Assembly (NCBI GenBank): GCA_028703535.1 | Contig: JAQVMQ010000001.1 | Span: 8,818 to 72,817, forward strand | Direction: 5' to 3' | DNA: 64,000 bases | Source: Candidatus Omnitrophota bacterium | Lineage (GTDB): Bacteria > Omnitrophota > Gorgyraeia > Duberdicusellales > 4484-171 | Part shown: piece by piece, positions 1-64,000 of the stretch | Position numbering within the stretch: the stretch's first letter is position 1 | Layout: the number at the start of each line of letters is the position of its first letter | The notes under the pieces: generated by a model | Databases searched by the model: none | The model's input: only the letters and a program-made list of their open reading frames with translations | What the model was told of the DNA's origin: nothing | Translations under genes and position numbers: made by a program

Positions 1-795
1 TTTAAACGCCGACCCGCACAATGCAGGTACGATCTGATTTGCTAGCGTTCCTTTACGAATAGCTTTCATCAACTCATCAGCCGTTATACTTTCACCGCCT
101 TCAAGATATTTTTCCATCAAAGAATCATCAAGTTCAACAGCCTTTTCCAACATTATGTGTTGGTATTCTTTTGCTTTTTCAATAATGTCCTGAGGGATAT
201 CTTCCAAATGAAATTCCTTACCCTGTGTAGCATCATCAAAGACACAAGCTTTCATCTGCAGTAAATCAACCACTCCTCGAAAATTATCTTCTGCCCCTAT
301 AGGTATCTGTAAAGGTATAACATTCGCTTCAAGATCTTTGGTTATTCCCTCGATAACTTCATAAAAATTAGCACCTATGCGGTCCATTTTATTAACAAAC
401 GCTATCTTAGGTACATTGTATTTTTCTGACTGGCGCCAAACCGTTTCGCTCTGAGGTTCAACACCTCCGACAGCACAAAACACAGCAACGGCACCGTCTA
501 AAATGCGCAAAGAACGTTCAACTTCTACCGTAAAATCAACGTGTCCCGGTGTATCAATGATATTTATACGGTGATTTTTCCAAAAACAAGTAGTAGCCGC
601 AGACGTTATAGTTATTCCCCGTTCCTGTTCCTGTTTCATCCAGTCCATCTGTGCGGCGCCATCGTGTACTTCGCCAATTTTATGTGATTTACCCGTATAA
701 TACAGGATATGTTCAGTAACCGTTGTTTTTCCTGCATCAATATGGGCCATGATCCCTATATTCCGCACTTTATCGATACTTACTTGTCTAGCCAT
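1..795 (-). CDS. EF-G family translational GTPase paralog, N-terminal 265 codons; the gene continues past the left window edge
   Basis: Absent from the ORF track because it is truncated. Reverse-strand translation from ATG (793-795): [25 protein letters not shown]...DTPGHVDF...NKMD...LCGSAFK, in frame down to nt 1. GGAGAG Shine-Dalgarno at 801-806. Confidence 0.9.
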
Positions 796-1066
796 AACAT
801 CTCTCCTTTATAATTCATATTTTAATATTTGAGGGCTTATTATAATAAAAAATACAAAAAAATCAATATAATTCTATAGACCATAATGTTAAAGCGTTTT
901 TACCACTACCAACTCCAAACCCGCATTGGAGTTGGGCTACTACCTACTAATCCTTACCGCTGAATTTTAAGATAACTGGCGTATCCGTAAGGTATCAGAC
1001 CTCCAAACTTAGCATCATCAAAAATACCAAGAACCTTAGTATAAAGGTAAAATTAAACACTTACGA

Positions 1067-2305
1067 TTACAAACCCGATTTCTCTTCACGTAACGCCATT
1101 ATTCGATGTAATACAGGCGGATGAGTATATTCCGTAAATACCTTTAATTTGTGCGGCGTAAGATTATTGAGACTATCTGAAGAAAGTTTTTTCAGTGCAG
1201 CTATCAAGTATTCACTATCCCCTGTAGAGGTTAACGCATATTTATCCGCTTCAAACTCATGTGCCCTAGAAAACCAATTTGACAAAATACCAAATAAATA
1301 GTTCACCGGATTATAGACAAACAAAAAAAGAAATAAACCCATGTGAACCGTGAAATTATCAATACCGATAAATGAATGAACATATTCAGACGAAATGAAC
1401 CCCTGCATAAGGATAAACATTACAGCAGAAGTCACTAATGAGATCAACAATCCTTTAAGCATATGTTTTTTCTTATAATGACCTACTTCATGCGCAAGAA
1501 CAGCGACGATCTCGGATACCGAAAAATTATTTATCAGATTATCGAAAAGACCAATCCGTTTATTTCTTCCAAACCCTGTAAAAAAGGCATTCGGCTTAGT
1601 AGTACGTTTTGAAGCATTGACTGAAAAAATACCTCTAATAGTATAATTCTGCCCGGAAATATATTTCTCAATTTCGTTTTTAAGTTCTCCGTCATCTAAT
1701 GCAACAAACTTATAAAAAAGCGGTAAAATGAGTACCGGCGAAATATAAACCACAAATAATTCAAAGAACGCAACTGTTAAAAGACACCATAGCCACGTCA
1801 ATGTACCGGCAATATTAAAAAAATAAAGAACACAAAATAATAATACCCCGCCCAAAACTAACGATAAAAAAATCTTTTTTATAAAATCCATGAAAAAGAT
1901 CCGACCGTTCATTTTATTGAAGCCGTATTTGGCTTCTATAACAAACGTTGTATATGCCGAAAACGGTAAACAAAAAACTTCAGAACAAACATACAAAATC
2001 AAAAAGAAGATAACACCCTGAAAAATCTGATTATCAGTCACATAGCCAACAGCATCCTGTAAATACAAAAAACCGCCGAAATAAAGAAAGAGTATCACAA
2101 CTGCCGTCACGGCCCCGTTTTCTACAATACTGAGAAAAGTCTTATCTTTAAGATAGTTCTGCGAAGCAGCGTATTTATCGGAAAGATATATTTCCTTAAA
2201 TTCATCAGGAACAACAGGATCAAACACTTTTAAGTTCAAAACATCGACTGTTGCTTGAAATAAAAACAAAATTATAGTCAGCAATATTATAAACGTTATA
2301 AACAT
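1067..2305 (-). CDS. M48 family (Ste24/HtpX-like) integral-membrane zinc metalloprotease
   Basis: Multiple N-terminal TM segments; HEVGHYKKKH (HExxH); downstream EFEADKYA glutamate motif; ATG with GGAGGA SD. Confidence 0.85.
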   Translation of the reverse strand: MFITFIILLTIILFLFQATVDVLNLKVFDPVVPDEFKEIYLSDKYAASQNYLKDKTFLSIVENGAVTAVVILFLYFGGFLYLQDAVGYVTDNQIFQGVIFFLILYVCSEVFCLPFSAYTTFVIEAKYGFNKMNGRIFFMDFIKKIFLSLVLGGVLLFCVLYFFNIAGTLTWLWCLLTVAFFELFVVYISPVLILPLFYKFVALDDGELKNEIEKYISGQNYTIRGIFSVNASKRTTKPNAFFTGFGRNKRIGLFDNLINNFSVSEIVAVLAHEVGHYKKKHMLKGLLISLVTSAVMFILMQGFISSEYVHSFIGIDNFTVHMGLFLFLFVYNPVNYLFGILSNWFSRAHEFEADKYALTSTGDSEYLIAALKKLSSDSLNNLTPHKLKVFTEYTHPPVLHRIMALREEKSGL

Positions 2306-2412
2306 ACATCATCCTCCATTTCATTTGTGGTATTATATAGCCAGCACTTAATAAATCAAAATAATAATTTTCATATTGACTCAATCAAATAAAAGTATTA
2401 AGTTAAATTGTA

Positions 2413-3183
2413 ATGAGAAAATGGTATTTTCATAAGTTTATATCGCAAAAAACGGCCATCTTAACCATATTGCTTCTTTTGCCCATTGTGTCAGTTCATC
2501 CACAACCGCCCAAGGATAACGCAATAACAACACTAGATTTGGCTTTTCGTTCTTCAGTAAAAGTTATAGTCGATAATACTCTAAACGTTAAAGGGCCCTC
2601 CGGATTAGTAAGAACACCTGACAATAGATTAGTGAAACTTGATAAAATACGCACGCTTAACTATCGACGTACCGGTGTCGGCGTAATTGCAACAGCATCC
2701 GGGATAATAATAACAAACGCGCATATAGTCAAAGACGGCGGACGAATAAAAATCATCTTCGCTGATAACACCGAAACTACCGCTCAGCCTTTGTGGCTGA
2801 ATGTCCCGGACGATATTGCATTTCTAAAGATTGCTAAGCCTGATAAATTCGTATACATAACCTTTTCCAACTCGAATAATACAAAAACACAGCAAGACAT
2901 TTACACAATAGGCAGTTCTAAATTTATTAAAGGTCAGATGACACGCGGAAAAATAACAGGTATAGGCCGGCAAAAACAAACACCAAAAAATATCGCAATG
3001 ATACAAACTTCTATTTCGATATATAAAGGCGACAGCGGCTCGCCGTTATTCGATAAAAAAGGAGAATTTATAGGTATGCTAAGCGCCAAACAGACCAACA
3101 GCCCTTATTATAGCATAGCCATACCTGCAAATATAATCGCACAACATCTTTTAAATTATATGAAATCAGAAAAGAAGCTATAA
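2413..3183 (+). CDS. Secreted trypsin-like (S1) serine protease without PDZ domain
   Basis: N-terminal signal/TM segment. Catalytic triad context TNAHIV (His), DDIAFLKI (Asp), GDSGSPLFD (Ser). Confidence 0.8.
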   Translation: MRKWYFHKFISQKTAILTILLLLPIVSVHPQPPKDNAITTLDLAFRSSVKVIVDNTLNVKGPSGLVRTPDNRLVKLDKIRTLNYRRTGVGVIATASGIIITNAHIVKDGGRIKIIFADNTETTAQPLWLNVPDDIAFLKIAKPDKFVYITFSNSNNTKTQQDIYTIGSSKFIKGQMTRGKITGIGRQKQTPKNIAMIQTSISIYKGDSGSPLFDKKGEFIGMLSAKQTNSPYYSIAIPANIIAQHLLNYMKSEKKL

Positions 3184-3208
3184 GTCGTAAGCTCTAAGCT
3201 TTACGCCT
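3181..3208. repeat. Four tandem degenerate heptamers TAAGTCG-TAAGCTC-TAAGCTT-TACGCCT spanning the stop codons of two convergent genes
   Basis: Read directly. A bulged hairpin cgtaaGCtctaaGCTTtacg is also possible here. Member of the 7-nt-periodic intergenic family described in findings. Confidence 0.45.
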
Positions 3209-3628
3209 ACTTAAAAAGTCATTTATTTTATAGGTAGATACTTGAGCAAACCTTGCAACCTTATATTGTTTTTCATCTTCGGTAATCAATATAGCAGAAT
3301 GTTTTTTAGCAATTAAAATATAAATTAAATCGCCAGCTTTTATATATGGAACATTTAAATCCATATATTCTTTGATAAAATTTTTATCAATATAAACCAC
3401 TTTTGGAGATAGCAAACAAAACTTGTTCAATATATCATCAGTTTTAAAATTATTATTGAGTCTCTCGTTTTCAATTGCAGTTTTAAGCTCTAACACAGCA
3501 TATATTGGTATTGTTATATTAATTTTATTTGATTTAATATACTGCTCTAACCTAAAAGCCAACTCATGGCGTTTTCTAGAAACAATAAACATATCTGTTA
3601 GGACAGATGCGTCAAGGACTACTTCCAT
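3194..3628 (-). CDS. PIN-domain protein (VapC-like predicted RNase); no cognate antitoxin ORF seen
   Basis: N-terminal VVLDASVL (acidic Asp), LELKTA Glu, C-terminal ILITEDE; size typical of PIN. Lies 42 nt downstream of, and co-directional with, the EF-G fusion gene. Confidence 0.7.
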   Translation of the reverse strand: MEVVLDASVLTDMFIVSRKRHELAFRLEQYIKSNKINITIPIYAVLELKTAIENERLNNNFKTDDILNKFCLLSPKVVYIDKNFIKEYMDLNVPYIKAGDLIYILIAKKHSAILITEDEKQYKVARFAQVSTYKINDFLSRRKA

Positions 3629-3643
3629 TCTTTGTCTTTCACA

Positions 3644-3671
3644 CTTATAGCTTAAAACTTATAGCTAAGAT
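3644..3671. repeat. 14-nt direct repeat x2 (cttatagcttaaaa / cttatagctaagat), i.e. heptamer-phased TAGCTTA-AAACTTA-TAGCTAA, between the EF-G-fusion stop and the PIN start
   Basis: Read directly; 11 of 14 positions identical between the two units. Confidence 0.5.
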
Positions 3672-6600
3672 TATTTCTCTTCACTTTTACGTTTCTTGAC
3701 TTCTTCAACTATTTTAGCTGTCGCCTCACTAGGCACCGGCTCATACCTTGAAAACTTCAAAGAAAAAGTTGCTCTACCGCTACTCAACGATCTAAAAGTC
3801 TGAGCATACCCGAACATCTCTGAAAGCGGCGCTTCAGCTTTTATCTCTTTCTGCGAGCCGTTGACATCCATACTAAGGATTTTCCCTCGTTTGGAACATA
3901 TATATCCAACAATATTGCTTACATATTCCTCAGGAGTAAGAACGCTGATCTCCATATACGGTTCAAGCAATATCGGCCCGGCATCCATAAACGTATTTTT
4001 AAAACATGTACGAGCCGCGACTTTAAACGCCAACTCAGACGAATCAACTTCATGATATGAACCGTCAAGCAATGTAGCCTTCACATCTACAACAGGATAT
4101 CCTGCCAATATACCGCCTTTCATTGCTTCAATAAAGCCTTTCTCCACTGCCGGTATATATGTCTGCGGGATAGCCCCGCCTTTTATTTTATTCTCAAAAA
4201 CAAAACCGGCACTCCGATCCAACGGTTCAATTTTCATTACAACATGTCCGTACTGCCCACGTCCGCCTGTCTGCTTAACATGTTTATATTCGCCTTCTTT
4301 AGATAAACTGAGCGTTTCTTTATAGGATACTTTCGGAGGGCTGACATCTGCATTAACTTTGAACTCCGTTTTTATCCTGTCTACAATGATCTCAAGATGC
4401 AGCTCACCCATCCCTGACAATATAATCTCGTTTGTCTCCTGATCTGTTTCAACAGTAAAGGTCGGATCTTCTTCAACTAATTTCATTATCGCTTTATTAA
4501 GTTTATCCTGATCCTGCCGGCTTCTCGGTGTAACACTTATAGATACGACAGGGACAGGAAACTCTATTGTCTCAAGAATAACCGGCCGATTAACCGAACA
4601 TAAAGTATCTCCCGTAGTCGTATTGTTTAATCCAACAGCTGCAGCAATATCTCCGGCAGCAATAACATTAATATTTTCTTTCTGATTTGCATGCATCTGT
4701 AAAATACGACCTATACGCTCTTTCTTGCCTTTCGTAGCGTTAAAGACATAGGACCCTGCCTGCAAACATCCCGAATAAACCCGGAAATAAATCAATTTGC
4801 CCACATGCGGATCGGCTTGGACCTTAAATGCTAAGGCAGAAAAGGGTTCATTCGTAGCCGCTGATATAACTATCTTTTTTTCATGATCAGCCGGATCATC
4901 CGCCTCAATAGGCGGCAAATCAATAGGTGACGGTAGAAAATCTTTAACAGCATCTAACAAAGTCTGCACGCCTTTATTTTTTAAAGCTGAGCCACACAAT
5001 ATCGGTACAAGTTTATTGGTAACAGTTCCTTTACGCAATGCTTTACGAACCTCATCTTTCGTAACAGACTCCGGCCCTTTAAGATATTTCTCCATAAGAC
5101 CTTCATCAACCTCTAGAGCCTTATCTATCAGCTTTTGATGATACTCTTTTACTTTTTCAGCTATATCAGACGGAATATCTATTTCTTCAATTTCCTTACC
5201 AAGATCATCTTTATACATATACGCTTTGCCTTCTATCAAATCAACAAAGCCTTTAAATTCGCTCTCAGCACCTATCGGTAACTGAATAACCGCGACATTA
5301 GCTTCAAGCCTATTCTCAATACTGTTGACAACCTTAAAAAAATCAGCACCCATCCTATCCATTTTATTAATAAAGGCAATCTTAGGTACATGATATTTAT
5401 CCGACTGACGCCAAACAGTTTCAGATTGTGCCTCAACGCCACCCACCGCACAAAAAACAACAACCGCGCCGTCCAAAACCCGCAAAGAACGTTCTACCTC
5501 AGCGGTAAAATCAACGTGCCCCGGTGTATCAATGATATTTATACGTGTATCTTTCCAAAAACAGGTAGTAGCCGCGGACGTAATAGTAATACCTCGTTCT
5601 TGTTCCTGCTTCATCCAATCCATCTGCGCAGCACCATCATGAACTTCTCCGATCTTATGCGACTTCCCTGTATAAAATAATATACGTTCGCTTATTGTTG
5701 TTTTTCCTGAATCTATATGCGCAATTATCCCGATATTGCGTAGTTTTTCAAAATCAACAGAAATATCAAGGTCTTCATCATCATCCGCGTGTGCATTTAT
5801 AACCGCATTATCCAAAGAAACGTCATCCCGAGATTCACTAACTTTACCATTATTTGTCTCCGGCACAATTTCTATAACTTTATCCGGGGAGATTGCAACA
5901 TCGTCCGATAAGACATCATCCGATAAGACCTCATCCTCAACAGACAGACCATGTTCAGAAACATTCTCATCGGATAACATCTCTGCTTCAGTATCGCTAA
6001 TCGATTGAGTATCTTCATCCGTATCCGTAATAATTTCTTTTTCAATTGGTCCAATAACTCTTGAGCTCTTAAGTTCATCAATAGTTTTTTTTAATTCATC
6101 AACCAAGCTATCTCTATGCTCAAGCTGTTTACCTCGATAATCTAAATCGCCTTTGAGTATCTCAAACTCCTCTTCAAGTGCGTGATATTCATCTCTTGAT
6201 ACCCAGTCGCTCTGTTCCATTTTACGTAACGCGTCATTAAGCTTACTTTTAACTGCTTGTTCACTTTTTAATACCGTATCAAGCCTATCTGTCAAAATAC
6301 GTATTTCTTTATCTTTTTCAAAAGACTTATTGGTAAGATCGGAAATGTCACTCTGTAAATCAGAATTTTCACTTTTTATTTTTATGTTTTTAGAAAATTC
6401 TCTCTCAAGTTCAATATCTTTGTCAATAATACGTTGTTTGAGCTCAGCAAGCTGGTTATACAATTTTTCAACCTGTTTCTTCTCTTTCTCTTCCCACTCT
6501 TTCTCCTTAGATATTGCAGTTTCAAGTTCAGAGTTTTTCTTAGACAATAAGGCTATCTTCTTTGTTTTTTCATCTATATCTTTATCCGCCAGCTCAAGTT

Positions 6601-6781
6601 TTGCGTTAAGTCCCGATAACTGTTCTTTCAACTTTTCGCCATGTTCTCTTAAATTTTGAACAGTTTGTTTAAGATTTTCTTTGTCAACTTTCTGTTTTCG
6701 TTTTTTAGGGTTGGGTTGATTAACCGCATAAAGACTCAAGCCCACACCGGCAAGCACCAATACTGCTAAAATAAATTCCAT
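3671..6781 (-). CDS. TM-anchor + coiled-coil + acidic linker fused to a complete EF-G (1036 aa)
   Basis: Single uninterrupted ORF; ATG at 6779-6781 with GGGGAGAG SD. aa 3-19 hydrophobic helix then KKRKQK; aa ~30-240 K/E/L heptad-rich; aa ~245-345 D/E/S-rich. From aa ~346: [53 protein letters not shown], i.e. a full five-domain EF-G. Confidence 0.9.
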
Positions 6782-6820
6782 TTGCTCTCCCCGAAAGAAT
6801 TTTGTAAGTTATAAGTATTT

Positions 6821-6850
6821 ATAATAACATATAACTCGCACCGATTTCAA
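6821..6850 (-). promoter_or_regulatory. Candidate sigma70-type promoter for the EF-G fusion gene (TTGAAA-N18-TATTAT)
   Basis: Reverse complement of tttcaa (6845-6850) and ataata (6821-6826); about 40 nt upstream of the ATG. Sequence match only. Confidence 0.3.
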
Positions 6851-7037
6851 CTCAATTTTGAAATAGTGCTCCGCCAGTAAATAGTCGATAGATACCTTGT
6901 CGTGAAGATATTGAAAAAATTTATAATTATTGCTTATTTGTTAAAGACCCTTGACTTTTCAAACGACAAAAAACTATCTATAAATAAAAAGTTTAATAAA
7001 CCAATCTCGCATTATACATTTCCAGCGACACTCCTAA

Positions 7038-7070
7038 CTTTACATTTCGAGCAACACTCGAAATGTAAAG
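7038..7070. other. Perfect 14-bp inverted repeat (CTTTACATTTCGAG caaca CTCGAAATGTAAAG)
   Basis: Arms 7038-7051 and 7057-7070, 5-nt spacer. No flanking U/T tract on either strand, so not a canonical terminator. Confidence 0.6.
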
Positions 7071-7354
7071 AAGATATCCTAAACCAAAGAAAGTGTGAAT
7101 TATGCAAAACCTAAAACTTAACATTTTCGCGTGATAAAAGATTAACATCTTGACTTAGTAATAACACTACTTAACATGTAGTTCCACAGAATCTTTAGCA
7201 TTATATCTTTACGTTCTAATATAAACAGTCCGTGCAGCTCCTTACAAACCTATATGTATATAGTCATATTTGCCTACTGGAGATATACAATACCTATTAA
7301 TACATCACAACCACTGTCTCCCTTTTTTCCACACTTTAACAGCTCTTATTTCAA

Positions 7355-7392
7355 GTGTCTGCCAGTCTGCAGGCAATAGCACTGGCGGACAC
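7355..7392. other. 12-bp stem hairpin / inverted repeat (GTGTCTGCCAGT...ACTGGCGGACAC) with 14-nt loop
   Basis: Arms 7355-7366 and 7381-7392. The single T:G position is a wobble only if transcribed from the plus strand. Locally GC-rich within an AT-rich 760-nt non-coding region. Confidence 0.5.
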
Positions 7393-7473
7393 AGTAAGCC
7401 GACAACGCTAACGGCTCCAACAACATTAATATAAACTATCGGGTTAGTCCCCTAAGTAATACACACGGGAAAC

Positions 7474-7494
7474 GGCTAAAAACTAAAGACTAAT
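7474..7494. repeat. Three tandem heptamers GGCTAAA-AACTAAA-GACTAAT
   Basis: Read directly. A related pair CGCTAAC-GGCTCCA lies at 7406-7419. Confidence 0.5.
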
Positions 7495-7542
7495 TTCCCT
7501 TGACCTTTATACAACAATAAGTAAAATAATATTACTTTCTTT

Positions 7543-10140
7543 ATGTATAAACGAATAATTTCAATCTTTAGCATAGGAGTTATTATCATGCAAACACAAG
7601 GCCTTTGCGCGTTCAATCCTCATATCACAAAACAAAAACTTAAAAACGGGATGGTCTGCCTTATTGATGAACGCCCCAAAACCAAGATGTTTGCCGTAAA
7701 TATACGAATAAACGCCGGAAGTTCAACGGAAGATATGTTCCTGGGCACAGGCATATCTCACCTTGCAGAGCATATGGCCTTTAAAGCAACCCGCAATTAT
7801 CCCGTGGGCGAAATAGAAAAAAAAATAAAATCATTCGGTGGAACTACGAATGCCTCTACATCTTATGATTCAACATCCTTCTATATTTTGGCACCATCAG
7901 AACATTTCTCTGAAATAATTGAAATACTGAAAGAAATGATCTTTTTCCCCATAGCAAACGACAAAGAGTTTGAAGATGAAAAAAGCGTTATATTGAAAGA
8001 ATTGATAATGTATAACGACCGGCCTGAATCTAAAATATCGGAACTGCTTTTTGATACCGCATATATCGCACACCCTTACAAACATCCGATTATCGGACAT
8101 GAAGAAAATTTCAAATTATTAACCTATAAAAACTTGTCTGATTACCGTGATAAATATTATGTACCCAACAATATGGTACTTTCTATAGTTGGCGACATAA
8201 AAACACAGCCTGCCTTAGATATACTTGAAAACGTTTTTTCGGAAATAAAAACCAATAAATACCCAACCACAATACTGCAAAACGAGCCAGAACAGATAAT
8301 AAATCGTGCGGCATCTCAAACCGACGAGATATCAGTAGCGTATATAGCTTACGGATACCCCAGTGTCCCGTTGTTAGATAAAGATCTGTTCGCGCTGGAT
8401 ATTTTAGCCTCAATCCTTGGCCGTGGGGACGGATCAAGGCTAAATAAAAAAATAGTAAAAGAAAAACAACTGGCAAGAACTGTCTCGGCTTCAAATTACA
8501 CGCCGAAATCAAAAGGTCTATTTGTTATCGAAACAATTGCCGACCCGGAAAATATTGATACAGTGAACGAACTTATAAAAAACGAGATCGAAACAATAAA
8601 AACAAAGCCTGTCTCAACTGATGAACTTCAAAAAGCCAAAGCATTACTGATAAGTGATAATATATTTGACCAGGAAGATCTGGTCAATGTTGCCGCGACC
8701 CTTACGCGTGATGAGATGTTTACCGGCGATTTTCTTTTTAGCGAAAAATACATAGAAAAAATAAATGAGGTAACTCCTGATGAGATAGCTGACGCCGCAA
8801 AAAAATATTTAAACAACAAAAACGAAAATTACGTGACTATTCTCCCTAAAAACTTTACACAGCCCGAACAAACAAAACCTTACGATTTCATACTCCCTAA
8901 CTCCGAAACTACCAAACGGACAAAACTTAAAAATGGGCTAACCATATTAGCTGCTAAAAACAATCAAACAGAAACAGCAGTAATCTCGCTCGCGGTAGCT
9001 GCAGGCTTACGCGCAGAAAACGAAAAAAATAACGGTATATCACAAATAACTTCGCAGATGCTCCTTAAAGGCACAACTACCCGTTCCGAATCAGAAATAA
9101 AAGAAGCCTTCGAACAACGCGGCGGGCATATACACTCATTAAGCGGCAAAAATACAATTCTTATCACAGCCCAAATCTTAAAAAAAGACATCCCTTTTGC
9201 TCTGGAAATTTTAGCCGATATAATAAAAAATTCTAATTTCCCGGAAAATGAATTCGAAAAAGTTAAACAACTGGCATTATACGACATTAAACTGGAAGAT
9301 GACGATATCTTTTTAACTGCTAAAAAAGCTTTGCGCAAAGAACTTTTCATTGAACCGCCCTATTCTATGAGTGAAAGCGGTACTAAAGATAGTATAAACT
9401 CCATTACACTAGACAACGTAAAAGAATTCTTTTCAAAATACGTTATAACAGGAACCATGAGTCTTTCTATATGCGGAGATATCGACTACGCAGAAATATT
9501 CCCTCTTATTGAACTAAACTTCTCCGATATAGAGAAAAAAAACAACGAGATTCTTTCTGAGATCAAAGTTCCTGCCGTTACTGGCAGCAAAACAGTAAAC
9601 ATACCGATGCAACGTGACGAAAACATAATTATACTGGGTTTTAATGGAATACCTTTCAAAAATCCCGAACGTTTTTCTTTCGAAATATTGAGTTCAATCC
9701 TGTCAAGTATGGGTGGACGGCTATTCCATGAGATACGGAATAATCTAGGCCTATCATATACACAAGGTTTTTTTTCAAGTCCTGAATATGATACCGGGAG
9801 TTTTGGATTTTTTGTCGCTACTTCGCCTCAAAATACCCAAAAAGTTATTAATGCTTTGAAAAAAGAAATCCAGAAACTAATAGATACCGGTATATCTCAA
9901 AAAGAACTTGACGATGCAAAGACTTCGCTTATTACCGGTAACAGGACATCCCTTTTACACAACAAAAACGTATCGTCCTCAATGGCAATAAACGAAACTC
10001 TGGAAATGGGGTACACCGAACTGTTTGAATATGAAAATAACATAAAAAATATCAAATTGTCCGACATAAATAAAATAATTGATAAATATCTGACGCAGGA
10101 ATATGTGACATTAATAGTAGGCCCCGAAAACAAAAAGTAA
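7543..10140 (+). CDS. M16 (pitrilysin) family zinc peptidase, tandem two-module form (865 aa)
   Basis: Signal-like N-terminus. Inverted zinc motif HLAEH (HxxEH) in the first module; the second homologous module lacks it, as is usual for M16B-like halves. Confidence 0.85.
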   Translation: MYKRIISIFSIGVIIMQTQGLCAFNPHITKQKLKNGMVCLIDERPKTKMFAVNIRINAGSSTEDMFLGTGISHLAEHMAFKATRNYPVGEIEKKIKSFGGTTNASTSYDSTSFYILAPSEHFSEIIEILKEMIFFPIANDKEFEDEKSVILKELIMYNDRPESKISELLFDTAYIAHPYKHPIIGHEENFKLLTYKNLSDYRDKYYVPNNMVLSIVGDIKTQPALDILENVFSEIKTNKYPTTILQNEPEQIINRAASQTDEISVAYIAYGYPSVPLLDKDLFALDILASILGRGDGSRLNKKIVKEKQLARTVSASNYTPKSKGLFVIETIADPENIDTVNELIKNEIETIKTKPVSTDELQKAKALLISDNIFDQEDLVNVAATLTRDEMFTGDFLFSEKYIEKINEVTPDEIADAAKKYLNNKNENYVTILPKNFTQPEQTKPYDFILPNSETTKRTKLKNGLTILAAKNNQTETAVISLAVAAGLRAENEKNNGISQITSQMLLKGTTTRSESEIKEAFEQRGGHIHSLSGKNTILITAQILKKDIPFALEILADIIKNSNFPENEFEKVKQLALYDIKLEDDDIFLTAKKALRKELFIEPPYSMSESGTKDSINSITLDNVKEFFSKYVITGTMSLSICGDIDYAEIFPLIELNFSDIEKKNNEILSEIKVPAVTGSKTVNIPMQRDENIIILGFNGIPFKNPERFSFEILSSILSSMGGRLFHEIRNNLGLSYTQGFFSSPEYDTGSFGFFVATSPQNTQKVINALKKEIQKLIDTGISQKELDDAKTSLITGNRTSLLHNKNVSSSMAINETLEMGYTELFEYENNIKNIKLSDINKIIDKYLTQEYVTLIVGPENKK

Positions 10141-10149
10141 TTTTCAGTT

Positions 10150-12705
10150 ATGCAGAACGTAACACCCATGCAGAAACAATATCTGCAAATAAAAGACAAA
10201 TATAAAGATTGCATCCTCTTCTTCCGCCTTGGGGATTTTTATGAAATGTTCTATGACGATGCCGTAACTGCAAGCAAAATACTGGACCTGGTATTAACTT
10301 CACGAGGCACAACAGAAAAAAATAAATACCCTATGTGCGGTATACCTTTTCATGCTGCCGACAATTATATACCCAAACTTATTAAGGCGGGTAAAAAAGT
10401 AGCGATATGTGAACAAGTAGAAAACCCCCAAGATGCCGTCGGAATTGTCAAACGTGACGTTATCAGAATAATTTCATCCGGCACCTATATTGAAGAAAAC
10501 GCGCCCAACACAAAATATATACTATCTTTATCACCGTTCAAAAAATCTATTGGCGTAGCTTTTATCTCTACAGTTGGCGGAAAATTATATGTAAACCGTT
10601 ATTCGTCTAAAACGGATATATCCCAACTAATGTCATGCTTACATATAACTGAATGCATCTTCCCCGAAAGTTTCAATGACGAAGTAAAAAATATTATCAA
10701 AGCGTCATCTATCAGTTCTGATGATATCCTAATGTCACCCCGCCAAGACTGGCATTTCGATTACGAAATGTCAAAAAAATCCTTATTAAACCAATTTGAT
10801 GTACTGAACCTTTCGGGTTTCGGCATTGAAGATAACCCCGAAGCCGTATGTGCTTCCGGTGGACTACTTGAATACCTTAAGTTGATGAACAAACAACCGT
10901 TAAAACATATCTCAGCATTATCCGTATATAATCATTCCGAGTATACTTTTATATCATCAAGCGCCATTAAAGGTCTTGACATATCCGGCCTCTTCAACGT
11001 TATAGATTATACAGTAACCGCAATGGGAAAAAGAACACTGTCTTTTTGGGTACACCATCCGTTAAAAGATACCTCCTCTATAGAAAAACGTCAAAATGCC
11101 GTCAAACTGCTGCATGTCAATAAGAACATATCTGAAAGCATATTAAAAATCCTTAAATCTTTCCCCGACATTGAAAAGAACATATCCCGTCTAAGTTGCG
11201 GATACACACAAGCAAAAGATTTCCTGGCATTACGGAACGCTCTTTTAAAAGTACCTTTACTGCTGCAAAACCTGGCTCACTTAAAAACACAAAATGACCT
11301 TTTATCATTAAACGATATAACGCAACTTCGTTTACTGCTGGCAAGAAGTATCAATCCCGACATGCCATTATCCAATTATGAAGGTAAAGTGATCCAGAAA
11401 GGTTATAATATAGAATTGGATAATATACGAGATATACAAGAGAACGCCTCAAAGCGTTTAAAAGACCTCCAGGCTCGTGAAATAAAAAAAACCGGCATTA
11501 ATTCCCTAAAAATCGGATTTAATAAAATCTTCGGATACTATATTGAAATAACAAAATCGAACCTCTCATCTATAGGCCCTGACTATATACGTAAACAGAC
11601 GCTGGTAAACGCTGAACGATTCATTACTCCCGAACTCAAAGAATTTGAAGAAACAATGCTGACTGCACAGGAAAAAGTCCTTTCGTTAGAAGAAAAACTT
11701 ATAAAGGAAATAAAAAACACGATACTTTCATACTCAAGTCAGCTATCTGAATTGGCTTCATCAATAGCAAATATAGACAGTCTCAATGCTCTAGCCTATC
11801 TATCACATAAAAAAGACTATATATTGCCGAAAATAAATAATTTAACCAGCATAAATATAATCGACGGCCGTCATCCGCTTGTAGAAGATACAGTTGCCGA
11901 CTTTATACCTAACGATACTGTTCTTGACTGTGACGATAACCATCTTTTGTTGATAACAGGTCCTAACATGGCAGGTAAATCTACTTACATACGTCAAACA
12001 GCCTTATTAGTAATACTGGCACAAATAGGAAGCTATATACCCGCAAAAACAGCCGAAATCGGCATTGTAGATAAGATATTCACACGTATAGGCGCACAAG
12101 ACAATATTGACAAAGGACAAAGCACTTTCATGGTCGAAATGAGCGAAACAGCCGAAATAATTAATAATCTGTCATCAAACAGCTTGGTAATCTTAGACGA
12201 AATCGGACGGGGCACAAGCACATTCGACGGATTGAGCCTTGCATGGTCAATAGCTGACTACCTCGGGAAAAAACACGTACGTACACTTTTTGCAACTCAT
12301 TTTCACGAGTTGACCGCTTTGAAAAATGACTTTAAAGGAATGAAGAACTACAATGTATCGGTAAAAGAATGGCAAGACAAGATCATTTTCTTACATAAAA
12401 TTATATCCGGCGCAGCCGACGATAGTTACGGCATATACGTAGCTAAACTTGCCGGCATACCCAAAGAGATAATCAATCACGCTAAACATATTCTTCTGAA
12501 CCTTGAGACATCAGGCAATCTGGAAGATCATATACGAATGAAAAAACATAAAGAAATACAGCCTACGTTATTTGATAAGCACGTACCATCTGCGACAACA
12601 CCTATAATAGATGAGCTTTCTGAACTTGATATAAATACATTGACGCCTCTCGATGCCCTGAATAAAATAACTCAATGGCAAAAAAGGATAAATAATAATG
12701 GCTAA
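10150..12705 (+). CDS. mutS: DNA mismatch repair protein MutS
   Basis: TPMQKQYLQIKDKYKDCILFFRLGDFYEMF N-terminus; Walker A GPNMAGKST; FATHFHEL. Confidence 0.97.
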   Translation: MQNVTPMQKQYLQIKDKYKDCILFFRLGDFYEMFYDDAVTASKILDLVLTSRGTTEKNKYPMCGIPFHAADNYIPKLIKAGKKVAICEQVENPQDAVGIVKRDVIRIISSGTYIEENAPNTKYILSLSPFKKSIGVAFISTVGGKLYVNRYSSKTDISQLMSCLHITECIFPESFNDEVKNIIKASSISSDDILMSPRQDWHFDYEMSKKSLLNQFDVLNLSGFGIEDNPEAVCASGGLLEYLKLMNKQPLKHISALSVYNHSEYTFISSSAIKGLDISGLFNVIDYTVTAMGKRTLSFWVHHPLKDTSSIEKRQNAVKLLHVNKNISESILKILKSFPDIEKNISRLSCGYTQAKDFLALRNALLKVPLLLQNLAHLKTQNDLLSLNDITQLRLLLARSINPDMPLSNYEGKVIQKGYNIELDNIRDIQENASKRLKDLQAREIKKTGINSLKIGFNKIFGYYIEITKSNLSSIGPDYIRKQTLVNAERFITPELKEFEETMLTAQEKVLSLEEKLIKEIKNTILSYSSQLSELASSIANIDSLNALAYLSHKKDYILPKINNLTSINIIDGRHPLVEDTVADFIPNDTVLDCDDNHLLLITGPNMAGKSTYIRQTALLVILAQIGSYIPAKTAEIGIVDKIFTRIGAQDNIDKGQSTFMVEMSETAEIINNLSSNSLVILDEIGRGTSTFDGLSLAWSIADYLGKKHVRTLFATHFHELTALKNDFKGMKNYNVSVKEWQDKIIFLHKIISGAADDSYGIYVAKLAGIPKEIINHAKHILLNLETSGNLEDHIRMKKHKEIQPTLFDKHVPSATTPIIDELSELDINTLTPLDALNKITQWQKRINNNG

Positions 12706-14467
12706 AGTAAATCTTTTATCCCCTGATATCATAAGTAAAATAGCTGCAGGCGAAGTGATTGACCGCCCATCGTCAATAATAAAAGAATTGCTCGAAAACT
12801 CTATAGATGCAGAAGCCGGTAATATCGAAATACACCTAAAACAATCGGGAAAAAAAGAAATAATCATACGTGATAACGGCACAGGGATAGAACCGGATGA
12901 TATAGAAACAATATTCAAACGCCACTCAACAAGTAAAATAAAACAAACAGCTGACCTTTACAATATCGCCACACTTGGTTTCCGCGGCGAGGCTCTTTAC
13001 AGTATCTCTTCCGTATCAGATATAACAATAAAAAGCAAAACCCTGGAATCAGAAACTGGTTGGCAAATAAACATGCGCGCTAACGAAAAAATATCACTCA
13101 CACCCATTGCCATGTCAAACGGGACAGAAATAACCGTTAAAGAAATATTCTTTAACACACCGGCCAGAAAAAAATTCCTTAAAACCGATTCTACGGAATT
13201 ACATAATATTATAGGTGTTTTAACTCCATATATGCTTCTGTTTCCCGGAAAAACTTTCAAGCTTACAAACAATAAAAAAACTATATTGGACGCGCCGGAA
13301 CCGTCACAAAAAACAGCACGTATATCCGAAATACTAAAACTAAACAAAAACGACATAATACACCGTTCACTCAAGCTTGCCGAGTACAGTATGTCAATTG
13401 ATTTTTTTCTCGGTAGTATAAACATCCAGCAGCCTAGAAAGACCATGCAGTTTGTTTTTGTCAATAACCGGCCCGTATACAACTACCGCATACCATTCCA
13501 AATAAACCAGGCATACAGGACATTGTTGCCTCAAAATATATTTCCTTTTTTTGCGATATTCATATCTATGCCGCCAGAAGATATAGATTCCAACATTCAC
13601 CCCAGTAAAAAAGAAATACAAATAAAAGACGAACAAAGAATAGCGCAAATATTGCGATACAAATGTCAAGACATAATCCTTACTGATTCTGATCCAAAAC
13701 AAGCAGTACTACTGCCGGTTAATCAAGAAAATAAACTGGACTTCCCCCGTCTCATAGATACAATTTTTGAACCTTCGGATCCTTACAAAAAACCAACCCC
13801 CTACACTGACACCGCGTCCGCCTTGCCGGCAATCCCTGAAAAAAATGCTAAAACCCCCGTTTTGGATATGTCACTCATAAAAATAAGACCGAACACATTA
13901 AAAGAAAAACTCCACACAGCTCAATATATAGGTAGTTATATAAAAAAATATTTATTTTTTGAATCCGGCACTTCATTATTAATTGCTGATCAACACGCTG
14001 CGCAGGAACGTATAACATATGAAGCACTGATCTCTCAAATAGAAAAAAGTAAAATAGAAATACAGCCTCTGCTTTCACCTATAACTATGAAAATATCAGC
14101 CCAGGAGATGGTCATATGGGAAATAATACATGATAAGTTGAAAGAGTTCGGTTTTGAAACTACGCTGTGGTCATCCGACACAATAGCTTTACATGCCTAT
14201 CCCATGTTAATAAAAAAACCCCAGACAGCTTTACTTAATTTTTTATCTCCTGACACAAAAAACGATCGGCAATTGGATACCGAGACCATAGCGAAAAGAG
14301 CATGCAAAGGCTCACTGACTGCCGGATATGATATGTCCCCGCAACAAGCAGATTATATAATAAAAAACCTCTTAAAATGTAAGGACCCATTCACCTGCCC
14401 GCACGGCCGTCCGACCTTGATAGAAATAAAAGAGCCTGTGTTTGAAAAACAATTCTTACGAATATAA
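12698..14467 (+). CDS. mutL: DNA mismatch repair protein MutL, endonuclease-type
   Basis: IAAGEVIDRPSSIIKELLENSIDA ATPase N-terminus. C-terminal DQHAAQERITYE (DQHAx2Ex4E) and CPHGRP motifs. 8-nt overlap with mutS. Confidence 0.95.
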   Translation: MAKVNLLSPDIISKIAAGEVIDRPSSIIKELLENSIDAEAGNIEIHLKQSGKKEIIIRDNGTGIEPDDIETIFKRHSTSKIKQTADLYNIATLGFRGEALYSISSVSDITIKSKTLESETGWQINMRANEKISLTPIAMSNGTEITVKEIFFNTPARKKFLKTDSTELHNIIGVLTPYMLLFPGKTFKLTNNKKTILDAPEPSQKTARISEILKLNKNDIIHRSLKLAEYSMSIDFFLGSINIQQPRKTMQFVFVNNRPVYNYRIPFQINQAYRTLLPQNIFPFFAIFISMPPEDIDSNIHPSKKEIQIKDEQRIAQILRYKCQDIILTDSDPKQAVLLPVNQENKLDFPRLIDTIFEPSDPYKKPTPYTDTASALPAIPEKNAKTPVLDMSLIKIRPNTLKEKLHTAQYIGSYIKKYLFFESGTSLLIADQHAAQERITYEALISQIEKSKIEIQPLLSPITMKISAQEMVIWEIIHDKLKEFGFETTLWSSDTIALHAYPMLIKKPQTALLNFLSPDTKNDRQLDTETIAKRACKGSLTAGYDMSPQQADYIIKNLLKCKDPFTCPHGRPTLIEIKEPVFEKQFLRI

Positions 14468-14502
14468 CACATATTTTTTCACATAACGCCCAACATGCTA
14501 CT

Positions 14503-14510
14503 TGTATAAT
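14503..14510 (+). promoter_or_regulatory. Candidate extended -10 element (TGTATAAT) upstream of the 264-aa coiled-coil gene
   Basis: Sequence match only; no good -35 at standard spacing. Confidence 0.3.
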
Positions 14511-14536
14511 TACACGCTTATAGTAAAATAAATTCC

Positions 14537-15331
14537 ATGACACTCTATATACTCATATTTCTTGGTATAATTTTTTTCTCCATCGGTATAATCCTGGTAC
14601 TAAAAAACGTATTCCTAGTTTCGCACTATAAGAATCAAGCTCTTTCACTTAAAAAAAAATATGATGAGACATTACATGAAATAAACGATCAACAAACACG
14701 AATAAAAAATGACTTCAAAGATTCTAATAAAAAAATAGCCGAGCTTTCAAAAAAACTCCAGGAAACAACTGCCGAAAAAGACGTTCAGATCTCAAAATTA
14801 GAGAATGAATTAGCAAAAAAACAAACAACAAGTACAGACAACGCTCCGGCCCACAATGACCATGAAATAAAGACCTTACGCGAGACATTATCAGAAAAGT
14901 ATGAAATAATAAAACAACTTAATCAAGAAATCTTATCATTTAAAAAAAATATGTCGGAAAGCCCGAAAAACTCAGATAATGCCAACACTTTAAAAAACGA
15001 ATTAACTTTTTCTCATGAAGAAGTTAAAAAACTAAAAATACAAATTATTGATCTGGAGACTAAATTAAGCGCAACCGAACAAGCATTATCCTTCGCCAAC
15101 AACCAGTTAAAATGTTTTTCTGAAAACGAGCCCGATAATACCGAAGATATCCTGAAAAGTAAACCGATAATAATGTCCGCGCCTGCCTCTACGGAAAAAA
15201 CCATACCCGCTGAAAATCTAAACGGTCCTACGCCTTCCGCAGGCCAAACGGATAAAGACAACGAGAAAAAATCTTTGCTATCGATATTAGATAACGAAAA
15301 AAAGAAAGAAAAAGAAGAAAATGAAAAATAA
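14537..15331 (+). CDS. Membrane-anchored coiled-coil protein with low-complexity tail (264 aa)
   Basis: N-terminal TM helix LYILIFLGIIFFSIGIILVL, then K/E/Q/L-rich heptad sequence and a K/E-rich C-terminus. No enzymatic motif recognised. Confidence 0.6.
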   Translation: MTLYILIFLGIIFFSIGIILVLKNVFLVSHYKNQALSLKKKYDETLHEINDQQTRIKNDFKDSNKKIAELSKKLQETTAEKDVQISKLENELAKKQTTSTDNAPAHNDHEIKTLRETLSEKYEIIKQLNQEILSFKKNMSESPKNSDNANTLKNELTFSHEEVKKLKIQIIDLETKLSATEQALSFANNQLKCFSENEPDNTEDILKSKPIIMSAPASTEKTIPAENLNGPTPSAGQTDKDNEKKSLLSILDNEKKKEKEENEK

Positions 15332-15671
15332 GAAAGCATTATCCCATATTCTTGGAGTAATATTATTGTTTTTATCAGGCATATGCTTAATGACTGCCAT
15401 ATACATGCAAGACACAAAGTATAACACGAAAACGTTTGAGCCTTTAACATCCACTTTATGGAATCATGACGGTAAACTTATAATAAACTCAGGTTACAAA
15501 AATAACCTAAAAGAAAACCAAATATTCATTATAACTGAGGGCACAAAGATAATAGGTGTGATCAAAGCACTTAATGTAGAAGAAAATATATCAAATGCCG
15601 TTCTTCTGACTTCTGAAATATCGAAACTTGACAAAGAATACTATACTATATCAAAACTTAACATTATTTAA
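15321..15671 (+). CDS. Small membrane-anchored hypothetical protein (116 aa)
   Basis: One TM helix (ILGVILLFLSGICLMTAIY). 11-nt overlap with the upstream gene suggests translational coupling. No recognised family. Confidence 0.5.
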   Translation: MKNKKALSHILGVILLFLSGICLMTAIYMQDTKYNTKTFEPLTSTLWNHDGKLIINSGYKNNLKENQIFIITEGTKIIGVIKALNVEENISNAVLLTSEISKLDKEYYTISKLNII

Positions 15672-17871
15672 GTTCTTCGTTACATAAAGATCTGAGTTTA
15701 TCAATATCAGACTTAAGTAATTTTATCTTCAACAAATAATCTTCACTCTTAGAATCCTCATAAACCGGTGTAATCTCTTTTTCACGTCCATAAAGATAAT
15801 ATTCATCATAGGAGATCGGCTCATTACTTTTTTTAAACTCCTGTTGGTTCAACTCTATATCGCGCGTAAAATCGCTACTTATTTCACCCGAAATATCTGT
15901 TGCCTGTAGTTTCCCATTATCAGTATCGGCTGATATTTCTTTTTTGACATTTTCATAGTTTGCCTTTAATTGTTCTTTTTCCATGTCATGTTTTTCTGAA
16001 TTTCTGACAAACCTGTCGGTCAAGCCATCCAGTTCAGTCTTTAATTTTTCTATTATAATCTGCTTACCCGCATTCTCAGCCTCCAATTCCTCTACACGTT
16101 CCTTTAACCCCTTGCAATAGGCATCAGTTTTTGCGCTACCATCAGATATTTTTTTATTGAGACTATCTATTATTTTTTCTTTATCCGAATTATCTTTCTC
16201 TAATCCCATTATTTTTTTATGCAATTCGTTTTGAACATTTTCAATAAAATTATTAAAAGAAATATTTTCATTCTTCAGATTATCGTTTTCCCGCTTAAGA
16301 TCGCCTATCTCAGCTTCAAGGTTCTTAATAACCGTTATATCCGAATCTATATTCCTGTTCTTATGAGTAATCTCTCCTTTTAATTCTGATACTTGGTCGG
16401 TTAAAAACGTATTCTGTGCGATAAGTTCTTTATTTCTACCTTCAATTTTTAATTTTTCCTCAATAATAACGGCAGAAGATTCTTTGTCCAAAACAATTTT
16501 TGTAGTTAATTCCTCTAACTTGGACCTGAGTTCTTCATTTTCCAATTCTATTTTTTTATATGCACTGTCGGATTCATTTAAATTTAACCCGAATTCACGC
16601 AAATCATCTTCTAGTTTTTTATTTTTATTGCTCAGCGTTTCAACCTGCCCGGCCAAAACTTTATTAGCAGCCGCTAATCCCTTATAATTATCGAAATCCT
16701 TCTTAGATTGTTCACTATCTTTTTTTAATTTAGCCAACTGTTCGGACAACAATTTATTAGCATCCGTCAAACGCTCCACCACCTTAGTATTATCTTTAAA
16801 ACCTGCCGTAACATCGGCAAGTTCTTTGCGGGCAGTATCCAATTCTTTTTTGCTTTTATCGGTCAAATCCACCTGCTGATTAAGCTGTGTCAATAAATCA
16901 TTGTTCATTTCTTTGTATTTCTGTATGTCTTGCATTGTCGCCGCTGTCTGCTTATTCGACATCGCATTGTCCTTTAATAAGCTTATTTCTTTTTTCGCCT
17001 CAATAGTCTCCTTCTTTAGCCGCGCATTTTCATCTTTAAGACGCTCAATAACGGTCTCGTATCCGCTTGCGTCATGTTCCTTGTCAGCCTGTGATACCTC
17101 AGATTCGATTTGATCTTTTGCCTCAGCCATAGCAATGCGTGTCTGAAATGCTTCCACCTGTCTCTTTAAAACTTCATTTTCATTACGCAAAACTTCAGCC
17201 TCGCGCTTGAGCAACAAAACATTTTTTTCACTTTCGCTCATCTGTTCTTCAAAATCCGAAGCCATTTCAATCATATAATCATCTTTTTCCTTAACTTTAT
17301 TTGTTAAAAAAATTACCCTGTCCCTTAAGTCAGCAAGCTCAGAGCTCTGTCCAGCTTTAAAAGGTTTATTAATATCATTTAACTGTTTTTTTAATGCAAC
17401 TATCTGCCGCTCATTGTCGAGCTTACTGTCAACAAGCATACTTTTCTCAAGTTCATATTGTTTATTTAGAGCTTCAATCTGGGCAAGTTTATTCTGATAA
17501 TCTTTTTCACTATCACCGGCTTTAACAGCTGTTTCTTTATATTTCTGTGCTTCAGATACAGCTTTCTCCTTTGCCTGTATTAAAGTCTTAATATCCGCCC
17601 TGTACTTCTCAATTTCTTTACTTGCAGATTCTAGAGCCTGATTTAATTTATTCATTCTTTCTTCTTGCAATGAATATTCAGCTTTTAATTCTAAATTCTC
17701 TTTTGAAAGAATATCTTTAGTGTTATCCTTCTGTAATGTTTCCAATTTTGCGGTGAGCTGCTTATTATCTTCAATAAGCTGGTTAAGAAGATTCTTGTCC
17801 TGCGTATATCCGAAAAAAGTCTGACATAAAATAAACAACGAAAAGAGAAAAATTTTGAAATTATTATTCAA
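15664..17871 (-). CDS. Secreted/envelope giant coiled-coil protein (735 aa)
   Basis: Signal-like N-terminus (IFLFSLFILCQTFFGYTQ), then almost uninterrupted E/K/L/N/Q heptad-rich sequence. TTG start 6 nt after an AGGAG SD. Confidence 0.7.
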   Translation of the reverse strand: MNNNFKIFLFSLFILCQTFFGYTQDKNLLNQLIEDNKQLTAKLETLQKDNTKDILSKENLELKAEYSLQEERMNKLNQALESASKEIEKYRADIKTLIQAKEKAVSEAQKYKETAVKAGDSEKDYQNKLAQIEALNKQYELEKSMLVDSKLDNERQIVALKKQLNDINKPFKAGQSSELADLRDRVIFLTNKVKEKDDYMIEMASDFEEQMSESEKNVLLLKREAEVLRNENEVLKRQVEAFQTRIAMAEAKDQIESEVSQADKEHDASGYETVIERLKDENARLKKETIEAKKEISLLKDNAMSNKQTAATMQDIQKYKEMNNDLLTQLNQQVDLTDKSKKELDTARKELADVTAGFKDNTKVVERLTDANKLLSEQLAKLKKDSEQSKKDFDNYKGLAAANKVLAGQVETLSNKNKKLEDDLREFGLNLNESDSAYKKIELENEELRSKLEELTTKIVLDKESSAVIIEEKLKIEGRNKELIAQNTFLTDQVSELKGEITHKNRNIDSDITVIKNLEAEIGDLKRENDNLKNENISFNNFIENVQNELHKKIMGLEKDNSDKEKIIDSLNKKISDGSAKTDAYCKGLKERVEELEAENAGKQIIIEKLKTELDGLTDRFVRNSEKHDMEKEQLKANYENVKKEISADTDNGKLQATDISGEISSDFTRDIELNQQEFKKSNEPISYDEYYLYGREKEITPVYEDSKSEDYLLKIKLLKSDIDKLRSLCNEELK

Positions 17872-17899
17872 TCCAGTCTCCTTTAATTAAATTATAAAT

Positions 17900-17928
17900 A
17901 TAATATTCCCTGCCGCAAGAAATGTCAA
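17900..17928 (-). promoter_or_regulatory. Candidate sigma70 promoter TTGACA-N17-TATTAT for the 735-aa coiled-coil gene
   Basis: Reverse complement of tgtcaa (17923-17928) and ataata (17900-17905). Correct spacing; SD and start codon follow about 20-30 nt downstream. Confidence 0.5.
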
Positions 17929-17966
17929 GCAATGCGTTACTTAGGCATTATCTAAAAGTTATTTTA

Positions 17967-18536
17967 TTAACGTTTTATATTAGGTAATTTTTCCCACCAT
18001 AACATGCTTTCATCGGATTTTATATGGGCCCATAGACTAAGAGCAGTTTTTGTGCGTAAAAGTTTAGCTGATTTTTTAAGAAATTTTTCAGCCTGAGGAT
18101 ATCCATAATTAATATACTCTTTTGCCTGTATAAGACATTCTATTATATCGGCATCCCGGGCGATCAGACTTTCTCCTGTTTTTTGTTCCAAATACTCTTT
18201 TCTAAGACCGGCCAGTTCCGAACGGATATTCTCAGGTAAAAATTCTATTTGTTCAAAAAACGCTTTATTTTCTATCTCTGGCAGATCAATATAACGTTGT
18301 GCCATCTTATGTAAATCCGTTATACGAGCCTCATGAATATCATTAAAAAGTGTCATTAATAACACTTTAAACTTGTCCGCTCTTTCCATCCCGGCCAAAA
18401 TGTAACCTATAACCGCACAACGGAAACAATGATCCGCAACAGATTCAGGGTTTTTTATACCCAGCACGTTCCACCCGGATCTTGGCATATTTTTCAACAT
18501 ACCCGCCTCAGCAATGAACTGTGCCAAAAAATCCAT
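17967..18536 (-). CDS. HD-domain phosphohydrolase (YfbR-like 5'-nucleotidase family)
   Basis: MDFLAQFIAEAGMLKNMPRSGW start typical of this family; SVADHCFR...NDIHEARITDL (H...HD...D). The track ORF extends to 18578, but that part lies inside rlmB, so I prefer the ATG at 18534-18536. Confidence 0.75.
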   Translation of the reverse strand: MDFLAQFIAEAGMLKNMPRSGWNVLGIKNPESVADHCFRCAVIGYILAGMERADKFKVLLMTLFNDIHEARITDLHKMAQRYIDLPEIENKAFFEQIEFLPENIRSELAGLRKEYLEQKTGESLIARDADIIECLIQAKEYINYGYPQAEKFLKKSAKLLRTKTALSLWAHIKSDESMLWWEKLPNIKR

Positions 18537-18537
18537 T

Positions 18538-19317
18538 TTATTTCTTTTCATACAAACATCTCTGTTTAACGGCTTCATAACATATAATCGCAGCCGCAGT
18601 ATTAATATTTAAAGATAACGGTGCACCCTCCATAGGTATAGATATTTTCAAATCTAATACTTTAGCTATCCCGTCACGTATCCCTTTACCTTCAGAGCCT
18701 AACACAATACCAAGCGGAAACGGCATTTTAGTCTCATATATACTATCCGCCAAATTGTCCGCCATAGTACCCGCAACCCAATAACCTGAATCTTTTGCCT
18801 GTCGTACCGCACTAACGATATTAGTGACCTTAGCCACAGGCACATAATTCTCACCGCCGGATGCAATATGTAAAACTGTCTCAGTAATATCACACGCATT
18901 ATATTTCGGAATAACTACTGCAAAGCCGCCAAGACACGCGCACAAACGTATTACAGCCCCCACATTCACCGGATCAAACACCGAATCAAGAAAGACTAAT
19001 ATACGTTTGTCATCAGCCGTAAGAATGTCCGAAAAATCAGTAAATGCGAACTGTTTTATCTTTGCGATAACACCCTGGTGATTTTCAACGTTTTTTATCC
19101 TTGCTAAATCCCTGGCAGACACTACCTCAACTTCTATACGTTGAGACTCGCTGAATTTTATTATATCTTTGTCCTTAAATCCTTCTTTAAAAAATATTTT
19201 TTTTATCGAAGCGGGATTATTTTTAAGACGTTCAAAAACTGAATTTTTCCCATACAGAAAAAAATTTCCTCTAGCAGTTTTATCTTCTATCTTTTTATAT
19301 TTATAATTCCTGCCCAT
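18538..19317 (-). CDS. rlmB: TrmH/SpoU-family RNA 2'-O-methyltransferase (RlmB-like)
   Basis: N-terminal substrate-binding domain (GKNSVFERLKNNP) plus SPOUT C-terminus (LVFLDSVFDPVNVGAVIR...LGSEGKGI...LNINTAAAI). Confidence 0.8.
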   Translation of the reverse strand: MGRNYKYKKIEDKTARGNFFLYGKNSVFERLKNNPASIKKIFFKEGFKDKDIIKFSESQRIEVEVVSARDLARIKNVENHQGVIAKIKQFAFTDFSDILTADDKRILVFLDSVFDPVNVGAVIRLCACLGGFAVVIPKYNACDITETVLHIASGGENYVPVAKVTNIVSAVRQAKDSGYWVAGTMADNLADSIYETKMPFPLGIVLGSEGKGIRDGIAKVLDLKISIPMEGAPLSLNINTAAAIICYEAVKQRCLYEKK

Positions 19318-19325
19318 AGATTTAA

Positions 19326-19673
19326 TTATTCCGACAAATAACTGTTAAGCTCTTTTATTTTTTGAACACAAATCTGCACGGCCTTAGCGCACTGTGTAAT
19401 ATCTTCCTGGGAAAAATAATTTGTACCCAGAGATGCCATGATTCCGGAAGAACTTTCATATAACTGACCCGCCTGCATAAACAGTTTCTGTGCTTCAAAC
19501 GCTTTTGTTTTGTCTAAAGTTGCATCAGTCAGATTAACCGCCGCAGTAAAAAGCATACTGGCAGCTTTAATATCAGAAAAAGCCTTCTGTCTTAACTCAT
19601 CAGGTGAGTTTTGTCCGAAACAAAGAAAAGAAAACACACAACACACAGCAAAAAAACAACTAATTACACGCAT
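19326..19673 (-). CDS. Small secreted hypothetical protein (115 aa)
   Basis: Signal peptide-like MRVISCFFAVCCVFSFLCFG; the remainder looks helical. No family recognised. Confidence 0.5.
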   Translation of the reverse strand: MRVISCFFAVCCVFSFLCFGQNSPDELRQKAFSDIKAASMLFTAAVNLTDATLDKTKAFEAQKLFMQAGQLYESSSGIMASLGTNYFSQEDITQCAKAVQICVQKIKELNSYLSE

Positions 19674-19674
19674 A

Positions 19675-20310
19675 TCATCCCCCTGTAATTTTTAAAAAGG
19701 TTAATATCATATTAAAAATAATCTTATATATTCCGTTAATAACCGGATCTAAAAAATTAAAATATAAAAGTACGAATATTATTATAATACCGTACCTCTC
19801 AAGTTTAATCAAAATTTTCTTTACATTTTTCGGAGCAAGTGCCAAAACAACCCGCGAACCATCTAACGGTGGTATCGGTATTAAATTAAACGTAGCCAAT
19901 AATACATTTACCTGTATTAGCATAGTAAAAAACATTTCAAAAAAATCGTTCATAAGAAAATTTAAACGTACTAAGAAAAACGCTCCGACAAAAGCAATAA
20001 TCAGATTAACGAAACACCCGGCAAGAGAAACTGCAATAAACGCAAACTTATTGGGCCACAGACATGAATAATCTACAGGCACCGGCTTTGCCCACCCGAA
20101 CCCTACAAAAAGCAAAAAGAATGTTCCCAGGAAATCAAAATGTACTTTCGGATTAAGTGAAAGACGACCTGCATTCTTGGCTGTATCGTCACCAAATTTA
20201 TACGCTGTCCAGCCATGGGCAACTTCATGAAGTATAACAGAAAACGACAAGGCGATAAATAACGCCAAAAACAGAAACGGTTCCTTAAATAAAAGTGAGA
20301 TAAAACCCAA
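19675..20310 (-). CDS. M50 site-2 protease family membrane metalloprotease
   Basis: LHEVAHGW (HExxH) in a TM helix; NLIPIPPLDGSRV (NxxPxxxLDG). TTG start in the track; no in-frame ATG lies upstream of the HExxH. Confidence 0.8.
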   Translation of the reverse strand: MGFISLLFKEPFLFLALFIALSFSVILHEVAHGWTAYKFGDDTAKNAGRLSLNPKVHFDFLGTFFLLFVGFGWAKPVPVDYSCLWPNKFAFIAVSLAGCFVNLIIAFVGAFFLVRLNFLMNDFFEMFFTMLIQVNVLLATFNLIPIPPLDGSRVVLALAPKNVKKILIKLERYGIIIIFVLLYFNFLDPVINGIYKIIFNMILTFLKITGG

Positions 20311-20345
20311 AATAGAACTTTATTTTTTTAGAATAATAGATATCT

Positions 20346-21770
20346 TTATCTATCTTCAATATTGACATAATTTTTATCAAGCGGCCCGGAATATATAGCA
20401 CGCGGTCTAAAAATACGATTATTCTTCAAATACTCGATAATCCTGGCTGTCCACCCCGCGACACGACTTACCGCAAATAACGGTGTAAAAATTTCAGGAC
20501 TTATACCCAAAACATGATAAACTATACCTGAATAAAAATCAACATTAGGGAAAATCTTTTTCTCTTTCCCTAAAGTCTCCAAAACTTCTTTTTCAAGGAC
20601 CTTCGCAGTCTTAAACAGATTTTTGACCTCATCAGAGTCACTTTTAGAAACCAAATAGTTTGCTAAAGGTCCTAATATGCGTGCCCGCGGATCATAAGCT
20701 TTGTATACACGATGCCCAAAGCCCATGACTTTTTGTTTTTTACTGCATGCCCGTTCATACCACTTCTTAACATTATCCGGCGAACCAATGCTCTTAAGCA
20801 TGTTAATAACCTGCTCGTTAGCCCCGCCATGTAACGGCCCATTTAAAGCCGCTATCCCGGACCCTACGGACAGATAAATATCAGATAAAGTTGACGCAAC
20901 AACCATAGACGCAAAAGTACTAGCATTCATGCCATGATCAGCGTGTAATATCAAAGAAACATCCATTATTCTTTCCTGCTCGGCAGTAGGCACTTTACCC
21001 GTCATCATATATAAGAAATTTGCCGCATGGCTCAAATCTTCCCTTGGCTCAAGAGGAAACTTATCCTGGCGCATTCTGGAAATAGACGCAGTCAAGGACG
21101 CGCATCCGGCAATAAGCCGGTGACAGGCAACTTCGCTATTAGCAGATTCCAACAAAGTTTTTTTATCAATTTTACCTTTCTTGAGTTCCTGATGAAACTC
21201 ATATATCGCATGTTGCTCACCGATCGGCAGTGTTTCCATCGGAATAGAATCGGCATCAGTATGTATTATCCCCGATATATCCACTTTTCCTGACGCCAGG
21301 TCGTCCGATGTAAACTCACAGCGCATAAGTGTAGTACCCAAACGTAATGCGGCCATAGGATTCATCTTTCCTATAGGAAAACCGAAAAGAAGACGTATAG
21401 TATCAGAAACTTTACGACATGATATCAATTTTTTAGAAAATTTATCAAGCTGATTGGCAGTCGGCAATTTGCCGTATAATAACAAATAAGAAACTTCCTC
21501 ATACGAGGAATATGCGCAAAGATCAAAAATATCGTATCCCCTGTAAATGAGTAAACCCTTAGCCCCATTGACATATCCTATCTTACTTTCACAAGCGATA
21601 GCACCCTCAAGACCAGGTCCTACAACACAATTAATAGGCCATTGAGGAAACTTGGCAATAGGCGCATCATTAATATTATCCGTCTCAGCATGCGCGAGTT
21701 GTTTAGCTTCAAGAATAAGCTTAGTTATAGTTTTGGTTTTGTCATTACGTTTTTTGATATTATCCCTCAT
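20346..21770 (-). CDS. gltA: Citrate synthase
   Basis: GFGHRVYKAYDPRA, LHADHGMNASTF, SRVAGW motifs; 474 aa with a short N-terminal extension. Confidence 0.92.
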   Translation of the reverse strand: MRDNIKKRNDKTKTITKLILEAKQLAHAETDNINDAPIAKFPQWPINCVVGPGLEGAIACESKIGYVNGAKGLLIYRGYDIFDLCAYSSYEEVSYLLLYGKLPTANQLDKFSKKLISCRKVSDTIRLLFGFPIGKMNPMAALRLGTTLMRCEFTSDDLASGKVDISGIIHTDADSIPMETLPIGEQHAIYEFHQELKKGKIDKKTLLESANSEVACHRLIAGCASLTASISRMRQDKFPLEPREDLSHAANFLYMMTGKVPTAEQERIMDVSLILHADHGMNASTFASMVVASTLSDIYLSVGSGIAALNGPLHGGANEQVINMLKSIGSPDNVKKWYERACSKKQKVMGFGHRVYKAYDPRARILGPLANYLVSKSDSDEVKNLFKTAKVLEKEVLETLGKEKKIFPNVDFYSGIVYHVLGISPEIFTPLFAVSRVAGWTARIIEYLKNNRIFRPRAIYSGPLDKNYVNIEDR

Positions 21771-21813
21771 AGCCCCGCCTATTTTAACCCTTGCAAAATA
21801 AAAACATCTACTT

Positions 21814-21851
21814 AAAAAGAAAGCGCCTCAATACATAAGCACTGAGGCGCC
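21814..21851 (-). terminator. Rho-independent terminator after the RRM gene
   Basis: Minus strand: GCGCCTCA-gtgcttatgtat-TGAGGCGC followed by TTTCTTTTT. Stem arms at 21823-21830 and 21843-21850. Confidence 0.7.
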
Positions 21852-21868
21852 TTATTACCAAACAAAAA

Positions 21869-22138
21869 TTATTTGAATTCTCTGCGTGGTTTGTCTTCTT
21901 TAGGACGAGCCTCGTTTACACGAAGTTCACGGCCTAAGAATTCTTTTCCGTTCAATTCATCAACAGCTTTCTGAGCTTGATCATTTGTCGGCATATCGAC
22001 AAAACAAAAGCCCTTTGAACGACCGCTAAATTTATCGGAAATAATACGCACAGCTGATACCTCACCATACTGCGCGAATAATTCGCGTACTTCATCCTCT
22101 TTAGCGTTAAACGAAAGATTCCCTACATAAATGTTCAC
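21869..22138 (-). CDS. RRM-type (RNP-1/RNP-2) RNA-binding protein
   Basis: NIYVGNLSF (RNP-2) and KGFCFVDM (RNP-1). I prefer the GTG start at 22136-22138, 7 nt after GGAGGG, giving the canonical MNIYVGNL N-terminus. The track ORF starts at 22165. Confidence 0.85.
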   Translation of the reverse strand: MNIYVGNLSFNAKEDEVRELFAQYGEVSAVRIISDKFSGRSKGFCFVDMPTNDQAQKAVDELNGKEFLGRELRVNEARPKEDKPRREFK

Positions 22139-22431
22139 TCTACTACCCTCCAACAATACCGTCATTTACTTCTTCTATTAGTTCCATACAAATGACCAAA
22201 AATCCGGAACTAATCACAGTTATATAACAATAACCTAGTTTCAATTTATAAAACGCATAAAAACACAACTATTTAAATCGAATATATTTTATTAATAGAC
22301 AAGAATTTCGGTAAGCACAAATCATCGCGGCAAACACGTCAGACATCTAATCAAACTTATTCATTACATTTAACAGTCACGTTCAAACACGTATAGCGTA
22401 ATCAAAGAACATTCAACTTATCTTAACACAT

Positions 22432-22459
22432 ATCATATACGTTAATTTATATATGTCAA
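22432..22459 (-). promoter_or_regulatory. Candidate promoter TTGACA-N16-TATGAT, which would give a ~290-nt leader for the RRM gene
   Basis: Sequence match only. The TTGACA is one arm of an 8-bp inverted repeat (22452-22459 / 22498-22505). Confidence 0.3.
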
Positions 22460-22643
22460 GTTAAATAAATATAATATTTTAGGCAAAAAATGAAAATTTG
22501 ACATAAATGCAAAAAAAAACGCTAAATAAACATATCCGCATAAAAAAATGTATTCTAGTATATAGAGAAAATGAGCTAATGTTACCTAAGGCATTGATAG
22601 CCATGGCTTTATGCAATATGGCTTATCCTGAGCACGCAACATC

Positions 22644-24389
22644 CTAAAAAGTTATCTGAAATCCTACCTTAAAATCCATCCCGTCACCCTCAACATCATA
22701 TATTTCATAATAATTTCTATCAAATAAATTTTTTATATCCCAAAATATTTTCATATTTTCATTAAAAGTATAATCCCCCCCGCAATTCGCTAAAAATCTT
22801 CCACCAAAAACAGAATGATCCTCATATACCAACCCGATATTCATTGAATATCGGCCTTTTTGCATATAGAAATTCAATACGGCCTTATCCTTGGGATATA
22901 AAAACGCGTATTTAGAATAATCATATAATTGGCTCTTATCCATATTCATCCTTGTATACTCAAATGACACCTTTTCAATAAAAAATCTATTTATTTCATA
23001 TTCGGCATATATATCCAATCCCATAACGTCTAACTTACCGACATTCAACGCGGAATAATATATATCAGACTCATTACGCGTCCAGTCAATAGTATCTCTC
23101 TGCCTTCTATAAAACCCATCGACACGCGCATTGAATATAGTGTTCTCAAAATCAATCCCCAGCTCAAAATTATCTGTGCGTTGAGGCGACAACCTGTCAT
23201 TCCCTTTATTAGACGGCGAATCATAATAAAGCTCCGTAAAAGACGGCATCCGATATTTTCTGACAGCATCAAACGTCACATCCATAGCTTCATTCAAAGG
23301 CATTATACAATTAATTTTAGGGATAAACTTAAACGGCCCATTATCCAAAAAAGTAACTGCAGGCAAAACTTCCAATTGCATGTTCATAATTTTTATTTTT
23401 TTAAAAAATATCAATTCGGATATATCTCTATAATCATCGCCTAAAGTGTTAGATCTTATACTTTCTCTTTTAACATCCAATGTCACTCCGCTAAGTTCAT
23501 CAGCCGCCATTACATCAGCCTTGATACCCGCGACATAAGTCTTGTGGTCATTACGGTAACTGTCAGGCGCATCTCTATCGAGCCAAAAAGTATCTTTAGT
23601 CATTGTTATATACGGACTTAAAGAATACAGTAAACTGTCAGTCTCTGTAGCCATTTTCAAAATTAACAGATCCTGAACAATACGTTCTTCTTCACGCTCA
23701 TACCACGGCGCTGCATACGCTCCGCCTATTCCAAACCTTCTGTAAGAATGTCCCAATAAAAGATCAACATTTATTTCCTGGATTTTACCGGAAAAAGAAT
23801 ATGTAAATATATTACTATCACCGTCTGTATTATCCGATAATCCATCTGTTCTGTCGGCACTAAACGAAAACCTTTGATATTTCTTCTCCGAGGAAGAACT
23901 TACCGTCATCATAGAGCTAAGAAATCCTCTGTTTCCGCTCATTACTCTTAGCGTTTTTTCACTGTCACGATTTTGGGATATATTTAGATTAATACTCTGT
24001 CCATTCCTATCCACGTCCACACTTCCAATATCTGTCAACACAATCGGAAGCATAAGATTAAAATGTCCTGTCTGAGGATTATTAAGTTTGATACCGTTTA
24101 AACGTATATCACTATCTTCAAATATCGCACATCTGATAGAGAAATCCGCCAAACCCATTTGGCCTGCTCTATTTTGTAAATCAACTCCCGAATTATAATA
24201 TAATAAATCTGCAATATCTTTTGCGGAATAAACATTCGATTCATGTTTATTTATCAAAGAGTTTTCGTCACTCGTTCCGGTCACAGTTATTTGTCCGAGA
24301 TCAATAATATCATCAGAATAAGCACAGACTATCCCGCCAAATAAACAAATAAACATACTACTTAAATAAACAAATAAGTATTTTTTCAT
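22644..24389 (-). CDS. TonB-dependent-receptor-like outer-membrane beta-barrel protein (short, 581 aa)
   Basis: Signal peptide; plug-like N-terminus (ITVTGT...DIADLLYYNSGVDLQNRAG...FSIRC); alternating beta-strand pattern; terminal aromatic (FQITF). Confidence 0.7.
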   Translation of the reverse strand: MKKYLFVYLSSMFICLFGGIVCAYSDDIIDLGQITVTGTSDENSLINKHESNVYSAKDIADLLYYNSGVDLQNRAGQMGLADFSIRCAIFEDSDIRLNGIKLNNPQTGHFNLMLPIVLTDIGSVDVDRNGQSINLNISQNRDSEKTLRVMSGNRGFLSSMMTVSSSSEKKYQRFSFSADRTDGLSDNTDGDSNIFTYSFSGKIQEINVDLLLGHSYRRFGIGGAYAAPWYEREEERIVQDLLILKMATETDSLLYSLSPYITMTKDTFWLDRDAPDSYRNDHKTYVAGIKADVMAADELSGVTLDVKRESIRSNTLGDDYRDISELIFFKKIKIMNMQLEVLPAVTFLDNGPFKFIPKINCIMPLNEAMDVTFDAVRKYRMPSFTELYYDSPSNKGNDRLSPQRTDNFELGIDFENTIFNARVDGFYRRQRDTIDWTRNESDIYYSALNVGKLDVMGLDIYAEYEINRFFIEKVSFEYTRMNMDKSQLYDYSKYAFLYPKDKAVLNFYMQKGRYSMNIGLVYEDHSVFGGRFLANCGGDYTFNENMKIFWDIKNLFDRNYYEIYDVEGDGMDFKVGFQITF

Positions 24390-24406
24390 AATAACTAAAA
24401 CAAATT

Positions 24407-26341
24407 CTATTTTTTAATATAATTTAAAAGTCCACCAGCTTTAATAATGGATTTTTGACGTTGAGTTAAGTGATATGTCACCGGAATTTTTAACATTTTG
24501 GTTTTGTTTTCAATAATTAGGTCACTATCATTATCAAGTGATAAAATTATGTCGTTTATTACAAGTTCATCACCAAACTCAAGAGACTCATAATTTAGGT
24601 TATCAACAAAAACCAACGGTAAAATCCCAAAATTAACGAGGTTGGCGGCATGAATCCGCTCAAATGACCTTGAAATAATGGCTTTTACCCCTAAATACAT
24701 AGGACACAATGCCGCATGTTCACGACTTGAACCCTGTCCGTAACTTTCACCCGCAACAATAAACACAGCCTTCCCATTATCCCTTAGCGCCGCGGCACGG
24801 CTGCTAAAATCAGGGTCAACCCCTTCAAAAACAAATTCAGAGTATTTCTCTATATTAGATCTATACTTTAGGCGTACACCTGCCGGCATAATATGGTCAG
24901 TTGTTATTTTATCGCCTAGTTTAATTGCGATATTCCCGTTATAACGATCAGATAACGTGACATTTTTAGGCGGATTACCTATATTCGGCCCGCGAATAAT
25001 TTCAATATTTTTTGAAGAGGCCTCCGGTGCAATAATCATACCATCATCTATCAAAAAGTTTGGCTCATCCTTAATATCAGGAAAAACAGAAGATTCGACA
25101 CTCAACGGATCAATAAATTCACCATAAACCGCGGCTAAAGCTGCCGACTCCGGCGAAACAAGATAAATCCCTGCAGATTCAGTACCCGACCTGCCTTTAA
25201 AATTACGGTTATTGGTACGTACTGAGACAGCCCCTGTCTTAGGCGCTTGACCGTTTCCTATACAAAACCCGCAGGCACTCTCCATAATACGCGCACCTGA
25301 ATCAATCATAACTGCAAGATCACCCGTCCGCGCGATCATTGAAAAAACCTGTTTAGAACCCGGCGCGACAATAAGAGAAGTACCCGGATGGACTTTTTTA
25401 TCTTTTAACATCGCCGCGACAATCTTTAAATCCTTTAAAGATGAATTAGTACAACTACCGATAGCCACCTGATCAACTTTCTTACCGGCAATATCTTTTA
25501 TAGGCACAACATTACCCGGAGAATCAGGCAATGCTACCATCGGACATATACTAGAAAGCTCAATTTCTATAACACTGTCATACACAGCATCTTTATCAGG
25601 AGATAACGGAACGAATTTGTCAGCACGGCCCTGAGCTTTAAGAAATTTTTCAGTTTTGATATCAGAACAAAATACACTTGTCGTCACACCTGTTTCTGCC
25701 CCCATATTGGCTATAGTAGCACGTTCGGGCACAGACAGATTCATTACACCGTCACCTGTATATTCTAAAACCGTATTTACATTACCTTTAGTGCCGATAA
25801 TACTCAAAACAGTTAAAATAACATCTTTAGCCGATACGCCTTTACGCAAATCACCTTTTATAATAATATTGACTACTTTAGGCGCAACAAGATAAAACGC
25901 ACCGCCTGCCATAGCCGATGCGACATCAAGCCCCCCGGCACCTATAGCTATCATCCCCAACCCTCCGCACGTCGGCGTATGACTATCACTGCCAAGAAGT
26001 GTTTTGCCAGGCGCGGCAAACCTTTCTAAATGTACCTGATGACATATCCCATTGCCGGGCCGTGAAAAGTATATTCCGTATTTTTGGGCTATAGTCTGTA
26101 AATATAGGTGGTCGTCAGCATTCTCAAAACCCTGCTGTAGAGTATTATGGTCTACATAGCTTACAGAAAGTTCTGTTTTTACTTTATCCATACCCAACGA
26201 CTCAAACTGAAGATATGCCATCGTCCCAGTAGCATCCTGTGTAAGGGTTTGATCTATCTTTATAGCTATCTCATTACCCGGCTTTAATTCACCCTCGATA
26301 AGATGGGCTTTCAATATTTTATATGTAAGATTCTCAGGCAT
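24407..26341 (-). CDS. acn: Aconitate hydratase (644-aa form, swivel domain C-terminal)
   Basis: GSDSHT, GSCTNSS, ACGFCIGNGQ and NRNFKGRSG: all three Fe-S cysteines and the catalytic motifs are present. Confidence 0.9.
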   Translation of the reverse strand: MPENLTYKILKAHLIEGELKPGNEIAIKIDQTLTQDATGTMAYLQFESLGMDKVKTELSVSYVDHNTLQQGFENADDHLYLQTIAQKYGIYFSRPGNGICHQVHLERFAAPGKTLLGSDSHTPTCGGLGMIAIGAGGLDVASAMAGGAFYLVAPKVVNIIIKGDLRKGVSAKDVILTVLSIIGTKGNVNTVLEYTGDGVMNLSVPERATIANMGAETGVTTSVFCSDIKTEKFLKAQGRADKFVPLSPDKDAVYDSVIEIELSSICPMVALPDSPGNVVPIKDIAGKKVDQVAIGSCTNSSLKDLKIVAAMLKDKKVHPGTSLIVAPGSKQVFSMIARTGDLAVMIDSGARIMESACGFCIGNGQAPKTGAVSVRTNNRNFKGRSGTESAGIYLVSPESAALAAVYGEFIDPLSVESSVFPDIKDEPNFLIDDGMIIAPEASSKNIEIIRGPNIGNPPKNVTLSDRYNGNIAIKLGDKITTDHIMPAGVRLKYRSNIEKYSEFVFEGVDPDFSSRAAALRDNGKAVFIVAGESYGQGSSREHAALCPMYLGVKAIISRSFERIHAANLVNFGILPLVFVDNLNYESLEFGDELVINDIILSLDNDSDLIIENKTKMLKIPVTYHLTQRQKSIIKAGGLLNYIKK

Positions 26342-26368
26342 TGGGTTATCTCCTATTCTGTTTCAAGG

Positions 26369-26396
26369 ATTATACCAAAAAAAGAAGATATTTGAA
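26369..26396 (-). promoter_or_regulatory. Candidate promoter TTCAAA-N16-(TGg)TATAAT for aconitase
   Basis: Reverse complement of attata (26369-26374) preceded by TGG, with tttgaa at 26391-26396. About 28 nt upstream of the ATG, with a GGAG SD in between. Confidence 0.45.
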
Positions 26397-26462
26397 TAAT
26401 TTTATAAAAACATTTTTCACTATAACCGCAAAAAAATCCCGTCATCAGATGCATTATATGGA

Positions 26463-27830
26463 CTAGAAAGTATGAAAGATTTTAATGAAATCATCACGGA
26501 TTAGCCCATTCCACCTCTTTTGTTTTACATCCGCGTTATTAGACATTCTTACCAATCCTTTCATTGCATTAAAATCAGCATGAACCACCCAATTATACAG
26601 ATCCTTGTATTTGTCCACTCTGAAATTATATTGGCAATTTAAAAAAAAGATGAAGTCATTTGTAAAACAATCAGAAAAATCCATAACGGTCTTCTCCTTA
26701 ATATCATTCCAGGATTCATTATTATCTCTATACTTTTTTTTCCGTTTTTTTAAAAGTTTTGTCAATACAGGAAAAACCTTCCTATAATCGTATCCTGCCG
26801 CAGTTTTAAAAGCATTATGCTTAAGCTCAAAATTCTCCGGCTCATTAAGCAAACTCCCGGTAATCAAATCTATCAATTTAGATTTTGATATTTCAGGCCC
26901 ATTAGTGCCTTGTTGCAAAACTTGTAATAAATAGCCGTTATATTCATCTTTGATCAGCTCTTTGTTCCCGCCCCAGTCGGTAGTAATAACAGGAACTCCG
27001 CAAGCCAAAGCCTCAATATTTACAAAAGGAAAAGTTTCACCCGGCGTGATTGTAGGATTAACAAAAATATCCGACTGAAAAAGCAGTTCATATTTTTCGT
27101 CACCAAACTTCACACCTTCAAAAATAACATGCTTTGATATCTCTAGTCTCTTGACCTTTTCTTCCAATTCATGAACAAAATCGGATTTGCAGTTATCATC
27201 AATGCCTGTCCCGCTTAAAGGACCTATTATCTTTAAAGAAACGTTTTTTACTTTAGAGATAATCCCAGGCATAATGTCAATTAATAAACCGATTCCTTTA
27301 CTCGCAACCAATCGCCCCATGAAAGTTATGGTTTTATCAACCGGCCTGCGACAGATGTCAGATTCTACTACTTTCTGTATTTTTTTATTATCTACAAAAT
27401 TATACATAACATGAACTCTGTTTTTTTCAGAAATATGCAAAAAAGACTGTTTCGCATACTCACACGGCGCATAAATAATATCCTCTTCCCGTAATAACGG
27501 CACAATATATGTATATTTATAAAGCCATGCGAACATACTGTGAAGCTTGACTATAAAAGGAATATTTAACCCGAATTTCTCTCTTATTAAAAAAGCTTGT
27601 ATCAAAAAAGTGAAGCCGTCAACATACAGATAATCAAAGTCATCTTCATTTATTCTTCTAAAAAATTCTTCCAATCTATTCAACCCGCTAAACGATATTA
27701 TTTTGACATTAACATATTCAGAAAAATAATCCAGAAATGTTTTATTAATATTTATTGAACTAATAGATTCTTTTTCTAAAAAATCCAGATAACAAACATT
27801 AATAACATATTTTTCTTTTGTCTTTTCCAT
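26463..27830 (-). CDS. GT4-family (GT-B fold) glycosyltransferase with ~100-aa uncharacterised C-terminal extension
   Basis: FMGRLVASKGI...EGVKFGDEKYELLFQSDIFVNPTITPGETFPFVNIEALACGVPVITTDWGGNKELI (EX7E-type motif). C-terminal KKRKKKYRDNN... region has no recognised family. Confidence 0.8.
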   Translation of the reverse strand: MEKTKEKYVINVCYLDFLEKESISSININKTFLDYFSEYVNVKIISFSGLNRLEEFFRRINEDDFDYLYVDGFTFLIQAFLIREKFGLNIPFIVKLHSMFAWLYKYTYIVPLLREEDIIYAPCEYAKQSFLHISEKNRVHVMYNFVDNKKIQKVVESDICRRPVDKTITFMGRLVASKGIGLLIDIMPGIISKVKNVSLKIIGPLSGTGIDDNCKSDFVHELEEKVKRLEISKHVIFEGVKFGDEKYELLFQSDIFVNPTITPGETFPFVNIEALACGVPVITTDWGGNKELIKDEYNGYLLQVLQQGTNGPEISKSKLIDLITGSLLNEPENFELKHNAFKTAAGYDYRKVFPVLTKLLKKRKKKYRDNNESWNDIKEKTVMDFSDCFTNDFIFFLNCQYNFRVDKYKDLYNWVVHADFNAMKGLVRMSNNADVKQKRWNGLIRDDFIKIFHTF

Positions 27831-27885
27831 TTGTTTTAATTGATAAGACCATCACAAAAACTATAATAAGCCATATCAGATAAGG

Positions 27886-28119
27886 TCAGTCTTCAAGAAG
27901 GTATGTCCTGATTTGCTCCGGTTTGAGTCCCGCCTGTCCGGCGCTACGTCCGGCCGCGGCAGTACACAGGACGAAAGTTCTGGTACCAACTGCAGTAAAC
28001 CCATAGCAACGTGCATAAAATGTCGAAAACCAGGCACCGGGCGCAACCATGCATGCGGCTAATATAGCCTGGCTGGTATCAAGCTCTATTTCCGTAACTT
28101 TCGGTTTAGTATACTGCAT
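27886..28119 (-). CDS. Small Cys-containing peptide, paralog A (77 aa); candidate modified-peptide precursor
   Basis: MQYTKPKVTEIELDTSQAILAACMVAPGAWF... Paralogous to 28282-28515. Coding is supported by 8 synonymous versus 1 non-synonymous codon difference across the shared 27-codon N-terminal block. Confidence 0.75.
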   Translation of the reverse strand: MQYTKPKVTEIELDTSQAILAACMVAPGAWFSTFYARCYGFTAVGTRTFVLCTAAAGRSAGQAGLKPEQIRTYLLED

Positions 28120-28281
28120 ATCTTTTATATTATAGGATTTAAAAAATATTTCAAGTGTGTTTTATAAAAAATATATATTCCAGAAGTATTATCTCCATAT
28201 CTTAAGGTTTTGTCCTAACCTAAAAGTCGATCAAATTATTTATCAAAAAAAATCAAATCGCAATCTTCTTTTGGCGAAAAA

Positions 28282-28515
28282 CTAGGACGGCTTATCCTGA
28301 TTAGCCCCGATTTGACTTGCCCCTGCACCACCGGTACGCCCAACAGGAGAAGTCCTGCAACCCCAAACCGTTCCAGTCCCAACTGCCGTAAAAGCATAGC
28401 ATACTGAAGGTAACAAATAAAACCATGCACCCGGCGCGACCATGCATGCGGCTAATATAGCTTGACTGATATCAAGTTCTATTTCTGTAACTTTGGGTTT
28501 TCTGTATTGTTTCAT
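28282..28515 (-). CDS. Small Cys-containing peptide, paralog B (77 aa); candidate modified-peptide precursor
   Basis: MKQYRKPKVTEIELDISQAILAACMVAPGAWF... Same Cys spacing as paralog A (C-x14-C-x13-C), shared FTAVGT, divergent C-terminus. Confidence 0.75.
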   Translation of the reverse strand: MKQYRKPKVTEIELDISQAILAACMVAPGAWFYLLPSVCYAFTAVGTGTVWGCRTSPVGRTGGAGASQIGANQDKPS

Positions 28516-28693
28516 TCAACTCATATTACCATATTTTTTGTTTTATCAAATAAGATCTCATTCTAACTGTTTTTTGTGCTAAAAAATTATTTTGCGACAT
28601 TAGAATGCAGCCGGCCTCTTTTTTTTCAAAGAGCTATTAATGCGTAAACACATTGCCCTAATTATACCTTCTAACACTGACAGCTAAGGGCTA

Positions 28694-28739
28694 CCCGCCA
28701 CACCATTATTTTATTTAGGCGGGTCCGCCTCTGGCAGAA
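28694..28739. repeat. Intergenic ~50-nt double-hairpin element, copy 1 (CCCGCC-N18-GGCGGG + TCCGCCTCTGGCAGA)
   Basis: Aligns with copies at 37115-37162 and 41798-41846. Lies about 10 nt beyond the cmoB stop codon. Confidence 0.65.
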
Positions 28740-28749
28740 CAGCTAATAG

Positions 28750-29718
28750 CTATTGTGGTTTTTTCGCTAATACAACCGCCCGTCTAGGTGCCGGATAACC
28801 TTCAACTGTTATATCTTTATTTAACGGATCTAAAAAATCGTTTAAAGATTCAAAAGTCATCCAATCAGTAACGCGCTGCTCATCAGAGGTAGTTTTGCTT
28901 ATATCACTTACTTTTAGATCAACATATCTGCATTTTTTAAGCCAATTGAGCAAAGTCTCCACTGACGGTATAAACCATACATTAGACATCTTGGCATATC
29001 TGTCCCGCGGTGTTAAAGCATACCCTTGAGGGCCATCTACCACCAATGTCTCAAGAACAAGCTCACCTCCGGATTTAAGAAATGAATAGATCTGTATAAG
29101 GTGATCAAACGGCGAACGACGATGATACAAAAGTCCCATCGAAAAAACCGTATCAAAATATCCGCAATTATAAGGTATATCATCAACCCCAACAGGCAAA
29201 ACATTTACCTTGTCAGACTTCAAGTATCTGTTTAATAGCTGAAACTGCATAAAATACAAAAGCGTCGGATCTACACCCATAACAAACTCCGCGCCGGCAC
29301 CTAAAGCTCTTAAACAATGATAGCCGTTGGCTGCGCCTATATCCAATATTTTCCTGCCGGAAATATCAGATATTCCATCTTTAAACCTATCCCATTTAAT
29401 ATCAGAACGCCATTCTGTATCTATATTTATACCGAAAATACTGTACGGTCCCTTACGCCAAGGCATATATTGCCTAAGGATCTCATATAATTTTGCGTAT
29501 GAAACGTCGTCAATTTCATCACGCTGTCCTATTTTTATTACATTACCATCTAACTCGAAAAATGAAGGATTCACATCAGGCAGTTCATCATAAAGATTAC
29601 GCCATCTCGGCATATCTCCATGCTTGGAGCTCTTTATTATATCTAAACTTTTACGCTCTAAAATTGCAAGCTCCTGACTATATATATTTTTAAAAAACTT
29701 TCTAATATTTTTAGTCAT
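28750..29718 (-). CDS. cmoB: tRNA U34 carboxymethyltransferase CmoB
   Basis: Class I MTase core ILDIGAANGYH. Family-typical WRSDIKWDR and C-terminal region; adjacent to cmoA. ATG at 29716-29718 preferred over the track's TTG at 29724. Confidence 0.85.
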   Translation of the reverse strand: MTKNIRKFFKNIYSQELAILERKSLDIIKSSKHGDMPRWRNLYDELPDVNPSFFELDGNVIKIGQRDEIDDVSYAKLYEILRQYMPWRKGPYSIFGINIDTEWRSDIKWDRFKDGISDISGRKILDIGAANGYHCLRALGAGAEFVMGVDPTLLYFMQFQLLNRYLKSDKVNVLPVGVDDIPYNCGYFDTVFSMGLLYHRRSPFDHLIQIYSFLKSGGELVLETLVVDGPQGYALTPRDRYAKMSNVWFIPSVETLLNWLKKCRYVDLKVSDISKTTSDEQRVTDWMTFESLNDFLDPLNKDITVEGYPAPRRAVVLAKKPQ

Positions 29719-29769
29719 ATGCAATCAAAAAAACTACTCCTTTTATAGCTTACAATTTACGTCTTACAA

Positions 29770-30495
29770 CTATTTCATGGCTAATAATGATACGAAATTA
29801 AAACACTGAAACCATTTATATGTTTTTTTGAACCCAGATCTTTTCAAGCGTTTTATATGAGTATCTATGGTGTCAGATACAAGCACATTTTCAAGTGCCG
29901 TACGTTTACGGGATATCTCAAGCTTGGAATACCCGTTAAGCTCTTTAAAGACATGATAGAGTTCAGTCTGCAACATATCTTCATTTTTGTCTTTAAATTT
30001 TACTTTTTCAGATAATAAAAGTATGCCGCCCGGTTTCATACCTTTATATATTTTTTTTAATAACTTAAGCCGGCTGTCAGGTGATATAAATTGAAGAGTA
30101 AGATTTAATATGACCATAGAAGCATTACCTATATGTATATTGCATATATCGTCAGTCACGATGTTAATCACATTTTTATCCGAAAAAACCGAAAGTTTGG
30201 CCTTACATAATTCAGTCATAGCCTTGGAACTGTCAACTGCGATAAGCGAACTATTTTTAGCCTTCAAGTTCTCAAGTACCGCTTTTGAAGCTATTCCTGT
30301 AGATGCTCCCAAATCGTAACAATTAGTATTGTCCTGTATATATTTGCCGGCAAGAAGCCCGATCATCGCGACAATTGACGCATAACCCGGGACAGACCGG
30401 GATATCATATCATCAAAAACTGATGCAACAGTTTCATCAAAGACGAAATCACCCATATTAGGGTCTTTAGACAAAAATATATCGTCGCGTTTCAT
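29770..30495 (-). CDS. cmoA: Carboxy-S-adenosyl-L-methionine synthase CmoA
   Basis: FVFDETVASVFDDMISRSVPGYASIV...CYDLGASTG...LNLTLQF. Start moved to the ATG at 30493-30495, because the track ORF start (30570) overlaps ahcY. Confidence 0.85.
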   Translation of the reverse strand: MKRDDIFLSKDPNMGDFVFDETVASVFDDMISRSVPGYASIVAMIGLLAGKYIQDNTNCYDLGASTGIASKAVLENLKAKNSSLIAVDSSKAMTELCKAKLSVFSDKNVINIVTDDICNIHIGNASMVILNLTLQFISPDSRLKLLKKIYKGMKPGGILLLSEKVKFKDKNEDMLQTELYHVFKELNGYSKLEISRKRTALENVLVSDTIDTHIKRLKRSGFKKTYKWFQCFNFVSLLAMK

Positions 30496-30502
30496 CCGGT
30501 AA

Positions 30503-31903
30503 TCAATATCTATAATAATCAGGTTTATACGGCCCGCCTTTATCAACACCAATATATTTTGCCTGTTCATCAGTCAATCGTGTAAGCTTAACACCTATTT
30601 TGGCTAAATGCAGGCGCGCGACTTCTTCATCAAGTTTTTTTGAAAGACAATAAACCTTCGGTTCATACTTGTCCCTGTTCACCCAGAGATCAATCTGCGC
30701 CAAAACTTGATTAGTAAAAGAATTAGACATTACATATGACGGATGCCCCGTAGCACAGCCTAAATTCACAAGTCTTCCTTCAGCTAACAGAAATATTTCA
30801 TGGCCATCAGGAAAAGTATATTTATCTACCTGCGGTTTAATATTTAATTTTTTTATACCCTTGAAATTCTCAAGTGCCGCTACCTGTATCTCATTATCAA
30901 AATGCCCTATATTACAAACAATAGCCTGATCTTTCATCTTAAGCATATGTTCTATACGTATTATATCCTTATTCCCGGTAGTAGTAACATAAATATCAGC
31001 TATACCCAAAGTATCCTCTATCGGCTTAACCTCATAACCTGCCATAGCAGCCTGCAACGCGCATATCGGATCAATCTCTGTAACTATAACACGCGCGCCA
31101 AATCCACGCAACGATTGGGCTGAACCTTTACCTACATCACCATAGCCGCATACAACCGCTACTTTACCGGCAATCATAACATCGGTCGCTCTTTTTATTC
31201 CGTCCGACAATGATTCACGACAGCCGTATAAATTATCAAATTTTGATTTCGTTACCGAATCATTAACATTTATTGCCGGTACACGCAAGGTTTCATCTTT
31301 GGCCATTTGATATAACCGATGAACACCTGTTGTTGTTTCCTCAGATACTCCTTTCCATTCCTCAACCAAATTATGCCATTTAGAAGGTGTTTGCTTAAGT
31401 CCCTCCTCTATAAGCTTAATAAGCTCTTTCTCATCTTCACCGCAATTCGTCTTTTTTAGAATCGCCGGGCTATCTTCGGCGTCACAACCCATATGCAACA
31501 TCAATGTTGCGTCACCTCCGTCATCTACTATAAGATTCGGCCCTTTATTACCGGGGAATGTCAAAGCCCGCTCGGTACACCACCAATACTCAGCAAGCGT
31601 TTCACCTTTCCACGCGAACACCGGCACACCGGATCTCGCTATAGCTGCCGCCGCATGATCTTGGGTAGAAAAAATATTACAACTTGCCCAACGGACCTGA
31701 GCACCAAGCTCAACAAGCGTTTCTATCAATACTGCTGTTTGTATTGTCATATGCAATGACCCGGATATACGTACACCTTTAAGGGGTTTATTTTTTGAAT
31801 ATTTATCACGTACAGCCATAAGCCCCGGCATCTCACTTTGCGCTATATCAATCTCACGCCGTCCGAAATCAGCCAAAGCTATATCTTTTACCTTATAATC
31901 CAT
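30503..31903 (-). CDS. ahcY: Adenosylhomocysteinase
   Basis: [39 protein letters not shown]-binding site, C-terminal YRY. Start at the ATG 31901-31903 behind an AAAGGAG SD; the track ORF starts at 31927. Confidence 0.95.
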
Positions 31904-31904
31904 T

Positions 31905-32675
31905 TTATTCTCCTTTGTTAAATGCAAAACGTTTAATTATTAATACTATCACTGTAATAATACACCGTAAATAGCCGGCAATAAAACTATCGGGCTTGAT
32001 TTTCTTAGCCCAAAACGGTGAATGTTTATAATAACATTTTATAAATACTCTGCCAATAAATAATTTAGACAAATAACCGTCCCGAAAAGACGACAAAACC
32101 TTGACCTCTTCGGACATAGCGCTCCCGTATAATGCCGTGGCAATAAAACATCCTTCACGGCTTGTTTTCTTCACACTCGACGCCACAACTGATACGGCAG
32201 AACCATTTTTAAAATAATCAAAAACATCTTTTTGACATTTTTTAAAAAAAACACCATGCCCAGTGCATTTTCGTAATTTGAGCTCTAAAACATGTGCTGT
32301 CTCATGTATAAAAGTATTAAAAAAATCATTTTCGTCAAGACATTCAAATAAATTGCAGATCTTATCTTTAAATCGCAGAAACCGTTTTGCTTTTAATGGG
32401 AAAATAACTATCGACTTCGGACGCGCTTTACCGTACCATGTAGCCCCGCGCCAGGTAATCTTATATTTATCCGATAAATACACCGGTATCCCCGGAATAT
32501 CAAAATAACGTACGGCTTTATTGTAAAAACTTTGTATTTCAGACCTGGCGGCTGATTTATATTTCCTAAATTTTGCGTCTGATCTTATTCGTTTATAGAA
32601 CTGCCCCAAAGTCATACCTGACTCGTTTGCTATGCCTTCAGTATAATTTTTAAAATCTAAATATTTTTCAAGCAT
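31905..32675 (-). CDS. SprT-like HExxH metalloprotease domain protein with C-terminal [10 protein letters not shown] membrane-anchor module
   Basis: [10 protein letters not shown] (HExxH). [27 protein letters not shown]... followed by a terminal hydrophobic helix ([11 protein letters not shown]). Confidence 0.6.
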
Positions 32676-32697
32676 TGATCAATAAATTTATAAGAAT

Positions 32698-32726
32698 TTG
32701 AAATATATGTATAACTACTATATAAT
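32698..32726 (+). promoter_or_regulatory. Candidate consensus-like promoter TTGAAA-N17-TATAAT placed for a leaderless transcript of the CPBP gene
   Basis: TTGAAA 32698-32703, TATAAT 32721-32726, ATG at 32733 only 6 nt after the -10. No SD. Confidence 0.5.
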
Positions 32727-32732
32727 CTCTTT

Positions 32733-33665
32733 ATGCGTAAAACAACATTTTTTCTTGTTATATTACTCACATGGCTGTCAGTTATGGCCTTTTATACCAA
32801 CCAAATACTACTATCCGGCAGCAGGCCCATTAAAACTATCAGAGAAATAACCGACATCTCAGCTCTGCCGGTAACGCCGCAGCTTATCGCCCTGGCCTCC
32901 GTAACGTGGCTTTTCCTTATTTTAGGAATAATAAATCTCTTTTCGATAATTTTTTCTAAAAAAGAGATTTATCCCAATAATAAGACTTCTCCGGTAATAC
33001 CCCAAAAAACTGTTCTAAAAATACTTTTTATGCTCATATTTTATTTTCTTCTCGTAACGTTCGGCATATCAAAAATAATTAACACAAAACTAATAGTCGA
33101 GCCTAATACAGCCTCCGCGATAGCCAACGCTATCTTACTCATAGGCTCAGCAGGCATACTACTCCAATTCGCGCCACGTGAGATAACAAGGATCAACTTC
33201 ACCCTTAATAATTTTAAATTAGCATTTAAAACTTTCACCGCTATATTGCCGGCGTGCCTGCTCGCAAAAATTATCAATATCAACTTAATCCATTTCTTTA
33301 ACATACCGGAAACTGTAAATCCCGCTATAAAGATACTTAATACAACTACCGACATAAAAACCGTGATACTGCTTTTTCTTCTGGTAAGCGTACTTGCGCC
33401 TATAACTGAAGAAATATTTTTTAGAGGGACATTATTCTCGGCCCTGCGAATAAAACGCAACTTCATGATATCCGCGATTTCAACCGCACTGCTTTTTTCT
33501 CTAATGCATGAAATATCCGCCGATATATTACCGCTTTTTTTCATCGGGATGTTTCTTGCATGGTCTTATGAACATTCTAAAGAGATATCTGTACCGATAA
33601 TGGTACACGCTTTGTTCAACGGCTGGATATCAATAATGCTTTTACTTATCAAAGCTTCCTTATAA
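32733..33665 (+). CDS. CPBP-family (CAAX/Abi) intramembrane glutamic protease
   Basis: Polytopic; EEIFFRG, FSLMHE and HALFN motifs. Confidence 0.85.
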   Translation: MRKTTFFLVILLTWLSVMAFYTNQILLSGSRPIKTIREITDISALPVTPQLIALASVTWLFLILGIINLFSIIFSKKEIYPNNKTSPVIPQKTVLKILFMLIFYFLLVTFGISKIINTKLIVEPNTASAIANAILLIGSAGILLQFAPREITRINFTLNNFKLAFKTFTAILPACLLAKIININLIHFFNIPETVNPAIKILNTTTDIKTVILLFLLVSVLAPITEEIFFRGTLFSALRIKRNFMISAISTALLFSLMHEISADILPLFFIGMFLAWSYEHSKEISVPIMVHALFNGWISIMLLLIKASL

Positions 33666-33778
33666 CAGCCGTAAAGCTTAAGCACTAAATAATAGACAAA
33701 GTTTGGTAAAAAACCATATAACCACAAATCTTAGAATCAAATCCTGGTTAAAGTTTATCTTTTATAGTCTTGGACAGA

Positions 33779-34555
33779 CTATTGATTGGCATAATCTTCC
33801 GCGGAGAGCGGCAAATGAAGAAGTTTTTTTATATTAGCTATCCGCTGTGAAGAAAACGGATGCGTCCTGAAATATTCTTTAGGCCGTATTTTGCCGCGCT
33901 CAAGATCCTCTATTTTTTGTAATAACGTTATCCCTGCATTAGGGTCATATCCAAGTTCAGAACTATACCGCACCGCAATCTCATCAGCATTAAACTCCGC
34001 ATCTTGAGAATATTCAGACATAAGTTGATTTAAAGCAAGCGCGACCCCCATCGTAAAGTCCGGGTCAGCCGATGGAGCAGTTGTCGATGCTGCTAATATA
34101 AGGTTATAGCCAAGTGCCGCCTGAAGCCGTTTTATGCCATGCCGGCTGACAATATGACCGACCTCATGCGCCAGCACAAAAGCCAGCTCATCATCAGTCA
34201 GTTTATCCAATAACCCTTTAAATACATAAACATACCCGCCGGGCAGCGAAAAAGCGTTAAGGTCATCTTTATCGATAATATAGAAATAATAAGAAACCGC
34301 TTGCCTGTCTGATACTGCCGCTATACGTTCACCGATATCATTGACGCGTTTTATATCAAACGGATTACGGGATATTTTATATTGTTCAGCTACCTGATGC
34401 GAAACATTAAGCCCGAGATTTATTTCTCGCTCATAAGAATACATCATTATATCCTGAGTATGAGAACCGGCATTATATTCGGTAGTAAAACAACCGTTAA
34501 AAGAAAAAATAAGAAGTATTAAAAAAAATAAAGATGAAATATGCTTTACACACAT
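33779..34555 (-). CDS. M48-family periplasmic zinc metalloprotease (possible lipoprotein)
   Basis: Signal peptide ending FSFNGC; HEVGHIVSRH; downstream EFNADEIA. Confidence 0.8.
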   Translation of the reverse strand: MCVKHISSLFFLILLIFSFNGCFTTEYNAGSHTQDIMMYSYEREINLGLNVSHQVAEQYKISRNPFDIKRVNDIGERIAAVSDRQAVSYYFYIIDKDDLNAFSLPGGYVYVFKGLLDKLTDDELAFVLAHEVGHIVSRHGIKRLQAALGYNLILAASTTAPSADPDFTMGVALALNQLMSEYSQDAEFNADEIAVRYSSELGYDPNAGITLLQKIEDLERGKIRPKEYFRTHPFSSQRIANIKKLLHLPLSAEDYANQ

Positions 34556-35094
34556 TACTTTAAATTAAAGTCGCTTTTGGTATACAGCGATACCAACGGA
34601 CAATCAATAGTGTCAAAAGCCTCTTTGGCACCTTCTTCCCTGTCAACAACAGAGACAGCCTTTACAACTTTATAACCGGCCTCACGTAATATCAAAACAG
34701 CTTTGATCAAAGATCCCCCGCTCGTTACTACATCGTCTACAACCGCAATTCTGTCACGTTTTAGCAGTACCGGGCCCTCTATGCTATTGCAACGCCCGTG
34801 TTGTTTCTGTTCTTTACGGACAAGAAAACCTTTTATAGGAGTTTTATTTAACGATGATAAATAGCATATACCGCCCACAATCGGATCGGCACCCATCGTA
34901 GGCCCGCCAAATGCGGTGATCTTATCTTTTTCCAATATAGGCCATATAAGTTTAGCTATAAGTTCAAGGCCTCGTGCATTTAAAGTTACTTTCCGCAAAT
35001 CTACATAAAAATCACTTATCTTACCGGATGCTAATTTTATCTGTTCGTTAAAAACAGCGTCCTTTTTTATGATCTTTTTTAATTCATCCCTCAT
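34555..35094 (-). CDS. pyrE: Orotate phosphoribosyltransferase
   Basis: KLASGKISDFYVDLR and the PRPP-binding loop VVDDVVTSGGS. TAATG overlap with the downstream gene. Confidence 0.8.
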   Translation of the reverse strand: MRDELKKIIKKDAVFNEQIKLASGKISDFYVDLRKVTLNARGLELIAKLIWPILEKDKITAFGGPTMGADPIVGGICYLSSLNKTPIKGFLVRKEQKQHGRCNSIEGPVLLKRDRIAVVDDVVTSGGSLIKAVLILREAGYKVVKAVSVVDREEGAKEAFDTIDCPLVSLYTKSDFNLK

Positions 35095-35118
35095 TGTAAT
35101 GCCTTTCTTTGTTGTGTA

Positions 35119-35793
35119 TCAGATATTCTCTCTATCTTCGTCAAAATAATCCAGCTCGCTTACAGGCAAAATAACCGAAGTCGAAATATTAGTTAAATGA
35201 GCAACTATACGTTTATAATAACGCGCCATAAGTGTAAAATAGACCGCTTCATTTACCGGCCAGTCAGAATGAGCAATAGTCGTAATAATCTTGTCACAAA
35301 GTTTAGCTATTTTCCGTTCATAATGCCATGAACTTACAGCCTGACTTTCGTCAGACTCCAAAAAAGCTTTTTTAGCTAACTCATATATCTCGTTTATCTC
35401 AACATCGGCTTCATTAAATATCTCACGATATCTCTTTGCGTTAAATTTTCCTTCAACCATAGTTGTTATCGTATAAAGATTTTTACAATAGTCACCTAAC
35501 CGTTCGGCATCTTTAACAACACTCATAAGTATAAGACATGTTGAAATATCAATAGACGGCTGTAATGCCAAGTGTTCAATGACACGTTTGCGTATCTCTT
35601 TTTCTTTTTCATTTATGTTTTTATCAATAGCGTATATTTTTTCTTTTAGTGAATCGTGCTGTTCATCACGCAGTAACACACCACACACTATATTAAACAT
35701 GCTTTGTGAACTATTCAGCATATTCTGGAAATCTTCGAAAACTTGGGTAAGAAAATCCTTACCTTTAAAAAAATTTTTTAAACTCTTAAACAT
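35119..35793 (-). CDS. PhoU-domain protein (phosphate transport regulator-like)
   Basis: DAERLGDYCKNL PhoU-type motif, two-repeat helical layout, directly downstream of a Na/Pi cotransporter gene. Confidence 0.75.
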   Translation of the reverse strand: MFKSLKNFFKGKDFLTQVFEDFQNMLNSSQSMFNIVCGVLLRDEQHDSLKEKIYAIDKNINEKEKEIRKRVIEHLALQPSIDISTCLILMSVVKDAERLGDYCKNLYTITTMVEGKFNAKRYREIFNEADVEINEIYELAKKAFLESDESQAVSSWHYERKIAKLCDKIITTIAHSDWPVNEAVYFTLMARYYKRIVAHLTNISTSVILPVSELDYFDEDRENI

Positions 35794-35803
35794 CTAGTCC
35801 TCC

Positions 35804-36931
35804 TTACTTCATTAACTCAGATATCGCAATCAATATACCCGGCACAATAAAAAATAATGTTAGTACATATATGAAAATATAACGTTTTTTCCTGGCAGCC
35901 GCTTCGCCTAATTTACGCGCGCAGATAACCAAAAATGACCTAAGCGGCTTTATGGGATAAATAACACATACCCCTATCATATTAAATAAAAAATGTACAA
36001 ATGCAACTGTTATTGCCGCCGGGTTAGCCGTAGCAAAAGACGCAAGCATAGCGGTTACCGTAGTACCTATATTTGCACCCATAACAATAGGGAAAACCGT
36101 TTCTATATTCAATATTCCTGACGCTATAAGCGGTATCATTAAAGACGTTGTGATAGAAGAACTCTGTATTACCGCGGTGAATAATGTAGCTGCCAGAATA
36201 GCTACAACACCGTTTTTACCTAAAGTTTTATTCAGGACTATCTCAGCTTTCTCCAGAACAAGCATGCGCATGATCTTAACGATAAATGCTAAAGAAAAGA
36301 ATAAAAGAACAAGTGACGCAGTAAGCATTAATATATATAAGAGTTGCAAGTTAGTGCCGATAAAATATTTTAAAATCTCAAAAATTATATGTATAACCGG
36401 CTGAGTAAGTACTTTAAGAGGGCTGGTAAAAGTCATGCCCCCGAAATGAGAAAACAAATTGCTCATATAGGAAGCCAGAATACCCAAAAAATTAGTCGTT
36501 AACTGTAAGGGGAACATTACTATTACACAAAATATATTAAAAAAATCATGTATAGTACCGCCCGAAACAGCACGTTTGAACTCCTCTTTACGGCCAATAT
36601 GAGCTATAGATACCAAAGTATTGGTTACAGTAGTGCCGATATTAGCACCCATGATAATCGGTATAGCATTAACAATCGTTAGTACACCTGAACTTACCAT
36701 CCCCACAACTATACATGTAGTAGTTGAAGAACTCTGCATGATACTTGTTGCCATTACTCCTATAAACAACCCTATAAACGGATTAGATGTAGTTTGAATA
36801 AGTTTTTCTGCAAACCCCTTTCCAAACCCTTTGAATGCCGCACCCATCAATCCTATGCTTATTAAAAATAAATAAACACAGAAAAGTACCCCGATGATTT
36901 TTAATATTGTTAGTATTGTTGATTTTTTCAT
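35804..36931 (-). CDS. Na+/phosphate cotransporter (NptA / type II Na-Pi family)
   Basis: Polytopic, with a duplicated GANIGTTVT signature (two inverted repeats). Confidence 0.85.
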   Translation of the reverse strand: MKKSTILTILKIIGVLFCVYLFLISIGLMGAAFKGFGKGFAEKLIQTTSNPFIGLFIGVMATSIMQSSSTTTCIVVGMVSSGVLTIVNAIPIIMGANIGTTVTNTLVSIAHIGRKEEFKRAVSGGTIHDFFNIFCVIVMFPLQLTTNFLGILASYMSNLFSHFGGMTFTSPLKVLTQPVIHIIFEILKYFIGTNLQLLYILMLTASLVLLFFSLAFIVKIMRMLVLEKAEIVLNKTLGKNGVVAILAATLFTAVIQSSSITTSLMIPLIASGILNIETVFPIVMGANIGTTVTAMLASFATANPAAITVAFVHFLFNMIGVCVIYPIKPLRSFLVICARKLGEAAARKKRYIFIYVLTLFFIVPGILIAISELMK

Positions 36932-37114
36932 TAGATAAGTATTATCCCTAACGGATTATGATTATATAAGACAAAAAACATATACGCAAGAAAAAGTTTT
37001 ATTCGGCCAACGGCTAATAATCTAGCTATTGCTATTAGAGTGTGTCCACACACGTATCATATACTGATAAACTCATCTAGTTTTACTTTACTGCAGACAT
37101 ATGTCTTATGTCTT

Positions 37115-37162
37115 CCCGCCGCCCTATTACTATATATTGAGGCGGGTCCGCCTTTGGCGAAA
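37115..37162. repeat. Intergenic ~50-nt double-hairpin element, copy 2
   Basis: CCCGCCgCCCTATTACTATATATTGAGGCGGGTCCGCCTTTGGCGAA; ends 4 nt from the stop codon at 37167. Confidence 0.65.
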
Positions 37163-37166
37163 TGCC

Positions 37167-38057
37167 TTAATATGGGTTACGTCTAATATATTCAAGTATT
37201 TTAATATCTGCCGGGGCAAGCTCCAATTTCGCCGCATCAACAAAATCAAAAAAACCTAAAGAATCACAATCTTTAGCATACGGCACCCCTGATATTATAA
37301 CGCATTTAATAAACTCGATATATATCTTTAACGTTTCATTTTCGTCCGTAAAATCAGACAGTTTTTCCTTAGCATGAACAACCAGGCCTGTTTCTTCGAA
37401 TATTTCACGTTCAATAGCCTCAAATGCAGTTTCACCAGATTCTATACATCCGCCGGGGAATTCCCATAGCCCTCCAAAAGTATCGTTTTCTTTACGCTTA
37501 CAAAGTAAAAATTTTCCGTCTTCGACTATATACGCGCCGGCTACATCAAGAGTCTTTTTTGCTTTCTTATTATCCAATATTTTTTCTAAACAATAATCAT
37601 CCATAACAAAACCTTCTCCAATATCTGTAAGTACAGACCCCGAGATTCTAAATCCCATATGCTTATATGTATCAATCGAGTCTTTATTGTTTTTATGTAC
37701 ACGCAGAAAGATCCTCTTGATATTTCTTGATAACGCTATTTTTTCCAATAATCTGAAGACACTTTTCGCATGTCCCCTGCCCCTATATTCTACGGCTACA
37801 TATAATTTACTTAGGAATAGTCCGTCATCTTCTATATCAAAAGAAAAATAACCTGCCGGAGACTTATCATCTATTATGTAATACTCTGATTTACCTGAAA
37901 ACACCCGGCAAGCGATAGCATCCGCTGTTTGAAATTTAGAAAGCATATACACTGTTTGCTCACGACCGATTATAGGAATGTAATGTTCAAGCCATATCGT
38001 ACGCGCAAGATTCTCTATAAGTTTGAAATCATCTTTATTTGACGCTTTATACAGCAT
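37167..38057 (-). CDS. GNAT N-acetyltransferase fused to a Nudix (MutT-like) hydrolase
   Basis: N-terminal half: VAVEYRGRGHAKSVF (acetyl-CoA site). C-terminal half: GGLWEFPGGCIESGETAFEAIEREIFEETGL (Nudix box). Confidence 0.8.
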   Translation of the reverse strand: MLYKASNKDDFKLIENLARTIWLEHYIPIIGREQTVYMLSKFQTADAIACRVFSGKSEYYIIDDKSPAGYFSFDIEDDGLFLSKLYVAVEYRGRGHAKSVFRLLEKIALSRNIKRIFLRVHKNNKDSIDTYKHMGFRISGSVLTDIGEGFVMDDYCLEKILDNKKAKKTLDVAGAYIVEDGKFLLCKRKENDTFGGLWEFPGGCIESGETAFEAIEREIFEETGLVVHAKEKLSDFTDENETLKIYIEFIKCVIISGVPYAKDCDSLGFFDFVDAAKLELAPADIKILEYIRRNPY

Positions 38058-38068
38058 AGCAACTATTG

Positions 38069-39514
38069 TTAAAAAATATTACCTTTATTAAACATCCCGT
38101 ACGGATCAAAAACCTTCTTCACTTGCCGCATTTTATTGATCGTTTCCTTACCATACATCATAGCCAAATATTCACGTTTAAGTTTTCCCACCCCATGTTC
38201 GGCCGATATACTGCCTCCCAGTGATATGGCTTTAGCCGCGAACTCTTTCATATATTTTTTAGCTGAAAATGACTCTTCATCGGTACACGGCAAAAAATTA
38301 AAATGTAAATGTGCTTCACCTATATGCCCAAAATTAACGTATCGTATGCCTGATTGTTCGGCATTTATCTTATAAAACTCATATAACTTTAAAAACTTAT
38401 CATGCGGAACCGCAAGGTCTGCAGATAGTTTCACTTGGCTATATTTGCGTAAAAACTCATTTATGTTTTGCGGTATCTTATGCCGAAAATCAAACAATTT
38501 GGCACGTTCAGCCTCAGTCTCGGCTATTATCACTGTATCCAATATCGCATTATTCCTCTCAAGAATACGCATCCATACATCAAGTGAAGCGTCCCTTTCT
38601 TCTTTTCTGTCGGATTCCTGTTCAAAGTATACCGCGCACATACAATCTGACGGGATGAAACTAAAATCCTCTTTAACAAAATCCAATGAATTCTTATCAA
38701 GAAACTCTAACGATGTAGGGTTAAACCCCTCTCTTAAACGTGCCGTACGGACAGAAGACACAAAATTAAAAGCATCATGTTCAGACACGAAAAAGGCCAG
38801 TCCGTCAAACACAGACCACGGTTTCTTTTGTAATTGCAAAGTAACAGACAATATTATACCAAGTGTACCTTCAGAGCCTATAAACAGATCTATAATATCC
38901 ATGTCCGCCTTGGTATAATAACCCGCCTGCGATTTACAATCAGGCATATTATAATCAGGCATATCAAATTCAAACTTTTTACCGTTTGATTCAAAACAGA
39001 ACTTATACCCATCGGCAAAGATACTTCCCCGCTTAAGATTTAATATTGTACCGTCATAAAGCATTACATCCATACCCAAAACATAACTTCGTATTGAACC
39101 GTACCGAAACCCGCGCATACCCGAAGCTGCGGTTGAAACAGCACCGCCGATACATGCCAACGATTCTGTCGGTACAGCACGCAGACAAAATCCATAACGT
39201 GCAGAAAAAGATTCTATTACAGATAAAGTGACACCTGCAGAGACCTTTAACACCCCGGCAGATTCATCTATCATGTTTATGGCATTAAAGCGCTCAAAAC
39301 TTATCACAGCGCCATTCTGCGGGACACAGCCGCCTGTAGTACCTGTTCGTCCGGCAGAGAATGTCACGACACGTTTTGACATTAGACAATCGGCCAATGC
39401 TTTCTTGAGATCATCGATATTTTCCGGTATATAAAGGATATCCGCACTGCCTGCGAGATTTGAGGTATCTTCAAGATAACTTTGAATTTCCGCTCTGTTG
39501 GTTTTATATATCAT
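38069..39514 (-). CDS. FAD-linked oxidase (GlcD / D-lactate dehydrogenase family)
   Basis: PCMH-type FAD-binding N-terminal domain (FSAGRTGTTGG...) and C-terminal SAEHGVGKLKREYL. Confidence 0.75.
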   Translation of the reverse strand: MIYKTNRAEIQSYLEDTSNLAGSADILYIPENIDDLKKALADCLMSKRVVTFSAGRTGTTGGCVPQNGAVISFERFNAINMIDESAGVLKVSAGVTLSVIESFSARYGFCLRAVPTESLACIGGAVSTAASGMRGFRYGSIRSYVLGMDVMLYDGTILNLKRGSIFADGYKFCFESNGKKFEFDMPDYNMPDCKSQAGYYTKADMDIIDLFIGSEGTLGIILSVTLQLQKKPWSVFDGLAFFVSEHDAFNFVSSVRTARLREGFNPTSLEFLDKNSLDFVKEDFSFIPSDCMCAVYFEQESDRKEERDASLDVWMRILERNNAILDTVIIAETEAERAKLFDFRHKIPQNINEFLRKYSQVKLSADLAVPHDKFLKLYEFYKINAEQSGIRYVNFGHIGEAHLHFNFLPCTDEESFSAKKYMKEFAAKAISLGGSISAEHGVGKLKREYLAMMYGKETINKMRQVKKVFDPYGMFNKGNIF

Positions 39515-39522
39515 TGAGAGAA

Positions 39523-40758
39523 TTAATCTGTAATGTCTGTCAGTCCCTCAGATAAAGTCGGATGCACAAAAAAATTGTTTTTAAATTTTTCTACTGTCAG
39601 ACCGGCTCGTACAGCAACCGATAATATGCTGATAAGCTCTGCTGCTTCGTTAGATAATATCCCTCCGCCGAGTAATTTACCGTCAATACCTTCAATTATA
39701 TATGCGAATCCGTCTAGATCATTATAAATATGCGCTGAAGCAAACCTGGCAAATGGTATCCGATATGTTTTCTTATGTACACCCCTATTTTTAGCCTCTT
39801 CTTCCGACATCCCTACACTGGCAGCCTGTGGTATCGAGAAAACACATTCAGGTATACCGTTAAGGTTTTCCTCAATATCCTTACCCAAGATATCAGCAAC
39901 ACATATCTTTGCATGATAGTCAGCTACATATGCAAGCATACAATGAGCATTAACATCACCGCACGCGTAAATATTCGATATATTTGTCCTTAACCGGGAA
40001 TCTGTGACTATCCATCCCTTATTCATCTTTATACCAAGCGTATCCAGACCCAGTCTATCTGTATTAGGTTTACGCCCTATCGCCGTTATAACATTATCAA
40101 ATTCAGAAAAATCAGATTCGCTGACTTCTCTGCCTGTAACTATCTTTATACCCGATCGAACCAATAAAGATTTAAGTCTATTTGTCAAGATCACAGGAAA
40201 ATTTACCAAAATTGACGGCTCTTTTTCATAAACTGTCACGTCGTAAAAGGCTTTATTAAGCATACAAGCAAACTCTATACCGATATAACCTCCGCCTACT
40301 ATAAGTATTCTTTTACCAAGACTCTCCGTGTTCAGGAAATTCTCTGATACTATCACTTTTTCATCATTAAATATCTTTACAGGTGACGAACCTACGGCAA
40401 TAACAATATTATTACCGTTGAACTTCTGATCAGCAATCGTTACCTCATTAGGACCTGATACAACACCTTTACCAACAACTATATCAACCCCGATTTTACG
40501 TAAAAACAGTATAACCGGTTCCCTTAATTTAGTTATGAATTCATTTTTTTCGGAAATTAAAGAAGGCCAGCTCATGCGTCCTGCATTCTTTAACATAAAT
40601 TTTGTTGGTATACAGCCGCTATTAAGACATATACCGCCTACGGCACTTACATCATCGACTGTCATAAGGACTTTAAGATTATGCCTGACAGCTTCTTTAG
40701 CGCAAGTCACTCCCGCAGGACCGCATCCGATAATCATTATATCGTATTTATTATCCAT
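39523..40758 (-). CDS. Dihydrolipoyl dehydrogenase-like pyridine nucleotide-disulfide oxidoreductase (short, 411 aa)
   Basis: IIGCGPAG FAD site, redox-active GGICLNSGCIPTK, second Rossmann IVGGGYIGIEF, C-terminal HPTLSE. No E1/E2 genes adjacent. Confidence 0.75.
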   Translation of the reverse strand: MDNKYDIMIIGCGPAGVTCAKEAVRHNLKVLMTVDDVSAVGGICLNSGCIPTKFMLKNAGRMSWPSLISEKNEFITKLREPVILFLRKIGVDIVVGKGVVSGPNEVTIADQKFNGNNIVIAVGSSPVKIFNDEKVIVSENFLNTESLGKRILIVGGGYIGIEFACMLNKAFYDVTVYEKEPSILVNFPVILTNRLKSLLVRSGIKIVTGREVSESDFSEFDNVITAIGRKPNTDRLGLDTLGIKMNKGWIVTDSRLRTNISNIYACGDVNAHCMLAYVADYHAKICVADILGKDIEENLNGIPECVFSIPQAASVGMSEEEAKNRGVHKKTYRIPFARFASAHIYNDLDGFAYIIEGIDGKLLGGGILSNEAAELISILSVAVRAGLTVEKFKNNFFVHPTLSEGLTDITD

Positions 40759-40766
40759 AAATATGT

Positions 40767-41681
40767 CTATAAACTATCTATCATCTCTTTAGTCTTTTCG
40801 GCTGATTTTAATAAATCCGTTTTTTCCTGTTCAGTTATAGTCAGCTCGACTATTTTTTCTATACCGTTTGAACCTATAACGGCCGGTACACCAAAGCATA
40901 TCCCCGATATGCCGTATTCACCCGTAAGAAACGCCGAAACCGCAAGTGTACGCTTATCGTTGTTCTTTATTGATACCAATATATCTAAAACACCCGCACT
41001 CGGTGAATAATAGGCACTTCCCGTTTTAAGATATTGTACAACCTCACCACCGCGAAATTTAGTTTTATCAACACACTCGTTTATCTCTTGTTCAGAAAGC
41101 ACATCTGTAATCTTTTTATCAGCAATGGTAGTCTTTGACAATAACGGCACCATACTGTCACCATGACAGGCAAGAACATATGTCTTGATCTTTGAACGCG
41201 GCACGCCTGTCTTTTCAGACAAAATATTAATAAATCGCGCACCGTCGAGTGTGCCTGCCATTCCGATAACTCTTGATTTATCAAACCCTGTTGTCTTAAG
41301 CATCTCATAAACCATAACATCAAGCGGATTGGTTACAACTATCACAAGCGCATCAGGACAGTTTACCTTTATTTTCTCAGCCACCGACCGTATAATATCT
41401 GCATTTTTCTTTATAAGATCATCTCTTGTCATACCAGGTTTACGGGCAAGACCTGCCGTCATAACCACAATATCTGAGCCGGCTATATCATCAAAATTTG
41501 TTGTTCCCAAAATTTTACGTTCATGTTTGACAATGGCTGCGGCATCAGACATATCTATCGCCTTACCTTTAGCCAATCCGTCAACAATGTCTACCAACAA
41601 AACGTCAGCTATATCTGATTCAGCTATACGCATAGCCAGCGTCGCACCGACATTACCTGCCCCTATAACACTTATCTTCAT
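40767..41681 (-). CDS. mdh: Malate dehydrogenase (LDH-like type)
   Basis: MKISVIGAGNVGAT; substrate loop GLARKPGMTRDDL, where Arg at the discriminating position indicates malate. Confidence 0.9.
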   Translation of the reverse strand: MKISVIGAGNVGATLAMRIAESDIADVLLVDIVDGLAKGKAIDMSDAAAIVKHERKILGTTNFDDIAGSDIVVMTAGLARKPGMTRDDLIKKNADIIRSVAEKIKVNCPDALVIVVTNPLDVMVYEMLKTTGFDKSRVIGMAGTLDGARFINILSEKTGVPRSKIKTYVLACHGDSMVPLLSKTTIADKKITDVLSEQEINECVDKTKFRGGEVVQYLKTGSAYYSPSAGVLDILVSIKNNDKRTLAVSAFLTGEYGISGICFGVPAVIGSNGIEKIVELTITEQEKTDLLKSAEKTKEMIDSL

Positions 41682-41797
41682 AAAAAAAGGCTCCTATATA
41701 ATTTTTCTTTGTTTTCCCCAATTCGCTTCGCTTTCGGGGCCAGCTAATACTCTATTTAGTTTCACATTTAACTCTTAATTCTTACGACGCATGCCTT

Positions 41798-41846
41798 CCC
41801 GCCACCCTATTACTATATATTTAGGCGGGTCCGTCTTCGGCGGAAC
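41798..41846. repeat. Intergenic ~50-nt double-hairpin element, copy 3
   Basis: CCCGCCaCCCTATTACTATATATTTAGGCGGGTCCGTCTTCGGCGGAA; ends about 5 nt from the icd stop codon at 41852. Confidence 0.65.
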
Positions 41847-41851
41847 GTCTT

Positions 41852-42943
41852 CTATCCTTGTATTTCCTTTACTATAGCATCAGCCATTTCTTGAGTACCG
41901 ACAGCACTGGGATCGTTCCTGTCCTCTTTAAGGTCATACGTTACGTATTTGCCGTCCTGTATAATCTTTATAACAGCGTTCTCAAGAATGTCCGCCGCTT
42001 TAGTTTCACCTAAATGACGCAGCATCAATACCGCCGACAAGATCGTAGCAGTAGCGTTAACCTTATTTTGCCCTGCGTATTTCGGAGCACTGCCATGCGT
42101 TGGTTCGAAGACCGCAATATCGGCGCCTATATTGGCACCTGCAGCAAGGCCCAACCCGCCGACAAGACCTGCACAAAGATCAGATAATATATCGCCGTAT
42201 AAGTTCTCCATAACCAAAACATCATAATTTTGCGGTACTTTAACCAACTGCATACACATATTATCAACTATAGTATCCCAATACTCAACACGCCCCTCAT
42301 ACTCTTTTGCTATATCATAGAATATCTTCAAGAACAATCCATCAGTAAATTTCATTATATTAGCTTTGTGCACACAATTCACACTTTTACGGCCGTTTTT
42401 AACTGCATATTCAAATGCCGCACGAACGATACGCTGAGTACCGAAAACAGAAATAGGTTTTATTGATACCGCGCTTTCTGCCGATATTTTTTTGTCAGAC
42501 ATCGCGTTTATCTCCGCAATAATCTTCTCTGTTTTTCTATCACCCAGCTCAAATTCTATACCCGCGTATAGATCTTCCGTGTTTTCTCTAAAAATAACCA
42601 AATCAATATTCTTATATTTGGCAAGTTTATCGGGTAAATACGTTTTTATAGGCCTAACACAGGCAAAAAGATCGAACATCTGTCTTATAGTAACGTTAAT
42701 CGAACGGAAACCTTTACCTACAGGTGTAGTTATCGGCCCTTTAATGGCTATTTTATTTTTACGGATCGACTCTATAGTCACCTCTGGCAAAAGTGAATTA
42801 TATTCGCCAAGCGCATTTTCACCCGCAGGCATACTCTCCCACTTGATATCGAGGTTTAATGCATCGACACATTTAACCATAGCTTGAGTAACCTCCGGGC
42901 CTATACCATCACCCGGCAATAATGTTACAGTATATTTACTCAT
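41852..42943 (-). CDS. icd: Isocitrate dehydrogenase (NAD-IDH / beta-decarboxylating dehydrogenase family, 363 aa)
   Basis: TLLPGDGIGPEV, SINVTIRQMFDLFACVRP, NLYGDILSDL, G(L)AAGANIG. Assigning isocitrate rather than isopropylmalate or homoisocitrate as substrate is an inference from the neighbouring TCA genes. Confidence 0.75.
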   Translation of the reverse strand: MSKYTVTLLPGDGIGPEVTQAMVKCVDALNLDIKWESMPAGENALGEYNSLLPEVTIESIRKNKIAIKGPITTPVGKGFRSINVTIRQMFDLFACVRPIKTYLPDKLAKYKNIDLVIFRENTEDLYAGIEFELGDRKTEKIIAEINAMSDKKISAESAVSIKPISVFGTQRIVRAAFEYAVKNGRKSVNCVHKANIMKFTDGLFLKIFYDIAKEYEGRVEYWDTIVDNMCMQLVKVPQNYDVLVMENLYGDILSDLCAGLVGGLGLAAGANIGADIAVFEPTHGSAPKYAGQNKVNATATILSAVLMLRHLGETKAADILENAVIKIIQDGKYVTYDLKEDRNDPSAVGTQEMADAIVKEIQG

Positions 42944-42972
42944 AGCTGCTCCTTGTTTAGTTTTTCGCCATC

Positions 42973-42993
42973 AGCTCTTAGCCTTTAGCTCTA
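42973..42993. repeat. Three tandem heptamers AGCTCTT-AGCCTTT-AGCTCTA in the icd 5' region
   Basis: Read directly. Confidence 0.5.
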
Positions 42994-43170
42994 TTTGATT
43001 TTTCCCGATTCGCTTTTTTCTACTTCTCGAGACCGGTTTACATATTAAAATATATGTTTCCGAAAAATAAAAATCCATCAAAAATTTATTCACCTTTTCT
43101 GACACCAATATTATATGTCTTTAAATCAATGAGGTACTAACGACTAAAGACTATCCATCAACACCTATTC

Positions 43171-43205
43171 AGCTAACGGCTAATAGCCAAAAGCTAAAGG
43201 CTTAT
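43171..43205. repeat. Five tandem degenerate heptamers AGCTAAC-GGCTAAT-AGCCAAA-AGCTAAA-GGCTTAT immediately after the pilT stop
   Basis: Read directly. A further pair GACTAAA-GACTATC lies at 43142-43155. Confidence 0.6.
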
Positions 43206-44254
43206 TATAGACTATCAAATTCGGCTTCGTTACGAACCTTACTAACAGCCGCTTCTTTTGTTATCAAGCCTTTCTTATAAAATTCTTTTAAACATTTATC
43301 CATCGTATGCATGCCGTACTGTGCCCCCATCTGTATCAATGACGGTAACTGTGCTATTTCACCTTCACGAATAAGATTACGTACACCAGAGCTTGATATC
43401 ATTACCTCAGTGGCAAGTATACGCCCGTCACCTTCGGCACGCGGCAATAATATTTGTGAGATAACACCCTGTAAACAGTCAGCAAGCTGTACTCGCACCT
43501 GTTTCTGTTGGTAAGGCGGAAATACATCAATTATACGCTGTATAGTCTGCGGCGCATCAGGTGTATGCAAAGTAGCCAATACTAAATGACCCGTTTCAGC
43601 GGCAGTAAGCGTCGTCGAAATAGTTTCGAGATCCCGCATTTCACCCACAACAATCACGTCCGGGTCTTGCCGTAAAACACGGCGCAACGCCTCAGGAAAC
43701 GAATGAGTATCATAATGAACCTCACGCTGTTTTACTATACTCTTTTTATTTGTATGGTAAAACTCTATCGGATCTTCAATACAGATTATCATCTCCTGAC
43801 GTTCTCGATTTACTACGTCAAGCATAGCAGCCATAGTCGTACTTTTACCTGTACCCGTAGGCCCTGTAACAAGCACCAACCCATTAGGCCTACGCAATAG
43901 ATCATATACGACATTGGGCAGTCCAAGAGTCTCTATAGACGGGATAACTTTGGGTATACGTCTAAATGCCGCCTCAACACTGCCTCGCTGATAATGAACA
44001 TTAACACGGAACCGGTCCATATCAGGCAAAGCAAAAGAAAAATCCAACTCTTTATCACGTTCAAGCATAGATTTATGGTCATCAGTTAAAATACCATAGA
44101 TCATCTGTTTTATTTCATCATCATCAATCGTAGGTAAATTAGTAAAATGGAGTTTACCGTCAATACGTAATACCGGAGAGCGCTGTACTGTTAAATGCAA
44201 GTCACTTGCATTCTGCTGCATAGTCATCTTTAGTAGCATATTGATATTCAACAT
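43205..44254 (-). CDS. pilT: Type IV pilus retraction ATPase PilT
   Basis: ASDLHL, Walker A GPTGTGKST, VGEMRD, His box GHLVLATLHT. No other pilus genes in the window. Confidence 0.9.
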   Translation of the reverse strand: MLNINMLLKMTMQQNASDLHLTVQRSPVLRIDGKLHFTNLPTIDDDEIKQMIYGILTDDHKSMLERDKELDFSFALPDMDRFRVNVHYQRGSVEAAFRRIPKVIPSIETLGLPNVVYDLLRRPNGLVLVTGPTGTGKSTTMAAMLDVVNRERQEMIICIEDPIEFYHTNKKSIVKQREVHYDTHSFPEALRRVLRQDPDVIVVGEMRDLETISTTLTAAETGHLVLATLHTPDAPQTIQRIIDVFPPYQQKQVRVQLADCLQGVISQILLPRAEGDGRILATEVMISSSGVRNLIREGEIAQLPSLIQMGAQYGMHTMDKCLKEFYKKGLITKEAAVSKVRNEAEFDSL

Positions 44255-44266
44255 ATAACTCCTTTA

Positions 44267-45514
44267 TTACTTAATTGCCGGACATCCTATCTTACCATGT
44301 ATCGCCGAAAACGCTACATTAGCAGATGACGCAATATAAATTTCTGATTTCTCGTTCCCCATAACGCCACGGGAATTATCGTCGCCCGAGGATATACATA
44401 CATCACCGTCACAAAGTACTCCCTGATGAATACCGTTTGACGGGCCATAACCAACAGGTAATATTATCGCGCCGGAAGCCGATAGCGTACGTATATACCC
44501 TTTATCTAAAGAACTTTTAAAAATCTCCGATGTAGCCGGCGCAATATAAAATTTAACATTACTTTTAACTTTATGCCCTTTTAATATTTTAGCCGCATTT
44601 TTTATATCTTCAAGACTTGAATTAGCGCATCCTGCTATAACAGCCTGAGTTATTTTTCTATCAACAGATTTCTTTATATCAGTAACATTATATATACTAT
44701 GCGGATTAGCTATCTGCGGGCCAATCTGGGAAACATCAAATTCCAATATCTCACTATATTTACAATCAATATCCGAATAAACAGGCTTAGTTTGTTTCAC
44801 TAATATCTCGGCAAGATATGAATACACCACTTTATTTGGCGCTAAAACCGCACTTACAGCGTTTAATGAACTTGACATCGCCGTAATAGTAAATCTATCA
44901 GCTAAAGACAAACTGTCGATAAAACTTCCCGAAAACTCTATTACACGTCCCTTAGCATAATCCGGACCCAAATTCCCTATAATAGATAGCATTACGTCTT
45001 TAGGGTATACAGTTTTTTTTAATTTACCTGATAGAATAATTTTCATTGTCTCGGGAACCACACATTTTAACGTGCCGGTGCCAAAGAAATTTGAGATATC
45101 CTCCGCTGTCACGTTTAAACCTAAGGCGCCTAACGCACCCGCAGTCGAAACAAACTTAGCTGTCCCTGTCAAAAGAGTGCCCGGAATAGCCAGCCCGGTC
45201 TCAGCTATTACATGGTGGGATATCCCGCGTCCGACATCAAAAATATTGCTGTTATTTTCTTTAGCAAACAAGCGGATAGACCCGTGGACAGAAGCCGACT
45301 CGACATTCGAGCAAGGGCTCATATGGTCAAAAAAGAAAGCAAATTTTTTGAAATTCTTTTTATTAACTTTATTCTTATGAAAATTAGAGATAATGTTTTT
45401 ACCGGTCAAATCATCAGCAAACGCAAAATCAATTTTAGCATTAACATTTGTGCCTGCATTACATTTTATACCAGACTTATTTGAAAAAATTTTTTCGGCT
45501 ATTGTCTTTGCCAT
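44267..45514 (-). CDS. Aconitase-superfamily large-subunit (LeuC/HacA-like) homolog with degenerate active site
   Basis: Overall archaeal-type LeuC layout (MAKTIAEKIF..., FDH, PHS..N). However, GICHQV is GISHHV, GADSHT is GTAKFV, CGPCLG is YGPSNG and NRNFxGRMG is DDNSRGVMG. ATG at 45512-45514 behind an AAGGGGGA SD; the track uses an upstream TTG. Confidence 0.7.
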   Translation of the reverse strand: MAKTIAEKIFSNKSGIKCNAGTNVNAKIDFAFADDLTGKNIISNFHKNKVNKKNFKKFAFFFDHMSPCSNVESASVHGSIRLFAKENNSNIFDVGRGISHHVIAETGLAIPGTLLTGTAKFVSTAGALGALGLNVTAEDISNFFGTGTLKCVVPETMKIILSGKLKKTVYPKDVMLSIIGNLGPDYAKGRVIEFSGSFIDSLSLADRFTITAMSSSLNAVSAVLAPNKVVYSYLAEILVKQTKPVYSDIDCKYSEILEFDVSQIGPQIANPHSIYNVTDIKKSVDRKITQAVIAGCANSSLEDIKNAAKILKGHKVKSNVKFYIAPATSEIFKSSLDKGYIRTLSASGAIILPVGYGPSNGIHQGVLCDGDVCISSGDDNSRGVMGNEKSEIYIASSANVAFSAIHGKIGCPAIK

Positions 45515-45543
45515 TATTCCCCCTTTTGGCAAGAAACGGTAAC

Positions 45544-46707
45544 TTACAAAGATTCAACAAATTCTTTTATCCTGATGATGCCTTTGTTTATCTGATCACT
45601 ACTTGTTGCGAAGCTCAACCTTACAAACCCATCCGCCCCAAAAGAATCTGCGGGTATGCACGATACAAGTTTTTCTTCAAGCAGCCTAGAAGCAAAATCA
45701 AAGGAACTTAATCCTGTGCCGCTTACGTCACAAAACATATAGAACGTACCATTTGATTTCATTGGCTTAAAATTCTTTATACCTGATAACCCCTTGTAAA
45801 GCAAATCACGTCTGTTCTGGAATTCTTTCTGTATTTGTGCCTGCCATGTTATATCAGCCAATGCCGCAATCGCAGCATGCTGTGATATTGTGCACGAACA
45901 TGAAGTTGTATGGTCAATTATCTTAGACGCATGTCCTATAAATTCATCATTGGCGACAAGATAACCCAAACGCCAACCGGTCATAGAAAAAGCCTTTGAA
46001 AAACCGTTAACCGTAATAGTTAAATCTTGAGCGCCCGGCAAAGAAGCAAAACTTACATGATCAGACCCGTCATATATTAATTTCTCGTATATTTCGTCAC
46101 TTAAAACGTAAAAATTATTTTTTTTAGCAATCTTAAGTATCTCTTCTAACTCTTCTTTAGTATAAGTAACACCTGTAGGATTCGACGGATAATTTAATAT
46201 CAAGACACGCGTTTTACTAGTTACGGCCTTGGCCAATTCAGACGGTTTGAGTTTAAACCCGTCTTCCTGTCTAGTAGCCACATTCACCATCCTAGCACCT
46301 AACAAAGCCGCCATCTCAGGATAACTCACCCAATAAGGAACAGGAACAATTATCTCATCGCCCGGCTCGACAACCGTTAATAATCCCACGTAAATAGCAT
46401 ATTTCGCACCGGCAGTAACAATAATGTTAGCCGCAGATACGTTCATACCATTTTCGTCATTTAATTTTTTAGCGATAGCTTCACGTAAAGCCGGCAATCC
46501 GGCAGACGGTGTGTATTTAGTGAACCCCTTATCAATAGCAATCTTTGCAGCCTGCTTTATAAAATCAGGCGTGTCAAAATCAGGTTCACCAGCCGCAAAA
46601 TTAACGACATCTTTTCCCTGGCTTACCATCTTTTTAGTCAATGCCGTAATTTTCAGCGTAGCGGATTTATTTAATTTCTCTACGTTAGAGTTAATTTTGT
46701 TTAGCAT
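45544..46707 (-). CDS. Class I pyridoxal-phosphate aminotransferase (aspartate aminotransferase-like)
   Basis: GEPDFDTP, NPTG and SKAFSMTGWRLGY (PLP lysine). Confidence 0.85.
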   Translation of the reverse strand: MLNKINSNVEKLNKSATLKITALTKKMVSQGKDVVNFAAGEPDFDTPDFIKQAAKIAIDKGFTKYTPSAGLPALREAIAKKLNDENGMNVSAANIIVTAGAKYAIYVGLLTVVEPGDEIIVPVPYWVSYPEMAALLGARMVNVATRQEDGFKLKPSELAKAVTSKTRVLILNYPSNPTGVTYTKEELEEILKIAKKNNFYVLSDEIYEKLIYDGSDHVSFASLPGAQDLTITVNGFSKAFSMTGWRLGYLVANDEFIGHASKIIDHTTSCSCTISQHAAIAALADITWQAQIQKEFQNRRDLLYKGLSGIKNFKPMKSNGTFYMFCDVSGTGLSSFDFASRLLEEKLVSCIPADSFGADGFVRLSFATSSDQINKGIIRIKEFVESL

Positions 46708-46716
46708 AAACCTGAA

Positions 46717-47277
46717 TTATTTTTTCTTAGGTTCTTTTTCAGCCTTTATTTTCCCTTTAATGTTTTTTTCTTCCTTAGGTTTACGTTTGAAAACTTTTTT
46801 CACATTCTCAGATATCTTTTTAGCCTTACGCTCAACAGCAACCTTTTTAGACTCTGTCTCCTGCTCTTTTATACGATCCTCGCTTATGTTTTCTTTTTGC
46901 TCACGAACTTTTTTAGTAACATCTGTTTTGGTTAACTCTAAAATCGACATTTTAGCGGCGTCACCTTTTCTGAACCCCATAGCCAATACTCTTGTGTAAC
47001 CGCCTGTTATATCTTTAAAACGCGGAGCAATATCATCAAAAAGTTTCTTAACAAGATTGTGGTCCTGCAAATAACTAAAAGCCAAACGTCTGTAATGTAA
47101 CGTATCTTTCTTCCCCCAAGTTATTAATTTATCCGCCGCAGAGCGTAAAGCTTTAGCTTTGGACTCAGTTGTTTTTATCCGCTCAGATATAACCAACGCC
47201 TGCAAAAGAGATTTAACAAGCGCGCGACGCTGACTATATGAACGTGAAAACTTCTCACTTTTCGTACGATGCCTCAT
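46717..47277 (-). CDS. rplQ: 50S ribosomal protein L17 with ~70-aa K/E-rich C-terminal extension
   Basis: MRHRTKSEKFSRSYSQRRALVKSL... then a long KKVREQKEN...KEPKKK tail. Position after rpoA. Confidence 0.95.
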   Translation of the reverse strand: MRHRTKSEKFSRSYSQRRALVKSLLQALVISERIKTTESKAKALRSAADKLITWGKKDTLHYRRLAFSYLQDHNLVKKLFDDIAPRFKDITGGYTRVLAMGFRKGDAAKMSILELTKTDVTKKVREQKENISEDRIKEQETESKKVAVERKAKKISENVKKVFKRKPKEEKNIKGKIKAEKEPKKK

Positions 47278-48260
47278 AACGACTCCATCTTTTTCCGGTC
47301 AAATTCCGTACCTAACGTCAAACCCATTGTTTTTATCAATTCACCAACTTCGGTTAAAGATTTCTTTCCGAAATTTCTAAAAGCCAGCATTTCAGCTTCA
47401 GATTTTTCCACCAGATCAGCCAATATTTTAATATTTGCTTCACGCAAACAGTTAGCGCTGCGCACCGAAAGTTCAAGCTCTGTTATCGGTATGCGTAATT
47501 TTTCATAAAGAGATATTTCTTCCGGTGTAAGATCATCGATCTCTTCTTCCGCTATATCACCTAAAGTGAAAAATAACTCAAGATGCTTACTTAAAACTTT
47601 CGCGCTGTATATCAATGCTTCTTTAGGTTCAATACTTGCGTTAGTAAATATCTCGATATTGAGTTTATCATAATCGGTCCGCTTACCTACACGTGTGTTA
47701 TCAACACTGAACGCGACACGCTTAACAGGCGTAAAAATAGAATCAATCGCAATAACTCCAATCGGCATATCTTCACGTTTATTCATATCCGCAGGCACAA
47801 ACCCACGGCCCCGGCCTACTTCCATCTCAATTTCAAGTTTAGCTTTTGGGTCGGTCAAGGTTGCAATATGCAAATCAGGATTTATAATCTCGATACTTTC
47901 GTCTGTTTCTATGTCACGCGCTTTAACTTCGCATTCGCCTTTAGCTTTTATATATATCTTGCGAGGCGCTTTAGAATACGAACGTAAAACAACGTTCTTA
48001 ATATTCAAAATAAGCTCTGTAACATCCTCCATTACACCGTCAATAGCATCAAACTCGTGCGGAACACCTTCGATCTTTATTGAAGTAACCGCGGCTCCTT
48101 CAATTGAAGATAACAAAACACGTCTAAACGCGTTCCCTAAAGTTACGCCGTATCCTCTTTCAAGCGGCTCGGCAACAAATTTACCATAGTTCGGTGCATA
48201 TGTTTCCTGTTCAACCGCTATCCGTTTTGGGAATTGAAAATCACGCCATGTTATACCCAT
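47274..48260 (-). CDS. rpoA: DNA-directed RNA polymerase subunit alpha
   Basis: NTD (GYGVTLGNAFRRVLLSSIEGAA) and CTD (ELSVRSANCLREANI); ATGA overlap with rplQ. Confidence 0.97.
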   Translation of the reverse strand: MGITWRDFQFPKRIAVEQETYAPNYGKFVAEPLERGYGVTLGNAFRRVLLSSIEGAAVTSIKIEGVPHEFDAIDGVMEDVTELILNIKNVVLRSYSKAPRKIYIKAKGECEVKARDIETDESIEIINPDLHIATLTDPKAKLEIEMEVGRGRGFVPADMNKREDMPIGVIAIDSIFTPVKRVAFSVDNTRVGKRTDYDKLNIEIFTNASIEPKEALIYSAKVLSKHLELFFTLGDIAEEEIDDLTPEEISLYEKLRIPITELELSVRSANCLREANIKILADLVEKSEAEMLAFRNFGKKSLTEVGELIKTMGLTLGTEFDRKKMESL

Positions 48261-48278
48261 CTTATTACCTCCAAATTA

Positions 48279-48908
48279 TTACTTCGAGTAAAGTTCTACA
48301 ATCAACTGTTCATCAATTGAAACACCGATATCATCTTTCTCCGGAAATCTTACTATTTTTATCTTTAGATTATCATGATCAACCTGCATCCATGTAGGAA
48401 CACTTCTTTCTTTTTGCGCATTCTCAACATTAGCTCTTATTAATTTAGCCATTTTTTCTGTTGGCCGTATTTCTATCTCCTGAGATTCCGATACAAAATA
48501 AGAAGGGATATCTACTCTTTTACCCTTGGTAAATACAAAACCATGACGTATTATCTGACGCGCTTGAGTACGTGAATTAGCTAATAACGAACGGTACACT
48601 ACATTATCAAGCCTGCGCTCTAACAACTGTAAAAGTACTTTACCCGTAACGCCTTTATTTCTTACGGCAAGCGCAAAAAATCTTCTGAACTGTTTTTCAA
48701 GCATACCGTAAAATCTTTTCACTTTCTGTTTTTCCCGCAGCTGCATAGCGTAATATGACGGCTTAGACATCATACCCTTACGCATACCCGGCGGGTTAGG
48801 CCGCTTGGTAAACGCGCATTTCTCAGTATTACACCTGGCTCCCTTTATGAAAAGCTTGGTGCCTTCACGTCTGCATAATCTACATTTTGCCTTTAAATAT
48901 CTTCCCAT
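48279..48908 (-). CDS. rpsD: 30S ribosomal protein S4 (zinc-ribbon type)
   Basis: MGRYLKAKCRLCRREG...ARCNTEKCA (4 Cys); S4 domain; operon position. Confidence 0.97.
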   Translation of the reverse strand: MGRYLKAKCRLCRREGTKLFIKGARCNTEKCAFTKRPNPPGMRKGMMSKPSYYAMQLREKQKVKRFYGMLEKQFRRFFALAVRNKGVTGKVLLQLLERRLDNVVYRSLLANSRTQARQIIRHGFVFTKGKRVDIPSYFVSESQEIEIRPTEKMAKLIRANVENAQKERSVPTWMQVDHDNLKIKIVRFPEKDDIGVSIDEQLIVELYSK

Positions 48909-48929
48909 TTCTTATCCTCTCTTAATTTT

Positions 48930-49319
48930 TTATACACGCCGTTTCTTTTTCGGTCTGCATCCGTTATGCGGAATAGGAGTAATATCCTTAACACGCTTAA
49001 CACTAAGCCCGCCGGACTGTAAGGACCTTACCGCAGACTCACGTCCCGGTCCGGGACCCTTGACAAAAACCTCAACATCAACCAAACCCATATCTTTAGC
49101 ACGCTTTGCGACATTAAACGATGCCATCTGAGCAGCATACGGTGTAGATTTTTTAGCACCTTTAAAACCTACCATACCTGCTGAAGCCCATGCTATGGCG
49201 TTACCCGCTTTATCAGTTACGGTAACAATGGTATTATTAAATGACGCGTGTATATGCACTTCGCCAGACGTTGAAGTCAAACTTATCTTCTTTTTCTTCT
49301 CTCTTTTACGTTTTGCCAT
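48930..49319 (-). CDS. rpsK: 30S ribosomal protein S11
   Basis: [15 protein letters not shown]...GFKG(A)KKSTPYAAQ; operon position. Confidence 0.97.
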
Positions 49320-49332
49320 ACAGTCTCCCTAT

Positions 49333-49704
49333 TTACTTCTTTTTTAATCCGCCAACACGCGGCTTAGTGCCTTTACGTGTACGCGCGTTACATTTAGTTC
49401 TCTGTCCGCGAACAGGAAGTTTACGTCTATGACGCAAGCCTCTGTAAGCCCCAATCTCCATAAGACGTCTTATATTTTGAGATACCTCGCGTCTTAGCTC
49501 ACCTTCGACTTTATAATTATCTTGTAAATACGCCGTTAAACGCGCGAGTTCTTCATCAGTAAGATCTTTTGCTTTTTTATCAAGATCTATTTTTACCATA
49601 TTAAGTATCTCAATAGCATTGACCGGACCTACACCATATAGATAACGTAACGCAATCGAAATTTTCTTATTTTTTGGTATATCAACACCTAAGATTCTTG
49701 GCAT
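49333..49704 (-). CDS. rpsM: 30S ribosomal protein S13
   Basis: MPRILGVDIP...YRGLRHRRKLPVRGQRTKCNART. Confidence 0.97.
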   Translation of the reverse strand: MPRILGVDIPKNKKISIALRYLYGVGPVNAIEILNMVKIDLDKKAKDLTDEELARLTAYLQDNYKVEGELRREVSQNIRRLMEIGAYRGLRHRRKLPVRGQRTKCNARTRKGTKPRVGGLKKK

Positions 49705-49715
49705 ATCGTTCCTCC

Positions 49716-49829
49716 TTAACCCTGTCTTTGTTTATGTTTCGGATTCTCACATATAACACGAACTACACGTTTGCGTTTTATCACTTTACACTTATTACAC
49801 ATTTTTTTTACTGACGCTCTAACTTTCAT
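49716..49829 (-). CDS. rpmJ: 50S ribosomal protein L36 (zinc type)
   Basis: Absent from the ORF track because it is too short. Reverse-strand translation: [37 protein letters not shown]. Confidence 0.95.
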
Positions 49830-49861
49830 TTTCTTAGTCCCTGTTTTAAATTATATTACTC

Positions 49862-50080
49862 TTATTTGTATCTAAAAGTTATTCTGCCTCTGCCTAAATC
49901 ATAAGGCGATAATTCAAGTTTAACCCTATCACCCGGTAAAATACGTATAAAATGCATACGCATCTTTCCGGAAACATGCCCTGTCACTACATGACCGTTC
50001 TCAAGTTTAACCTTAAAAACAGCATTCGGCAATGCCTCTAATATTTCTCCATCAACAGAAATTAAATCTTCTTTTGCCAT
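49862..50080 (-). CDS. infA: Translation initiation factor IF-1
   Basis: [30 protein letters not shown]...[16 protein letters not shown]. Confidence 0.97.
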
Positions 50081-50081
50081 A

Positions 50082-50831
50082 TTATCCTGTTATAACTATA
50101 CTGCCGTCTTCCGTGACTCCTATAGTATGTTCATAATGAGCCGATAATTTATTATCCGCTGTTATCACAGTCCAGTCATTTTCCAATAAACTGACTTCAT
50201 GTGTCCCTTCACAAACCATAGGTTCAATCGCGACAGCATCACCGGCTTTCAATCTATATCCATCATTTTTTATACCGAAATTAGGTACTTCGGGCGGAAG
50301 ATGCAAATCTTCGCCTATCCCGTGCCCCACAAATCGTCTAACAACCGAAAAGCCGTTTTGTTCGACAAAATCCTGTATTAAAGAGCCTATATCACCTACC
50401 GTAACCCCCGGCCTGACTATAGCAATCGCTTTATCTAAAGCTTCTTTGGTTACACGCGCGATACGTAAAACTTTTTCGTCACAATCACCGACACAATAGC
50501 TTGATGTCGTATCAACATAAAGCCCTTTGTATTTTATCCCTAAATCAACACTAACCAGATCGCCGTTTTTAAGGATCTTTTCGACACTCGGTATGCCGTG
50601 TATAACTTCTTCATTTACCGAGACACATAAAGATGCGGGGTAACCCATATACCCTTTAAACGCCGCGCTCATCTCTTTATAGTTTTGCAAAAAAGTATCA
50701 AACGCGGTATCTATATCTTTTGTGGTTATACCCGGAACCACCATATCTTTCAATTTATCAAGAAACGCGGCCGCGACTTGACCGGCTTTACGCATTATCT
50801 GAAAATCATCCTGCGTAAGCTTGCGCCTCAT
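50082..50831 (-). CDS. map: Type I methionine aminopeptidase
   Basis: EVIHGIP, D..D metal ligands, GHGIG, and E..E in the C-terminal half; operon position. Confidence 0.95.
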
Positions 50832-51457
50832 GCGATCCTCTGCAAAACTTCATTATAGACATCATCGATATTACCGTTGGCATTAACCTCAATAAAATTT
50901 CCGTTATTGCGGTAATAATCCAACAACGCTTTGCTGCTGTCAGAAAAAACTTTCCAACGCTGTTTGATCGTCTCAGGATTATCATCAGCACGCTGTATAA
51001 GAGCAGTTGCACATTCATCGCATATCCCGTCTTTAGCCGGTTTGAGATTTTCTAAATGATATCCCGCCCCGCAATTCGGGCATACCCTGCGCTTAGATAA
51101 CCTATCAACAATAACATCTTCAGAAACTGCCATATAAATAAAATAATCTATCTTAAGCCCTTTCTCAGCAAGAATATTATCAAGCACCTGAGCTTGTTTA
51201 TCATTACGAGGGTAACCATCTAAAATAAAATCGTTACCTGTTATCGTCTCTTTTATTACCTTCCCGACAACTTCATCAGGGACAAGAAGGCCTTGCTTCA
51301 TATATGACTCGACTTCTTTACCTAACGTACTTTGTTTCTTTACTTCGTCACGCAGAATATCTCCTAAAGATATTTTACGTAATGACATCTTTTTACACAT
51401 CTCAACAGCCTGTGTACCTTTGCCCGATCCCGGAGCGCCAAAAAGTATTATATTCAT
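50828..51457 (-). CDS. adk: Adenylate kinase (zinc-lid type)
   Basis: GAPGSGKGTQ P-loop; lid CPNCG...CDEC; ATGA overlap with map. Confidence 0.95.
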   Translation of the reverse strand: MNIILFGAPGSGKGTQAVEMCKKMSLRKISLGDILRDEVKKQSTLGKEVESYMKQGLLVPDEVVGKVIKETITGNDFILDGYPRNDKQAQVLDNILAEKGLKIDYFIYMAVSEDVIVDRLSKRRVCPNCGAGYHLENLKPAKDGICDECATALIQRADDNPETIKQRWKVFSDSSKALLDYYRNNGNFIEVNANGNIDDVYNEVLQRIA

Positions 51458-52803
51458 CTTCTACCCCTTAAAGTTCCCTTCTTCATAAAACCGTCATAAT
51501 GCCGTACTAATAATTGTCCTTCTATCTGCCGCATAGTATCTAAAACTACACCTACCATAATTAATAATGTCGTACCTCCAAATAAAGAAGCCAACGAATA
51601 AGATGGCGCGTTAAATACCGTCATAACAATATTCGGAAAAACCGCTATAAAACATATATATACAGCCCCGACAAAAACTATACGTGTCGCAACATAATCA
51701 AGGTACTTAGCTGTTTCCTTTCCGGGCCGTATGCCCGGAACAAACCCGCTATGACGCTTAAGGTTATTGGCAATCTCAACCGGCTGAAATACCATAGCAG
51801 TATGAAAATACATGAAAAACATTATCATACCGGCATAGATAAGATTATACCAAACACCCCGCTGATGTATTATACTCTGTAAAAATGAAAACTTATCGCC
51901 AAAGAACATAGCTAAAGTAGCAGGCACTGTTAAAACACTGCTTGCAAATATTATCGCTATAACACCCGACATATCAACTTTAACGGGCAAATAAGAACTT
52001 TGTCCGCCGAATACTTTACGTCCGACTACGCGTCTGCCATATTGTATAGGTATACGCCTTTGGGCCTGTGTAAATAAAACAACTGCCGCGACTAATGCCA
52101 GCCATAAAATTAATAAAACAACTACTTTAGGTGTCGAGAACGTTCTGTTAGCCGGATCCATAGGTGACCATAATATCCAAAGCTGGTTAATAGCCGAGGG
52201 TATACGCGACATAATACTTGTCGTAATTATCAGTGATATCCCATTACCGATGCCCCGTTCCTGTATCTGCTCACCAAGCCACATAACAAATACCGTGCCC
52301 GCAGTAAGCGTCAATATCGTTGTAATAATAAAAACGAAATTAGGGTCAGGCACAATTACTATACGCTGTCCGCCTTGTGAAAAATTAGCCGGATTAGCAA
52401 GCCAAAGCGCAATGAACAAACCCTGTATAACACATAATATAAAAGTAAGCATACGCGTATACTGGTTAATCTTTTCATAGCCGGCCTTGCCTTCCTTTGC
52501 CAATTTTTCTAATACAGGGACAACCGCAGTCAATAACTGCATTATGATAGAAGCCGAAATATACGGCATTATGCCTAACGCAAAAATACTTAAACGTGTC
52601 AATGCGCCTCCGGTAAACAAGTTCATCATACCGAAAATCGTCTGACCCTGCATTTTAGCAAAAAACTGAGAAAGAGCGAACGTATCAACACCCGGTGTCG
52701 GGACAAAACAGCCTATACGATAAACAACAAGCAAGGCTAAAGTTACATATACTTTTCGACGTAAATCCCGTATCTTAAAAATATTTTTTATACTATCAAA
52801 CAT
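51454..52803 (-). CDS. secY: Preprotein translocase subunit SecY
   Basis: 10-TM layout, LGIMPYISASII motif, operon position. Confidence 0.97.
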   Translation of the reverse strand: MFDSIKNIFKIRDLRRKVYVTLALLVVYRIGCFVPTPGVDTFALSQFFAKMQGQTIFGMMNLFTGGALTRLSIFALGIMPYISASIIMQLLTAVVPVLEKLAKEGKAGYEKINQYTRMLTFILCVIQGLFIALWLANPANFSQGGQRIVIVPDPNFVFIITTILTLTAGTVFVMWLGEQIQERGIGNGISLIITTSIMSRIPSAINQLWILWSPMDPANRTFSTPKVVVLLILWLALVAAVVLFTQAQRRIPIQYGRRVVGRKVFGGQSSYLPVKVDMSGVIAIIFASSVLTVPATLAMFFGDKFSFLQSIIHQRGVWYNLIYAGMIMFFMYFHTAMVFQPVEIANNLKRHSGFVPGIRPGKETAKYLDYVATRIVFVGAVYICFIAVFPNIVMTVFNAPSYSLASLFGGTTLLIMVGVVLDTMRQIEGQLLVRHYDGFMKKGTLRGRR

Positions 52804-52805
52804 TT

Positions 52806-53291
52806 CTAGTTAACAGCTGTGTTATTTTCTTCTGCACCATTCTGCGCAATCTGAATCGTACCGCCGGCAGCTTCGATTATTTCTTTTGCTTTAGCGCTAT
52901 ACGCATCAACAGTAAAATTTATCTTAAGTTTAAATTCCTGTTTACAATATGCCAAAATCTTTACAGGTTTTCTTACCGATCTGATTAATCCTTTATTCTT
53001 AAGGACTTCTTTATTTATATCTTTAACATCAGCTAATACTTTTTCAATAGCCGTTAAATTAACTATTTGAAAAACCGTCCTGCGCGGTAGATTAAACCCG
53101 CGTTTAGGGATCTTGCGGAAATAAGGTATATTACCGCCCTCAAATCCTGCATAAGGCGTTTTCTTACCTTTACGCTGTCCGGCACCTTTATGGCCTCTGC
53201 CGCTTGTCTTGCCTAAAGTAGAACCAACACCTCGCCCTAATCTTTTAACTTTGCGTTTTTTTGTTTTAGGTTTTAATTTCGATAGATCCAT
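52806..53291 (-). CDS. rplO: 50S ribosomal protein L15
   Basis: LGRGVGSTLGKTSGRGHKG. It starts 2 nt after the rpsE stop, so no rpmD (L30) lies between them. Confidence 0.95.
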   Translation of the reverse strand: MDLSKLKPKTKKRKVKRLGRGVGSTLGKTSGRGHKGAGQRKGKKTPYAGFEGGNIPYFRKIPKRGFNLPRRTVFQIVNLTAIEKVLADVKDINKEVLKNKGLIRSVRKPVKILAYCKQEFKLKINFTVDAYSAKAKEIIEAAGGTIQIAQNGAEENNTAVN

Positions 53292-53293
53292 TT

Positions 53294-53893
53294 TTAACCT
53301 TTCAGCCCCTTTAACCCTTCAAATGTCGCTTTAACAACATTAATCGGGTTGGATGATTTCTTTAAATTCTTTGTTAATATATCCTTTATACCGGCACATT
53401 CACAAACCGCACGCACCGGAGCAGAAGCGATAACACCGGTTCCTTCCGACGCAGGTTTAAGCAAAATATCAACCGCACTGAATTCACCGATGATTTCATG
53501 GCTTATTGTCGTATTTTTTTTCTTAACAGTAATAAGATTCTGACGTGCTTTTTTTAAACCTTTACGGATAGCATCAGCAACCTCGTTCGCTTTACCTAAC
53601 GCAAATCCTACTTTATTTTCTTCCGGTTTACCTACTACAACTAAAGCAGAAAAACCTAGGTTCTTACCGCCTTTTGTTACCTTAGTAACACGATTTATAA
53701 ACAAAACTTTTTCGATAAAAACATTATCACCTTCTTCTGCCGGCTGGCGCCTAAACGATTGCCTGCCACCTTGCTGTTTTCCGCCTTGTTTTTTTTCAAC
53801 TTCAGCCTTTTCATTAACCGGTTTTTCAACCTGTGTTTTTTCAGCCTGCGGATTTTCAGCCGTATCATTAAGTTGTTTTTCGCTATTTTCCAT
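53294..53893 (-). CDS. rpsE: 30S ribosomal protein S5 with ~50-aa N-terminal K/E/Q-rich extension
   Basis: Core [20 protein letters not shown]...; N-terminal [43 protein letters not shown]. Confidence 0.95.
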
Positions 53894-54246
53894 TAAAATT
53901 CTAAACCTCCTTCACGTGCGCCATCGGCCAAAGCTTTGATACGTCCGTGATACTTATAACCCGCCCGGTCAAAACATACCTTTGTGAAACCCGCAGCTTT
54001 AGCTTTTTTCGCTATCTCAAGCCCAATCTGTTCAGCCGCAGCTTTATCTGTGGTTTTAATTTTCTTATCTTTAAACATAGGAGATAAAGTAGATACGCCT
54101 GTTATCACTTTATCAGCGGAATCATCCACTATTTGAGCATAAATATGCTTATTACTTCTAAATACCGTTAAACGTGGTTTACCCGATATCCCAATAACCG
54201 TGCGTCTAACTCTATTATGTCTTCTTTTACGACCTGTGACTTTCAT
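53893..54246 (-). CDS. rplR: 50S ribosomal protein L18
   Basis: [18 protein letters not shown]...[19 protein letters not shown]. Confidence 0.96.
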
Positions 54247-54263
54247 CCTTATTTCTCCGTTTA

Positions 54264-54803
54264 TTATTTAGCCAGAGCTTTACCCAGCTTCTTACGTACT
54301 TGTTCGCCAGTATAACGAATACCTTTACCTTTATATGGCTCAGGGGGATTAACATCCCGGACTTTCGCAGCGAATTGTCCTACCGCCTGTTTATCTATCC
54401 CTTCAATTACAATATGCGTTAAATTCGGTACTGTTATTTTTATACCGTCAGGCGCGGGCATCTCAACAGGATGAGAAAACCCAACATTTAATACCAGCGT
54501 AGAACCTTTAGTCTGTGCCTTGTAACCTACACCAATAATATCTAACTCTTTCTTATAACCGTCTGTCACGCCTTTTACCATATTATTTATAAGAACACGT
54601 ATCGTACCATGTAAACTGCGTGACAGTTTATCATCCCCACGCCGGCTGACCTCAACAGTTTCCTGTTCAATTTTGAGTTCAACATGACCCGGAACAGTCA
54701 ATCGCAACTCACCCTTAGGTCCTTTAACATTCAATACATCACCGGTATACGCTACAGTTACACCTTGTTTAATCTTTATCGGCAGTTTTCCTATTCGTGA
54801 CAT
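54264..54803 (-). CDS. rplF: 50S ribosomal protein L6
   Basis: MSRIGKLPIKI...; operon position. Confidence 0.96.
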   Translation of the reverse strand: MSRIGKLPIKIKQGVTVAYTGDVLNVKGPKGELRLTVPGHVELKIEQETVEVSRRGDDKLSRSLHGTIRVLINNMVKGVTDGYKKELDIIGVGYKAQTKGSTLVLNVGFSHPVEMPAPDGIKITVPNLTHIVIEGIDKQAVGQFAAKVRDVNPPEPYKGKGIRYTGEQVRKKLGKALAK

Positions 54804-54830
54804 TTTAATCTATCCTCTCGTATAATAATT

Positions 54831-55226
54831 TTACCAAACCATTCCAATATACTCACCGCCTACCCCGTTTTCACGCGCTTGACGATCAGTAAAAATACCC
54901 TTAGACGTTGAATACAAACCGATACCATGACCTCTCAAAACAGATTTAACATCCTTTGAACTTAAATATATCCTTAATCCCGGTTTTGAAACACGCTTTA
55001 TACATTCAATTGCACTTTTTCTATCATTATATTTAAGATAGACCTTTACCTTCTTGATGCCGGAAACTTCCAACTGCTTATAGTCCTCAATATATCCCTC
55101 ACTCTTGAGAATATCGCATATAGTCATGACTAATTTAGAATAAGGCACCTCAACATCATCCTTAGAAACCATTATCCCGTTACGTATAATAGTAAATGTA
55201 TCCCCTATTAGATCTGATCTGCTCAT
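54831..55226 (-). CDS. rpsH: 30S ribosomal protein S8
   Basis: DLIGDTFTIIRNG...GGEYIGMVW C-terminus. Confidence 0.96.
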   Translation of the reverse strand: MSRSDLIGDTFTIIRNGIMVSKDDVEVPYSKLVMTICDILKSEGYIEDYKQLEVSGIKKVKVYLKYNDRKSAIECIKRVSKPGLRIYLSSKDVKSVLRGHGIGLYSTSKGIFTDRQARENGVGGEYIGMVW

Positions 55227-55242
55227 TAATTACCTTCCTTCT

Positions 55243-55437
55243 TTACCAGCTGGCTTTTTTTACACCCGGTATAAGCCCTTGCCATGCGAGTTCACGAAAA
55301 CATATACGGCATAACTCAAAGTCACGCATATAAGCTCTCGGTCTGCCGCATAAACGGCAACGATTATGATACCGTGTAGAGAATTTAACTTTCAGTTTTT
55401 CTCTTTTCCATTTTTCGATTTTGCTTGTTATAGCCAT
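55243..55437 (-). CDS. rpsN: 30S ribosomal protein S14, short zinc-binding (type Z) form
   Basis: 64 aa, [20 protein letters not shown]. Confidence 0.95.
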
Positions 55438-55449
55438 ATTTTTTCTACC

Positions 55450-56022
55450 TTAACTTTTTTTGAACGGAAACCCGAACATCTTCAGCAATTCCCGCGCTTC
55501 GTTATCTGTTTTAGCAGTCGTCACTATAGTAACATTCATGCCAAATGTTTTTGTAACTTTATCCAAATTCAACTCAGGGAAAATAGTCTGTTCCAATATC
55601 CCGAAATTATAATTACCGCTTTTATCAAAACCGGTAGTCGAATAACCTCTAAAGTCTCTTATACGCGGCATAGCAATTGATATCATTCTGTCAAGGAATT
55701 CATACATACGGTAACGCCTTAAAACAACACAACATGCTATTGGCAGCCCTTTACGCAATTTAAAATTAGATATAGGTTTCTTCGCACGGCAGATTTTGGC
55801 TTTCTGACCTGTGATCTGTGCCAATTCTTTCGCCGCCTGGTCAACTATCTTAGAATCATTTATACCTTCACTTATTCCCATGTTAATTACGATCTTTGAA
55901 ACAGCAGGCACAGCCATAATATTCTTGTACCCGAAAAGTTTCGTCAGTTCAGGCACGAACTCTTTACGGTATTTCTCTAATAACCGCGGAACTTTTTTTT
56001 CTTTTAAATTGTTTGTTGACAT
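55450..56022 (-). CDS. rplE: 50S ribosomal protein L5
   Basis: PRLLEKYRKEFVPEL...; ATG at 56020-56022 preferred over the track's TTG at 56031. Confidence 0.95.
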   Translation of the reverse strand: MSTNNLKEKKVPRLLEKYRKEFVPELTKLFGYKNIMAVPAVSKIVINMGISEGINDSKIVDQAAKELAQITGQKAKICRAKKPISNFKLRKGLPIACCVVLRRYRMYEFLDRMISIAMPRIRDFRGYSTTGFDKSGNYNFGILEQTIFPELNLDKVTKTFGMNVTIVTTAKTDNEARELLKMFGFPFKKS

Positions 56023-56318
56023 TTTTTGCAAACCCTTATTTTTGTCTTATCTTTTAATAATTTAACTCCGAACTTAACACCTTTACCGCACTTTGAACAG
56101 TATAAAGCCACATTAGAGACATCAACCGGTGCAGGAATCTCTTTTATACCGCCCGGCGCATTCTCGCCACGCTGACGCATATGCTTTTTAACCAAATTTA
56201 TACCATCAACTATTACATTACGTTTAGTATAGTTAACAACTAATATCTTACCTGACTTACCCTTGTCTTTGCCAGCTACGATCTCTACTTTATCACCTTT
56301 TTTAACTCCTAACCCCAT
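56004..56318 (-). CDS. rplX: 50S ribosomal protein L24 with C-terminal CxxC...CxxC pair
   Basis: KKGDKVEIVAGKDKGKSGKIL (KOW); C-terminus YCSKCGKGVKFGVKLLKDKTKIRVCKKCQ. Confidence 0.95.
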   Translation of the reverse strand: MGLGVKKGDKVEIVAGKDKGKSGKILVVNYTKRNVIVDGINLVKKHMRQRGENAPGGIKEIPAPVDVSNVALYCSKCGKGVKFGVKLLKDKTKIRVCKKCQQTI

Positions 56319-56331
56319 AGTATCACCTTTT

Positions 56332-56697
56332 TTAAATTACTTCCGGCGCAAGCGAAAGAATCTTAGTAAATTTACCTCTTAACTCACGCGCGATAGGTCC
56401 GAAAACACGAGTCGCACGAGGGTTGAACTGCTTATCTATAATGACACACGCATTCCTGTCAAACTTTATACACATACCATCCTTACGCTTAATAGGAAAA
56501 CAAGTACGCACGACAACCGCGCGAACAACCTCACCTTTTTTTATCGCACCGTTAGCCGTAGCTTCTTTAACACTTGCTGTAATAACATCGCCTACATCAG
56601 CATGATCTTTATTCTTTTTACCTATAACACCTATGAAAGCCACCTGTTTGGCGCCGCTGTTATCGGCAACATCCAATTTTGTACGCATGTAAATCAT
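56332..56697 (-). CDS. rplN: 50S ribosomal protein L14
   Basis: [10 protein letters not shown]...; operon position. Confidence 0.96.
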
Positions 56698-56933
56698 TTT
56701 ACCACTTCCATTAGTTTAAATTTTTTCTCTTTAGAATAAGGTCTTGACTCAATTACCCTTACTTTATCGCCAATAACCGCTGTATTCTCCGGATCGTGCA
56801 CTTTATATTTTTTCTTGGTAGTTATCATTTTCTTATATAACTTGTGCGGTGCACGCCTAGCAACTTCTATTACAATAGTTTTATCCATCTTATCCGAAAC
56901 AACAAGACCTTCTAATATCCTTCGGCTGCTCAT
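56694..56933 (-). CDS. rpsQ: 30S ribosomal protein S17
   Basis: [18 protein letters not shown]...[23 protein letters not shown]. Confidence 0.96.
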
Positions 56934-57124
56934 TTATTTACCTCACTTTTATCATTTAAAACCGTCATAATGCGGGCAATATCTTTTTTTATTACCCTCA
57001 TCATATGCGGTTTTTCAATACCTGTTTTACGTTTAAAAGTAAACTCCATTAGCTCTTTTTTAAGCTCATCAAGTTTAACGTTTAACTCATCTTTATGCAT
57101 TTGTCGCATTTCTTTTATCTTCAC
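56930..57124 (-). CDS. rpmC: 50S ribosomal protein L29
   Basis: I prefer the GTG start at 57122-57124, 7 nt after AGGAG (57131-57136 region), giving MKIKEMRQMHKDELNVKLDELKKEL... The track ORF start (57187) lies inside rplP. Confidence 0.9.
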   Translation of the reverse strand: MKIKEMRQMHKDELNVKLDELKKELMEFTFKRKTGIEKPHMMRVIKKDIARIMTVLNDKSEVNK

Positions 57125-57140
57125 TTCCGAACTCCTATTA

Positions 57141-57548
57141 TTAATGTCTCTTGACAAAGACCGTTTTAAACGGGAACTTATATGCAATCAATTTAAATGA
57201 TTCGCGAGCGTAACTTTCCGGCACACCGCCAATCTCAAAAAGTACACGGCCTCTGCGTATAACAGCAACCCATTTATCAATATCGCCCTTACCTTTACCC
57301 ATACGCGATTCTACAGGATGCTTAGTTACCGGTTTATCCGGGAATATTCTTATCCATAATTTACCGTTACGTCTTAAACGGCGTGTCAAAATAACACGAA
57401 CAGTCTCAATTAGATTGTTTTTAAGCCATCCGGGCTCTACAGCTTTAATACCGTAATCGCCAAACGACACCGTCGATCCTGCCACGGCGACTCCTTTACG
57501 ATTGCCGCGATGCGCTTTTCTATATTTTACTCTCTTTGGTAAAAGCAT
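57141..57548 (-). CDS. rplP: 50S ribosomal protein L16
   Basis: MLLPKRVKYRKAHRGNRKG... Confidence 0.97.
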   Translation of the reverse strand: MLLPKRVKYRKAHRGNRKGVAVAGSTVSFGDYGIKAVEPGWLKNNLIETVRVILTRRLRRNGKLWIRIFPDKPVTKHPVESRMGKGKGDIDKWVAVIRRGRVLFEIGGVPESYARESFKLIAYKFPFKTVFVKRH

Positions 57549-57560
57549 CTCTTTATTCTC

Positions 57561-58235
57561 CTATGACTGATTCTCTACTTCTTCATTTATTAAATATGCA
57601 CCAAGCTGCTTGATTCCTTTATATATCCATACCTTAATACCAATAATACCGTAAGTAGTACTGGCAACGGCATATCCATAATCGATATCGGCACAAAAAG
57701 TCTGTAACGGCACTTTACCATACATATATTTCTCGGCACGCGCAATTTCGGCTCCGCCTAAACGCCCTTTACATTTTATTTTCATACCCTCACAACCCGC
57801 AGCCGTCGCCTGCTGTATAGCACGTTTCATAGCACGTCTAAAATTAACGCGCCTCTTTAACTGAAAAGCTACCTGCTCAGCAACAAGTTGCGCGTCTGTC
57901 GAAGGATCATGTATCTCTTCAACGTCAATGCGCACTTCACGTTTTGTCAACTTAGTAATCTCGGCTTTTACCCTTTCTATGTCCTGCCCGCGGCGACCGA
58001 TAATAACACCCGGCCGTGACGTAGACACACGTATCTTAATAAAAGTCGAGCTAACACGCTCAATGACTATCTTCGAAATCGACCCCAACGGATAACTCTT
58101 TTTTATAATTTTACGGATACGTACATCCTCTTCAAGAAAATCAGCAAATTCACGACGGCTTGAGGTAAACCACTTCGATTGCCAATCTTTACCAAAACCC
58201 AGCCTTACTATATACGGATGTATTTTATGTCCCAT
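57561..58235 (-). CDS. rpsC: 30S ribosomal protein S3
   Basis: MGHKIHPYIVRLG...; KH domain; GRLGGAEIAR. Confidence 0.97.
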   Translation of the reverse strand: MGHKIHPYIVRLGFGKDWQSKWFTSSRREFADFLEEDVRIRKIIKKSYPLGSISKIVIERVSSTFIKIRVSTSRPGVIIGRRGQDIERVKAEITKLTKREVRIDVEEIHDPSTDAQLVAEQVAFQLKRRVNFRRAMKRAIQQATAAGCEGMKIKCKGRLGGAEIARAEKYMYGKVPLQTFCADIDYGYAVASTTYGIIGIKVWIYKGIKQLGAYLINEEVENQS

Positions 58236-58238
58236 AAC

Positions 58239-58610
58239 TTATCTCTTTTTCTCCTTGTTAGGCTGTTGTACTATAACAGCATCTTTTGAATCTAATTCAA
58301 CAACAATATGCGACATACGCTTACGAATTGAAGTCGCACGTCCGAAAGTGGCAGCACGCCATCTTTTAAGCATCGGCCCTGAATTTATTAAAAGTTTAGA
58401 AATGAACAACGATTCTTCCCTATAGCCTTTAACTTTAGCATTAGCTACAGCAGACTTGAGTACTTGTCGTATCATCGCCGCACCTTTCTTTGTCATCATA
58501 CTCAAATTAACGTCCGCGGACATTACATTAGCACCTTTGATCAACGCCACAACCGGCCTTACTTTGGTCGGTGATATTCTCATATATTTTGATTCTGCTC
58601 TTGCTACCAT
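58239..58610 (-). CDS. rplV: 50S ribosomal protein L22
   Basis: RISPTKVRPVVALIKG...; operon position. Confidence 0.96.
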   Translation of the reverse strand: MVARAESKYMRISPTKVRPVVALIKGANVMSADVNLSMMTKKGAAMIRQVLKSAVANAKVKGYREESLFISKLLINSGPMLKRWRAATFGRATSIRKRMSHIVVELDSKDAVIVQQPNKEKKR

Positions 58611-58622
58611 AATTTTTTCCCG

Positions 58623-58910
58623 TTATTTCTTCTGTAATGCTTTCTTCGCTTTAATACCGCCATGCGTTTTGAACGTTCTTGTCGGAGCAAATTCACCCAA
58701 CCTATGTCCAACCATAGATTCTGTGACAAAAACCAAAATATGTTTTTTCCCGTTATGCACGTTAAAATGCATACCGACAAAATCCGGCATGATCATAGAA
58801 GCGCGTGACCACGTTTGGATAGGTTTTCTATCGCTGGCAAGCTTTGCGCGTTCTACTTTCTTAAGCAATTTCTCACTTACAAAAGGTCCTTTTTTTAATG
58901 AACGTCCCAT
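58623..58910 (-). CDS. rpsS: 30S ribosomal protein S19
   Basis: [11 protein letters not shown]...[27 protein letters not shown]. Confidence 0.97.
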
Positions 58911-58922
58911 ATTAAATTACCT

Positions 58923-59768
58923 TTACTTTCGTTTCGTTACTCGTCTTTGAACAATATATTTATTACTGCGCTTACCAGGCTTTCTGGTCTTAGCTCCCTT
59001 AGTCGGTTTACCCCACGGAGTAACCGGATGAGGATTACCCTGTCCTGCACGTCCTTCACCTCCGCCATGCGGGTGATCGACCGGATTCATGGCAACACCA
59101 CGGACTTTCGGTTTAAAGCCCAGCCATCTTGTACGTCCGGCTTTACCTTTAACAAATGATTTATGCTCAATAAGCCCAACCTGTCCAATAGTAGCACGGC
59201 ATTCTAGTTTAACTAACCGTATTTCACCACTCGGCATTTTCAGCTGCGCCATACTGCCTTCTTTTGCCATAAGCTGAACACTACTGCCGGCCGTACGCGC
59301 CATAACAGCACCCTTGCCGGGAACAAGTTCAACGTTATGCACAACAGTACCCAACGGGACATATTTCAATTTCATACTATTGCCCGGACGAATATCTACC
59401 TGTTCATCAGCCGCACTTACAACTATATCACCTACTTTAAGGTTATCCGGCCATATTATATAACGTTTTTCATTGTCTTCATACTGCACAAGACTGATAC
59501 GCGCCGACCTGTTCGGGTCATATTCGACAGTCAAGACATTAGCAGGCATATCATACTTATCACGTTTAAAATCGATTATACGATACCTGCGTTTATGCCC
59601 GCCTCCACGATGACGCATAGTAATACGTCCTGTATTATTACGTCCACCTTTCTTGCGAAGCGCTACTGTCAACGATTTTTCAGGCTTATCCACAGTCAAC
59701 TCGGCAAAATCCGAGATTGCCTTGAATCTGCTTGTCGGTGTTATTGGTTTATACTTTTTTATACCCAT
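58923..59768 (-). CDS. rplB: 50S ribosomal protein L2
   Basis: [19 protein letters not shown]...[14 protein letters not shown]. Confidence 0.97.
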
Positions 59769-59780
59769 AATTTGTCCTTA

Positions 59781-60062
59781 TTAAGCCAGCTTAATATCAA
59801 AGCCTTCTTTTAACGTTACTACTGCTTTCTTACGATCAACGGTTTTACCCAAACGAGTTCTTACTCTCTTCATCTTACCTTTAACGATCTCAGTAGCGAC
59901 CTTATCTACCTTAACCTTATATATCTTTTCAACCGCACGCTTAATCTCTACTTTATTAGCGGTAATATCAACCAAAAAAGTATACTGTCTATACGGCAAA
60001 ACTCTGCTTGATTTCTCAGTTATAAGCGCACTTTTTAAAACTGAATAAATACTCTTGTTCAT
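59781..60062 (-). CDS. rplW: 50S ribosomal protein L23
   Basis: ITEKS...FLVDITANKVEIKRAVEKIYKVKV. Confidence 0.95.
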   Translation of the reverse strand: MNKSIYSVLKSALITEKSSRVLPYRQYTFLVDITANKVEIKRAVEKIYKVKVDKVATEIVKGKMKRVRTRLGKTVDRKKAVVTLKEGFDIKLA

Positions 60063-60697
60063 GAAAGACCCTTAGTTATTCGCGCTTGAATATTTTCCAA
60101 CGCGTCTTTGGTTACTATAAGTTTTTTACAATCCAGCACCGTATAAGTTGTTAAGCTCTGCGCTATCTCCATATCAACTTTTTTAATATTACGCGAAGAC
60201 AGTTTAACATTATCTTCACACTGCAAAACAACAAACCGTACACGCTGACCGTCAAGTTTTAAAGTTTTTAATATCGCCGCAAAATCTTTTGTCTTAGGGG
60301 AATCGAATTCTATTTTATCAAGCACGATTATCTCATCGTCGTTAAGCTTTGCGTTAAGCGCGCTTTTGAAAGCTTTTAGTTTCATTTTTTTCGGAAGATC
60401 TTTATGAAAAGAATGCGGCACCGGACCAAAAAGTGTTGCGCCATGACGCCATAACGGAGATCTGCTGGATCCGACACGCGCACGGCCTGTACCTTTTTGA
60501 CGCCAAGGCTTTTTACCGCCGCCACTGACTAACCCGCGCGTTTTCGTCATCGCAAGTCCTTTACGCTGATTAGCTCTATAGGCAACAACCGCCTGATGCA
60601 TTATTGACCCGTTAACTTCACCGTCAAAAACTTTAGGATCCAATCCTATTTTTTCAACTTCCTTGCCTTTAGTATTAATTACAGATATTTCTTTCAT
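60059..60697 (-). CDS. rplD: 50S ribosomal protein L4
   Basis: ATG at 60695-60697 forms an ATGA overlap with the rplC stop. MKEISVINTKG...GGGKKPWRQKGTGRAR. The track ORF start (60724) lies inside rplC. Confidence 0.95.
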   Translation of the reverse strand: MKEISVINTKGKEVEKIGLDPKVFDGEVNGSIMHQAVVAYRANQRKGLAMTKTRGLVSGGGKKPWRQKGTGRARVGSSRSPLWRHGATLFGPVPHSFHKDLPKKMKLKAFKSALNAKLNDDEIIVLDKIEFDSPKTKDFAAILKTLKLDGQRVRFVVLQCEDNVKLSSRNIKKVDMEIAQSLTTYTVLDCKKLIVTKDALENIQARITKGLS

Positions 60698-61443
60698 GAC
60701 ATTTTCTTGATTTTTACAACACATCCGTTGTGTCCGGGTATACTGCCCTTAATTATTATCACATTATTTTCCGTATCAACAGTTAAAACCTGTAGTTTCT
60801 TTGCAATACGGTATACATTACCCATATGACCGGGCATATGTAACCCTTTCATAATCTTTGACGGATCAGCACACTGACCTGCGGCACCTATACGTCTATG
60901 CGTAGTAGATCCATGTCCACCCGGCTGACCGGCCCATCCGTGACGTTTCATACCACCGGCAAAGCCGCGGCCTTTAGTCTTAGCCCGAACATCAACAATA
61001 TCACCTTCTTTGAACAGTTCAACACCGATATATCTCAAATCATCTTTAACTGCGGTCTGTTCCTGTGCATTTACTTCTACTGCTTCCTGTCCTTCTGCAG
61101 ATACTTTATCTGCCTGTTCGGAAACCTTGTCATTTTTAATATCAGCCGTAGTTTTATTTAAGAACGAAAAATCTGTAGCATCATCAATTTCAACTTCTCT
61201 TATAACTTTATACGGGCTAACACCTAATTTATCAAAATATCCTTTTTGTGGTTTTGCCACCTTCGACACACGCGCGTCCATAACCTTAAAACAACCGATA
61301 CGCGCACGGATCTTGCTCGGATATTCTACTTTCTCTAATATACATGCAGGCTCGATTTCAATAACAGTAACACCGTGAATATCTCCGTTATCATCGAATA
61401 CCTGTGTCATACCAATTTTTTTGCCCAATATTTCTCTTATCAT
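60694..61443 (-). CDS. rplC: 50S ribosomal protein L3 with ~40-aa acidic internal insertion
   Basis: ILGKKIGMTQVF...GRGFAGGMKRHGW. Insertion: ...NKTTADIKNDKVSEQADKVSAEGQEAVEVNAQEQTAVKDD... Confidence 0.95.
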   Translation of the reverse strand: MIREILGKKIGMTQVFDDNGDIHGVTVIEIEPACILEKVEYPSKIRARIGCFKVMDARVSKVAKPQKGYFDKLGVSPYKVIREVEIDDATDFSFLNKTTADIKNDKVSEQADKVSAEGQEAVEVNAQEQTAVKDDLRYIGVELFKEGDIVDVRAKTKGRGFAGGMKRHGWAGQPGGHGSTTHRRIGAAGQCADPSKIMKGLHMPGHMGNVYRIAKKLQVLTVDTENNVIIIKGSIPGHNGCVVKIKKMS

Positions 61444-61471
61444 TTTTCGTATACCTTAAATTTTATCTATT

Positions 61472-61780
61472 TTATACTTCTTGAGTTATAACAACATTAA
61501 CACCGGCCGGTAAATTCAATTTCTTTAGAGCATCTATCGTTTTCGAAGTAGGATTAGCAAGATCTAAAATACGCTTATGGACAGCCGACATGAACTGCTC
61601 ACGTGCTTTTTTATTAACATGCGTCGCCCGGTTAACCGTATATATCCGTTTCTTGGTAGGTAACGGAATGGGTCCATTAACCGTCGCGCCTGTTCTGACC
61701 GCAACTTCCACAATCTCCTGAGTAGACTGATCCAAAACTCTGTGATCAAACGCTTTCAATTTTATTCTTATCTTTAACAT
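61472..61780 (-). CDS. rpsJ: 30S ribosomal protein S10
   Basis: [16 protein letters not shown]... Confidence 0.97.
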
Positions 61781-61789
61781 AATTCTCTC

Positions 61790-61824
61790 ATAAAAGCATC
61801 ACACCCGCCCGAAGGCAGGTGTGA
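61790..61824 (-). terminator. Hairpin/attenuator between tuf and rpsJ (UUCG-loop stem followed by a U-rich tract)
   Basis: Minus strand: TCACACCTGCC-TTCG-GGCGGGTGTGA then TGCTTTTAT. 11-bp stem with one G:U pair. Confidence 0.55.
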
Positions 61825-61838
61825 CAATTTTTTATTTT

Positions 61839-63047
61839 TTATTCAACGATCTCAGTTACAACACCAGCCCCAACTGTCCTGCCGCCTTCGCGTATCGCAA
61901 AACGTAATTCTTTTTCAATCGCAACCGGCTGGATAAGCTCAACATCCATTTTAACATTATCACCCGGCATAACCATCTCAACCCCTTCAGGAAGCTTACA
62001 AGTTCCAGTAACATCCGTTGTTCTGAAATAGAACTGAGGACGATATCCGCCAAAAAACGGAGTATGCCTTCCGCCTTCTTCTTTCTTTAACGCATAAACC
62101 TGCACTTTAAATTTCTTATGAGGTTTAATTGACCCCATCTTAGCACATACCATACCTCTTTCAACATCTTTCTTTTCTATACCACGCAAAAGCAATCCGA
62201 CATTATCACCGGCCTGCCCTTCATCTAATAATTTACGGAACATTTCAACACCGGTAACAACACTTTTCTGAGTTGCCTCGTGTATACCAATAATCTCAAT
62301 TTCCTCACCTGTCTTAACAACACCTCGCTCAATTCTTCCTGTCACAACTGTACCGCGACCGGAAATTGAGAATACATCTTCAACCGCCATTAAAAACGGT
62401 TTATCAATATCACGTTTCGGTGCAGTAATATAATCGTCTACAGCTTGCATAAGCTTGAATATTGAATCACAATCCGGATTACCGTCAACAGTTCCTGCAT
62501 TAGCAGCTTCCAACGCCTTCAAAGCGGAACCTCTTACTATCGGTATATCTTTACCAGGAAATTCATATTTTGTTAATAGATCACGAACTTCTTCTTCTAC
62601 CAAATCAACAAGTTCAGGATCATCCATCTGATCAACTTTATTAATAAACACAACAATAGCAGGAACGTTGACCTGGTGAGCTAAAAGAATGTGTTCGCGT
62701 GTCTGAGGCATAGGCCCGTCAGTTGCCGCTACAACCAATATCGCACCGTCCATTTGCGCAGCACCTGTAATCATATTCTTGACATAATCCGCGTGACCTG
62801 GACAATCAATATGCGCATAGTGCCTTGTCTCAGTTTGATACTCAACGTGCGATATATTTATAGTAACACCTCTCTCTCTTTCTTCAGGTGCTTTATCAAT
62901 ATCTTCAAATTTTAACGGATCAGCAAAACCTTTAGAAGCTAATACCTGCGTAATAGCCGCTGTCAAAGTGGTCTTACCATGATCTACGTGTCCTATAGTT
63001 CCAATGTTGAGATGGGGCTTATTTCTGACAAACTTTTCTTTTCCCAT
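61839..63047 (-). CDS. tuf: Elongation factor Tu
   Basis: [27 protein letters not shown]; GGAGG SD. Confidence 0.98.
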
Positions 63048-63095
63048 AAAATACCTCCTGTTTAAAACCCTTTTTTAATTAATTTGTTATATTTA

Positions 63096-64000
63096 TCAAT
63101 ACAACCCTAATACTTTAGATACTAAATTATCAGGTACTTTCTCATAATACGAAGGCTCTATTGTATACGAAGCACGTCCTTGTGTCAAGTTTCTTAATAC
63201 ATCCGCATAACTAAAGACCTCAGCCAACGGCACTTCCGCCTTGATAATCCTAAGGTTTTTCTGTTCCGTGACAGATAAAATTTTTGTTCTTTTTGAGTTT
63301 AAATCTCCTATCACCTGACTTAAATACTCTGTAGGAACAATTACTTCAAGTAACATTATCGGTTCAAGCAATGTCGGATTGCCTCTCCTGAGTCCATCTT
63401 TAACAGCCATCTCGGCCGCGACTTTAAAACTTAACTCAGAAGAATCCGTATCCTGATATGAACCATCTATCAAAGTAGCTTTTATATCCACAACGGGATA
63501 TCCGCCAAGCACACCGCTTTCCAAAGCTTCCAATACACCTTCTTTCACCGAAGGTATAAACTCTTTAGGTATAACTCCGCCTTTGATCTTATTATCAAAG
63601 ACTATGCCTGTACCTTTATCCTGCGGTTCCATTATAAGTACAACATGACCATATTGCCCGTTACCGCCAGTCTGCTGAATAAACTTCCCGCTGGATTCCA
63701 ACTGTCTGGTTATAGTTTCTTTGTACGCCACCTGCGGTTTGCCTATTTTAGCCGCAACATTAAAATCACGTAATAACCTATCCACCATAACTTCAAGATG
63801 CAGTTGTCCCATCCCCGAGATCACATTCTGTCCGGTCTCTTTGTTATACATAACTTTAAACGATGGATCCTCATCACCGAGCTTATTCAAACCGTCAAAG
63901 AGCTTTTCCTGATCAGCTGTCGTTCTCGGCTCAATAGCGACCGAGACTACCGGCTCAGGAAATTTTATTTCTTCTAATACCATCTGCGCACTCATATCGC
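63096..64000 (-). CDS. fusA: EF-G, str-operon copy, C-terminal ~301 codons; the gene starts beyond the right window edge
   Basis: Domains III-V: FPEPVVSVAIEP, GMGQLHLEV, GGNGQYGH, GSYQDTDSSE, QGRASYT. Position immediately upstream of tuf. The reading frame stays open to nt 64000. Confidence 0.9.
   Translation of the reverse strand, partial: DMSAQMVLEEIKFPEPVVSVAIEPRTTADQEKLFDGLNKLGDEDPSFKVMYNKETGQNVISGMGQLHLEVMVDRLLRDFNVAAKIGKPQVAYKETITRQLESSGKFIQQTGGNGQYGHVVLIMEPQDKGTGIVFDNKIKGGVIPKEFIPSVKEGVLEALESGVLGGYPVVDIKATLIDGSYQDTDSSELSFKVAAEMAVKDGLRRGNPTLLEPIMLLEVIVPTEYLSQVIGDLNSKRTKILSVTEQKNLRIIKAEVPLAEVFSYADVLRNLTQGRASYTIEPSYYEKVPDNLVSKVLGLY

Follow-up and report, generated by a model that had tools for sequence, protein, structure and literature searches.

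Background

RNase Y and EzrA of Firmicutes each possess an N-terminal single-pass anchor followed by a cytoplasmic coiled coil, and in RNase Y an RNA-directed enzymatic domain comes after the coiled coil. The SRP receptor FtsY, a targeting GTPase that associates with the membrane, has an acidic A domain at its N-terminus and is TM-anchored in some bacteria; YqjD, ElaB and YgaM of E. coli are tail-anchored ribosome-binding proteins that are not GTPases; LepA (EF4) has been reported to be stored at the membrane and is without a transmembrane anchor. To our knowledge, the EF-Gs described are all soluble and are treated as freely diffusing cytoplasmic factors. In some organisms the labour of EF-G is divided between paralogs (PMC3150367, PMC4342817), and a str operon site beside rpsG and tuf is typical of the primary copy, EFG I (PMC3150367).

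The window analysed here, a stretch of 64,000 nt from a Candidatus Omnitrophota contig, contains a gene, referred to below as the long EF-G, in which an EF-G is preceded by a predicted membrane anchor, a coiled-coil stalk and an acidic linker. An earlier note on this DNA, made from the letters alone, was aware of no membrane-tethered EF-G; likewise, no description of a membrane-anchored EF-G was found in the EF-G and trGTPase surveys or the Omnitrophota papers searched, and the words "membrane" and "transmembrane" were absent from the main text of the trGTPase surveys examined.

Gene and domain organization

The long EF-G gene was a single unbroken ORF of 1036 codons, with the ATG and the GGAG motif that the note had read, and the calculated mass of its product was somewhat lower than the ~118 kDa given there (Table 1). 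The deduced protein was 100% identical to P0001, a cluster representative encoded on an independent 14.5-kb public contig; looking up contigs by its exact sequence gave no record. The sigma-70-like promoter candidate, ~40 nt upstream of the ATG, is weak evidence only, because the count of such sites in the region equalled the chance expectation. Neither the Rfam scan nor the tRNA scan of the window gave a match.

Table 1. Features of the long EF-G gene and related genes (nucleotide positions in the window; aa, residues of the long EF-G)
Feature	Position	Strand	Basis or remark
Sigma-70-like promoter candidate	6821..6850	-	TTGAAA, 18 nt, TG-TATTAT; 10/12 matches
GGAG Shine-Dalgarno-like motif	6787..6790	-	5 nt 5' of ATG at 6781
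Long EF-G gene, complete incl. stop codon	3671..6781	-	1036 aa, 115.8 kDa (calculated)
Predicted membrane anchor, aa 1-25 (helix 2-20)	6707..6781	-	Hydropathy, AF2
KKRKQK basic cluster, aa 26-31	6689..6706	-	Directly after anchor
Predicted continuous heptad coiled-coil helix, aa 34-190 (~156 residues, ~23 nm)	6212..6682	-	Periodicity, AF2, PDB matches
Top-conserved stalk motif, aa 121-135, consensus KEKELExEFSKNVxL	6377..6421	-	Family alignment
S-x-W-V-x-K-x-E-Y-x-x-L motif, aa 191-202, at predicted kink between helices	6176..6211	-	Conservation, AF2
Predicted second heptad helix of stalk module, aa 196-239 (~7 nm)	6065..6196	-	Periodicity, AF2
Acidic, predicted-disordered linker, aa 240-341	5759..6064	-	Composition, AF2
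15-nt tandem repeat in linker, coding	5898..5936	-	Tandem Repeats Finder: 2.6 copies, 91% matches
Complete canonical EF-G, aa 342-1036	3674..5758	-	Pfam, TIGR00484, 1DAR alignment, AF2
G domain with G' insert	4928-5746	-	Pfam GTP_EFTU, aa 346-618
Domain II	4592-4846	-	Pfam EF-G_D2/GTP_EFTU_D2, aa 646-730
Domain III	4340-4561	-	Pfam EFG_III, aa 741-814
Domain IV	3980-4336	-	Pfam EFG_IV, aa 816-934
Domain V	3722-3970	-	Pfam EFG_C, aa 938-1020
Soluble sister paralog ("A" type), N-terminal 265 aa	1..795	-	Runs past window start
Third EF-G gene, C-terminal ~300 aa	63096..63995	-	Adjoins EF-Tu and ribosomal protein operon; runs past window end

The hydrophobic helix preceding KKRKQK, as described in the note, was recovered as an uncharged run of 25 residues with a Kyte-Doolittle 19-residue mean of 2.2 (simple hydropathy), in which AlphaFold2 (AF2) placed a helix. 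The 20 residues following the run contained 8 K/R versus 2 D/E (family means 5.25 versus 3.93), and an uncharged run of 21-36 residues (median 24 aa), starting from residue ~1 with no charge before it, was present in 56 of 60 orthologs. By hydropathy, AF2 helix and positive charges, the long EF-G has the sequence properties of a single-pass N-terminal signal anchor, and the basic patch after the anchor together with virtually no residues before it points to an N-out/C-in topology.

The region that the note had called K/E/L/Q heptad-rich and coiled-coil-like, here aa 34-239 (~205 aa), bore this out. The family hydrophobicity profile had a best period of 3.50 residues (z = 27 versus shuffles) in a single register over aa 34-189, a heptad signal reached by none of 2000 shuffles; the a positions were occupied by L/I/V/N and the d positions mostly by L, and indels between homologs were blocks of 7 residues by which the heptad phase was kept. 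In an AF2 model of the module only, pLDDT was above 90 for the greater part of the long helix (residues ~50-170). Conserved positions included a nearly invariant tryptophan, W96 (nt 6494-6496), as well as S191 (invariant in A1) and W193 (at least 90%) of the motif at the predicted kink. Tropomyosin, myosin rod and GCN4 were the top-scoring PDB sequences for the stalk, and the a/d composition and tropomyosin/myosin-like profile matches suggest that it may form a parallel dimer; the AF2 model of the long EF-G was that of a monomer.

The linker was composed of 31% D+E, 5% K+R and 13% S (pI 4.05) and was predicted by AF2 to be disordered (pLDDT ~27) with no confident contacts. Linkers in the family varied from 44 to 217 aa (median 106) with a median net charge of -15 and unconserved sequence. 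Both the D/E/S richness and the 15-nt tandem repeat had been noticed earlier, the repeat at 5901-5930, within the limits now listed in Table 1.

Canonical EF-G head and its paralogs

The five EF-G domain families of Pfam were all matched at full length, in agreement with the note, which had recognized a full five-domain EF-G with canonical motifs from aa ~346; the start is now placed at aa ~342. The TIGR00484 equivalog scored 1037.6 bits (cutoff 659.4), with positions 4-690 of the 691 in the model aligned to residues 341-1029, and AF2 gave a pLDDT of ~90 for residues 343-1036. Among PDB entries, the head aligned end-to-end with T. thermophilus EF-G (1DAR) at 874 bits versus 412-566 for EF-G2, mitochondrial EF-G1/2 and Tet proteins, and the long-form family averaged 56% identity to E. 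coli FusA. Models of other subfamilies remained below their cutoffs, namely NF009377 of EF-G2 (512 bits, cutoff 890), NF058620 (518 bits, cutoff 1000) and tet_protect (405 bits, cutoff 775), so the protein was assigned neither to EF-G2 nor to the Tet ribosomal protection proteins, and the spdEFG1-specific KDG insertion was absent from switch I. The window protein carried the GTPase motifs (P-loop, switch II with the catalytic His, and NKxD) and the domain IV sequence GSYHEVDSS; in the orthologs, DTPGHVDF and the P-loop were conserved in 60/60, NKMD in 59/60 and GGRGQYGH (domain IV loop I) in 50/60. Only one discriminating column, and no discriminating indels, separated the long from the soluble sister form. 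Judged by sequence, the head is a canonical EF-G almost indistinguishable from the soluble sister paralog.

Residue 5 of the short paralog aligned with residue 342 of the long EF-G (70.5% identity over 261 aa), which places the fusion point at the paralog's N-terminus, where the note had put it. In other genomes the "A"-type sister is 697-711 aa at full length, and at least 9 genomes carried both the long and the soluble form, frequently no more than 10 kb apart. The third copy shared only 49% identity with the long EF-G. The long gene lies ~55 kb from the EF-Tu and ribosomal protein operon, and it is the third copy that adjoins EF-Tu; this location outside the str operon position bears on the status of primary copy, not on membership in the canonical EF-G family. 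The idea that the EF-Tu-adjacent EF-G is generally degenerate, leaving the long form as the main translocase, was rejected: its unusual sequences GGNGQYGH and GSYQDTDSS are peculiar to this genome, and its nearest relatives have the canonical residues. Neighbourhood clustering of 61 loci revealed no conserved operon partner and no link to Sec, YidC or SRP, the neighbourhoods being variable; an apparent cluster of 18 loci was discarded as reflecting promiscuous response-regulator and histidine-kinase domains.

Relatives of the stalk

The stalk was homologous to a free-standing Omnitrophota membrane protein family of ~227 aa (hhalign 99.9%, E = 5e-35, 218 columns). The two shared a W, E-F/H-S-x-N-x-x-L and W-V-x-K-x-E-Y in equal order and spacing, and hmmsearch with the standalone profile matched residues 4-211 of the window protein (E = 2e-30). 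Named members of this family are annotated as "hypothetical protein, Candidatus Omnitrophota", and no model for a TM plus coiled-coil family of this kind was found in Pfam or NCBIfam. Searches of the stalk itself against Pfam, NCBIfam, PDB sequences and Foldseek-PDB gave sub-threshold, generic coiled-coil or helical-hairpin matches only, with no nameable family. The relatives were found by exhaustive HMM search; a word-indexed profile search gave 9 matches, swamped by coiled-coil words. A stalk-like N-terminal region also precedes MshEN+PilZ heads, which is a lead only, because unrelated coiled-coil proteins reach similar E values: multi-stretch coiled-coil matches at E ~1e-20 to 1e-30 are untrustworthy alone, an unrelated 2306-aa coiled-coil protein scoring 4e-23. 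The 264-aa gene at 14537-15331, which had been put forward as the type of donor module, was dropped; no homology between it and the extension could be detected (hhalign probability 6.9%, 13 columns confined to the TM segment) and was unmatched by either module HMM. The stalk defines a new membrane coiled-coil family, seemingly a display stalk for different cytoplasmic heads.

Conservation and variants

Related loci were collected with the full protein as query, the stalk alignment having no stretch conserved enough. The fused ORF was present in 59 of 78 such loci from species-representative genomes, nearly all labelled Omnitrophota, and about 100 of the best 120 database homologs were ~1000-1180 aa in length. 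The architecture is kept in dozens of Omnitrophota species. Orthologs retaining the extension, proposed in the note as a check, are accordingly widespread, and the outcome named there as speaking against a fusion, two parts that are always separate genes, was not observed. For five unsaturated close species pairs, dN/dS was 0.10-0.21 in the anchor and coil, 0.28-0.47 in the linker and 0.03-0.06 in the EF-G; every part of the long EF-G is under purifying selection. One ORF in many species and purifying selection on the extension uphold the earlier view of the fusion as a genuine single unit. Rare variants occurred in one sublineage, with a split version of the stalk and EF-G, and in two genomes the stalk and acidic tail occurred without EF-G at the syntenic site. 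These split and EF-G-less variants indicate that the stalk has a function of its own and that the fusion is dispensable in that sublineage.

Proposed role and alternatives

On balance we lean towards the view that the long EF-G is synthesized as a single ~116-kDa polypeptide, is an ordinary EF-G in its catalysis, and is kept on the cytoplasmic side of the membrane by a probably dimeric stalk. The signal-anchor helix would fix the protein in the membrane N-out/C-in; the stalk would consist of a ~23-nm helix, the SxWV kink and a ~7-nm helix, to be followed by an acidic disordered leash of ~100 residues and the five-domain EF-G. Dimerization of the stalk with that of another copy, most likely in parallel orientation, would place two EF-G heads on flexible leashes a few tens of nanometres beneath the membrane, where they may perform normal GTP-dependent translocation and, with RRF, recycling. 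With the heads tethered there, a portion of the cellular EF-G would be permanently concentrated in the peripheral shell where ribosomes making membrane and secreted proteins work, and untethered EF-G would be supplied by the soluble paralog and the EF-Tu-adjacent copy. Omnitrophota cells are ~0.2 µm in size (PMC10066038), and in such cells the peripheral shell would take up the bulk of the cytoplasm. With a 23-nm rod and a leash whose contour length is at most ~38 nm, the estimated reach covers the greater part of a 0.2-µm cell, so "membrane-proximal" may not denote a special ribosome population; the head being without sequence signs of specialization, the benefit of tethering is left without explanation. 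A bolder version, which we regard as quite unlikely, holds that the dimeric membrane-rooted EF-G organizes translation spatially by keeping elongating ribosomes in a layer at a fixed depth of ~25-40 nm below the membrane, without dependence on SRP or the nascent chain, and that it may even act as the principal translocase where the sister paralog is absent. If this is true, an elongation factor would here serve to build the bacterial equivalent of a "rough" membrane.

It is unlikely, though conceivable, that the scaffold function is primary and that the EF-G head serves mainly as a high-affinity hook for ribosomes at the membrane, for example to retain those that are idle or hibernating, or to let very small cells share out scarce ribosomes when they divide. 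The free-standing stalk family and the "headless" stalk-plus-tail genes agree with such a tether, as do the stalk-like region before MshEN+PilZ heads, which suggests a general membrane display scaffold, and a near-identical soluble EF-G at hand for catalysis. However, essentially all 60 orthologs retain the catalytic His, the P-loop, NKMD and the tip motifs of domain IV, and the head has the lowest dN/dS of the protein; one would not expect a simple hook to preserve all these motifs, though stable ribosome binding also needs the GTP conformation, and binding of EF-G to the ribosome is normally transient.

Storage at the membrane, with soluble EF-G freed by regulated cleavage in the acidic linker as in membrane-tethered regulators, appears decidedly improbable. 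The linker is long, disordered and poorly conserved, and the genes on either side of it in the window include those of M16, trypsin-like and M48 (Ste24/HtpX-like) peptidases, with the same M16 and trypsin-like neighbours in the closest relative, L007; M48 peptidase was also the commonest specific neighbour, found within 10 kb in 7 of 61 loci. Nevertheless, this protease synteny is weak and limited to some lineages, the family linkers share no conserved cleavage motif, and the same genomes already have a soluble paralog.

That the extension is rarely or never translated, the product being a soluble EF-G from an internal codon, is highly improbable. Several long-form products are shortened to 702-871 aa in NCBI records, such as those of CP070807.1 (837 aa) and the L007 contig (702 aa), and the linker of the window gene contains one in-frame ATG, at aa 268, 74 codons 5' of the start of EF-G homology, besides GTG at aa 306 and TTG at aa 323. 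None of these three codons was preceded by a Shine-Dalgarno-like motif, and an ATG within the 37 codons before the EF-G domain was found in only 5 of 60 genes, with an SD in 0 of 5. The note's statement that no in-frame Met lies near the junction thus holds in that there is no conserved internal start, but overlooks the ATG at aa 268. Furthermore, the upstream frame is open for ~1 kb in 59 loci, with conserved motifs, heptad phase and low dN/dS, and the start annotated in CP070807.1 falls within the coiled coil, the ORF there continuing upstream for another 218 codons to a Met with a TM segment behind it. In several NCBI records, start calling guided by homology has cut off the extension, thereby making the architecture invisible in those protein entries, and these records expose a systematic annotation problem for the long EF-G.

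An assembly chimera, misjoin or frameshift joining two unrelated genes has no specific support beyond the short tandem repeat in the linker and a frame change inside the linker in the related lineage L003, and is effectively refuted by the same architecture in independent JGI, ENA, NCBI and Logan assemblies, among them the two complete Omnitrophota chromosomes represented in the collected loci, and by a GC content without discontinuity across the coil/EF-G junction.

An anchored EF-G kept under selection across a phylum of ~0.2-µm bacteria implies that the position of elongation or recycling factors can make a difference, at least where cells are extremely small and contain few ribosomes. The long EF-G is a concrete handle on the spatial organization of bacterial translation.

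Comparison with known systems

RNase Y and EzrA share with the long EF-G the layout of an extreme N-terminal TM helix and a long cytoplasmic coiled coil. No significant relationship to them in sequence or fold was found, a free-standing stalk homolog matching the N-terminal region of RNase Y weakly and below threshold (E = 5e-4, 18.6 bits, cutoff 454), and the cargo of the long EF-G differs in being a translation GTPase on an acidic disordered leash. FtsY resembles it, in layout only, as a translation-linked GTPase kept at the membrane, its membrane part and GTPase being separated by an acidic low-complexity region, but has a SIMIBI NG domain instead of a translational GTPase, uses another ribosome site and lacks a coiled-coil stalk. 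YqjD, ElaB, YgaM and LepA likewise connect ribosomes or an EF-G-family factor with the inner membrane, although none of them consists of a canonical EF-G with a covalently attached anchor.

Canonical EF-G (FusA, as in E. coli and T. thermophilus 1DAR) has in common with the long EF-G the five domains, the G' insert, G1-G5 and the domain IV tip loops, but lacks the 341 extra N-terminal residues that make up the anchor, coiled-coil stalk and acidic leash. EF-G2 (1WDT), spdEFG1/spdEFG2, mitochondrial EF-G1 and EF-G2/RRF2, and Tet(M/O/Q) are, like the long EF-G, extra copies of the EF-G family that coexist with another EF-G in one genome. In contrast to these specialized paralogs, the long form diverges in its localization hardware and not in its catalytic body.

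Organization of the long EF-G gene and its surroundings

The long EF-G consists of a membrane anchor and a coiled coil (together the stalk), an acidic linker (the leash) and an EF-G part (the head), the parts before the head making up the extension (residues 1-341). The reading frame, start and four-part layout had been described accurately in the earlier note, as judged by translation, Shine-Dalgarno (SD) position and Pfam domains; among its figures the layout stood, while the mass is corrected to 115.8 kDa and the repeat limits to those in the table. A Pfam scan gave no match in the first 345 residues, and GC content showed no discontinuity across the linker/EF-G junction. The claim that no in-frame Met lies near this junction held except for one ATG, at codon 268, which lacks an SD sequence.

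Features of the long EF-G gene, its paralogs and its neighbours in the window
Feature	Position	Strand	Remarks
Short paralog, N-terminal 265 aa	1-795	-	70.5% identical to long EF-G; cut by window start
M48 Ste24/HtpX-like peptidase gene	1067-2305	-	Five N-terminal TM helices
Trypsin-like peptidase gene	2413-3183	+	
PIN-domain gene	3194-3628	-	42 nt downstream of long EF-G, same strand
Long EF-G	3671-6781	-	Single open reading frame, 1036 codons
Start ATG of long EF-G	6781	-	GGAG five bases upstream
Hydrophobic N-terminus	aa 1-25		Uncharged run, then KKRKQK
Coiled-coil region	aa 34-239		K/E/L/Q-rich
Acidic linker	aa 240-341		31% D+E, only 5% K+R, pI 4.05
15-nt tandem repeat in linker	5898-5936		
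EF-G part	aa ~342 to end		Every EF-G domain full length (Pfam)
M16 peptidase gene	7543-10140	+	
Operon copy of EF-G, C-terminal ~300 aa	63096-63995	-	Adjoins EF-Tu and ribosomal protein operon; cut by window end

M16 and trypsin-like neighbours were also present at the locus of the closest relative (L007); the PIN-domain neighbour did not recur among the related loci. Between the divergent long EF-G and M16 peptidase genes lies an unusually long intergenic region of 761 bp (nt 6782-7542), within which lies a perfect inverted repeat with 14-bp arms (CTTTACATTTCGAG, 5 nt, CTCGAAATGTAAAG; nt 7038-7070); neither an Rfam match nor a convincing small ORF was found there.

Conservation of the fused reading frame

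Among 5.8 billion proteins searched, one on an independent contig was 100% identical. About 100 of the best 120 matches were 960 to 1180 aa in length, nearly all of these possessing a hydrophobic segment at residues 1-25 and a P-loop at about residues 320-400. The search for orthologs keeping the extension, suggested in the earlier note, was also extended to GTDB representatives, one genome per species, and in 59 of the 78 loci obtained a single ORF contained both the EF-G core and the match to the stalk profile. Most of the loci records were labelled Candidatus Omnitrophota, some MAGs being recorded as Planctomycetia, Planctomycetales or Deltaproteobacteria. The fusion was present on the two complete Omnitrophota chromosomes of the set (CP070807.1 and CP070797.1); complete genomes of the phylum number two in GTDB and 176 according to bioRxiv 10.64898/2026.06.07.730766. 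For five pairs of closely related species whose synonymous divergence was unsaturated, dN/dS was 0.10-0.21 for the anchor and coiled coil, 0.28-0.47 for the linker and 0.03-0.06 for the EF-G part, showing that the extension is read in frame and under selection. An ATG within 37 codons before the EF-G domain was present in only 5 of 60 genes, none with an SD-like motif; thus, the data lend no support to a conserved internal start that would give a soluble product. These findings indicate that the architecture is no artefact and is conserved across species, and we regard it as firmly established.

The extension is absent from several shortened NCBI protein records. The product annotated on CP070807.1 (L006/L008) has 837 aa with its start within the coiled coil, whereas the ORF comprises 1055 aa from a Met that precedes a hydrophobic helix; those of CP070797.1 (L015), L007 and L021 have 797, 702 and 718 aa versus ORFs of 1051, 1045 and 1151 aa, respectively, each with a hydrophobic helix at the start. 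At one further locus (L083, nt 7886-11014), the long EF-G was broken inside the G domain into a 413-aa ORF (stalk and P-loop) followed by a 616-aa ORF with the remainder, which points to a pseudogene or else an error in assembly.

Anchor, coiled coil and linker

An uncharged run of 21 to 36 residues (median 24), starting at about residue 1, was observed in 56 of 60 orthologs, with conserved hydrophobicity but not sequence. Charged residues were practically absent before this run, and the next 20 residues contained on average 5.25 K/R versus 3.93 D/E. Such a pattern would fit a signal anchor that leaves the N-terminus outside and most of the protein in the cytoplasm; a cleaved signal peptide does not match, because the positive n-region is missing.

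The hydrophobicity profile of the family had its best period at exactly 3.50 residues, the heptads running in an unbroken single register over residues 34-189 (z = 27) and reappearing in a second helix, 196-241 (z = 8), with L, I, V and N at a positions and mostly L at d positions. AlphaFold2 predicted helices at 34-189 and 196-241 with a break on the motif S-x-W-V, with a pLDDT of >90 for residues ~50-170 and of 64-89 for the rest; the long helix would measure about 23 nm (0.1485 nm per residue). The best PDB sequence matches of the family profile were tropomyosin, myosin rod and GCN4, with weak E-values. Since a hydrophobic seam of 156 residues cannot be buried in a single chain, the stalk probably pairs with a second chain, as a parallel dimer. 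Length differences among orthologs within the coiled coil came in seven-residue blocks. In the window, a 21-nt tandem duplication (nt 6333-6373, minus strand, aa 137-150; 1.9 copies, 80% matches) amounts to one heptad inside the coiled coil, thus matching these indels.

Conserved in the stalk were W96, KEKELExEFSKNVxL (121-135) and SxWVxKxEYxxL (191-202), and the distance of SxWV from the N-terminus was nearly constant (median 196, range 178-242). These motifs indicate that the extension is more than an anonymous coiled coil. The linker of the family varied from 44 to 217 residues (median 106) with unconserved sequence, a composition of 22% E, 13% P, 11% A and 9% K, and a median net charge of -15; AlphaFold2 predicted it to be disordered and to make no confident contact with the head.

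Homologs of the stalk and split or headless variants

An exhaustive search with the stalk profile yielded 1514 proteins at E up to 0.001, 71 of them below 1e-30. Besides fragments of long EF-Gs, they included a coherent set of complete proteins of about 210-236 aa whose alignment with the stalk begins at the anchor and ends shortly after WVxKxEY. Profile-profile comparison gave a probability of 99.9% (E = 5e-35) over 218 columns with the three motifs aligned. Named members of this free-standing family were hypothetical proteins of Candidatus Omnitrophota, and no Pfam or NCBIfam model matched it. This homology indicates that the extension combines a leash with a recruited membrane protein of the free-standing type. 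The 264-aa gene at nt 14537-15331, previously put forward as the type of donor module, proved unrelated to the extension in profile comparison and module HMM searches. Shorter free-standing genes for an anchor and coiled coil (173-198 aa; L046, nt 14417-15013; L039, nt 6440-6961; L024, nt 532-1095), with weaker stalk similarity (HMM scores 41-76), were observed in three genomes a few kb from EF-G genes.

One sublineage had a fixed neighbourhood, with TrkH, PheS, PheT and MgsA upstream and DUF5981, NifU and RNase Y downstream. In its locus L003 (nt 6001-9037), the stalk and EF-G genes lay in different frames with a 44-nt overlap; this frame change, in the A/G-rich linker, could reflect a genuine split, a frameshift or an error of sequencing. 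In two others, L002 (nt 5989-7020) and L005 (nt 6001-6885), the stalk and acidic tail stood alone, followed by cyclophilin and UvrD instead of EF-G. These variants indicate that fusion is the rule but not obligatory, and that the stalk functions in its own right.

A stalk-like N-terminal anchor with repeated coiled-coil segments also preceded MshEN and PilZ, which are c-di-GMP-binding domains, in four proteins from the profile search (P0202, P0213, P0254 and P0186). This suggests that the stalk may serve more generally to display various cytoplasmic heads at the membrane; the link is taken as a lead only, because an unrelated giant coiled-coil protein reached comparable stalk-profile scores through coiled-coil bias.

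The EF-G head and its paralogs

The head scored 1037.6 bits against the NCBIfam EF-G equivalog (cutoff 659.4), and T. thermophilus EF-G aligned with it end-to-end at 874 bits. Lower scores were obtained with mitochondrial EF-G1 (566), mitochondrial EF-G2/RRF2 (453), EF-G2 (412) and Tet proteins (about 411 or less); the NCBIfam cutoffs for EF-G2 and tetracycline ribosomal protection proteins were not reached. Kept across 60 long orthologs were the P-loop, DTPGHVDF (which includes the catalytic His), NKMD and both loop motifs of domain IV. These results place the head in the canonical EF-G family rather than with EF-G2, spdEFG, mitochondrial-type or Tet-type proteins.

Three EF-G genes occurred within the one 64-kb window. 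Residue 5 of the short paralog aligns with residue 342 of the long EF-G. The operon copy was 49% identical to the long EF-G, and over domains III-V the values for the long and short forms were 54-56% against E. coli FusA versus 46.5% against the operon copy. In a neighbour-joining tree, 22 short paralogs (697-711 aa) formed one pure clade, the long forms being more diverse, and both together excluded E. coli FusA and the operon copy, with no root placed inside the long/short group. The alignment contained no diagnostic indels, and only one column separated long from short (K978 versus Q, domain V). Long and short genes were no more than 10 kb apart in the window and five other loci, and on separate contigs in three more MAGs.

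The domain IV tip of the operon copy read GGNGQYGH for GGRGQYGH and GSYQDTDSS for GSYH(D/E)VDSS, the tip His being replaced by Gln. Of the 13 relatives closest to it in the database (68-78% identity), 10 had the canonical His motif, which was not found in the other three, all fragments; thus, the change is specific to this genome.

Possible function of the membrane-anchored EF-G

As shown or predicted, one polypeptide combines anchor, rod, leash and canonical EF-G, and a near-identical soluble paralog is encoded in the same genomes. Taken as a whole, we infer, with confidence somewhat above even, a membrane-tethered, dimeric and catalytically normal EF-G. The protein would sit in the inner membrane as a dimer, its cytoplasmic heads performing normal GTP-dependent translocation and recycling. 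A leash of 106 residues has an estimated contour of ~38 nm and a typical end-to-end distance of ~9 nm, and with the 23-nm rod would allow the head to range over distances of roughly 0-60 nm from the membrane. The cells of Omnitrophota have a width of ~0.2 µm (PMC10066038), and a reach of 30-40 nm is estimated to cover roughly 75-90% of the cytoplasmic volume at a cytoplasmic radius of ~70-80 nm. Because of this reach in so small a cell, the tether would maintain a fixed EF-G stock in the peripheral zone of membrane-bound ribosomes yet leave most ribosomes accessible.

Distinctly less probable is that the head serves as a ribosome hook on a membrane scaffold; no conserved operon partner, by which this and the other readings might be discriminated, was found across 61 loci. 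We consider it improbable that the protein is a membrane-stored factor released by leash cleavage, as could be suggested by the peptidase genes flanking the long EF-G gene in the window and by an M48 gene within 10 kb in 7 of the 61 loci. An untranslated extension would be very hard to reconcile with its dN/dS values, and an assembly chimera, given the identical protein on another contig, has a negligible probability.

Comparison with known systems

The long EF-G was not described in the literature on Omnitrophota/Omnitrophica and EF-G (full-text searches of incomplete coverage), nor was any membrane-anchored or transmembrane EF-G found in the literature searched, EF-G/trGTPase surveys and Omnitrophota genome papers included, in line with the earlier note, to which no such description was known. 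An anchored EF-G would surprise translation specialists. Known membrane links of ribosomes and EF-G relatives are the tail-anchored YqjD-family proteins and membrane-stored LepA. Pfam, NCBIfam, PDB sequence and Foldseek-PDB searches found no homology of the stalk to these or to RNase Y, EzrA and FtsY, with which a likeness in layout can be drawn: RNase Y and EzrA resemble the long EF-G in their anchor plus coiled coil with an enzyme, and FtsY in its combination of a membrane-associated GTPase with an acidic region.

Follow-up and report, generated by a model that had tools for sequence, protein, structure and literature searches.

Two short cysteine-containing peptide genes and a glycosyltransferase gene follow one another on the same strand of a contig from a Candidatus Omnitrophota bacterium (JAQVMQ010000001.1; the window, that is, the whole stretch analyzed here, comprises 64,000 nucleotides), which raises the question of whether the enzyme modifies the peptides or whether their maturation is to be sought elsewhere in the genome. 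The initial annotation, made from the window sequence alone, treated the three genes as a self-contained cassette. The features under consideration, all encoded on the minus strand, are the following.

28523-28549, minus strand: promoter-like element of pepA, TTGATA-15 nt-TAATAT, read from the sequence
28282-28515, minus strand: pepA (77 aa, PHP69_00160), ORF with translation, an intact family member
28127-28154, minus strand: promoter-like element of pepB, TTGAAA-16 nt-TAATAT, from a promoter scan, with the -10 hexamer stopping 7 nt short of the ATG
27886-28119, minus strand: pepB (77 aa as read), a frameshift allele according to its alternative-frame reading and to the intact allele in the locus L040
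27937-27938, minus strand: site of a 1-nt deletion (GGG -> GG) next to a C>A change, from BLASTN of L040 against the window
26463-27830, minus strand: GT4-type glycosyltransferase (455 aa; Pfam and NCBIfam), starting 55 nt after pepB

The arrangement of two tandem paralogous peptide ORFs ahead of the glycosyltransferase ORF was confirmed at these coordinates, as were the spacers of 234 nt upstream and 121 nt downstream and the promoter-like element in front of the aconitase gene (TTCAAA-16-TATAAT, 10 of 12 matches in the promoter scan). The flanks that were scanned (17967-33665) encode CmoA/CmoB, AhcY, aconitase, citrate synthase and a TonB-dependent receptor. The -10 hexamer of pepA stops 7 nt short of the ATG, with no Shine-Dalgarno sequence present, a geometry from which we infer a leaderless type of mRNA; the element is conserved in the alignment with the region upstream of pepB and was missed by the promoter scan because its spacer is 15 nt. 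Many paralogs show a promoter geometry similar to that of pepB. As predicted from sequence, each peptide gene forms a small transcription unit by itself, with the copies scattered through the genome.

Neither peptide matched a model in Pfam or NCBIfam, both of which lack a model for this family, and a word-indexed protein search with pepA alone recovered just pepA and pepB. Exhaustive HMMER searching retrieved 27 representatives from the library (E<=1e-3), the majority of them 72-98 aa long. Wider membership was sought with a hand-made degenerate DNA pattern, which yielded 28 stretches (26 from Omnitrophota), and then with a local family HMM, by which 91 distinct members were identified; pepA matches this HMM with an E value of 1e-28, and the NCBI protein identical to it comes from a Candidatus Omnitrophica MAG. 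The MAG STF1_189 alone holds 63 distinct members within 127 kb. The copies form tandem arrays whose neighbors are housekeeping genes (those for ribosomal proteins, EF-Tu, SMC and similar), and all-against-all clustering of the neighboring ORFs revealed no enzyme family that recurrently adjoins the peptides.

The leader carries the signature Y-x-x-P-x-[ILV]...L-D-x-x-Q-A-[IV]-L-x-x-C, the first part of which is present in 76 of 77 members, in agreement with the earlier suggestion that the N-terminus resembles the leaders of modified peptides. It is followed by a variable, G/S/T/A-rich core with two further Cys and a [KR]-G motif. Exactly three Cys are found in 68 of 77 members, and the last residue is Ser in 75 of 77 complete ones. 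In pepA, the leader is MKQYRKPKVTEIELDISQAILAAC, the core contains Cys39 and Cys53, and the C-terminus reads ...KPS; its G-R, at Cys53+6/+7, is shifted toward the C-terminus by one residue relative to the +5/+6 that is usual in the family alignment. Across 72 members, identity falls from 61% in the leader to 28% in the interval from Cys1 to Cys3 and to 9% in the tail, so that the RiPP-precursor-like architecture proposed at the outset (conserved leader, variable Cys-containing core, duplicated genes) holds for the family at large. Reading L-A-A-C as a lipoprotein signal was rejected, since the segment ahead of it is acidic and lacks hydrophobic character, and so was a double-glycine site of cleavage following Cys1, where Gly-Gly is not conserved (pepA has APGA). 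Judged by these features, pepA and pepB are members of a hyper-expanded, Omnitrophota-centered family of RiPP-precursor-like peptides of about 75 aa.

The pepB gene of the window departs from this pattern. Its tail read in the other frame (...TGGTQTGANQDIPS) matches that of pepA (...GGAGASQIGANQDKPS); in the ancestral frame the stop would fall at 27893-27895, giving a 75-aa peptide that ends in ...GANQDIPS. The 99.5% identical strain represented by the JGI contig L040 indeed encodes an intact pepB of 75 aa ending in ...IPS, and the deletion is also present in L001, an independent ENA contig. Among the 77 complete members, only pepB of the window and its copy in L001 lack the terminal Ser. The frameshift removes the conserved C-terminus, and the gene product in the window strain is, by this reading, inactivated or altered. 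The pepB of the window being a frameshift allele, the C-terminal tail and the 77-aa length described in the initial annotation rest on a frameshifted reading.

Candidate maturation enzymes are encoded elsewhere in the same genome. The locus L038 carries the exact protein PHP69_00500 (P0051) of the MAG that holds pepA, and on this contig, separate from that of the peptides, the gene order is CYTH, ScmC (PF27840), PqqD, radical SAM/SPASM, radical SAM, radical SAM and Phosphodiest. The earlier observation that radical SAM genes are missing beside the peptides is thus true locally, but the same MAG has three of them on another contig, and the glycosyltransferase, assumed to be the sole candidate for tailoring, is not alone in this respect, given that a PqqD chaperone and a radical SAM/SPASM maturase are present along with ScmC. 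The cassette recurs in conserved form in other Omnitrophota, where it contains no precursor gene, and in L042 it includes an ABC exporter in addition. A peptide gene linked to maturase genes is absent from the window and from L038, L039 and L042; in L030, a family peptide lies approximately 4 kb from the cassette. A closer association is seen in Nitrospira (L031), where two family-like peptides with the same leader motif, ending in PRPS and PRAS, are flanked by a radical SAM/SPASM gene on one side and, on the other, by an HprK-like gene overlapping the 3' end of the second peptide gene, with PqqD upstream. The Nitrospira enzymes are homologous to those of Omnitrophota (1e-42 for the radical SAM protein, 4e-16 for PqqD and 6e-15 for the HprK-like protein). 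In Omnitrophota, the proposed connection of the peptides with the cassette is drawn from co-occurrence in two genomes, one case of 4-kb proximity and the analogy with Nitrospira.

The ScmC-like proteins retain an intact Walker A motif (GxSGxGKS) and match the models of HprK-related kinases A and B weakly, far below the cut-offs (E 5e-7 to 2e-10), and a sequence search of the PDB with ScmC gave only generic P-loop matches (ABC transporters, PEPCK). No leader peptidase was identified in the cassette of the window organism.

Taken together, these observations make it fairly probable, in our judgment, that the peptides are precursors matured in trans by the ScmC/PqqD/radical SAM cassette, with the C-terminal Ser perhaps being phosphorylated. 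Starting from the conserved N-terminal segment of about 24 residues, in which Y-x-x-P-x-[ILV] precedes the L-D-x-x-Q-A-[IV]-L-x-x-C part, the leader would be bound by the PqqD-type recognition protein, which would present the Gly/Ser/Thr/Ala-rich core with its conserved Cys to the radical SAM/SPASM enzymes, and these would install cross-links in the core. ScmC, a P-loop protein related to HPr kinase, would act on the near-invariant C-terminal Ser, possibly as a kinase by analogy with lasso peptide systems, in which HPr-kinase homologs phosphorylate the linear precursor at its C-terminal Ser side chain (PMC8498205). Because the cassette enzymes are encoded outside the window, elsewhere in the same genome, one cassette would process many dispersed precursors, as in systems of the prochlorosin type.

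The initial annotation took pepA and pepB to be possible substrates of the neighboring GT4 enzyme in a stand-alone glycopeptide cassette; in a variant of this reading, the enzyme would contribute a locus-specific extra step to the radical SAM pathway. The enzyme is indeed a GT4 and not a GT2 glycosyltransferase: Pfam assigns Glycos_transf_1 to residues 165-303 (E 1e-25) and Glyco_transf_4 to residues 54-147, there is no GT2 match in Pfam or NCBIfam, where all matches to NCBIfam models are far below the cut-offs, and the best PDB match is a BshA-like GT4 (2jjm, E 2e-7). A role in modification of the peptides would be suggested by the position of the gene, on the same strand and with no predicted terminator between it and pepB, by its orphan status, with no other polysaccharide genes nearby, and by the C-terminal extension, for which the lack of assignment noted earlier was confirmed (no significant match for residues ~340-455). 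The Nitrospira locus also holds a GT-B-like gene (weak MJ1255 match, E 1e-3) and a methyltransferase gene, and pseudomycoidin provides a known case of phospho-glycosylation of a C-terminal Ser. However, the sugar of pseudomycoidin comes from a nucleotidyltransferase and not from a GT4 enzyme, the glycosyltransferase of the window is unrelated to the Nitrospira GT-like protein, and its C-terminal 119 aa, proposed as a peptide-recognition domain, show no similarity to PqqD/RRE in a BLASTP comparison with PqqD (an AlphaFold model from the single sequence, with pLDDT 38, was unusable). Moreover, the gene is preceded by a promoter-like site of its own. A metagenome scan for relatives of the enzyme yielded the same locus and one unrelated glycosyltransferase, and with no close relatives beyond this locus there is no conserved synteny. 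Across 37 loci (~270 kb, with ~90 further family members), no homolog was found except at the same locus in L001; the sole other GT4 gene, in L007, is unrelated, 4 kb away and on the opposite strand. No other family cluster has this or any other adjacent glycosyltransferase, including the second cluster of the same MAG (L002), which has further family members and no glycosyltransferase. The homologs of the peptides thus mostly occur without an adjacent glycosyltransferase, and the cassette is not self-contained in the sense originally proposed. We consider glycosylation of these peptides by the neighboring enzyme quite improbable; the glycosyltransferase is probably an unrelated, incidental neighbor and not a conserved partner of the peptides.

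Somewhat more credible, yet still unlikely, is that the family consists of unmodified Cys-containing secreted or structural proteins, such as a variable surface, adhesion or toxin repertoire, with the N-terminus being a targeting signal and the cassette being unrelated. Conservation extends past the leader, along the whole length (the Cys positions, [ST]-[VP]-[KR]-G, a constant distance from Cys3 to the end and the terminal [PG]-S), as would fit a small folded or secreted protein, the very high copy number and the individual strong promoters would suit abundant proteins, and most copies have no adjoining maturase. Against this, Glu and Asp occur in the N-terminus, which lacks a hydrophobic h-region and therefore any Sec, Tat or lipoprotein-type signal; three is an odd number of Cys for disulfides; and the prediction for pepA gives no confident independent fold (pLDDT 53.6, pTM 0.19; AlphaFold, 21 sequences). 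The Omnitrophota cassettes, for their part, have no precursor of their own, and the Nitrospira family-like peptides are embedded in an operon with radical SAM, PqqD and HprK-like genes. It could also be held that the small ORFs are untranslated chance frames over a GC-rich repeat or a structured RNA, given that the pepA and pepB segments form GC-rich islands (54-57%) in a background of ~35% GC. This richness is accounted for by the Gly/Ala/Pro/Arg-rich composition of the core, and an RNA explanation for the islands was ruled out, Rfam searches of the whole window and of the locus giving nothing meaningful. As initially counted, 9 codons differ between the two genes across the 27-codon block KPKV...AWF, 8 of them synonymously and 1 non-synonymously, and the selection on a translated product deduced from this is borne out by the existence of family homologs and by a pN/pS of 0.10 for residues 1-32, vs 0.38. 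Frame, start, Cys positions and terminal Ser are maintained in 91 distinct members, and the notion of untranslated ORFs is effectively refuted.

Among the known systems, the cassette proposed to mature the peptides is closest to SynChlorMet (Scm; NCBIfam TIGR04248-04251, Pfam PF27840), which consists of ScmC, ScmD (PqqD) and the radical SAM/SPASM proteins ScmE/ScmF and for which, to our knowledge, the TIGRFAM description assigns no precursor. The cassette of the window MAG shares with it the ScmC-family protein (PF27840 match), a PqqD homolog with ScmD among its matches, and PqqE-like radical SAM/SPASM enzymes for which the matches include ScmE/ScmF. However, the equivalog cut-offs are not reached (22-26 vs 125 bits for ScmC, 34-35 vs 100 for ScmD and 62-86 vs 400 for ScmE/F), and the Omnitrophota version comprises three radical SAM genes along with the conserved CYTH and phosphodiesterase genes. 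The peptide family would be a candidate substrate for a cassette of this type. Lasso precursors with tailoring of the HPr-kinase type (paeninodin, pseudomycoidin) share with the present family a leader motif of the Y-x-x-P-x-L type, which in those systems is recognized by a PqqD/RRE protein, and the conserved C-terminal Ser in combination with an HPr-kinase homolog, here predicted from the weak HprK match. Unlike in lasso systems, there is no lasso cyclase or B2 protease in L030, L031, L038, L039 and L042, where radical SAM genes are found instead, and the peptides are longer, with a core of ~50 aa and conserved Cys.

In the prochlorosin system of Prochlorococcus, one LanM enzyme serves about 30 scattered ProcA precursors. 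The parallel lies in numerous paralogous precursors, each combining a conserved leader with a hypervariable core, that are spread over a small genome at a distance from one set of enzymes; the leader here, in contrast, is not of the Nif11/NHLP type with a GG site, and the chemistry would be that of radical SAM/SPASM enzymes and not of LanM, no lanthipeptide synthetase having been found. Glycocins (sublancin, glycocin F) resemble the locus in that a small Cys-containing peptide is encoded beside a glycosyltransferase, but the enzyme here is GT4/GT-B, whereas SunS/GccA of the glycocins are GT2, and the peptides have three Cys compared with four in nested disulfides. Furthermore, there is no double-glycine leader, no C39-ABC exporter is encoded among the genes scanned (17967-33665), the neighbors include no thiol-disulfide genes, and the adjacency of glycosyltransferase and peptide is not conserved.

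Literature searches retrieved nothing on SynChlorMet, on ScmC with radical SAM enzymes, on HPr kinase with radical SAM and PqqD, or on Omnitrophota radical SAM enzymes with precursor peptides; for Omnitrophota and RiPPs, just general surveys of BGCs were found. For genome mining, one enzyme adjoining two peptide genes is weak evidence, and the informative signal comes from the other loci of the family.

As a tentative extension of maturation in trans, one that we hold to be conceivable but no better than that, the family could be the unassigned substrate set of ScmC-type cassettes: in ultra-small Omnitrophota, one cassette with at least 60 dispersed, individually promoted and possibly leaderless genes might generate a combinatorial library of peptides with Cys cross-links and a phospho-modified C-terminus, a radical SAM counterpart of the prochlorosins, to two of which the orphan GT4 might add a sugar in this strain. 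If the peptides are correctly assigned to the cassette, the orphan ScmC/PqqD/radical SAM type of cassette would gain a concrete and very large candidate substrate set, with cross-links predicted at the three conserved Cys and a modification at the terminal Ser. Genome-reduced and possibly host-dependent Omnitrophota would then spend dozens of separately promoted genes on one peptide family, which would bear on the interaction of these uncultured nanobacteria with other cells.

The two peptide genes lie on the minus strand beside a glycosyltransferase (GT) ORF, in the following arrangement.

28282-28515, minus strand: pepA, 77 aa (PHP69_00160 in the Candidatus Omnitrophica MAG)
27886-28119, minus strand: pepB, 77 aa as read
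26463-27830, minus strand: GT ORF, 455 aa, starting 55 nt past pepB
28523-28528, minus strand: TAATAT, -10-like hexamer of pepA, ending exactly 7 nt before the ATG
28127-28132, minus strand: TAATAT, -10-like hexamer of pepB, ending exactly 7 nt before the ATG

The flanking genes are housekeeping: those for CmoB and CmoA-like methyltransferases and AhcY lie upstream, while on the downstream side come aconitase, a TonB-dependent receptor and citrate synthase. The peptide genes form GC-rich islands (54-57% versus about 35% around them) because their cores are rich in Gly, Ala, Ser, Thr and Pro; an Rfam scan of this region returned no family match. The AhcY ORF (30503-31927) and the CmoA-like methyltransferase ORF (29770-30570) share a strand and overlap by 68 nt (30503-30570); the true CmoA-like start is probably downstream of that in the longest ORF. 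A CAAX/Rce1-like (CPBP) intramembrane protease is encoded about 4 kb from the peptides (32733-33665, plus strand); CPBP-family proteins have frequent ties to bacteriocin immunity or processing.

A word-indexed protein search recovered pepA and pepB alone, and an exhaustive HMMER search of 1.8 billion representatives yielded 27 proteins at E<=1e-3, mostly of 72-98 aa; several of the profile matches are hypothetical proteins of Omnitrophica MAGs, often several per contig. A degenerate DNA pattern of the leader matched 28 stretches in 185,579 species genomes, 26 of them in two Omnitrophota MAGs (20 in STF1_189 and 6 in MFD13423 bin5) and two in Nitrospira. With a local HMM, 91 distinct members were identified in all fetched loci, in arrays of up to seven tandem copies, including 63 within the 127 kb of STF1_189 that were examined. 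No Pfam or NCBIfam model covers the family, literature searches found no paper on it, and those on Omnitrophota and RiPPs turned up general BGC surveys only.

Among the 77 complete Omnitrophota members, 76 share the leader M-K-K-Y-x-x-P-K-I-x-x-[IV]-x-L-D-x-x-Q-A-[IV]-L-x-x-C and 68 contain exactly three Cys; in these 68, the third Cys is followed by K/R at +5 (60 members) and G at +6 (58 members), and it lies 22-25 residues from the end. The C-terminal residue is Ser in 75 of the 77 (PS in 54, GS in 12), the only exceptions being the two frameshifted pepB alleles; a near-invariant terminal Ser is a feature of the family. Pairwise identity is highest in the leader (61%), drops to 28% in the Cys1-Cys3 segment and is only 9% in the tail. 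The codon count of the initial annotation was exact (9 of 27 codons differ in the conserved block, 8 of the 9 synonymously), and in a comparison of pepA with intact pepB, residues 1-32 have a pN/pS of 0.10, against 0.38 in the remaining residues. Judged by sequence comparison, the peptides are the products of a multigene family that is translated and under selection, its leader conserved and its core variable. AlphaFold gave no confident fold for pepA from a 21-sequence alignment (pLDDT 53.6, pTM 0.19). A truncated family-like ORF in Nitrospira palsa_1310 (L026, 4223-4483), with an intact leader and a shortened core, lies beside an rve-type transposase and is probably a decayed copy.

The window pepB is a frameshift allele. 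Given one 1-nt gap, the DNAs of pepA and pepB are similar to the 3' end, and in the other frame pepB ends in TGGTQTGANQDIPS before the stop, paralleling GGAGASQIGANQDKPS in pepA. A JGI contig carrying the same locus (L040, 99.5% identical) has GGG at 27938/27937, where the window reads GG, and encodes an intact 75-aa pepB with the C-terminus IPS; an ENA copy (L001, 99.6% identical) shares the deletion, which reflects either variation between strains or the same homopolymer error in both sequences. The initial description of the pepB tail is therefore an artefact of this frameshift.

No Shine-Dalgarno sequence precedes the ATG of pepA or pepB, and many paralogs (L006, L009, L010, L013, L024) have TATAAT ending 5-9 nt ahead of the ATG, a geometry that suggests leaderless mRNAs. 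Subsets of STF1_189 paralogs share a duplicated upstream motif, e.g., TCTGTGTTAATCCTTG..CTTAAAA (L008, L012, L016, L019, L021, L033), and some have TTTTTACTTTTACCTTTTTACTTGGAGCGAAGCGA directly 5' of the ATG (L016, L020, L028, L032); these sequences may represent alternative promoters, or 5' elements that were duplicated together with the genes.

The initial annotation viewed the GT as the only candidate tailoring enzyme of a self-contained cassette, possibly for a new glycosylated peptide class or else for a pair of small glycosylated membrane or envelope proteins. The ORF does encode a GT4/GT-B enzyme (Glycos_transf_1, E 1e-25; Glyco_transf_4, E 1e-6), with BshA-like GT4 enzymes as the closest solved structures (E ~2e-7); its NCBIfam matches are all far under their cut-offs, and residues ~340-455 have no significant match in Pfam or NCBIfam. 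When the whole GT and, separately, its C-terminal 120 aa were compared by phmmer with every ORF of all loci, the same locus (L001) was found along with one weak match in L007, an ordinary 350-aa GT4 on the opposite strand 4 kb away. A second cluster in the window's own MAG (L002) contains no GT, no close relative beyond the same locus was present in the metagenome collection, and in seven further contexts obtained by exact protein look-up, family genes adjoin ribosomal-protein operons, genes for EF-Tu, SMC, IMPDH, the shikimate pathway, GpsA and similar genes. In the loci compared, family members thus occur mostly without an adjacent GT, the very outcome that the initial annotation had named as refuting its proposal. 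The GT is not a conserved partner of the peptides, and, its proximity to pepB notwithstanding, a real relationship of any kind is very unlikely.

A different association was observed in Nitrospira. Clustering of neighbors showed three proteins common to an Omnitrophota locus (L030, from STF1_189) and a Nitrospira locus (L031): radical SAM (E 1e-42), PqqD (E 4e-16) and HprK-like (E 6e-15). The minus-strand order in L031 is GT-B-like (weak match), methyltransferase, PqqD, radical SAM, radical SAM/SPASM, two family-like peptides, HprK-related protein and another radical SAM; the peptides have the same leader motif and the C-termini PRPS and PRAS, and the start of the HprK-related gene overlaps the end of the second peptide gene. 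In Nitrospira, family-like peptides are embedded directly in a homologous cassette. In L030, genes for radical SAM/SPASM, PqqD, an HprK-related/ScmC-like protein, CYTH and a signal-peptidase-I-like protein lie about 4 kb from an upstream family peptide. The signal-peptidase-I-like protein (3840-4847; 335 aa), whose signal peptidase I domain is of archaeal type (E 1e-10), is a candidate for the leader peptidase, but L038, a further contig of the window's own MAG, showed no counterpart.

The L030 ScmC-like query returned 17 proteins, all those with a source name being from Omnitrophota and one, PHP69_00500, from the MAG of the window. Its context (L038; GC 36.8% versus 37.8% for the window) has the order CYTH (CyaB-like), ScmC (PF27840), PqqD, radical SAM/SPASM, two radical SAM and, after these, type I phosphodiesterase, and so the same genome that encodes pepA and pepB contains such a cassette. 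Two further Omnitrophota contigs have this gene order, one of them (L042) with an ABC exporter in addition, and a complete genome has a shorter ScmC-PqqD-phosphodiesterase version. The ScmC-like proteins retain an intact GxSGxGKS motif. CYTH-domain genes directly precede ScmC at the following positions.

L038, 8673-9230: CYTH protein above the NCBIfam cut-off for class IV adenylate cyclase CyaB
L030, 3098-3649: CYTH-domain gene
L042, 9394-9972: CYTH-domain gene

The same holds for one ENA contig and not for L039, another fetched locus. The window encodes no homolog of any cassette protein, and the Omnitrophota ScmC cassettes (L038 and relatives) contain no family peptide or other obvious precursor. 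Literature searches found no paper on the cassette.

We consider it moderately probable that the family peptides are matured by a PqqD/radical SAM/ScmC cassette encoded elsewhere in the genome. The PqqD protein would bind the Y-x-x-P-x-[ILV] leader, a motif type known in lasso and other RRE-dependent leaders; the radical SAM/SPASM enzymes would cross-link the conserved Cys residues; and the HPr-kinase-like ScmC might modify the terminal Ser, by analogy with HPr-kinase homologs acting on lasso precursors. Such homologs add phosphate to the C-terminal Ser while the lasso precursor is still linear, and pseudomycoidin undergoes phosphoglycosylation (PMC8498205). The conserved CYTH and phosphodiesterase genes are compatible with phosphate chemistry. 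Alternatively, the peptides could be an unmodified small-protein family; with the Nitrospira arrangement speaking against it, this reading appears unlikely. The system belongs neither to the glycocins nor to the lasso peptides, and it falls outside the curated Scm equivalogs. As proposed, it would work like RRE-dependent radical-SAM RiPP pathways, resembling the prochlorosins in its dispersed precursors and the lasso-peptide kinases in its C-terminal step.

Follow-up and report, generated by a model that had tools for sequence, protein, structure and literature searches.

The window, a 64 kb stretch of Omnitrophota DNA, holds three copies of a short twin-hairpin element, here given the name ‘module E’ (E below), and these copies are likely to represent a very small non-autonomous insertion module that survives close to stop codons. 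That E itself is a selfish or mobile element of miniature size is very probable. An earlier note on this DNA had pointed to three double-hairpin copies, and on their presence a pattern scan, shuffles and a covariance model all agree. The pattern CCCGCC-N12-30-GGCGGG, which describes the first hairpin, has exactly three matches in the 64 kb, at 28694, 37115 and 41798 and all on the plus strand, with none in any of 100 dinucleotide shuffles of the window, and all three are directly followed by TCCGYC-NNN-GRCRRA. Against a covariance model of 45 positions built from 49 family members, copy 1 (28694-28738, plus strand, 45 nt) scores 56.4 bits over model positions 1-45 of 45, copy 2 (37115-37161, plus strand, 47 nt) 48.1 bits and copy 3 (41798-41844, plus strand, 47 nt) 54.4 bits, the latter two also at full length. 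The starts are those given before; by the model, the 3′ ends come 1-2 nt earlier than had been claimed. With its filters off the model detected no degenerate further copies in the window, and a CCGCC-N6-GGCGG at 4900-4915, inside a 1036-aa ORF, was dismissed as a chance match.

Copy 1 has CCCGCC-18 nt-GGCGGG as its first hairpin and TCCGCC-TCT-GGCAGA as its second; in copy 2 the first loop is 20 nt, near-identical to that of copy 3, and the second hairpins of these two are TCCGCC-TTT-GGCGAA and TCCGTC-TTC-GGCGGA, respectively. Each second hairpin is one substitution away from the family consensus TCCGCC/GGCGGA, a G>A in copies 1 and 2 and a C>T in copy 3. The window copies are full-length, slightly decayed E and not remnants, and of the earlier proposal of a REP-like repeated palindrome or mobile element it is only the idea of a MITE ‘remnant’ that falls, on account of full length by the family model. 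An artefact of assembly is excluded, since the species has been assembled four times independently and the copies are identical each time.

All three lie just past the stop codons of minus-strand genes, as had been noticed, the measured distances being 11 nt from the TAG of cmoB (Methyltransf_9; 28750-29724) for copy 1, 5 nt from the TAA of a GNAT-Nudix gene (37167-38057) for copy 2 and 7 nt from the TAG of icd (41852-42943) for copy 3. On the other side 178, 183 and 116 nt separate the copies from the minus-strand ORFs that come next, in line with the 110-185 nt gap previously given, the 116 nt being the distance from copy 3 to mdh (40767-41681). None of the window copies has a T/U tract after it, whichever strand is read, again as had been remarked. 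Each copy is also bordered by heptamers (all given for the plus strand). To the left of copy 1 one reads the direct heptamers ACAGCTA AGGGCTA (28680-28693) and to its right ACAGCTA ATAGCTA (28739-28752), the last three bases of which are the minus-strand stop codon of cmoB, with an NNNGCTA unit on both sides of the element. Copy 2 is preceded by ATGTCTT ATGTCTT (37101-37114) and followed by ATGCCTT (37162-37168), which overlaps the stop codon, and copy 3 stands between ATGCCTT (41791-41797) and ACGTCTT (41845-41851), the latter directly adjoining the icd stop codon. The window repeat family D6, comprising copies 2 and 3, reaches 7 nt past E on each side, and its unit at copy 3 is 61 nt long and 87% identical to that at copy 2.

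The check for further copies that had been proposed for the whole genome gave, in its equivalent across public genomes, a strongly positive result: a strict pattern scan of these, taking one genome per species, yielded 95 loci, and the AT-rich and mid-GC matches to the family come from ~40 species-level genomes. The module consists of CCCGCC-loop-GGCGGG and, in tandem, TCCGCC-NNN-GGCGGA, both hairpins being built from one unit, YCCGCC-loop-GGCGGR, with a first loop that is variable and often AT-rich and a second of 3 nt; lengths are 30-53 nt family-wide and 15-40 nt for each hairpin. Sequence conservation is strict over a 21-nt core, GGCGGGTCCGCCYNNGGCGGA, which carries the dyad symmetries CCGCC-N3-GGCGG and GGCGG-GT-CCGCC. 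Hosts are found among Omnitrophota, eight CPR/Patescibacteria lineages, CBIHOL01 (a Bacteroidota-like MAG), Lentisphaerales, Edwardsbacteria, Ignavibacteria, Nitrospiraceae and Chloroflexi, several of these MAG taxonomic labels being doubtful, and the family divides into lineage-specific subfamilies that differ in their loops. Copy number is uneven, ranging from one in the complete Ca. Velamenicoccus genome, through the three in the 64 kb of the window, to at least 19 copies at the 18 loci of CBIHOL01, and unrelated icd loci of Omnitrophota type, 730 kb in total, held only one related element. The search for phage carriage, through 2.9 million viral contigs, gave a single match, GC-rich and uninformative. 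Coordinates of the loci examined put many copies no further than ~300 nt from the end of a contig. Literature searches brought to light no published description of the E core or of Omnitrophota or CPR repeat elements like E, and E is apparently an undescribed family of very small selfish insertions in many uncultivated phyla.

On the comparisons of filled and empty sites that sequence allows, E is DNA that gets inserted. One intergenic region (L007) is filled with E where the syntenic spacer of another locus (L084) is ~45 nt and empty. Among three further loci the C-D spacer is 215 nt with E in L057 and is empty in L010 (45 nt) and L040 (17 nt), and the A-B spacer has E in L010 and none in L057. 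Comparison with native tRNA sequence shows exact splits of tRNA-like sequences, as GGTTC-E-AAATCC in L005, L034, L041 and L095 and as CTTG-E-AAAA in L026 and L050, along with AGCT-E′-CAGCTGG or TAGTT-E′-CAATGG, next to which a copy without interruption is found (L009, L030). Once E is excised in silico, ARAGORN again calls tRNAs in L005 and L034, and where native tRNA sequence supplies the empty site there is no target-site duplication. Nested copies are found as well, some within small palindromes of other kinds and some within arrays of tandem 7-8-mers.

While the window copies are intergenic, at least seven copies of 30, 42 or 45 nt sit in frame inside genes. Inserts of 42 nt occur in aspS (L023), a MiaB-like gene (L036), pilC/T2SS-F (L048) and gltX (L053), with a Pfam domain spanning the insert in each, and others of 30 or 45 nt in RpiB-like and ATP-grasp-like ORFs (L085) and a CoA-binding-like ORF (L077), these last being named from sequence only. 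MiaB orthologues, whose lengths run from 347 to 523 aa, provide a series after QNVNDY: the shortest have no insert, P0147 has a heptamer-coded array alone and in L036 the array is split by E. The AspRS insert, set against solved structures, falls in an unaligned linker with no clean empty site. Direct repeats of at least 5 nt flank 23 of 75 copies, against 4.9 expected, and could be read as target duplications instead of pre-existing arrays; the repeats that flank E are, however, tandem arrays that also exist without it. For the window copies themselves neither movement within the species nor an empty site can be shown, since the assemblies are all identical and the nearest relatives stand at 69% Icd identity: the protein search returned none between 69% and 100%, all loci among the matches listed from a metagenome scan with Icd were at or below 66%, and in the three relatives compared the genes downstream of icd differ from those of the window.

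The sites into which E has gone have the consensus YYG^AAA; among them are loops of tRNA genes and of other small palindromes, the junctions between units of tandem 7-8-mer arrays and, in protein-coding genes, permissive loops. Across 75 unique flanks there is a pyrimidine at −2 in 73, an A at +1 in 57 and an A at +2 in 63. GTTC, the first-ranked tetranucleotide before E, occurs eight times where 0.24 would be expected (~33-fold), and CTTG, joint fourth-ranked, four times against 0.29 (~14-fold); exact GTTC or CTTG flanks nevertheless account for only 12 of the 75, with many other YYS endings present. Bases are constrained before the insertion point and, with A-rich sequence, after it too, a pattern that is not obviously predicted by single-strand HUH insertion. 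Guide-like complementarity between the variable loop and flanking heptamers was looked for by eye in three subfamilies and was unconvincing.

How far could selection for a function, instead of insertion, explain these observations? That E is primarily an RNA element, whether a terminator without a U tract, a 3′-end stabilizer or a processing site, and is selected for its structure, is improbable in our estimation, though much about its position would suit such a role. All window copies are 5-11 nt after stops, and the proximity to stops reported for them extends to the family, with 15 of 50 gene 3′ ends against 2 of 44 5′ ends facing E within 25 nt (Fisher p = 0.0013; the underlying ORF calls are crude). 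On the mRNA strand the twin hairpin of the window copies folds at −16 to −21 kcal/mol; related Omnitrophota have ordinary hairpin and T-tract terminators after icd, where E sits here; terminator-like matches in the 26-45 kb portion of the window are no commoner than in shuffles; and REPs are mostly downstream of coding regions, where they possibly act as RNA elements (PMC3733652). Against this, orientation relative to the upstream gene is unbiased (~11 sense, 13 antisense), and a tally of stop-proximal copies from the orientation table gives 5 sense and 10 antisense. The mRNA strand folds with z-scores of only modest size (−0.8, −0.95 and −2.8), and at the Rfam gathering threshold there is no match in the window, the only one obtained around copy 3 with a permissive E-value being spurious (E = 1.1). 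Nor do the stems covary; they are conserved in sequence across phyla, an invariance that is partly one of ascertainment, as the pattern used for collection fixed most stem bases. The differences in the second hairpin, earlier described as remaining pairable, are not compensated changes: each copy has one decay-type transition relative to the consensus, two of which keep pairing only in minus-strand RNA and one only in plus-strand RNA, and no covariation speaks for an RNA structure specific to one strand. Both orientations, conserved stems and copies inside genes and tRNA-like sequences fit inserted DNA and not a dedicated terminator or processing signal, so that of the mRNA 3′-end role put forward earlier the clustering near stops is upheld and the dedicated signal is not.

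Less probable again, indeed quite unlikely, is that E is a double-stranded-DNA site kept for a function, be it binding of a host protein (nucleoid protein, gyrase/IHF or a recombinase) or DNA uptake by way of a signal set out in inverted pairs. BIMEs are the model for gyrase or IHF binding, and a site of this sort would work in either orientation, would account for the strictly conserved core with its dyads and would be at home where copies tend to be, between genes and at gene ends. It would sit poorly, however, with the very uneven number of copies per genome, with presence and absence at orthologous sites, with copies inside essential genes and tRNA-like sequences, and with lineage-specific subfamilies of different loops, which look like amplification; a single host factor common to such distant phyla is also hard to name. 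Precise placement in tRNA loops and the tRNA calls regained on removal could bring to mind a mini-intron, an intervening sequence taken out of tRNAs and mRNAs at the RNA level, which we consider very unlikely indeed. In the restored tRNAs the acceptor and T stems contain mismatches, an intact tRNA of the same identity adjoins most of them, and they are pseudogene-like; the tRNA intron reading was rejected for this degeneracy. Moreover E is found both ways round within genes and tRNA-like sequences and resembles no ribozyme or Rfam family, and the copies in genes are all multiples of three and translatable, which fits translation through the insert.

On the reading that we prefer, E is a non-autonomous insertion module: it lands precisely at sites that fit YYG^AAA without duplicating its target, and copies persist chiefly where harm is small, mostly in the first ~25 nt after stop codons, as do all three in the window. 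Once fixed past a stop codon E would be expected to give the transcript its twin hairpin in either orientation, and this would probably protect the preceding coding region against 3′ exonucleases or punctuate an operon transcript in the manner of REPs. By this analogy an action on mRNA 3′ ends is a plausible secondary property; transcript protection would be a by-product or later co-option and not why E exists. As to what moves it, mobilization in trans by a single-strand-DNA nuclease of HUH type (IS91 or IS200/RAYT kind), recognizing the two conserved hairpins, is a possibility that we put forward with more doubt than conviction. No transposase or other enzyme linked to E was found in the window, and none recurs in the 520 kb that surround other copies. 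When the ORFs near copies were clustered all against all no recurrent neighbour gene emerged, and the ORFs between paired copies are ordinary genes. Searches of the loci around copies by tblastn, with RAYT and IS608 TnpA queries and the Y1 protein of L055, returned L055 only. This Y1_Tnp gene (Pfam E = 5.5e-26), the only one found, is preceded by palindromes different from E, GACCCC-TTCG-GGGGTC.

More speculatively, and we would not wager on it, E may be the visible part of an unrecognized cross-phylum mobilization system. Such a system would cut and paste E, or copy it, in either case without target duplication, at YYG^AAA sites that include conserved tRNA loops. It would pass by horizontal transfer between ultra-small bacteria of groundwater (Omnitrophota, CPR) and those living near them, and would drive local duplication of tRNA segments and remodelling of protein loops; as its enzyme one may think of a novel nuclease of HUH type that works in trans, or of some host activity conserved in all bacteria. 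If true, a twin hairpin of 30-50 nt would be among the smallest mobile DNA known. The movement of RPEs, CGTC-type REPs and cyanobacterial SDRs is still unexplained, and with a fixed 21-nt core in some 40 species-level genomes, exact ends and a definable target the question of movement becomes testable with E. E lengthens and varies essential proteins, as the inserts in AspRS, GluRS and MiaB orthologues illustrate, and it creates tRNA pseudogene arrays. Copies at contig ends and doubtful MAG labels suggest that E-like repeats complicate MAG assembly and annotation. In the window E accounts for three odd gene-end structures, and operon transcripts there may, by analogy with REPs, carry protective hairpins in place of ordinary terminators.

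Where does E belong among elements already described? It resembles an intrinsic terminator in being a GC-rich hairpin a few bases past a stop codon, but it has no U tract, consists of two hairpins of fixed sequence, comes in both orientations and is also found inside genes. MITEs are 70-300 bp with inverted ends of ~15-30 bp, whereas E is 30-53 nt with ends inverted over 5-6 nt (CCCGCC/TCCGCC), and E leaves no target-site duplication where tRNA sequence shows the empty site. IS91-family elements make no target duplication, insert beside a GTTC/CTTG-type tetranucleotide, have subterminal palindromes and occasionally co-mobilize flanking DNA (PMC13181058); E too lacks duplication, and before its insertion point GTTC and CTTG are over-represented among many other YYS endings. 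E is, however, ~40 times smaller, encodes nothing, has GGCGGA and not a CTCG/GTTC terminus at its far end, and is constrained in the base after the insertion point as well.

Closer are the REPs (20-40 nt) and BIMEs, often paired, and thought to be non-autonomous mobile DNA able to act as RNA hairpins (PMC3733652). Like these, E is a short GC-rich imperfect palindrome, multi-copy, mostly past coding regions and sometimes in genes. In REPs one end bears a tag of four unpaired bases, GTAG or CGTC (PMC3733652), while in 75 unique copies E has none, its ends being CCCGCC and GGCGGA; further, E is a fixed tandem pair of near-identical hairpins, direct and not inverted, flanks no RAYT gene in the window or in the 520 kb around copies, and has a core sequence common to very distant phyla. 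RPEs, whose mobilizing enzyme is unknown, are found between genes and in frame within genes whose products still look functional (PMC10969869; PMC3733652), and members of the E family likewise lie in frame in genes, with the domain structure preserved. RPEs differ in being ~100-150 bp, with a CGTC end and in Rickettsia, where E is of 30-53 nt, of other sequence and in several phyla. To our knowledge RPEs have been described from one genus only. The cyanobacterial SDR4-6, compared by description only, are like E as hairpin modules of <100 nt that insert precisely, are phased with heptamers and nest in other repeats; on the same basis of description E is set apart by its twin hairpin and cross-phylum core. 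Elhai et al. (2008, Genome Res 18:1484) are reported to have found SDRs that keep the phase of tandem heptamers or are nested within further repeats. SDR5 sits between the third and fourth base of HIP1 (PMC4390886), and SDRs are reported only from Nostocaceae (PMC5861425). All told, we rate E as akin to the REP, RPE and cyanobacterial SDR kind of element.

The twin-hairpin module E, CCCGCC-loop-GGCGGG followed by TCCGCC-NNN-GGCGGA, has three plus-strand copies in the window, at 28694-28738 (copy 1), 37115-37161 (copy 2) and 41798-41844 (copy 3), each recovered by pattern and by covariance model. Scanning the window with CCCGCC-N12-30-GGCGGG returns exactly these three matches, as against none in 100 shuffles, so that the copies proposed in the earlier note are borne out, and in all three the second hairpin, TCCGYC-NNN-GRCRRA, joins the first without a gap. 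The covariance model, for which 49 family members were the input, aligns over its full length at 56 (copy 1), 54 (copy 3) and 48 (copy 2) bits and, with filters off, finds no further copy in the window; it keeps the starts assigned earlier and replaces the ends, which had been put at 28739, 37162 and 41846. Repeat finding (family D6) places copies 2 and 3 in a common 61-nt unit, 87% identical, that reaches 7 nt past the hairpins on each side. The three copies are identical in same-species assemblies (NCBI MAG GCA_028715525.1; Logan, ENA, JGI).

E consists of two tandem copies of one hairpin unit, YCCGCC-loop-GGCGGR. Hairpin 2, with a loop of 3 nt, is almost invariant, and hairpin 1 has a loop of 3 to ~40 nt, with 30-nt forms of E occurring besides the common 41-53-nt forms, and the first loop can contain an extra unit or hairpin (L038, L067, L015, L034; L numbers denote sequence pieces around matches in other genomes). 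This loop often begins ACC, so that CCCGCCACC looks like a tRNA 3' end. In a 120-hit alignment 98.5% of stem cells are paired, an invariance that is partly ascertainment, most stem bases having been specified in the search pattern; nearly all the variation is at the closing pair, C:G versus U:A, since the two units of E differ there. Hairpin 2 has one transition per window copy, giving GGCAGA (copy 1), GGCGAA (copy 2) and TCCGTC (copy 3). These differences had been noted as still pairable, and each is so on one strand, two of them in minus-strand RNA only and one in plus-strand RNA only; as single transitions they are decay, not compensation.

Did E arrive at its sites ready-made? The comparisons of gain and loss rest on family loci in other genomes, not on the window copies. 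In L007 a spacer of ~230 nt holds E and GTAATC-type repeats, and the syntenic spacer of L084 is empty at ~45 nt. Within one conserved operon the spacer between genes C and D has E in L057 (215 nt) and lacks it in L010 (45 nt) and L040 (17 nt), and that between genes A and B has E in L010 and not in L057. tRNA-like sequences are split at recurrent points: in the T loop as GGTTC-E-AAATCC (L005, L034 twice, L041, L062, L095), in the anticodon loop as CTTG-E-AAAA (L026 twice, L050, where another variant occupies the D loop), and in the D arm, with E reversed (E'), as AGCT-E'-CAGCTGG (L009, L030, L040, L068, L078). Neighbouring uninterrupted copies in L009 and L030 show that E ends exactly at CCCGCC...GGCGGA with nothing duplicated. 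Removing E in silico restores ARAGORN calls of tRNA-Met (L005) and two tRNA-Pro (L034), with mismatched acceptor and T stems. The split units are fragments or degenerate copies (L009 2890-3186; also in L005, L026, L030, L034, L040, L050, L068 and L078). They look like pseudogenes on account of such mismatches and because most have an intact tRNA of matching identity next to them, often 0-120 nt downstream. Some form tandem series, in which each unit is degenerate 3' of its E insert (L009, L005, L026, L034, L050).

Coding genes are also entered, E being found there in both orientations. In-frame copies of 42 nt lie in aspS (L023), a MiaB-like methylthiotransferase gene (L036), pilC/T2SS-F (L048) and gltX (L053), the Pfam domain match spanning the insert in all four, and three more, of 30 or 45 nt, lie in L085 and L077 within ORFs named by sequence only. 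Omnitrophota MiaB orthologues (P numbers) range from 347 to 523 aa in alignment A4, the longer ones being extended by repeat-coded insertions, which fall at three hot spots: behind TLKK, IEKIxKE and QNVNDY. At the last of these nothing is inserted in the shortest proteins; P0147 carries an array coded by heptamers, FKFQIPNSKFQI; in L036 that array is interrupted by E, SPPKADPPNRFKVAG; the insert of P0137 is a degenerate E and that of P0121 another palindrome. Other small palindromes also have E nested in their loops (L048, L059, L033, L086, L126). The tiny palindromes that recur nested with E, in these five pieces and in protein P0121, include GTCATTCTGAG...AAGAATC, CATTGCGAG...GCAATC, CCTGCC...GGCAGG, which codes for ACLPAGR, and CCCGCTTACGCGGGAATGAC, which codes for RLRGNDG.

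The 75 unique flanks define a target, YYG^AAA (^ marking the insertion point), with a pyrimidine at -3 in 60 and at -2 in 73, G at -1 in 44, and A at +1, +2 and +3 in 57, 63 and 44. GTTC is the commonest tetranucleotide before E (8 seen, 0.24 expected), and CTTG was seen 4 times (0.29 expected). Every tRNA case matches this single consensus when read in the orientation of E, which is why E is antisense in the D arm and sense in both the T loop and the anticodon loop. In 23 of the 75 copies E stands between direct repeats of at least 5 nt, where 4.9 such cases were expected and shuffled pairings never gave more than 10; the same set shows no enrichment of inverted flanks. These repeats are tandem 7-8-mers with E at a unit boundary, as in TAAATCG-E-TAAATCG, AAAGCTC-E-AAAGCTC, AACCCTTG-E-AACCCTTG and, in the window, ATGYCTT-E-AYGYCTT and NNNGCTA-E-ACAGCTA. 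Inside one genome each loop subfamily pairs with its own repeat unit, and the MiaB comparison shows that the arrays occur without E.

The genes at 26-45 kb of the window are all on the minus strand, and the copies lie, as first described, just behind stop codons: copy 1 is 11 nt past that of cmoB (Methyltransf_9), copy 2 is 5 nt past that of the GNAT-Nudix gene and copy 3 is 7 nt past that of NAD-type isocitrate dehydrogenase (icd), the next ORF starting 116-183 nt beyond. Between copy 1 with cmoB and a GT4 glycosyltransferase are two paralogous minus-strand 77-aa ORFs (27886-28119, 28282-28515), by eye GC-rich for this genome, 86% identical over a 91-nt N-terminal stretch (MxxYxKPKVTEIELDxSQAILAACMVAPGAWF...) and neither matching Pfam or NCBIfam; they may encode small peptides, secreted or modified, or be non-coding. 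Elsewhere, direct repeat pairs of 265-300 nt and 69-71% identity (231-530 with 5206-5505; 4014-4278 with 63415-63679) are probably paralogous coding segments, since at least one member of each is inside a 1036-aa ORF (3671-6781).

Does the placement of E reflect a role in RNA? The window copies fold as predicted twin hairpins on both strands (-16 to -21 kcal/mol), with modest z-scores of -0.8 to -2.8. The lack of a U tract holds on both strands, and terminator-like matches at 26-45 kb are in no excess over shuffles. Homologues of Icd place the window organism in Candidatus Omnitrophota, the closest relatives having only 69% Icd identity; in three related Omnitrophota, with other genes downstream of icd (lplA-like instead of mdh), the icd 3' spacer lacks E and has an ordinary hairpin-plus-T-tract terminator (L180 8083-8148, L181 8086-8186, L183 8086-8163), of which the window has none after icd. 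By simple, crude ORF calls on 8-kb pieces around the matches, E relative to co-directional flanking genes is sense in ~11 cases and antisense in ~13, and within 25 nt of E are 15 of 50 facing gene 3' ends versus 2 of 44 facing 5' ends (Fisher p = 0.0013). A hand tally from the orientation table gives 5 sense and 10 antisense among the stop-proximal copies of E. Placement relative to genes is thus not random. It may reflect tolerance, insertions surviving only directly behind stop codons, or retention, a stable 3' hairpin benefiting the upstream message. REP elements stabilise upstream mRNA, and where one lies no more than ~15 nt from a stop codon it can disturb translation termination. The location and presumed RNA roles of REPs have been summarised (PMC3733652).

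The family was gathered by a strict pattern, CCCGCC-N14-26-GGCGGGTCCGYC-NNN-GRCRRA, applied to a single genome of each bacterial and archaeal species, yielding 95 loci against ~1 chance match expected at even base composition. Some 20 GC-rich actinobacterial or proteobacterial loci are probably chance matches; the remainder, at G+C of 0.6 or less, are from ~40 genomes. Many are Omnitrophota, the complete Ca. Velamenicoccus archaeovorus chromosome among them; CPR carriers are Shapirobacteria (4 copies), Doudna-, Kerfeld-, Buchanan-, Komeili-, Sacchari- and Paceibacteria and one Patescibacteria group MAG; others are Lentisphaerales, Edwardsbacteria, Ignavibacteria, Nitrospiraceae and Chloroflexi. 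MAG CBIHOL01 (18 loci, 19 copies) is taken as Bacteroidota-like because one ORF ends in what, by eye, is presumably a T9SS sorting tail. 'Uncultured Planctomycetia' CAYNSZ01 (L018, L035, L036, L056, L058) and 'uncultured Pseudomonadota' CAZHVX01 (L033, L040, L086) are probably mislabelled Omnitrophota, judging by their synteny with loci of Omnitrophota and by the best protein matches of MiaB. The family matches are specific, since two controls were nearly empty: 2.9 million viral contigs gave one uninformative match, and 730 kb of other icd loci gave one related element, two TCCGCC-N9-GGCGGA units at L126 1306-1347 on a distant Omnitrophota-type contig. It lies inside another palindrome and immediately behind the icd homologue, the gene end at which the window has copy 3. 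A 21-nt core is identical between very distant phyla. Subfamilies, told apart by the first loop, are lineage-specific, which speaks for amplification inside genomes rather than contamination. The many copies within ~300 nt of a contig end (L009, L017, L025, L026, L030, L031, L034, L040, L049, L061; coordinates by eye) suggest that the repeats and surrounding tRNA-like units break metagenome assemblies.

E is likely to be selfish, inserted DNA: insertion is precise, duplication-free and at a definable site, the terminal hairpins are two and near-identical, both orientations to transcription occur, and there is gain and loss between relatives. An enzyme acting in trans would recognise the hairpins and mobilise E, the closest candidates being single-strand HUH nucleases; an HUH-nuclease step, suggested by analogy, is possible but rather doubtful. 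IS91-family elements make no target duplication, insert beside CTTG or GTTC (more rarely GTCC or CTCG), carry an imperfect palindrome at each end and sometimes take flanking DNA with them (PMC13181058), and IS200/IS605 and RAYT enzymes also work on hairpin ends (PMC3733652). Against this fit, E terminates in GGCGGA and its target shows constraint to the left as well as to the right of the insertion point. No HUH-type gene turned up in the window, nor recurrently in 520 kb around other copies. The sole Y1 transposase seen, IS200-like or RAYT-like (L055 5980-6816; Pfam PF01797, E-value 5.5e-26), is preceded by four GACCCC-TTCG-GGGGTC palindromes, not by E, and forms a REP-type system distinct from E in the E-rich CBIHOL01.

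No Rfam family matches E in the window or around copy 3, and neither the core sequence nor such repeats in Omnitrophota or CPR came up in a literature search. Unlike REPs, E has no GTAG or CGTC tag; no REPtron (a RAYT, or Y1 HUH, transposase gene flanked by its own repeat) was found in the window or in 520 kb around copies; unlike a MITE, it lacks long terminal repeats and target duplication; and unlike Rickettsia palindromic elements, it is not ~150 bp long or limited to Rickettsia. In its behaviour, E is nonetheless like REPs, Rickettsia palindromic elements and cyanobacterial small dispersed repeats, the last compared by description only.
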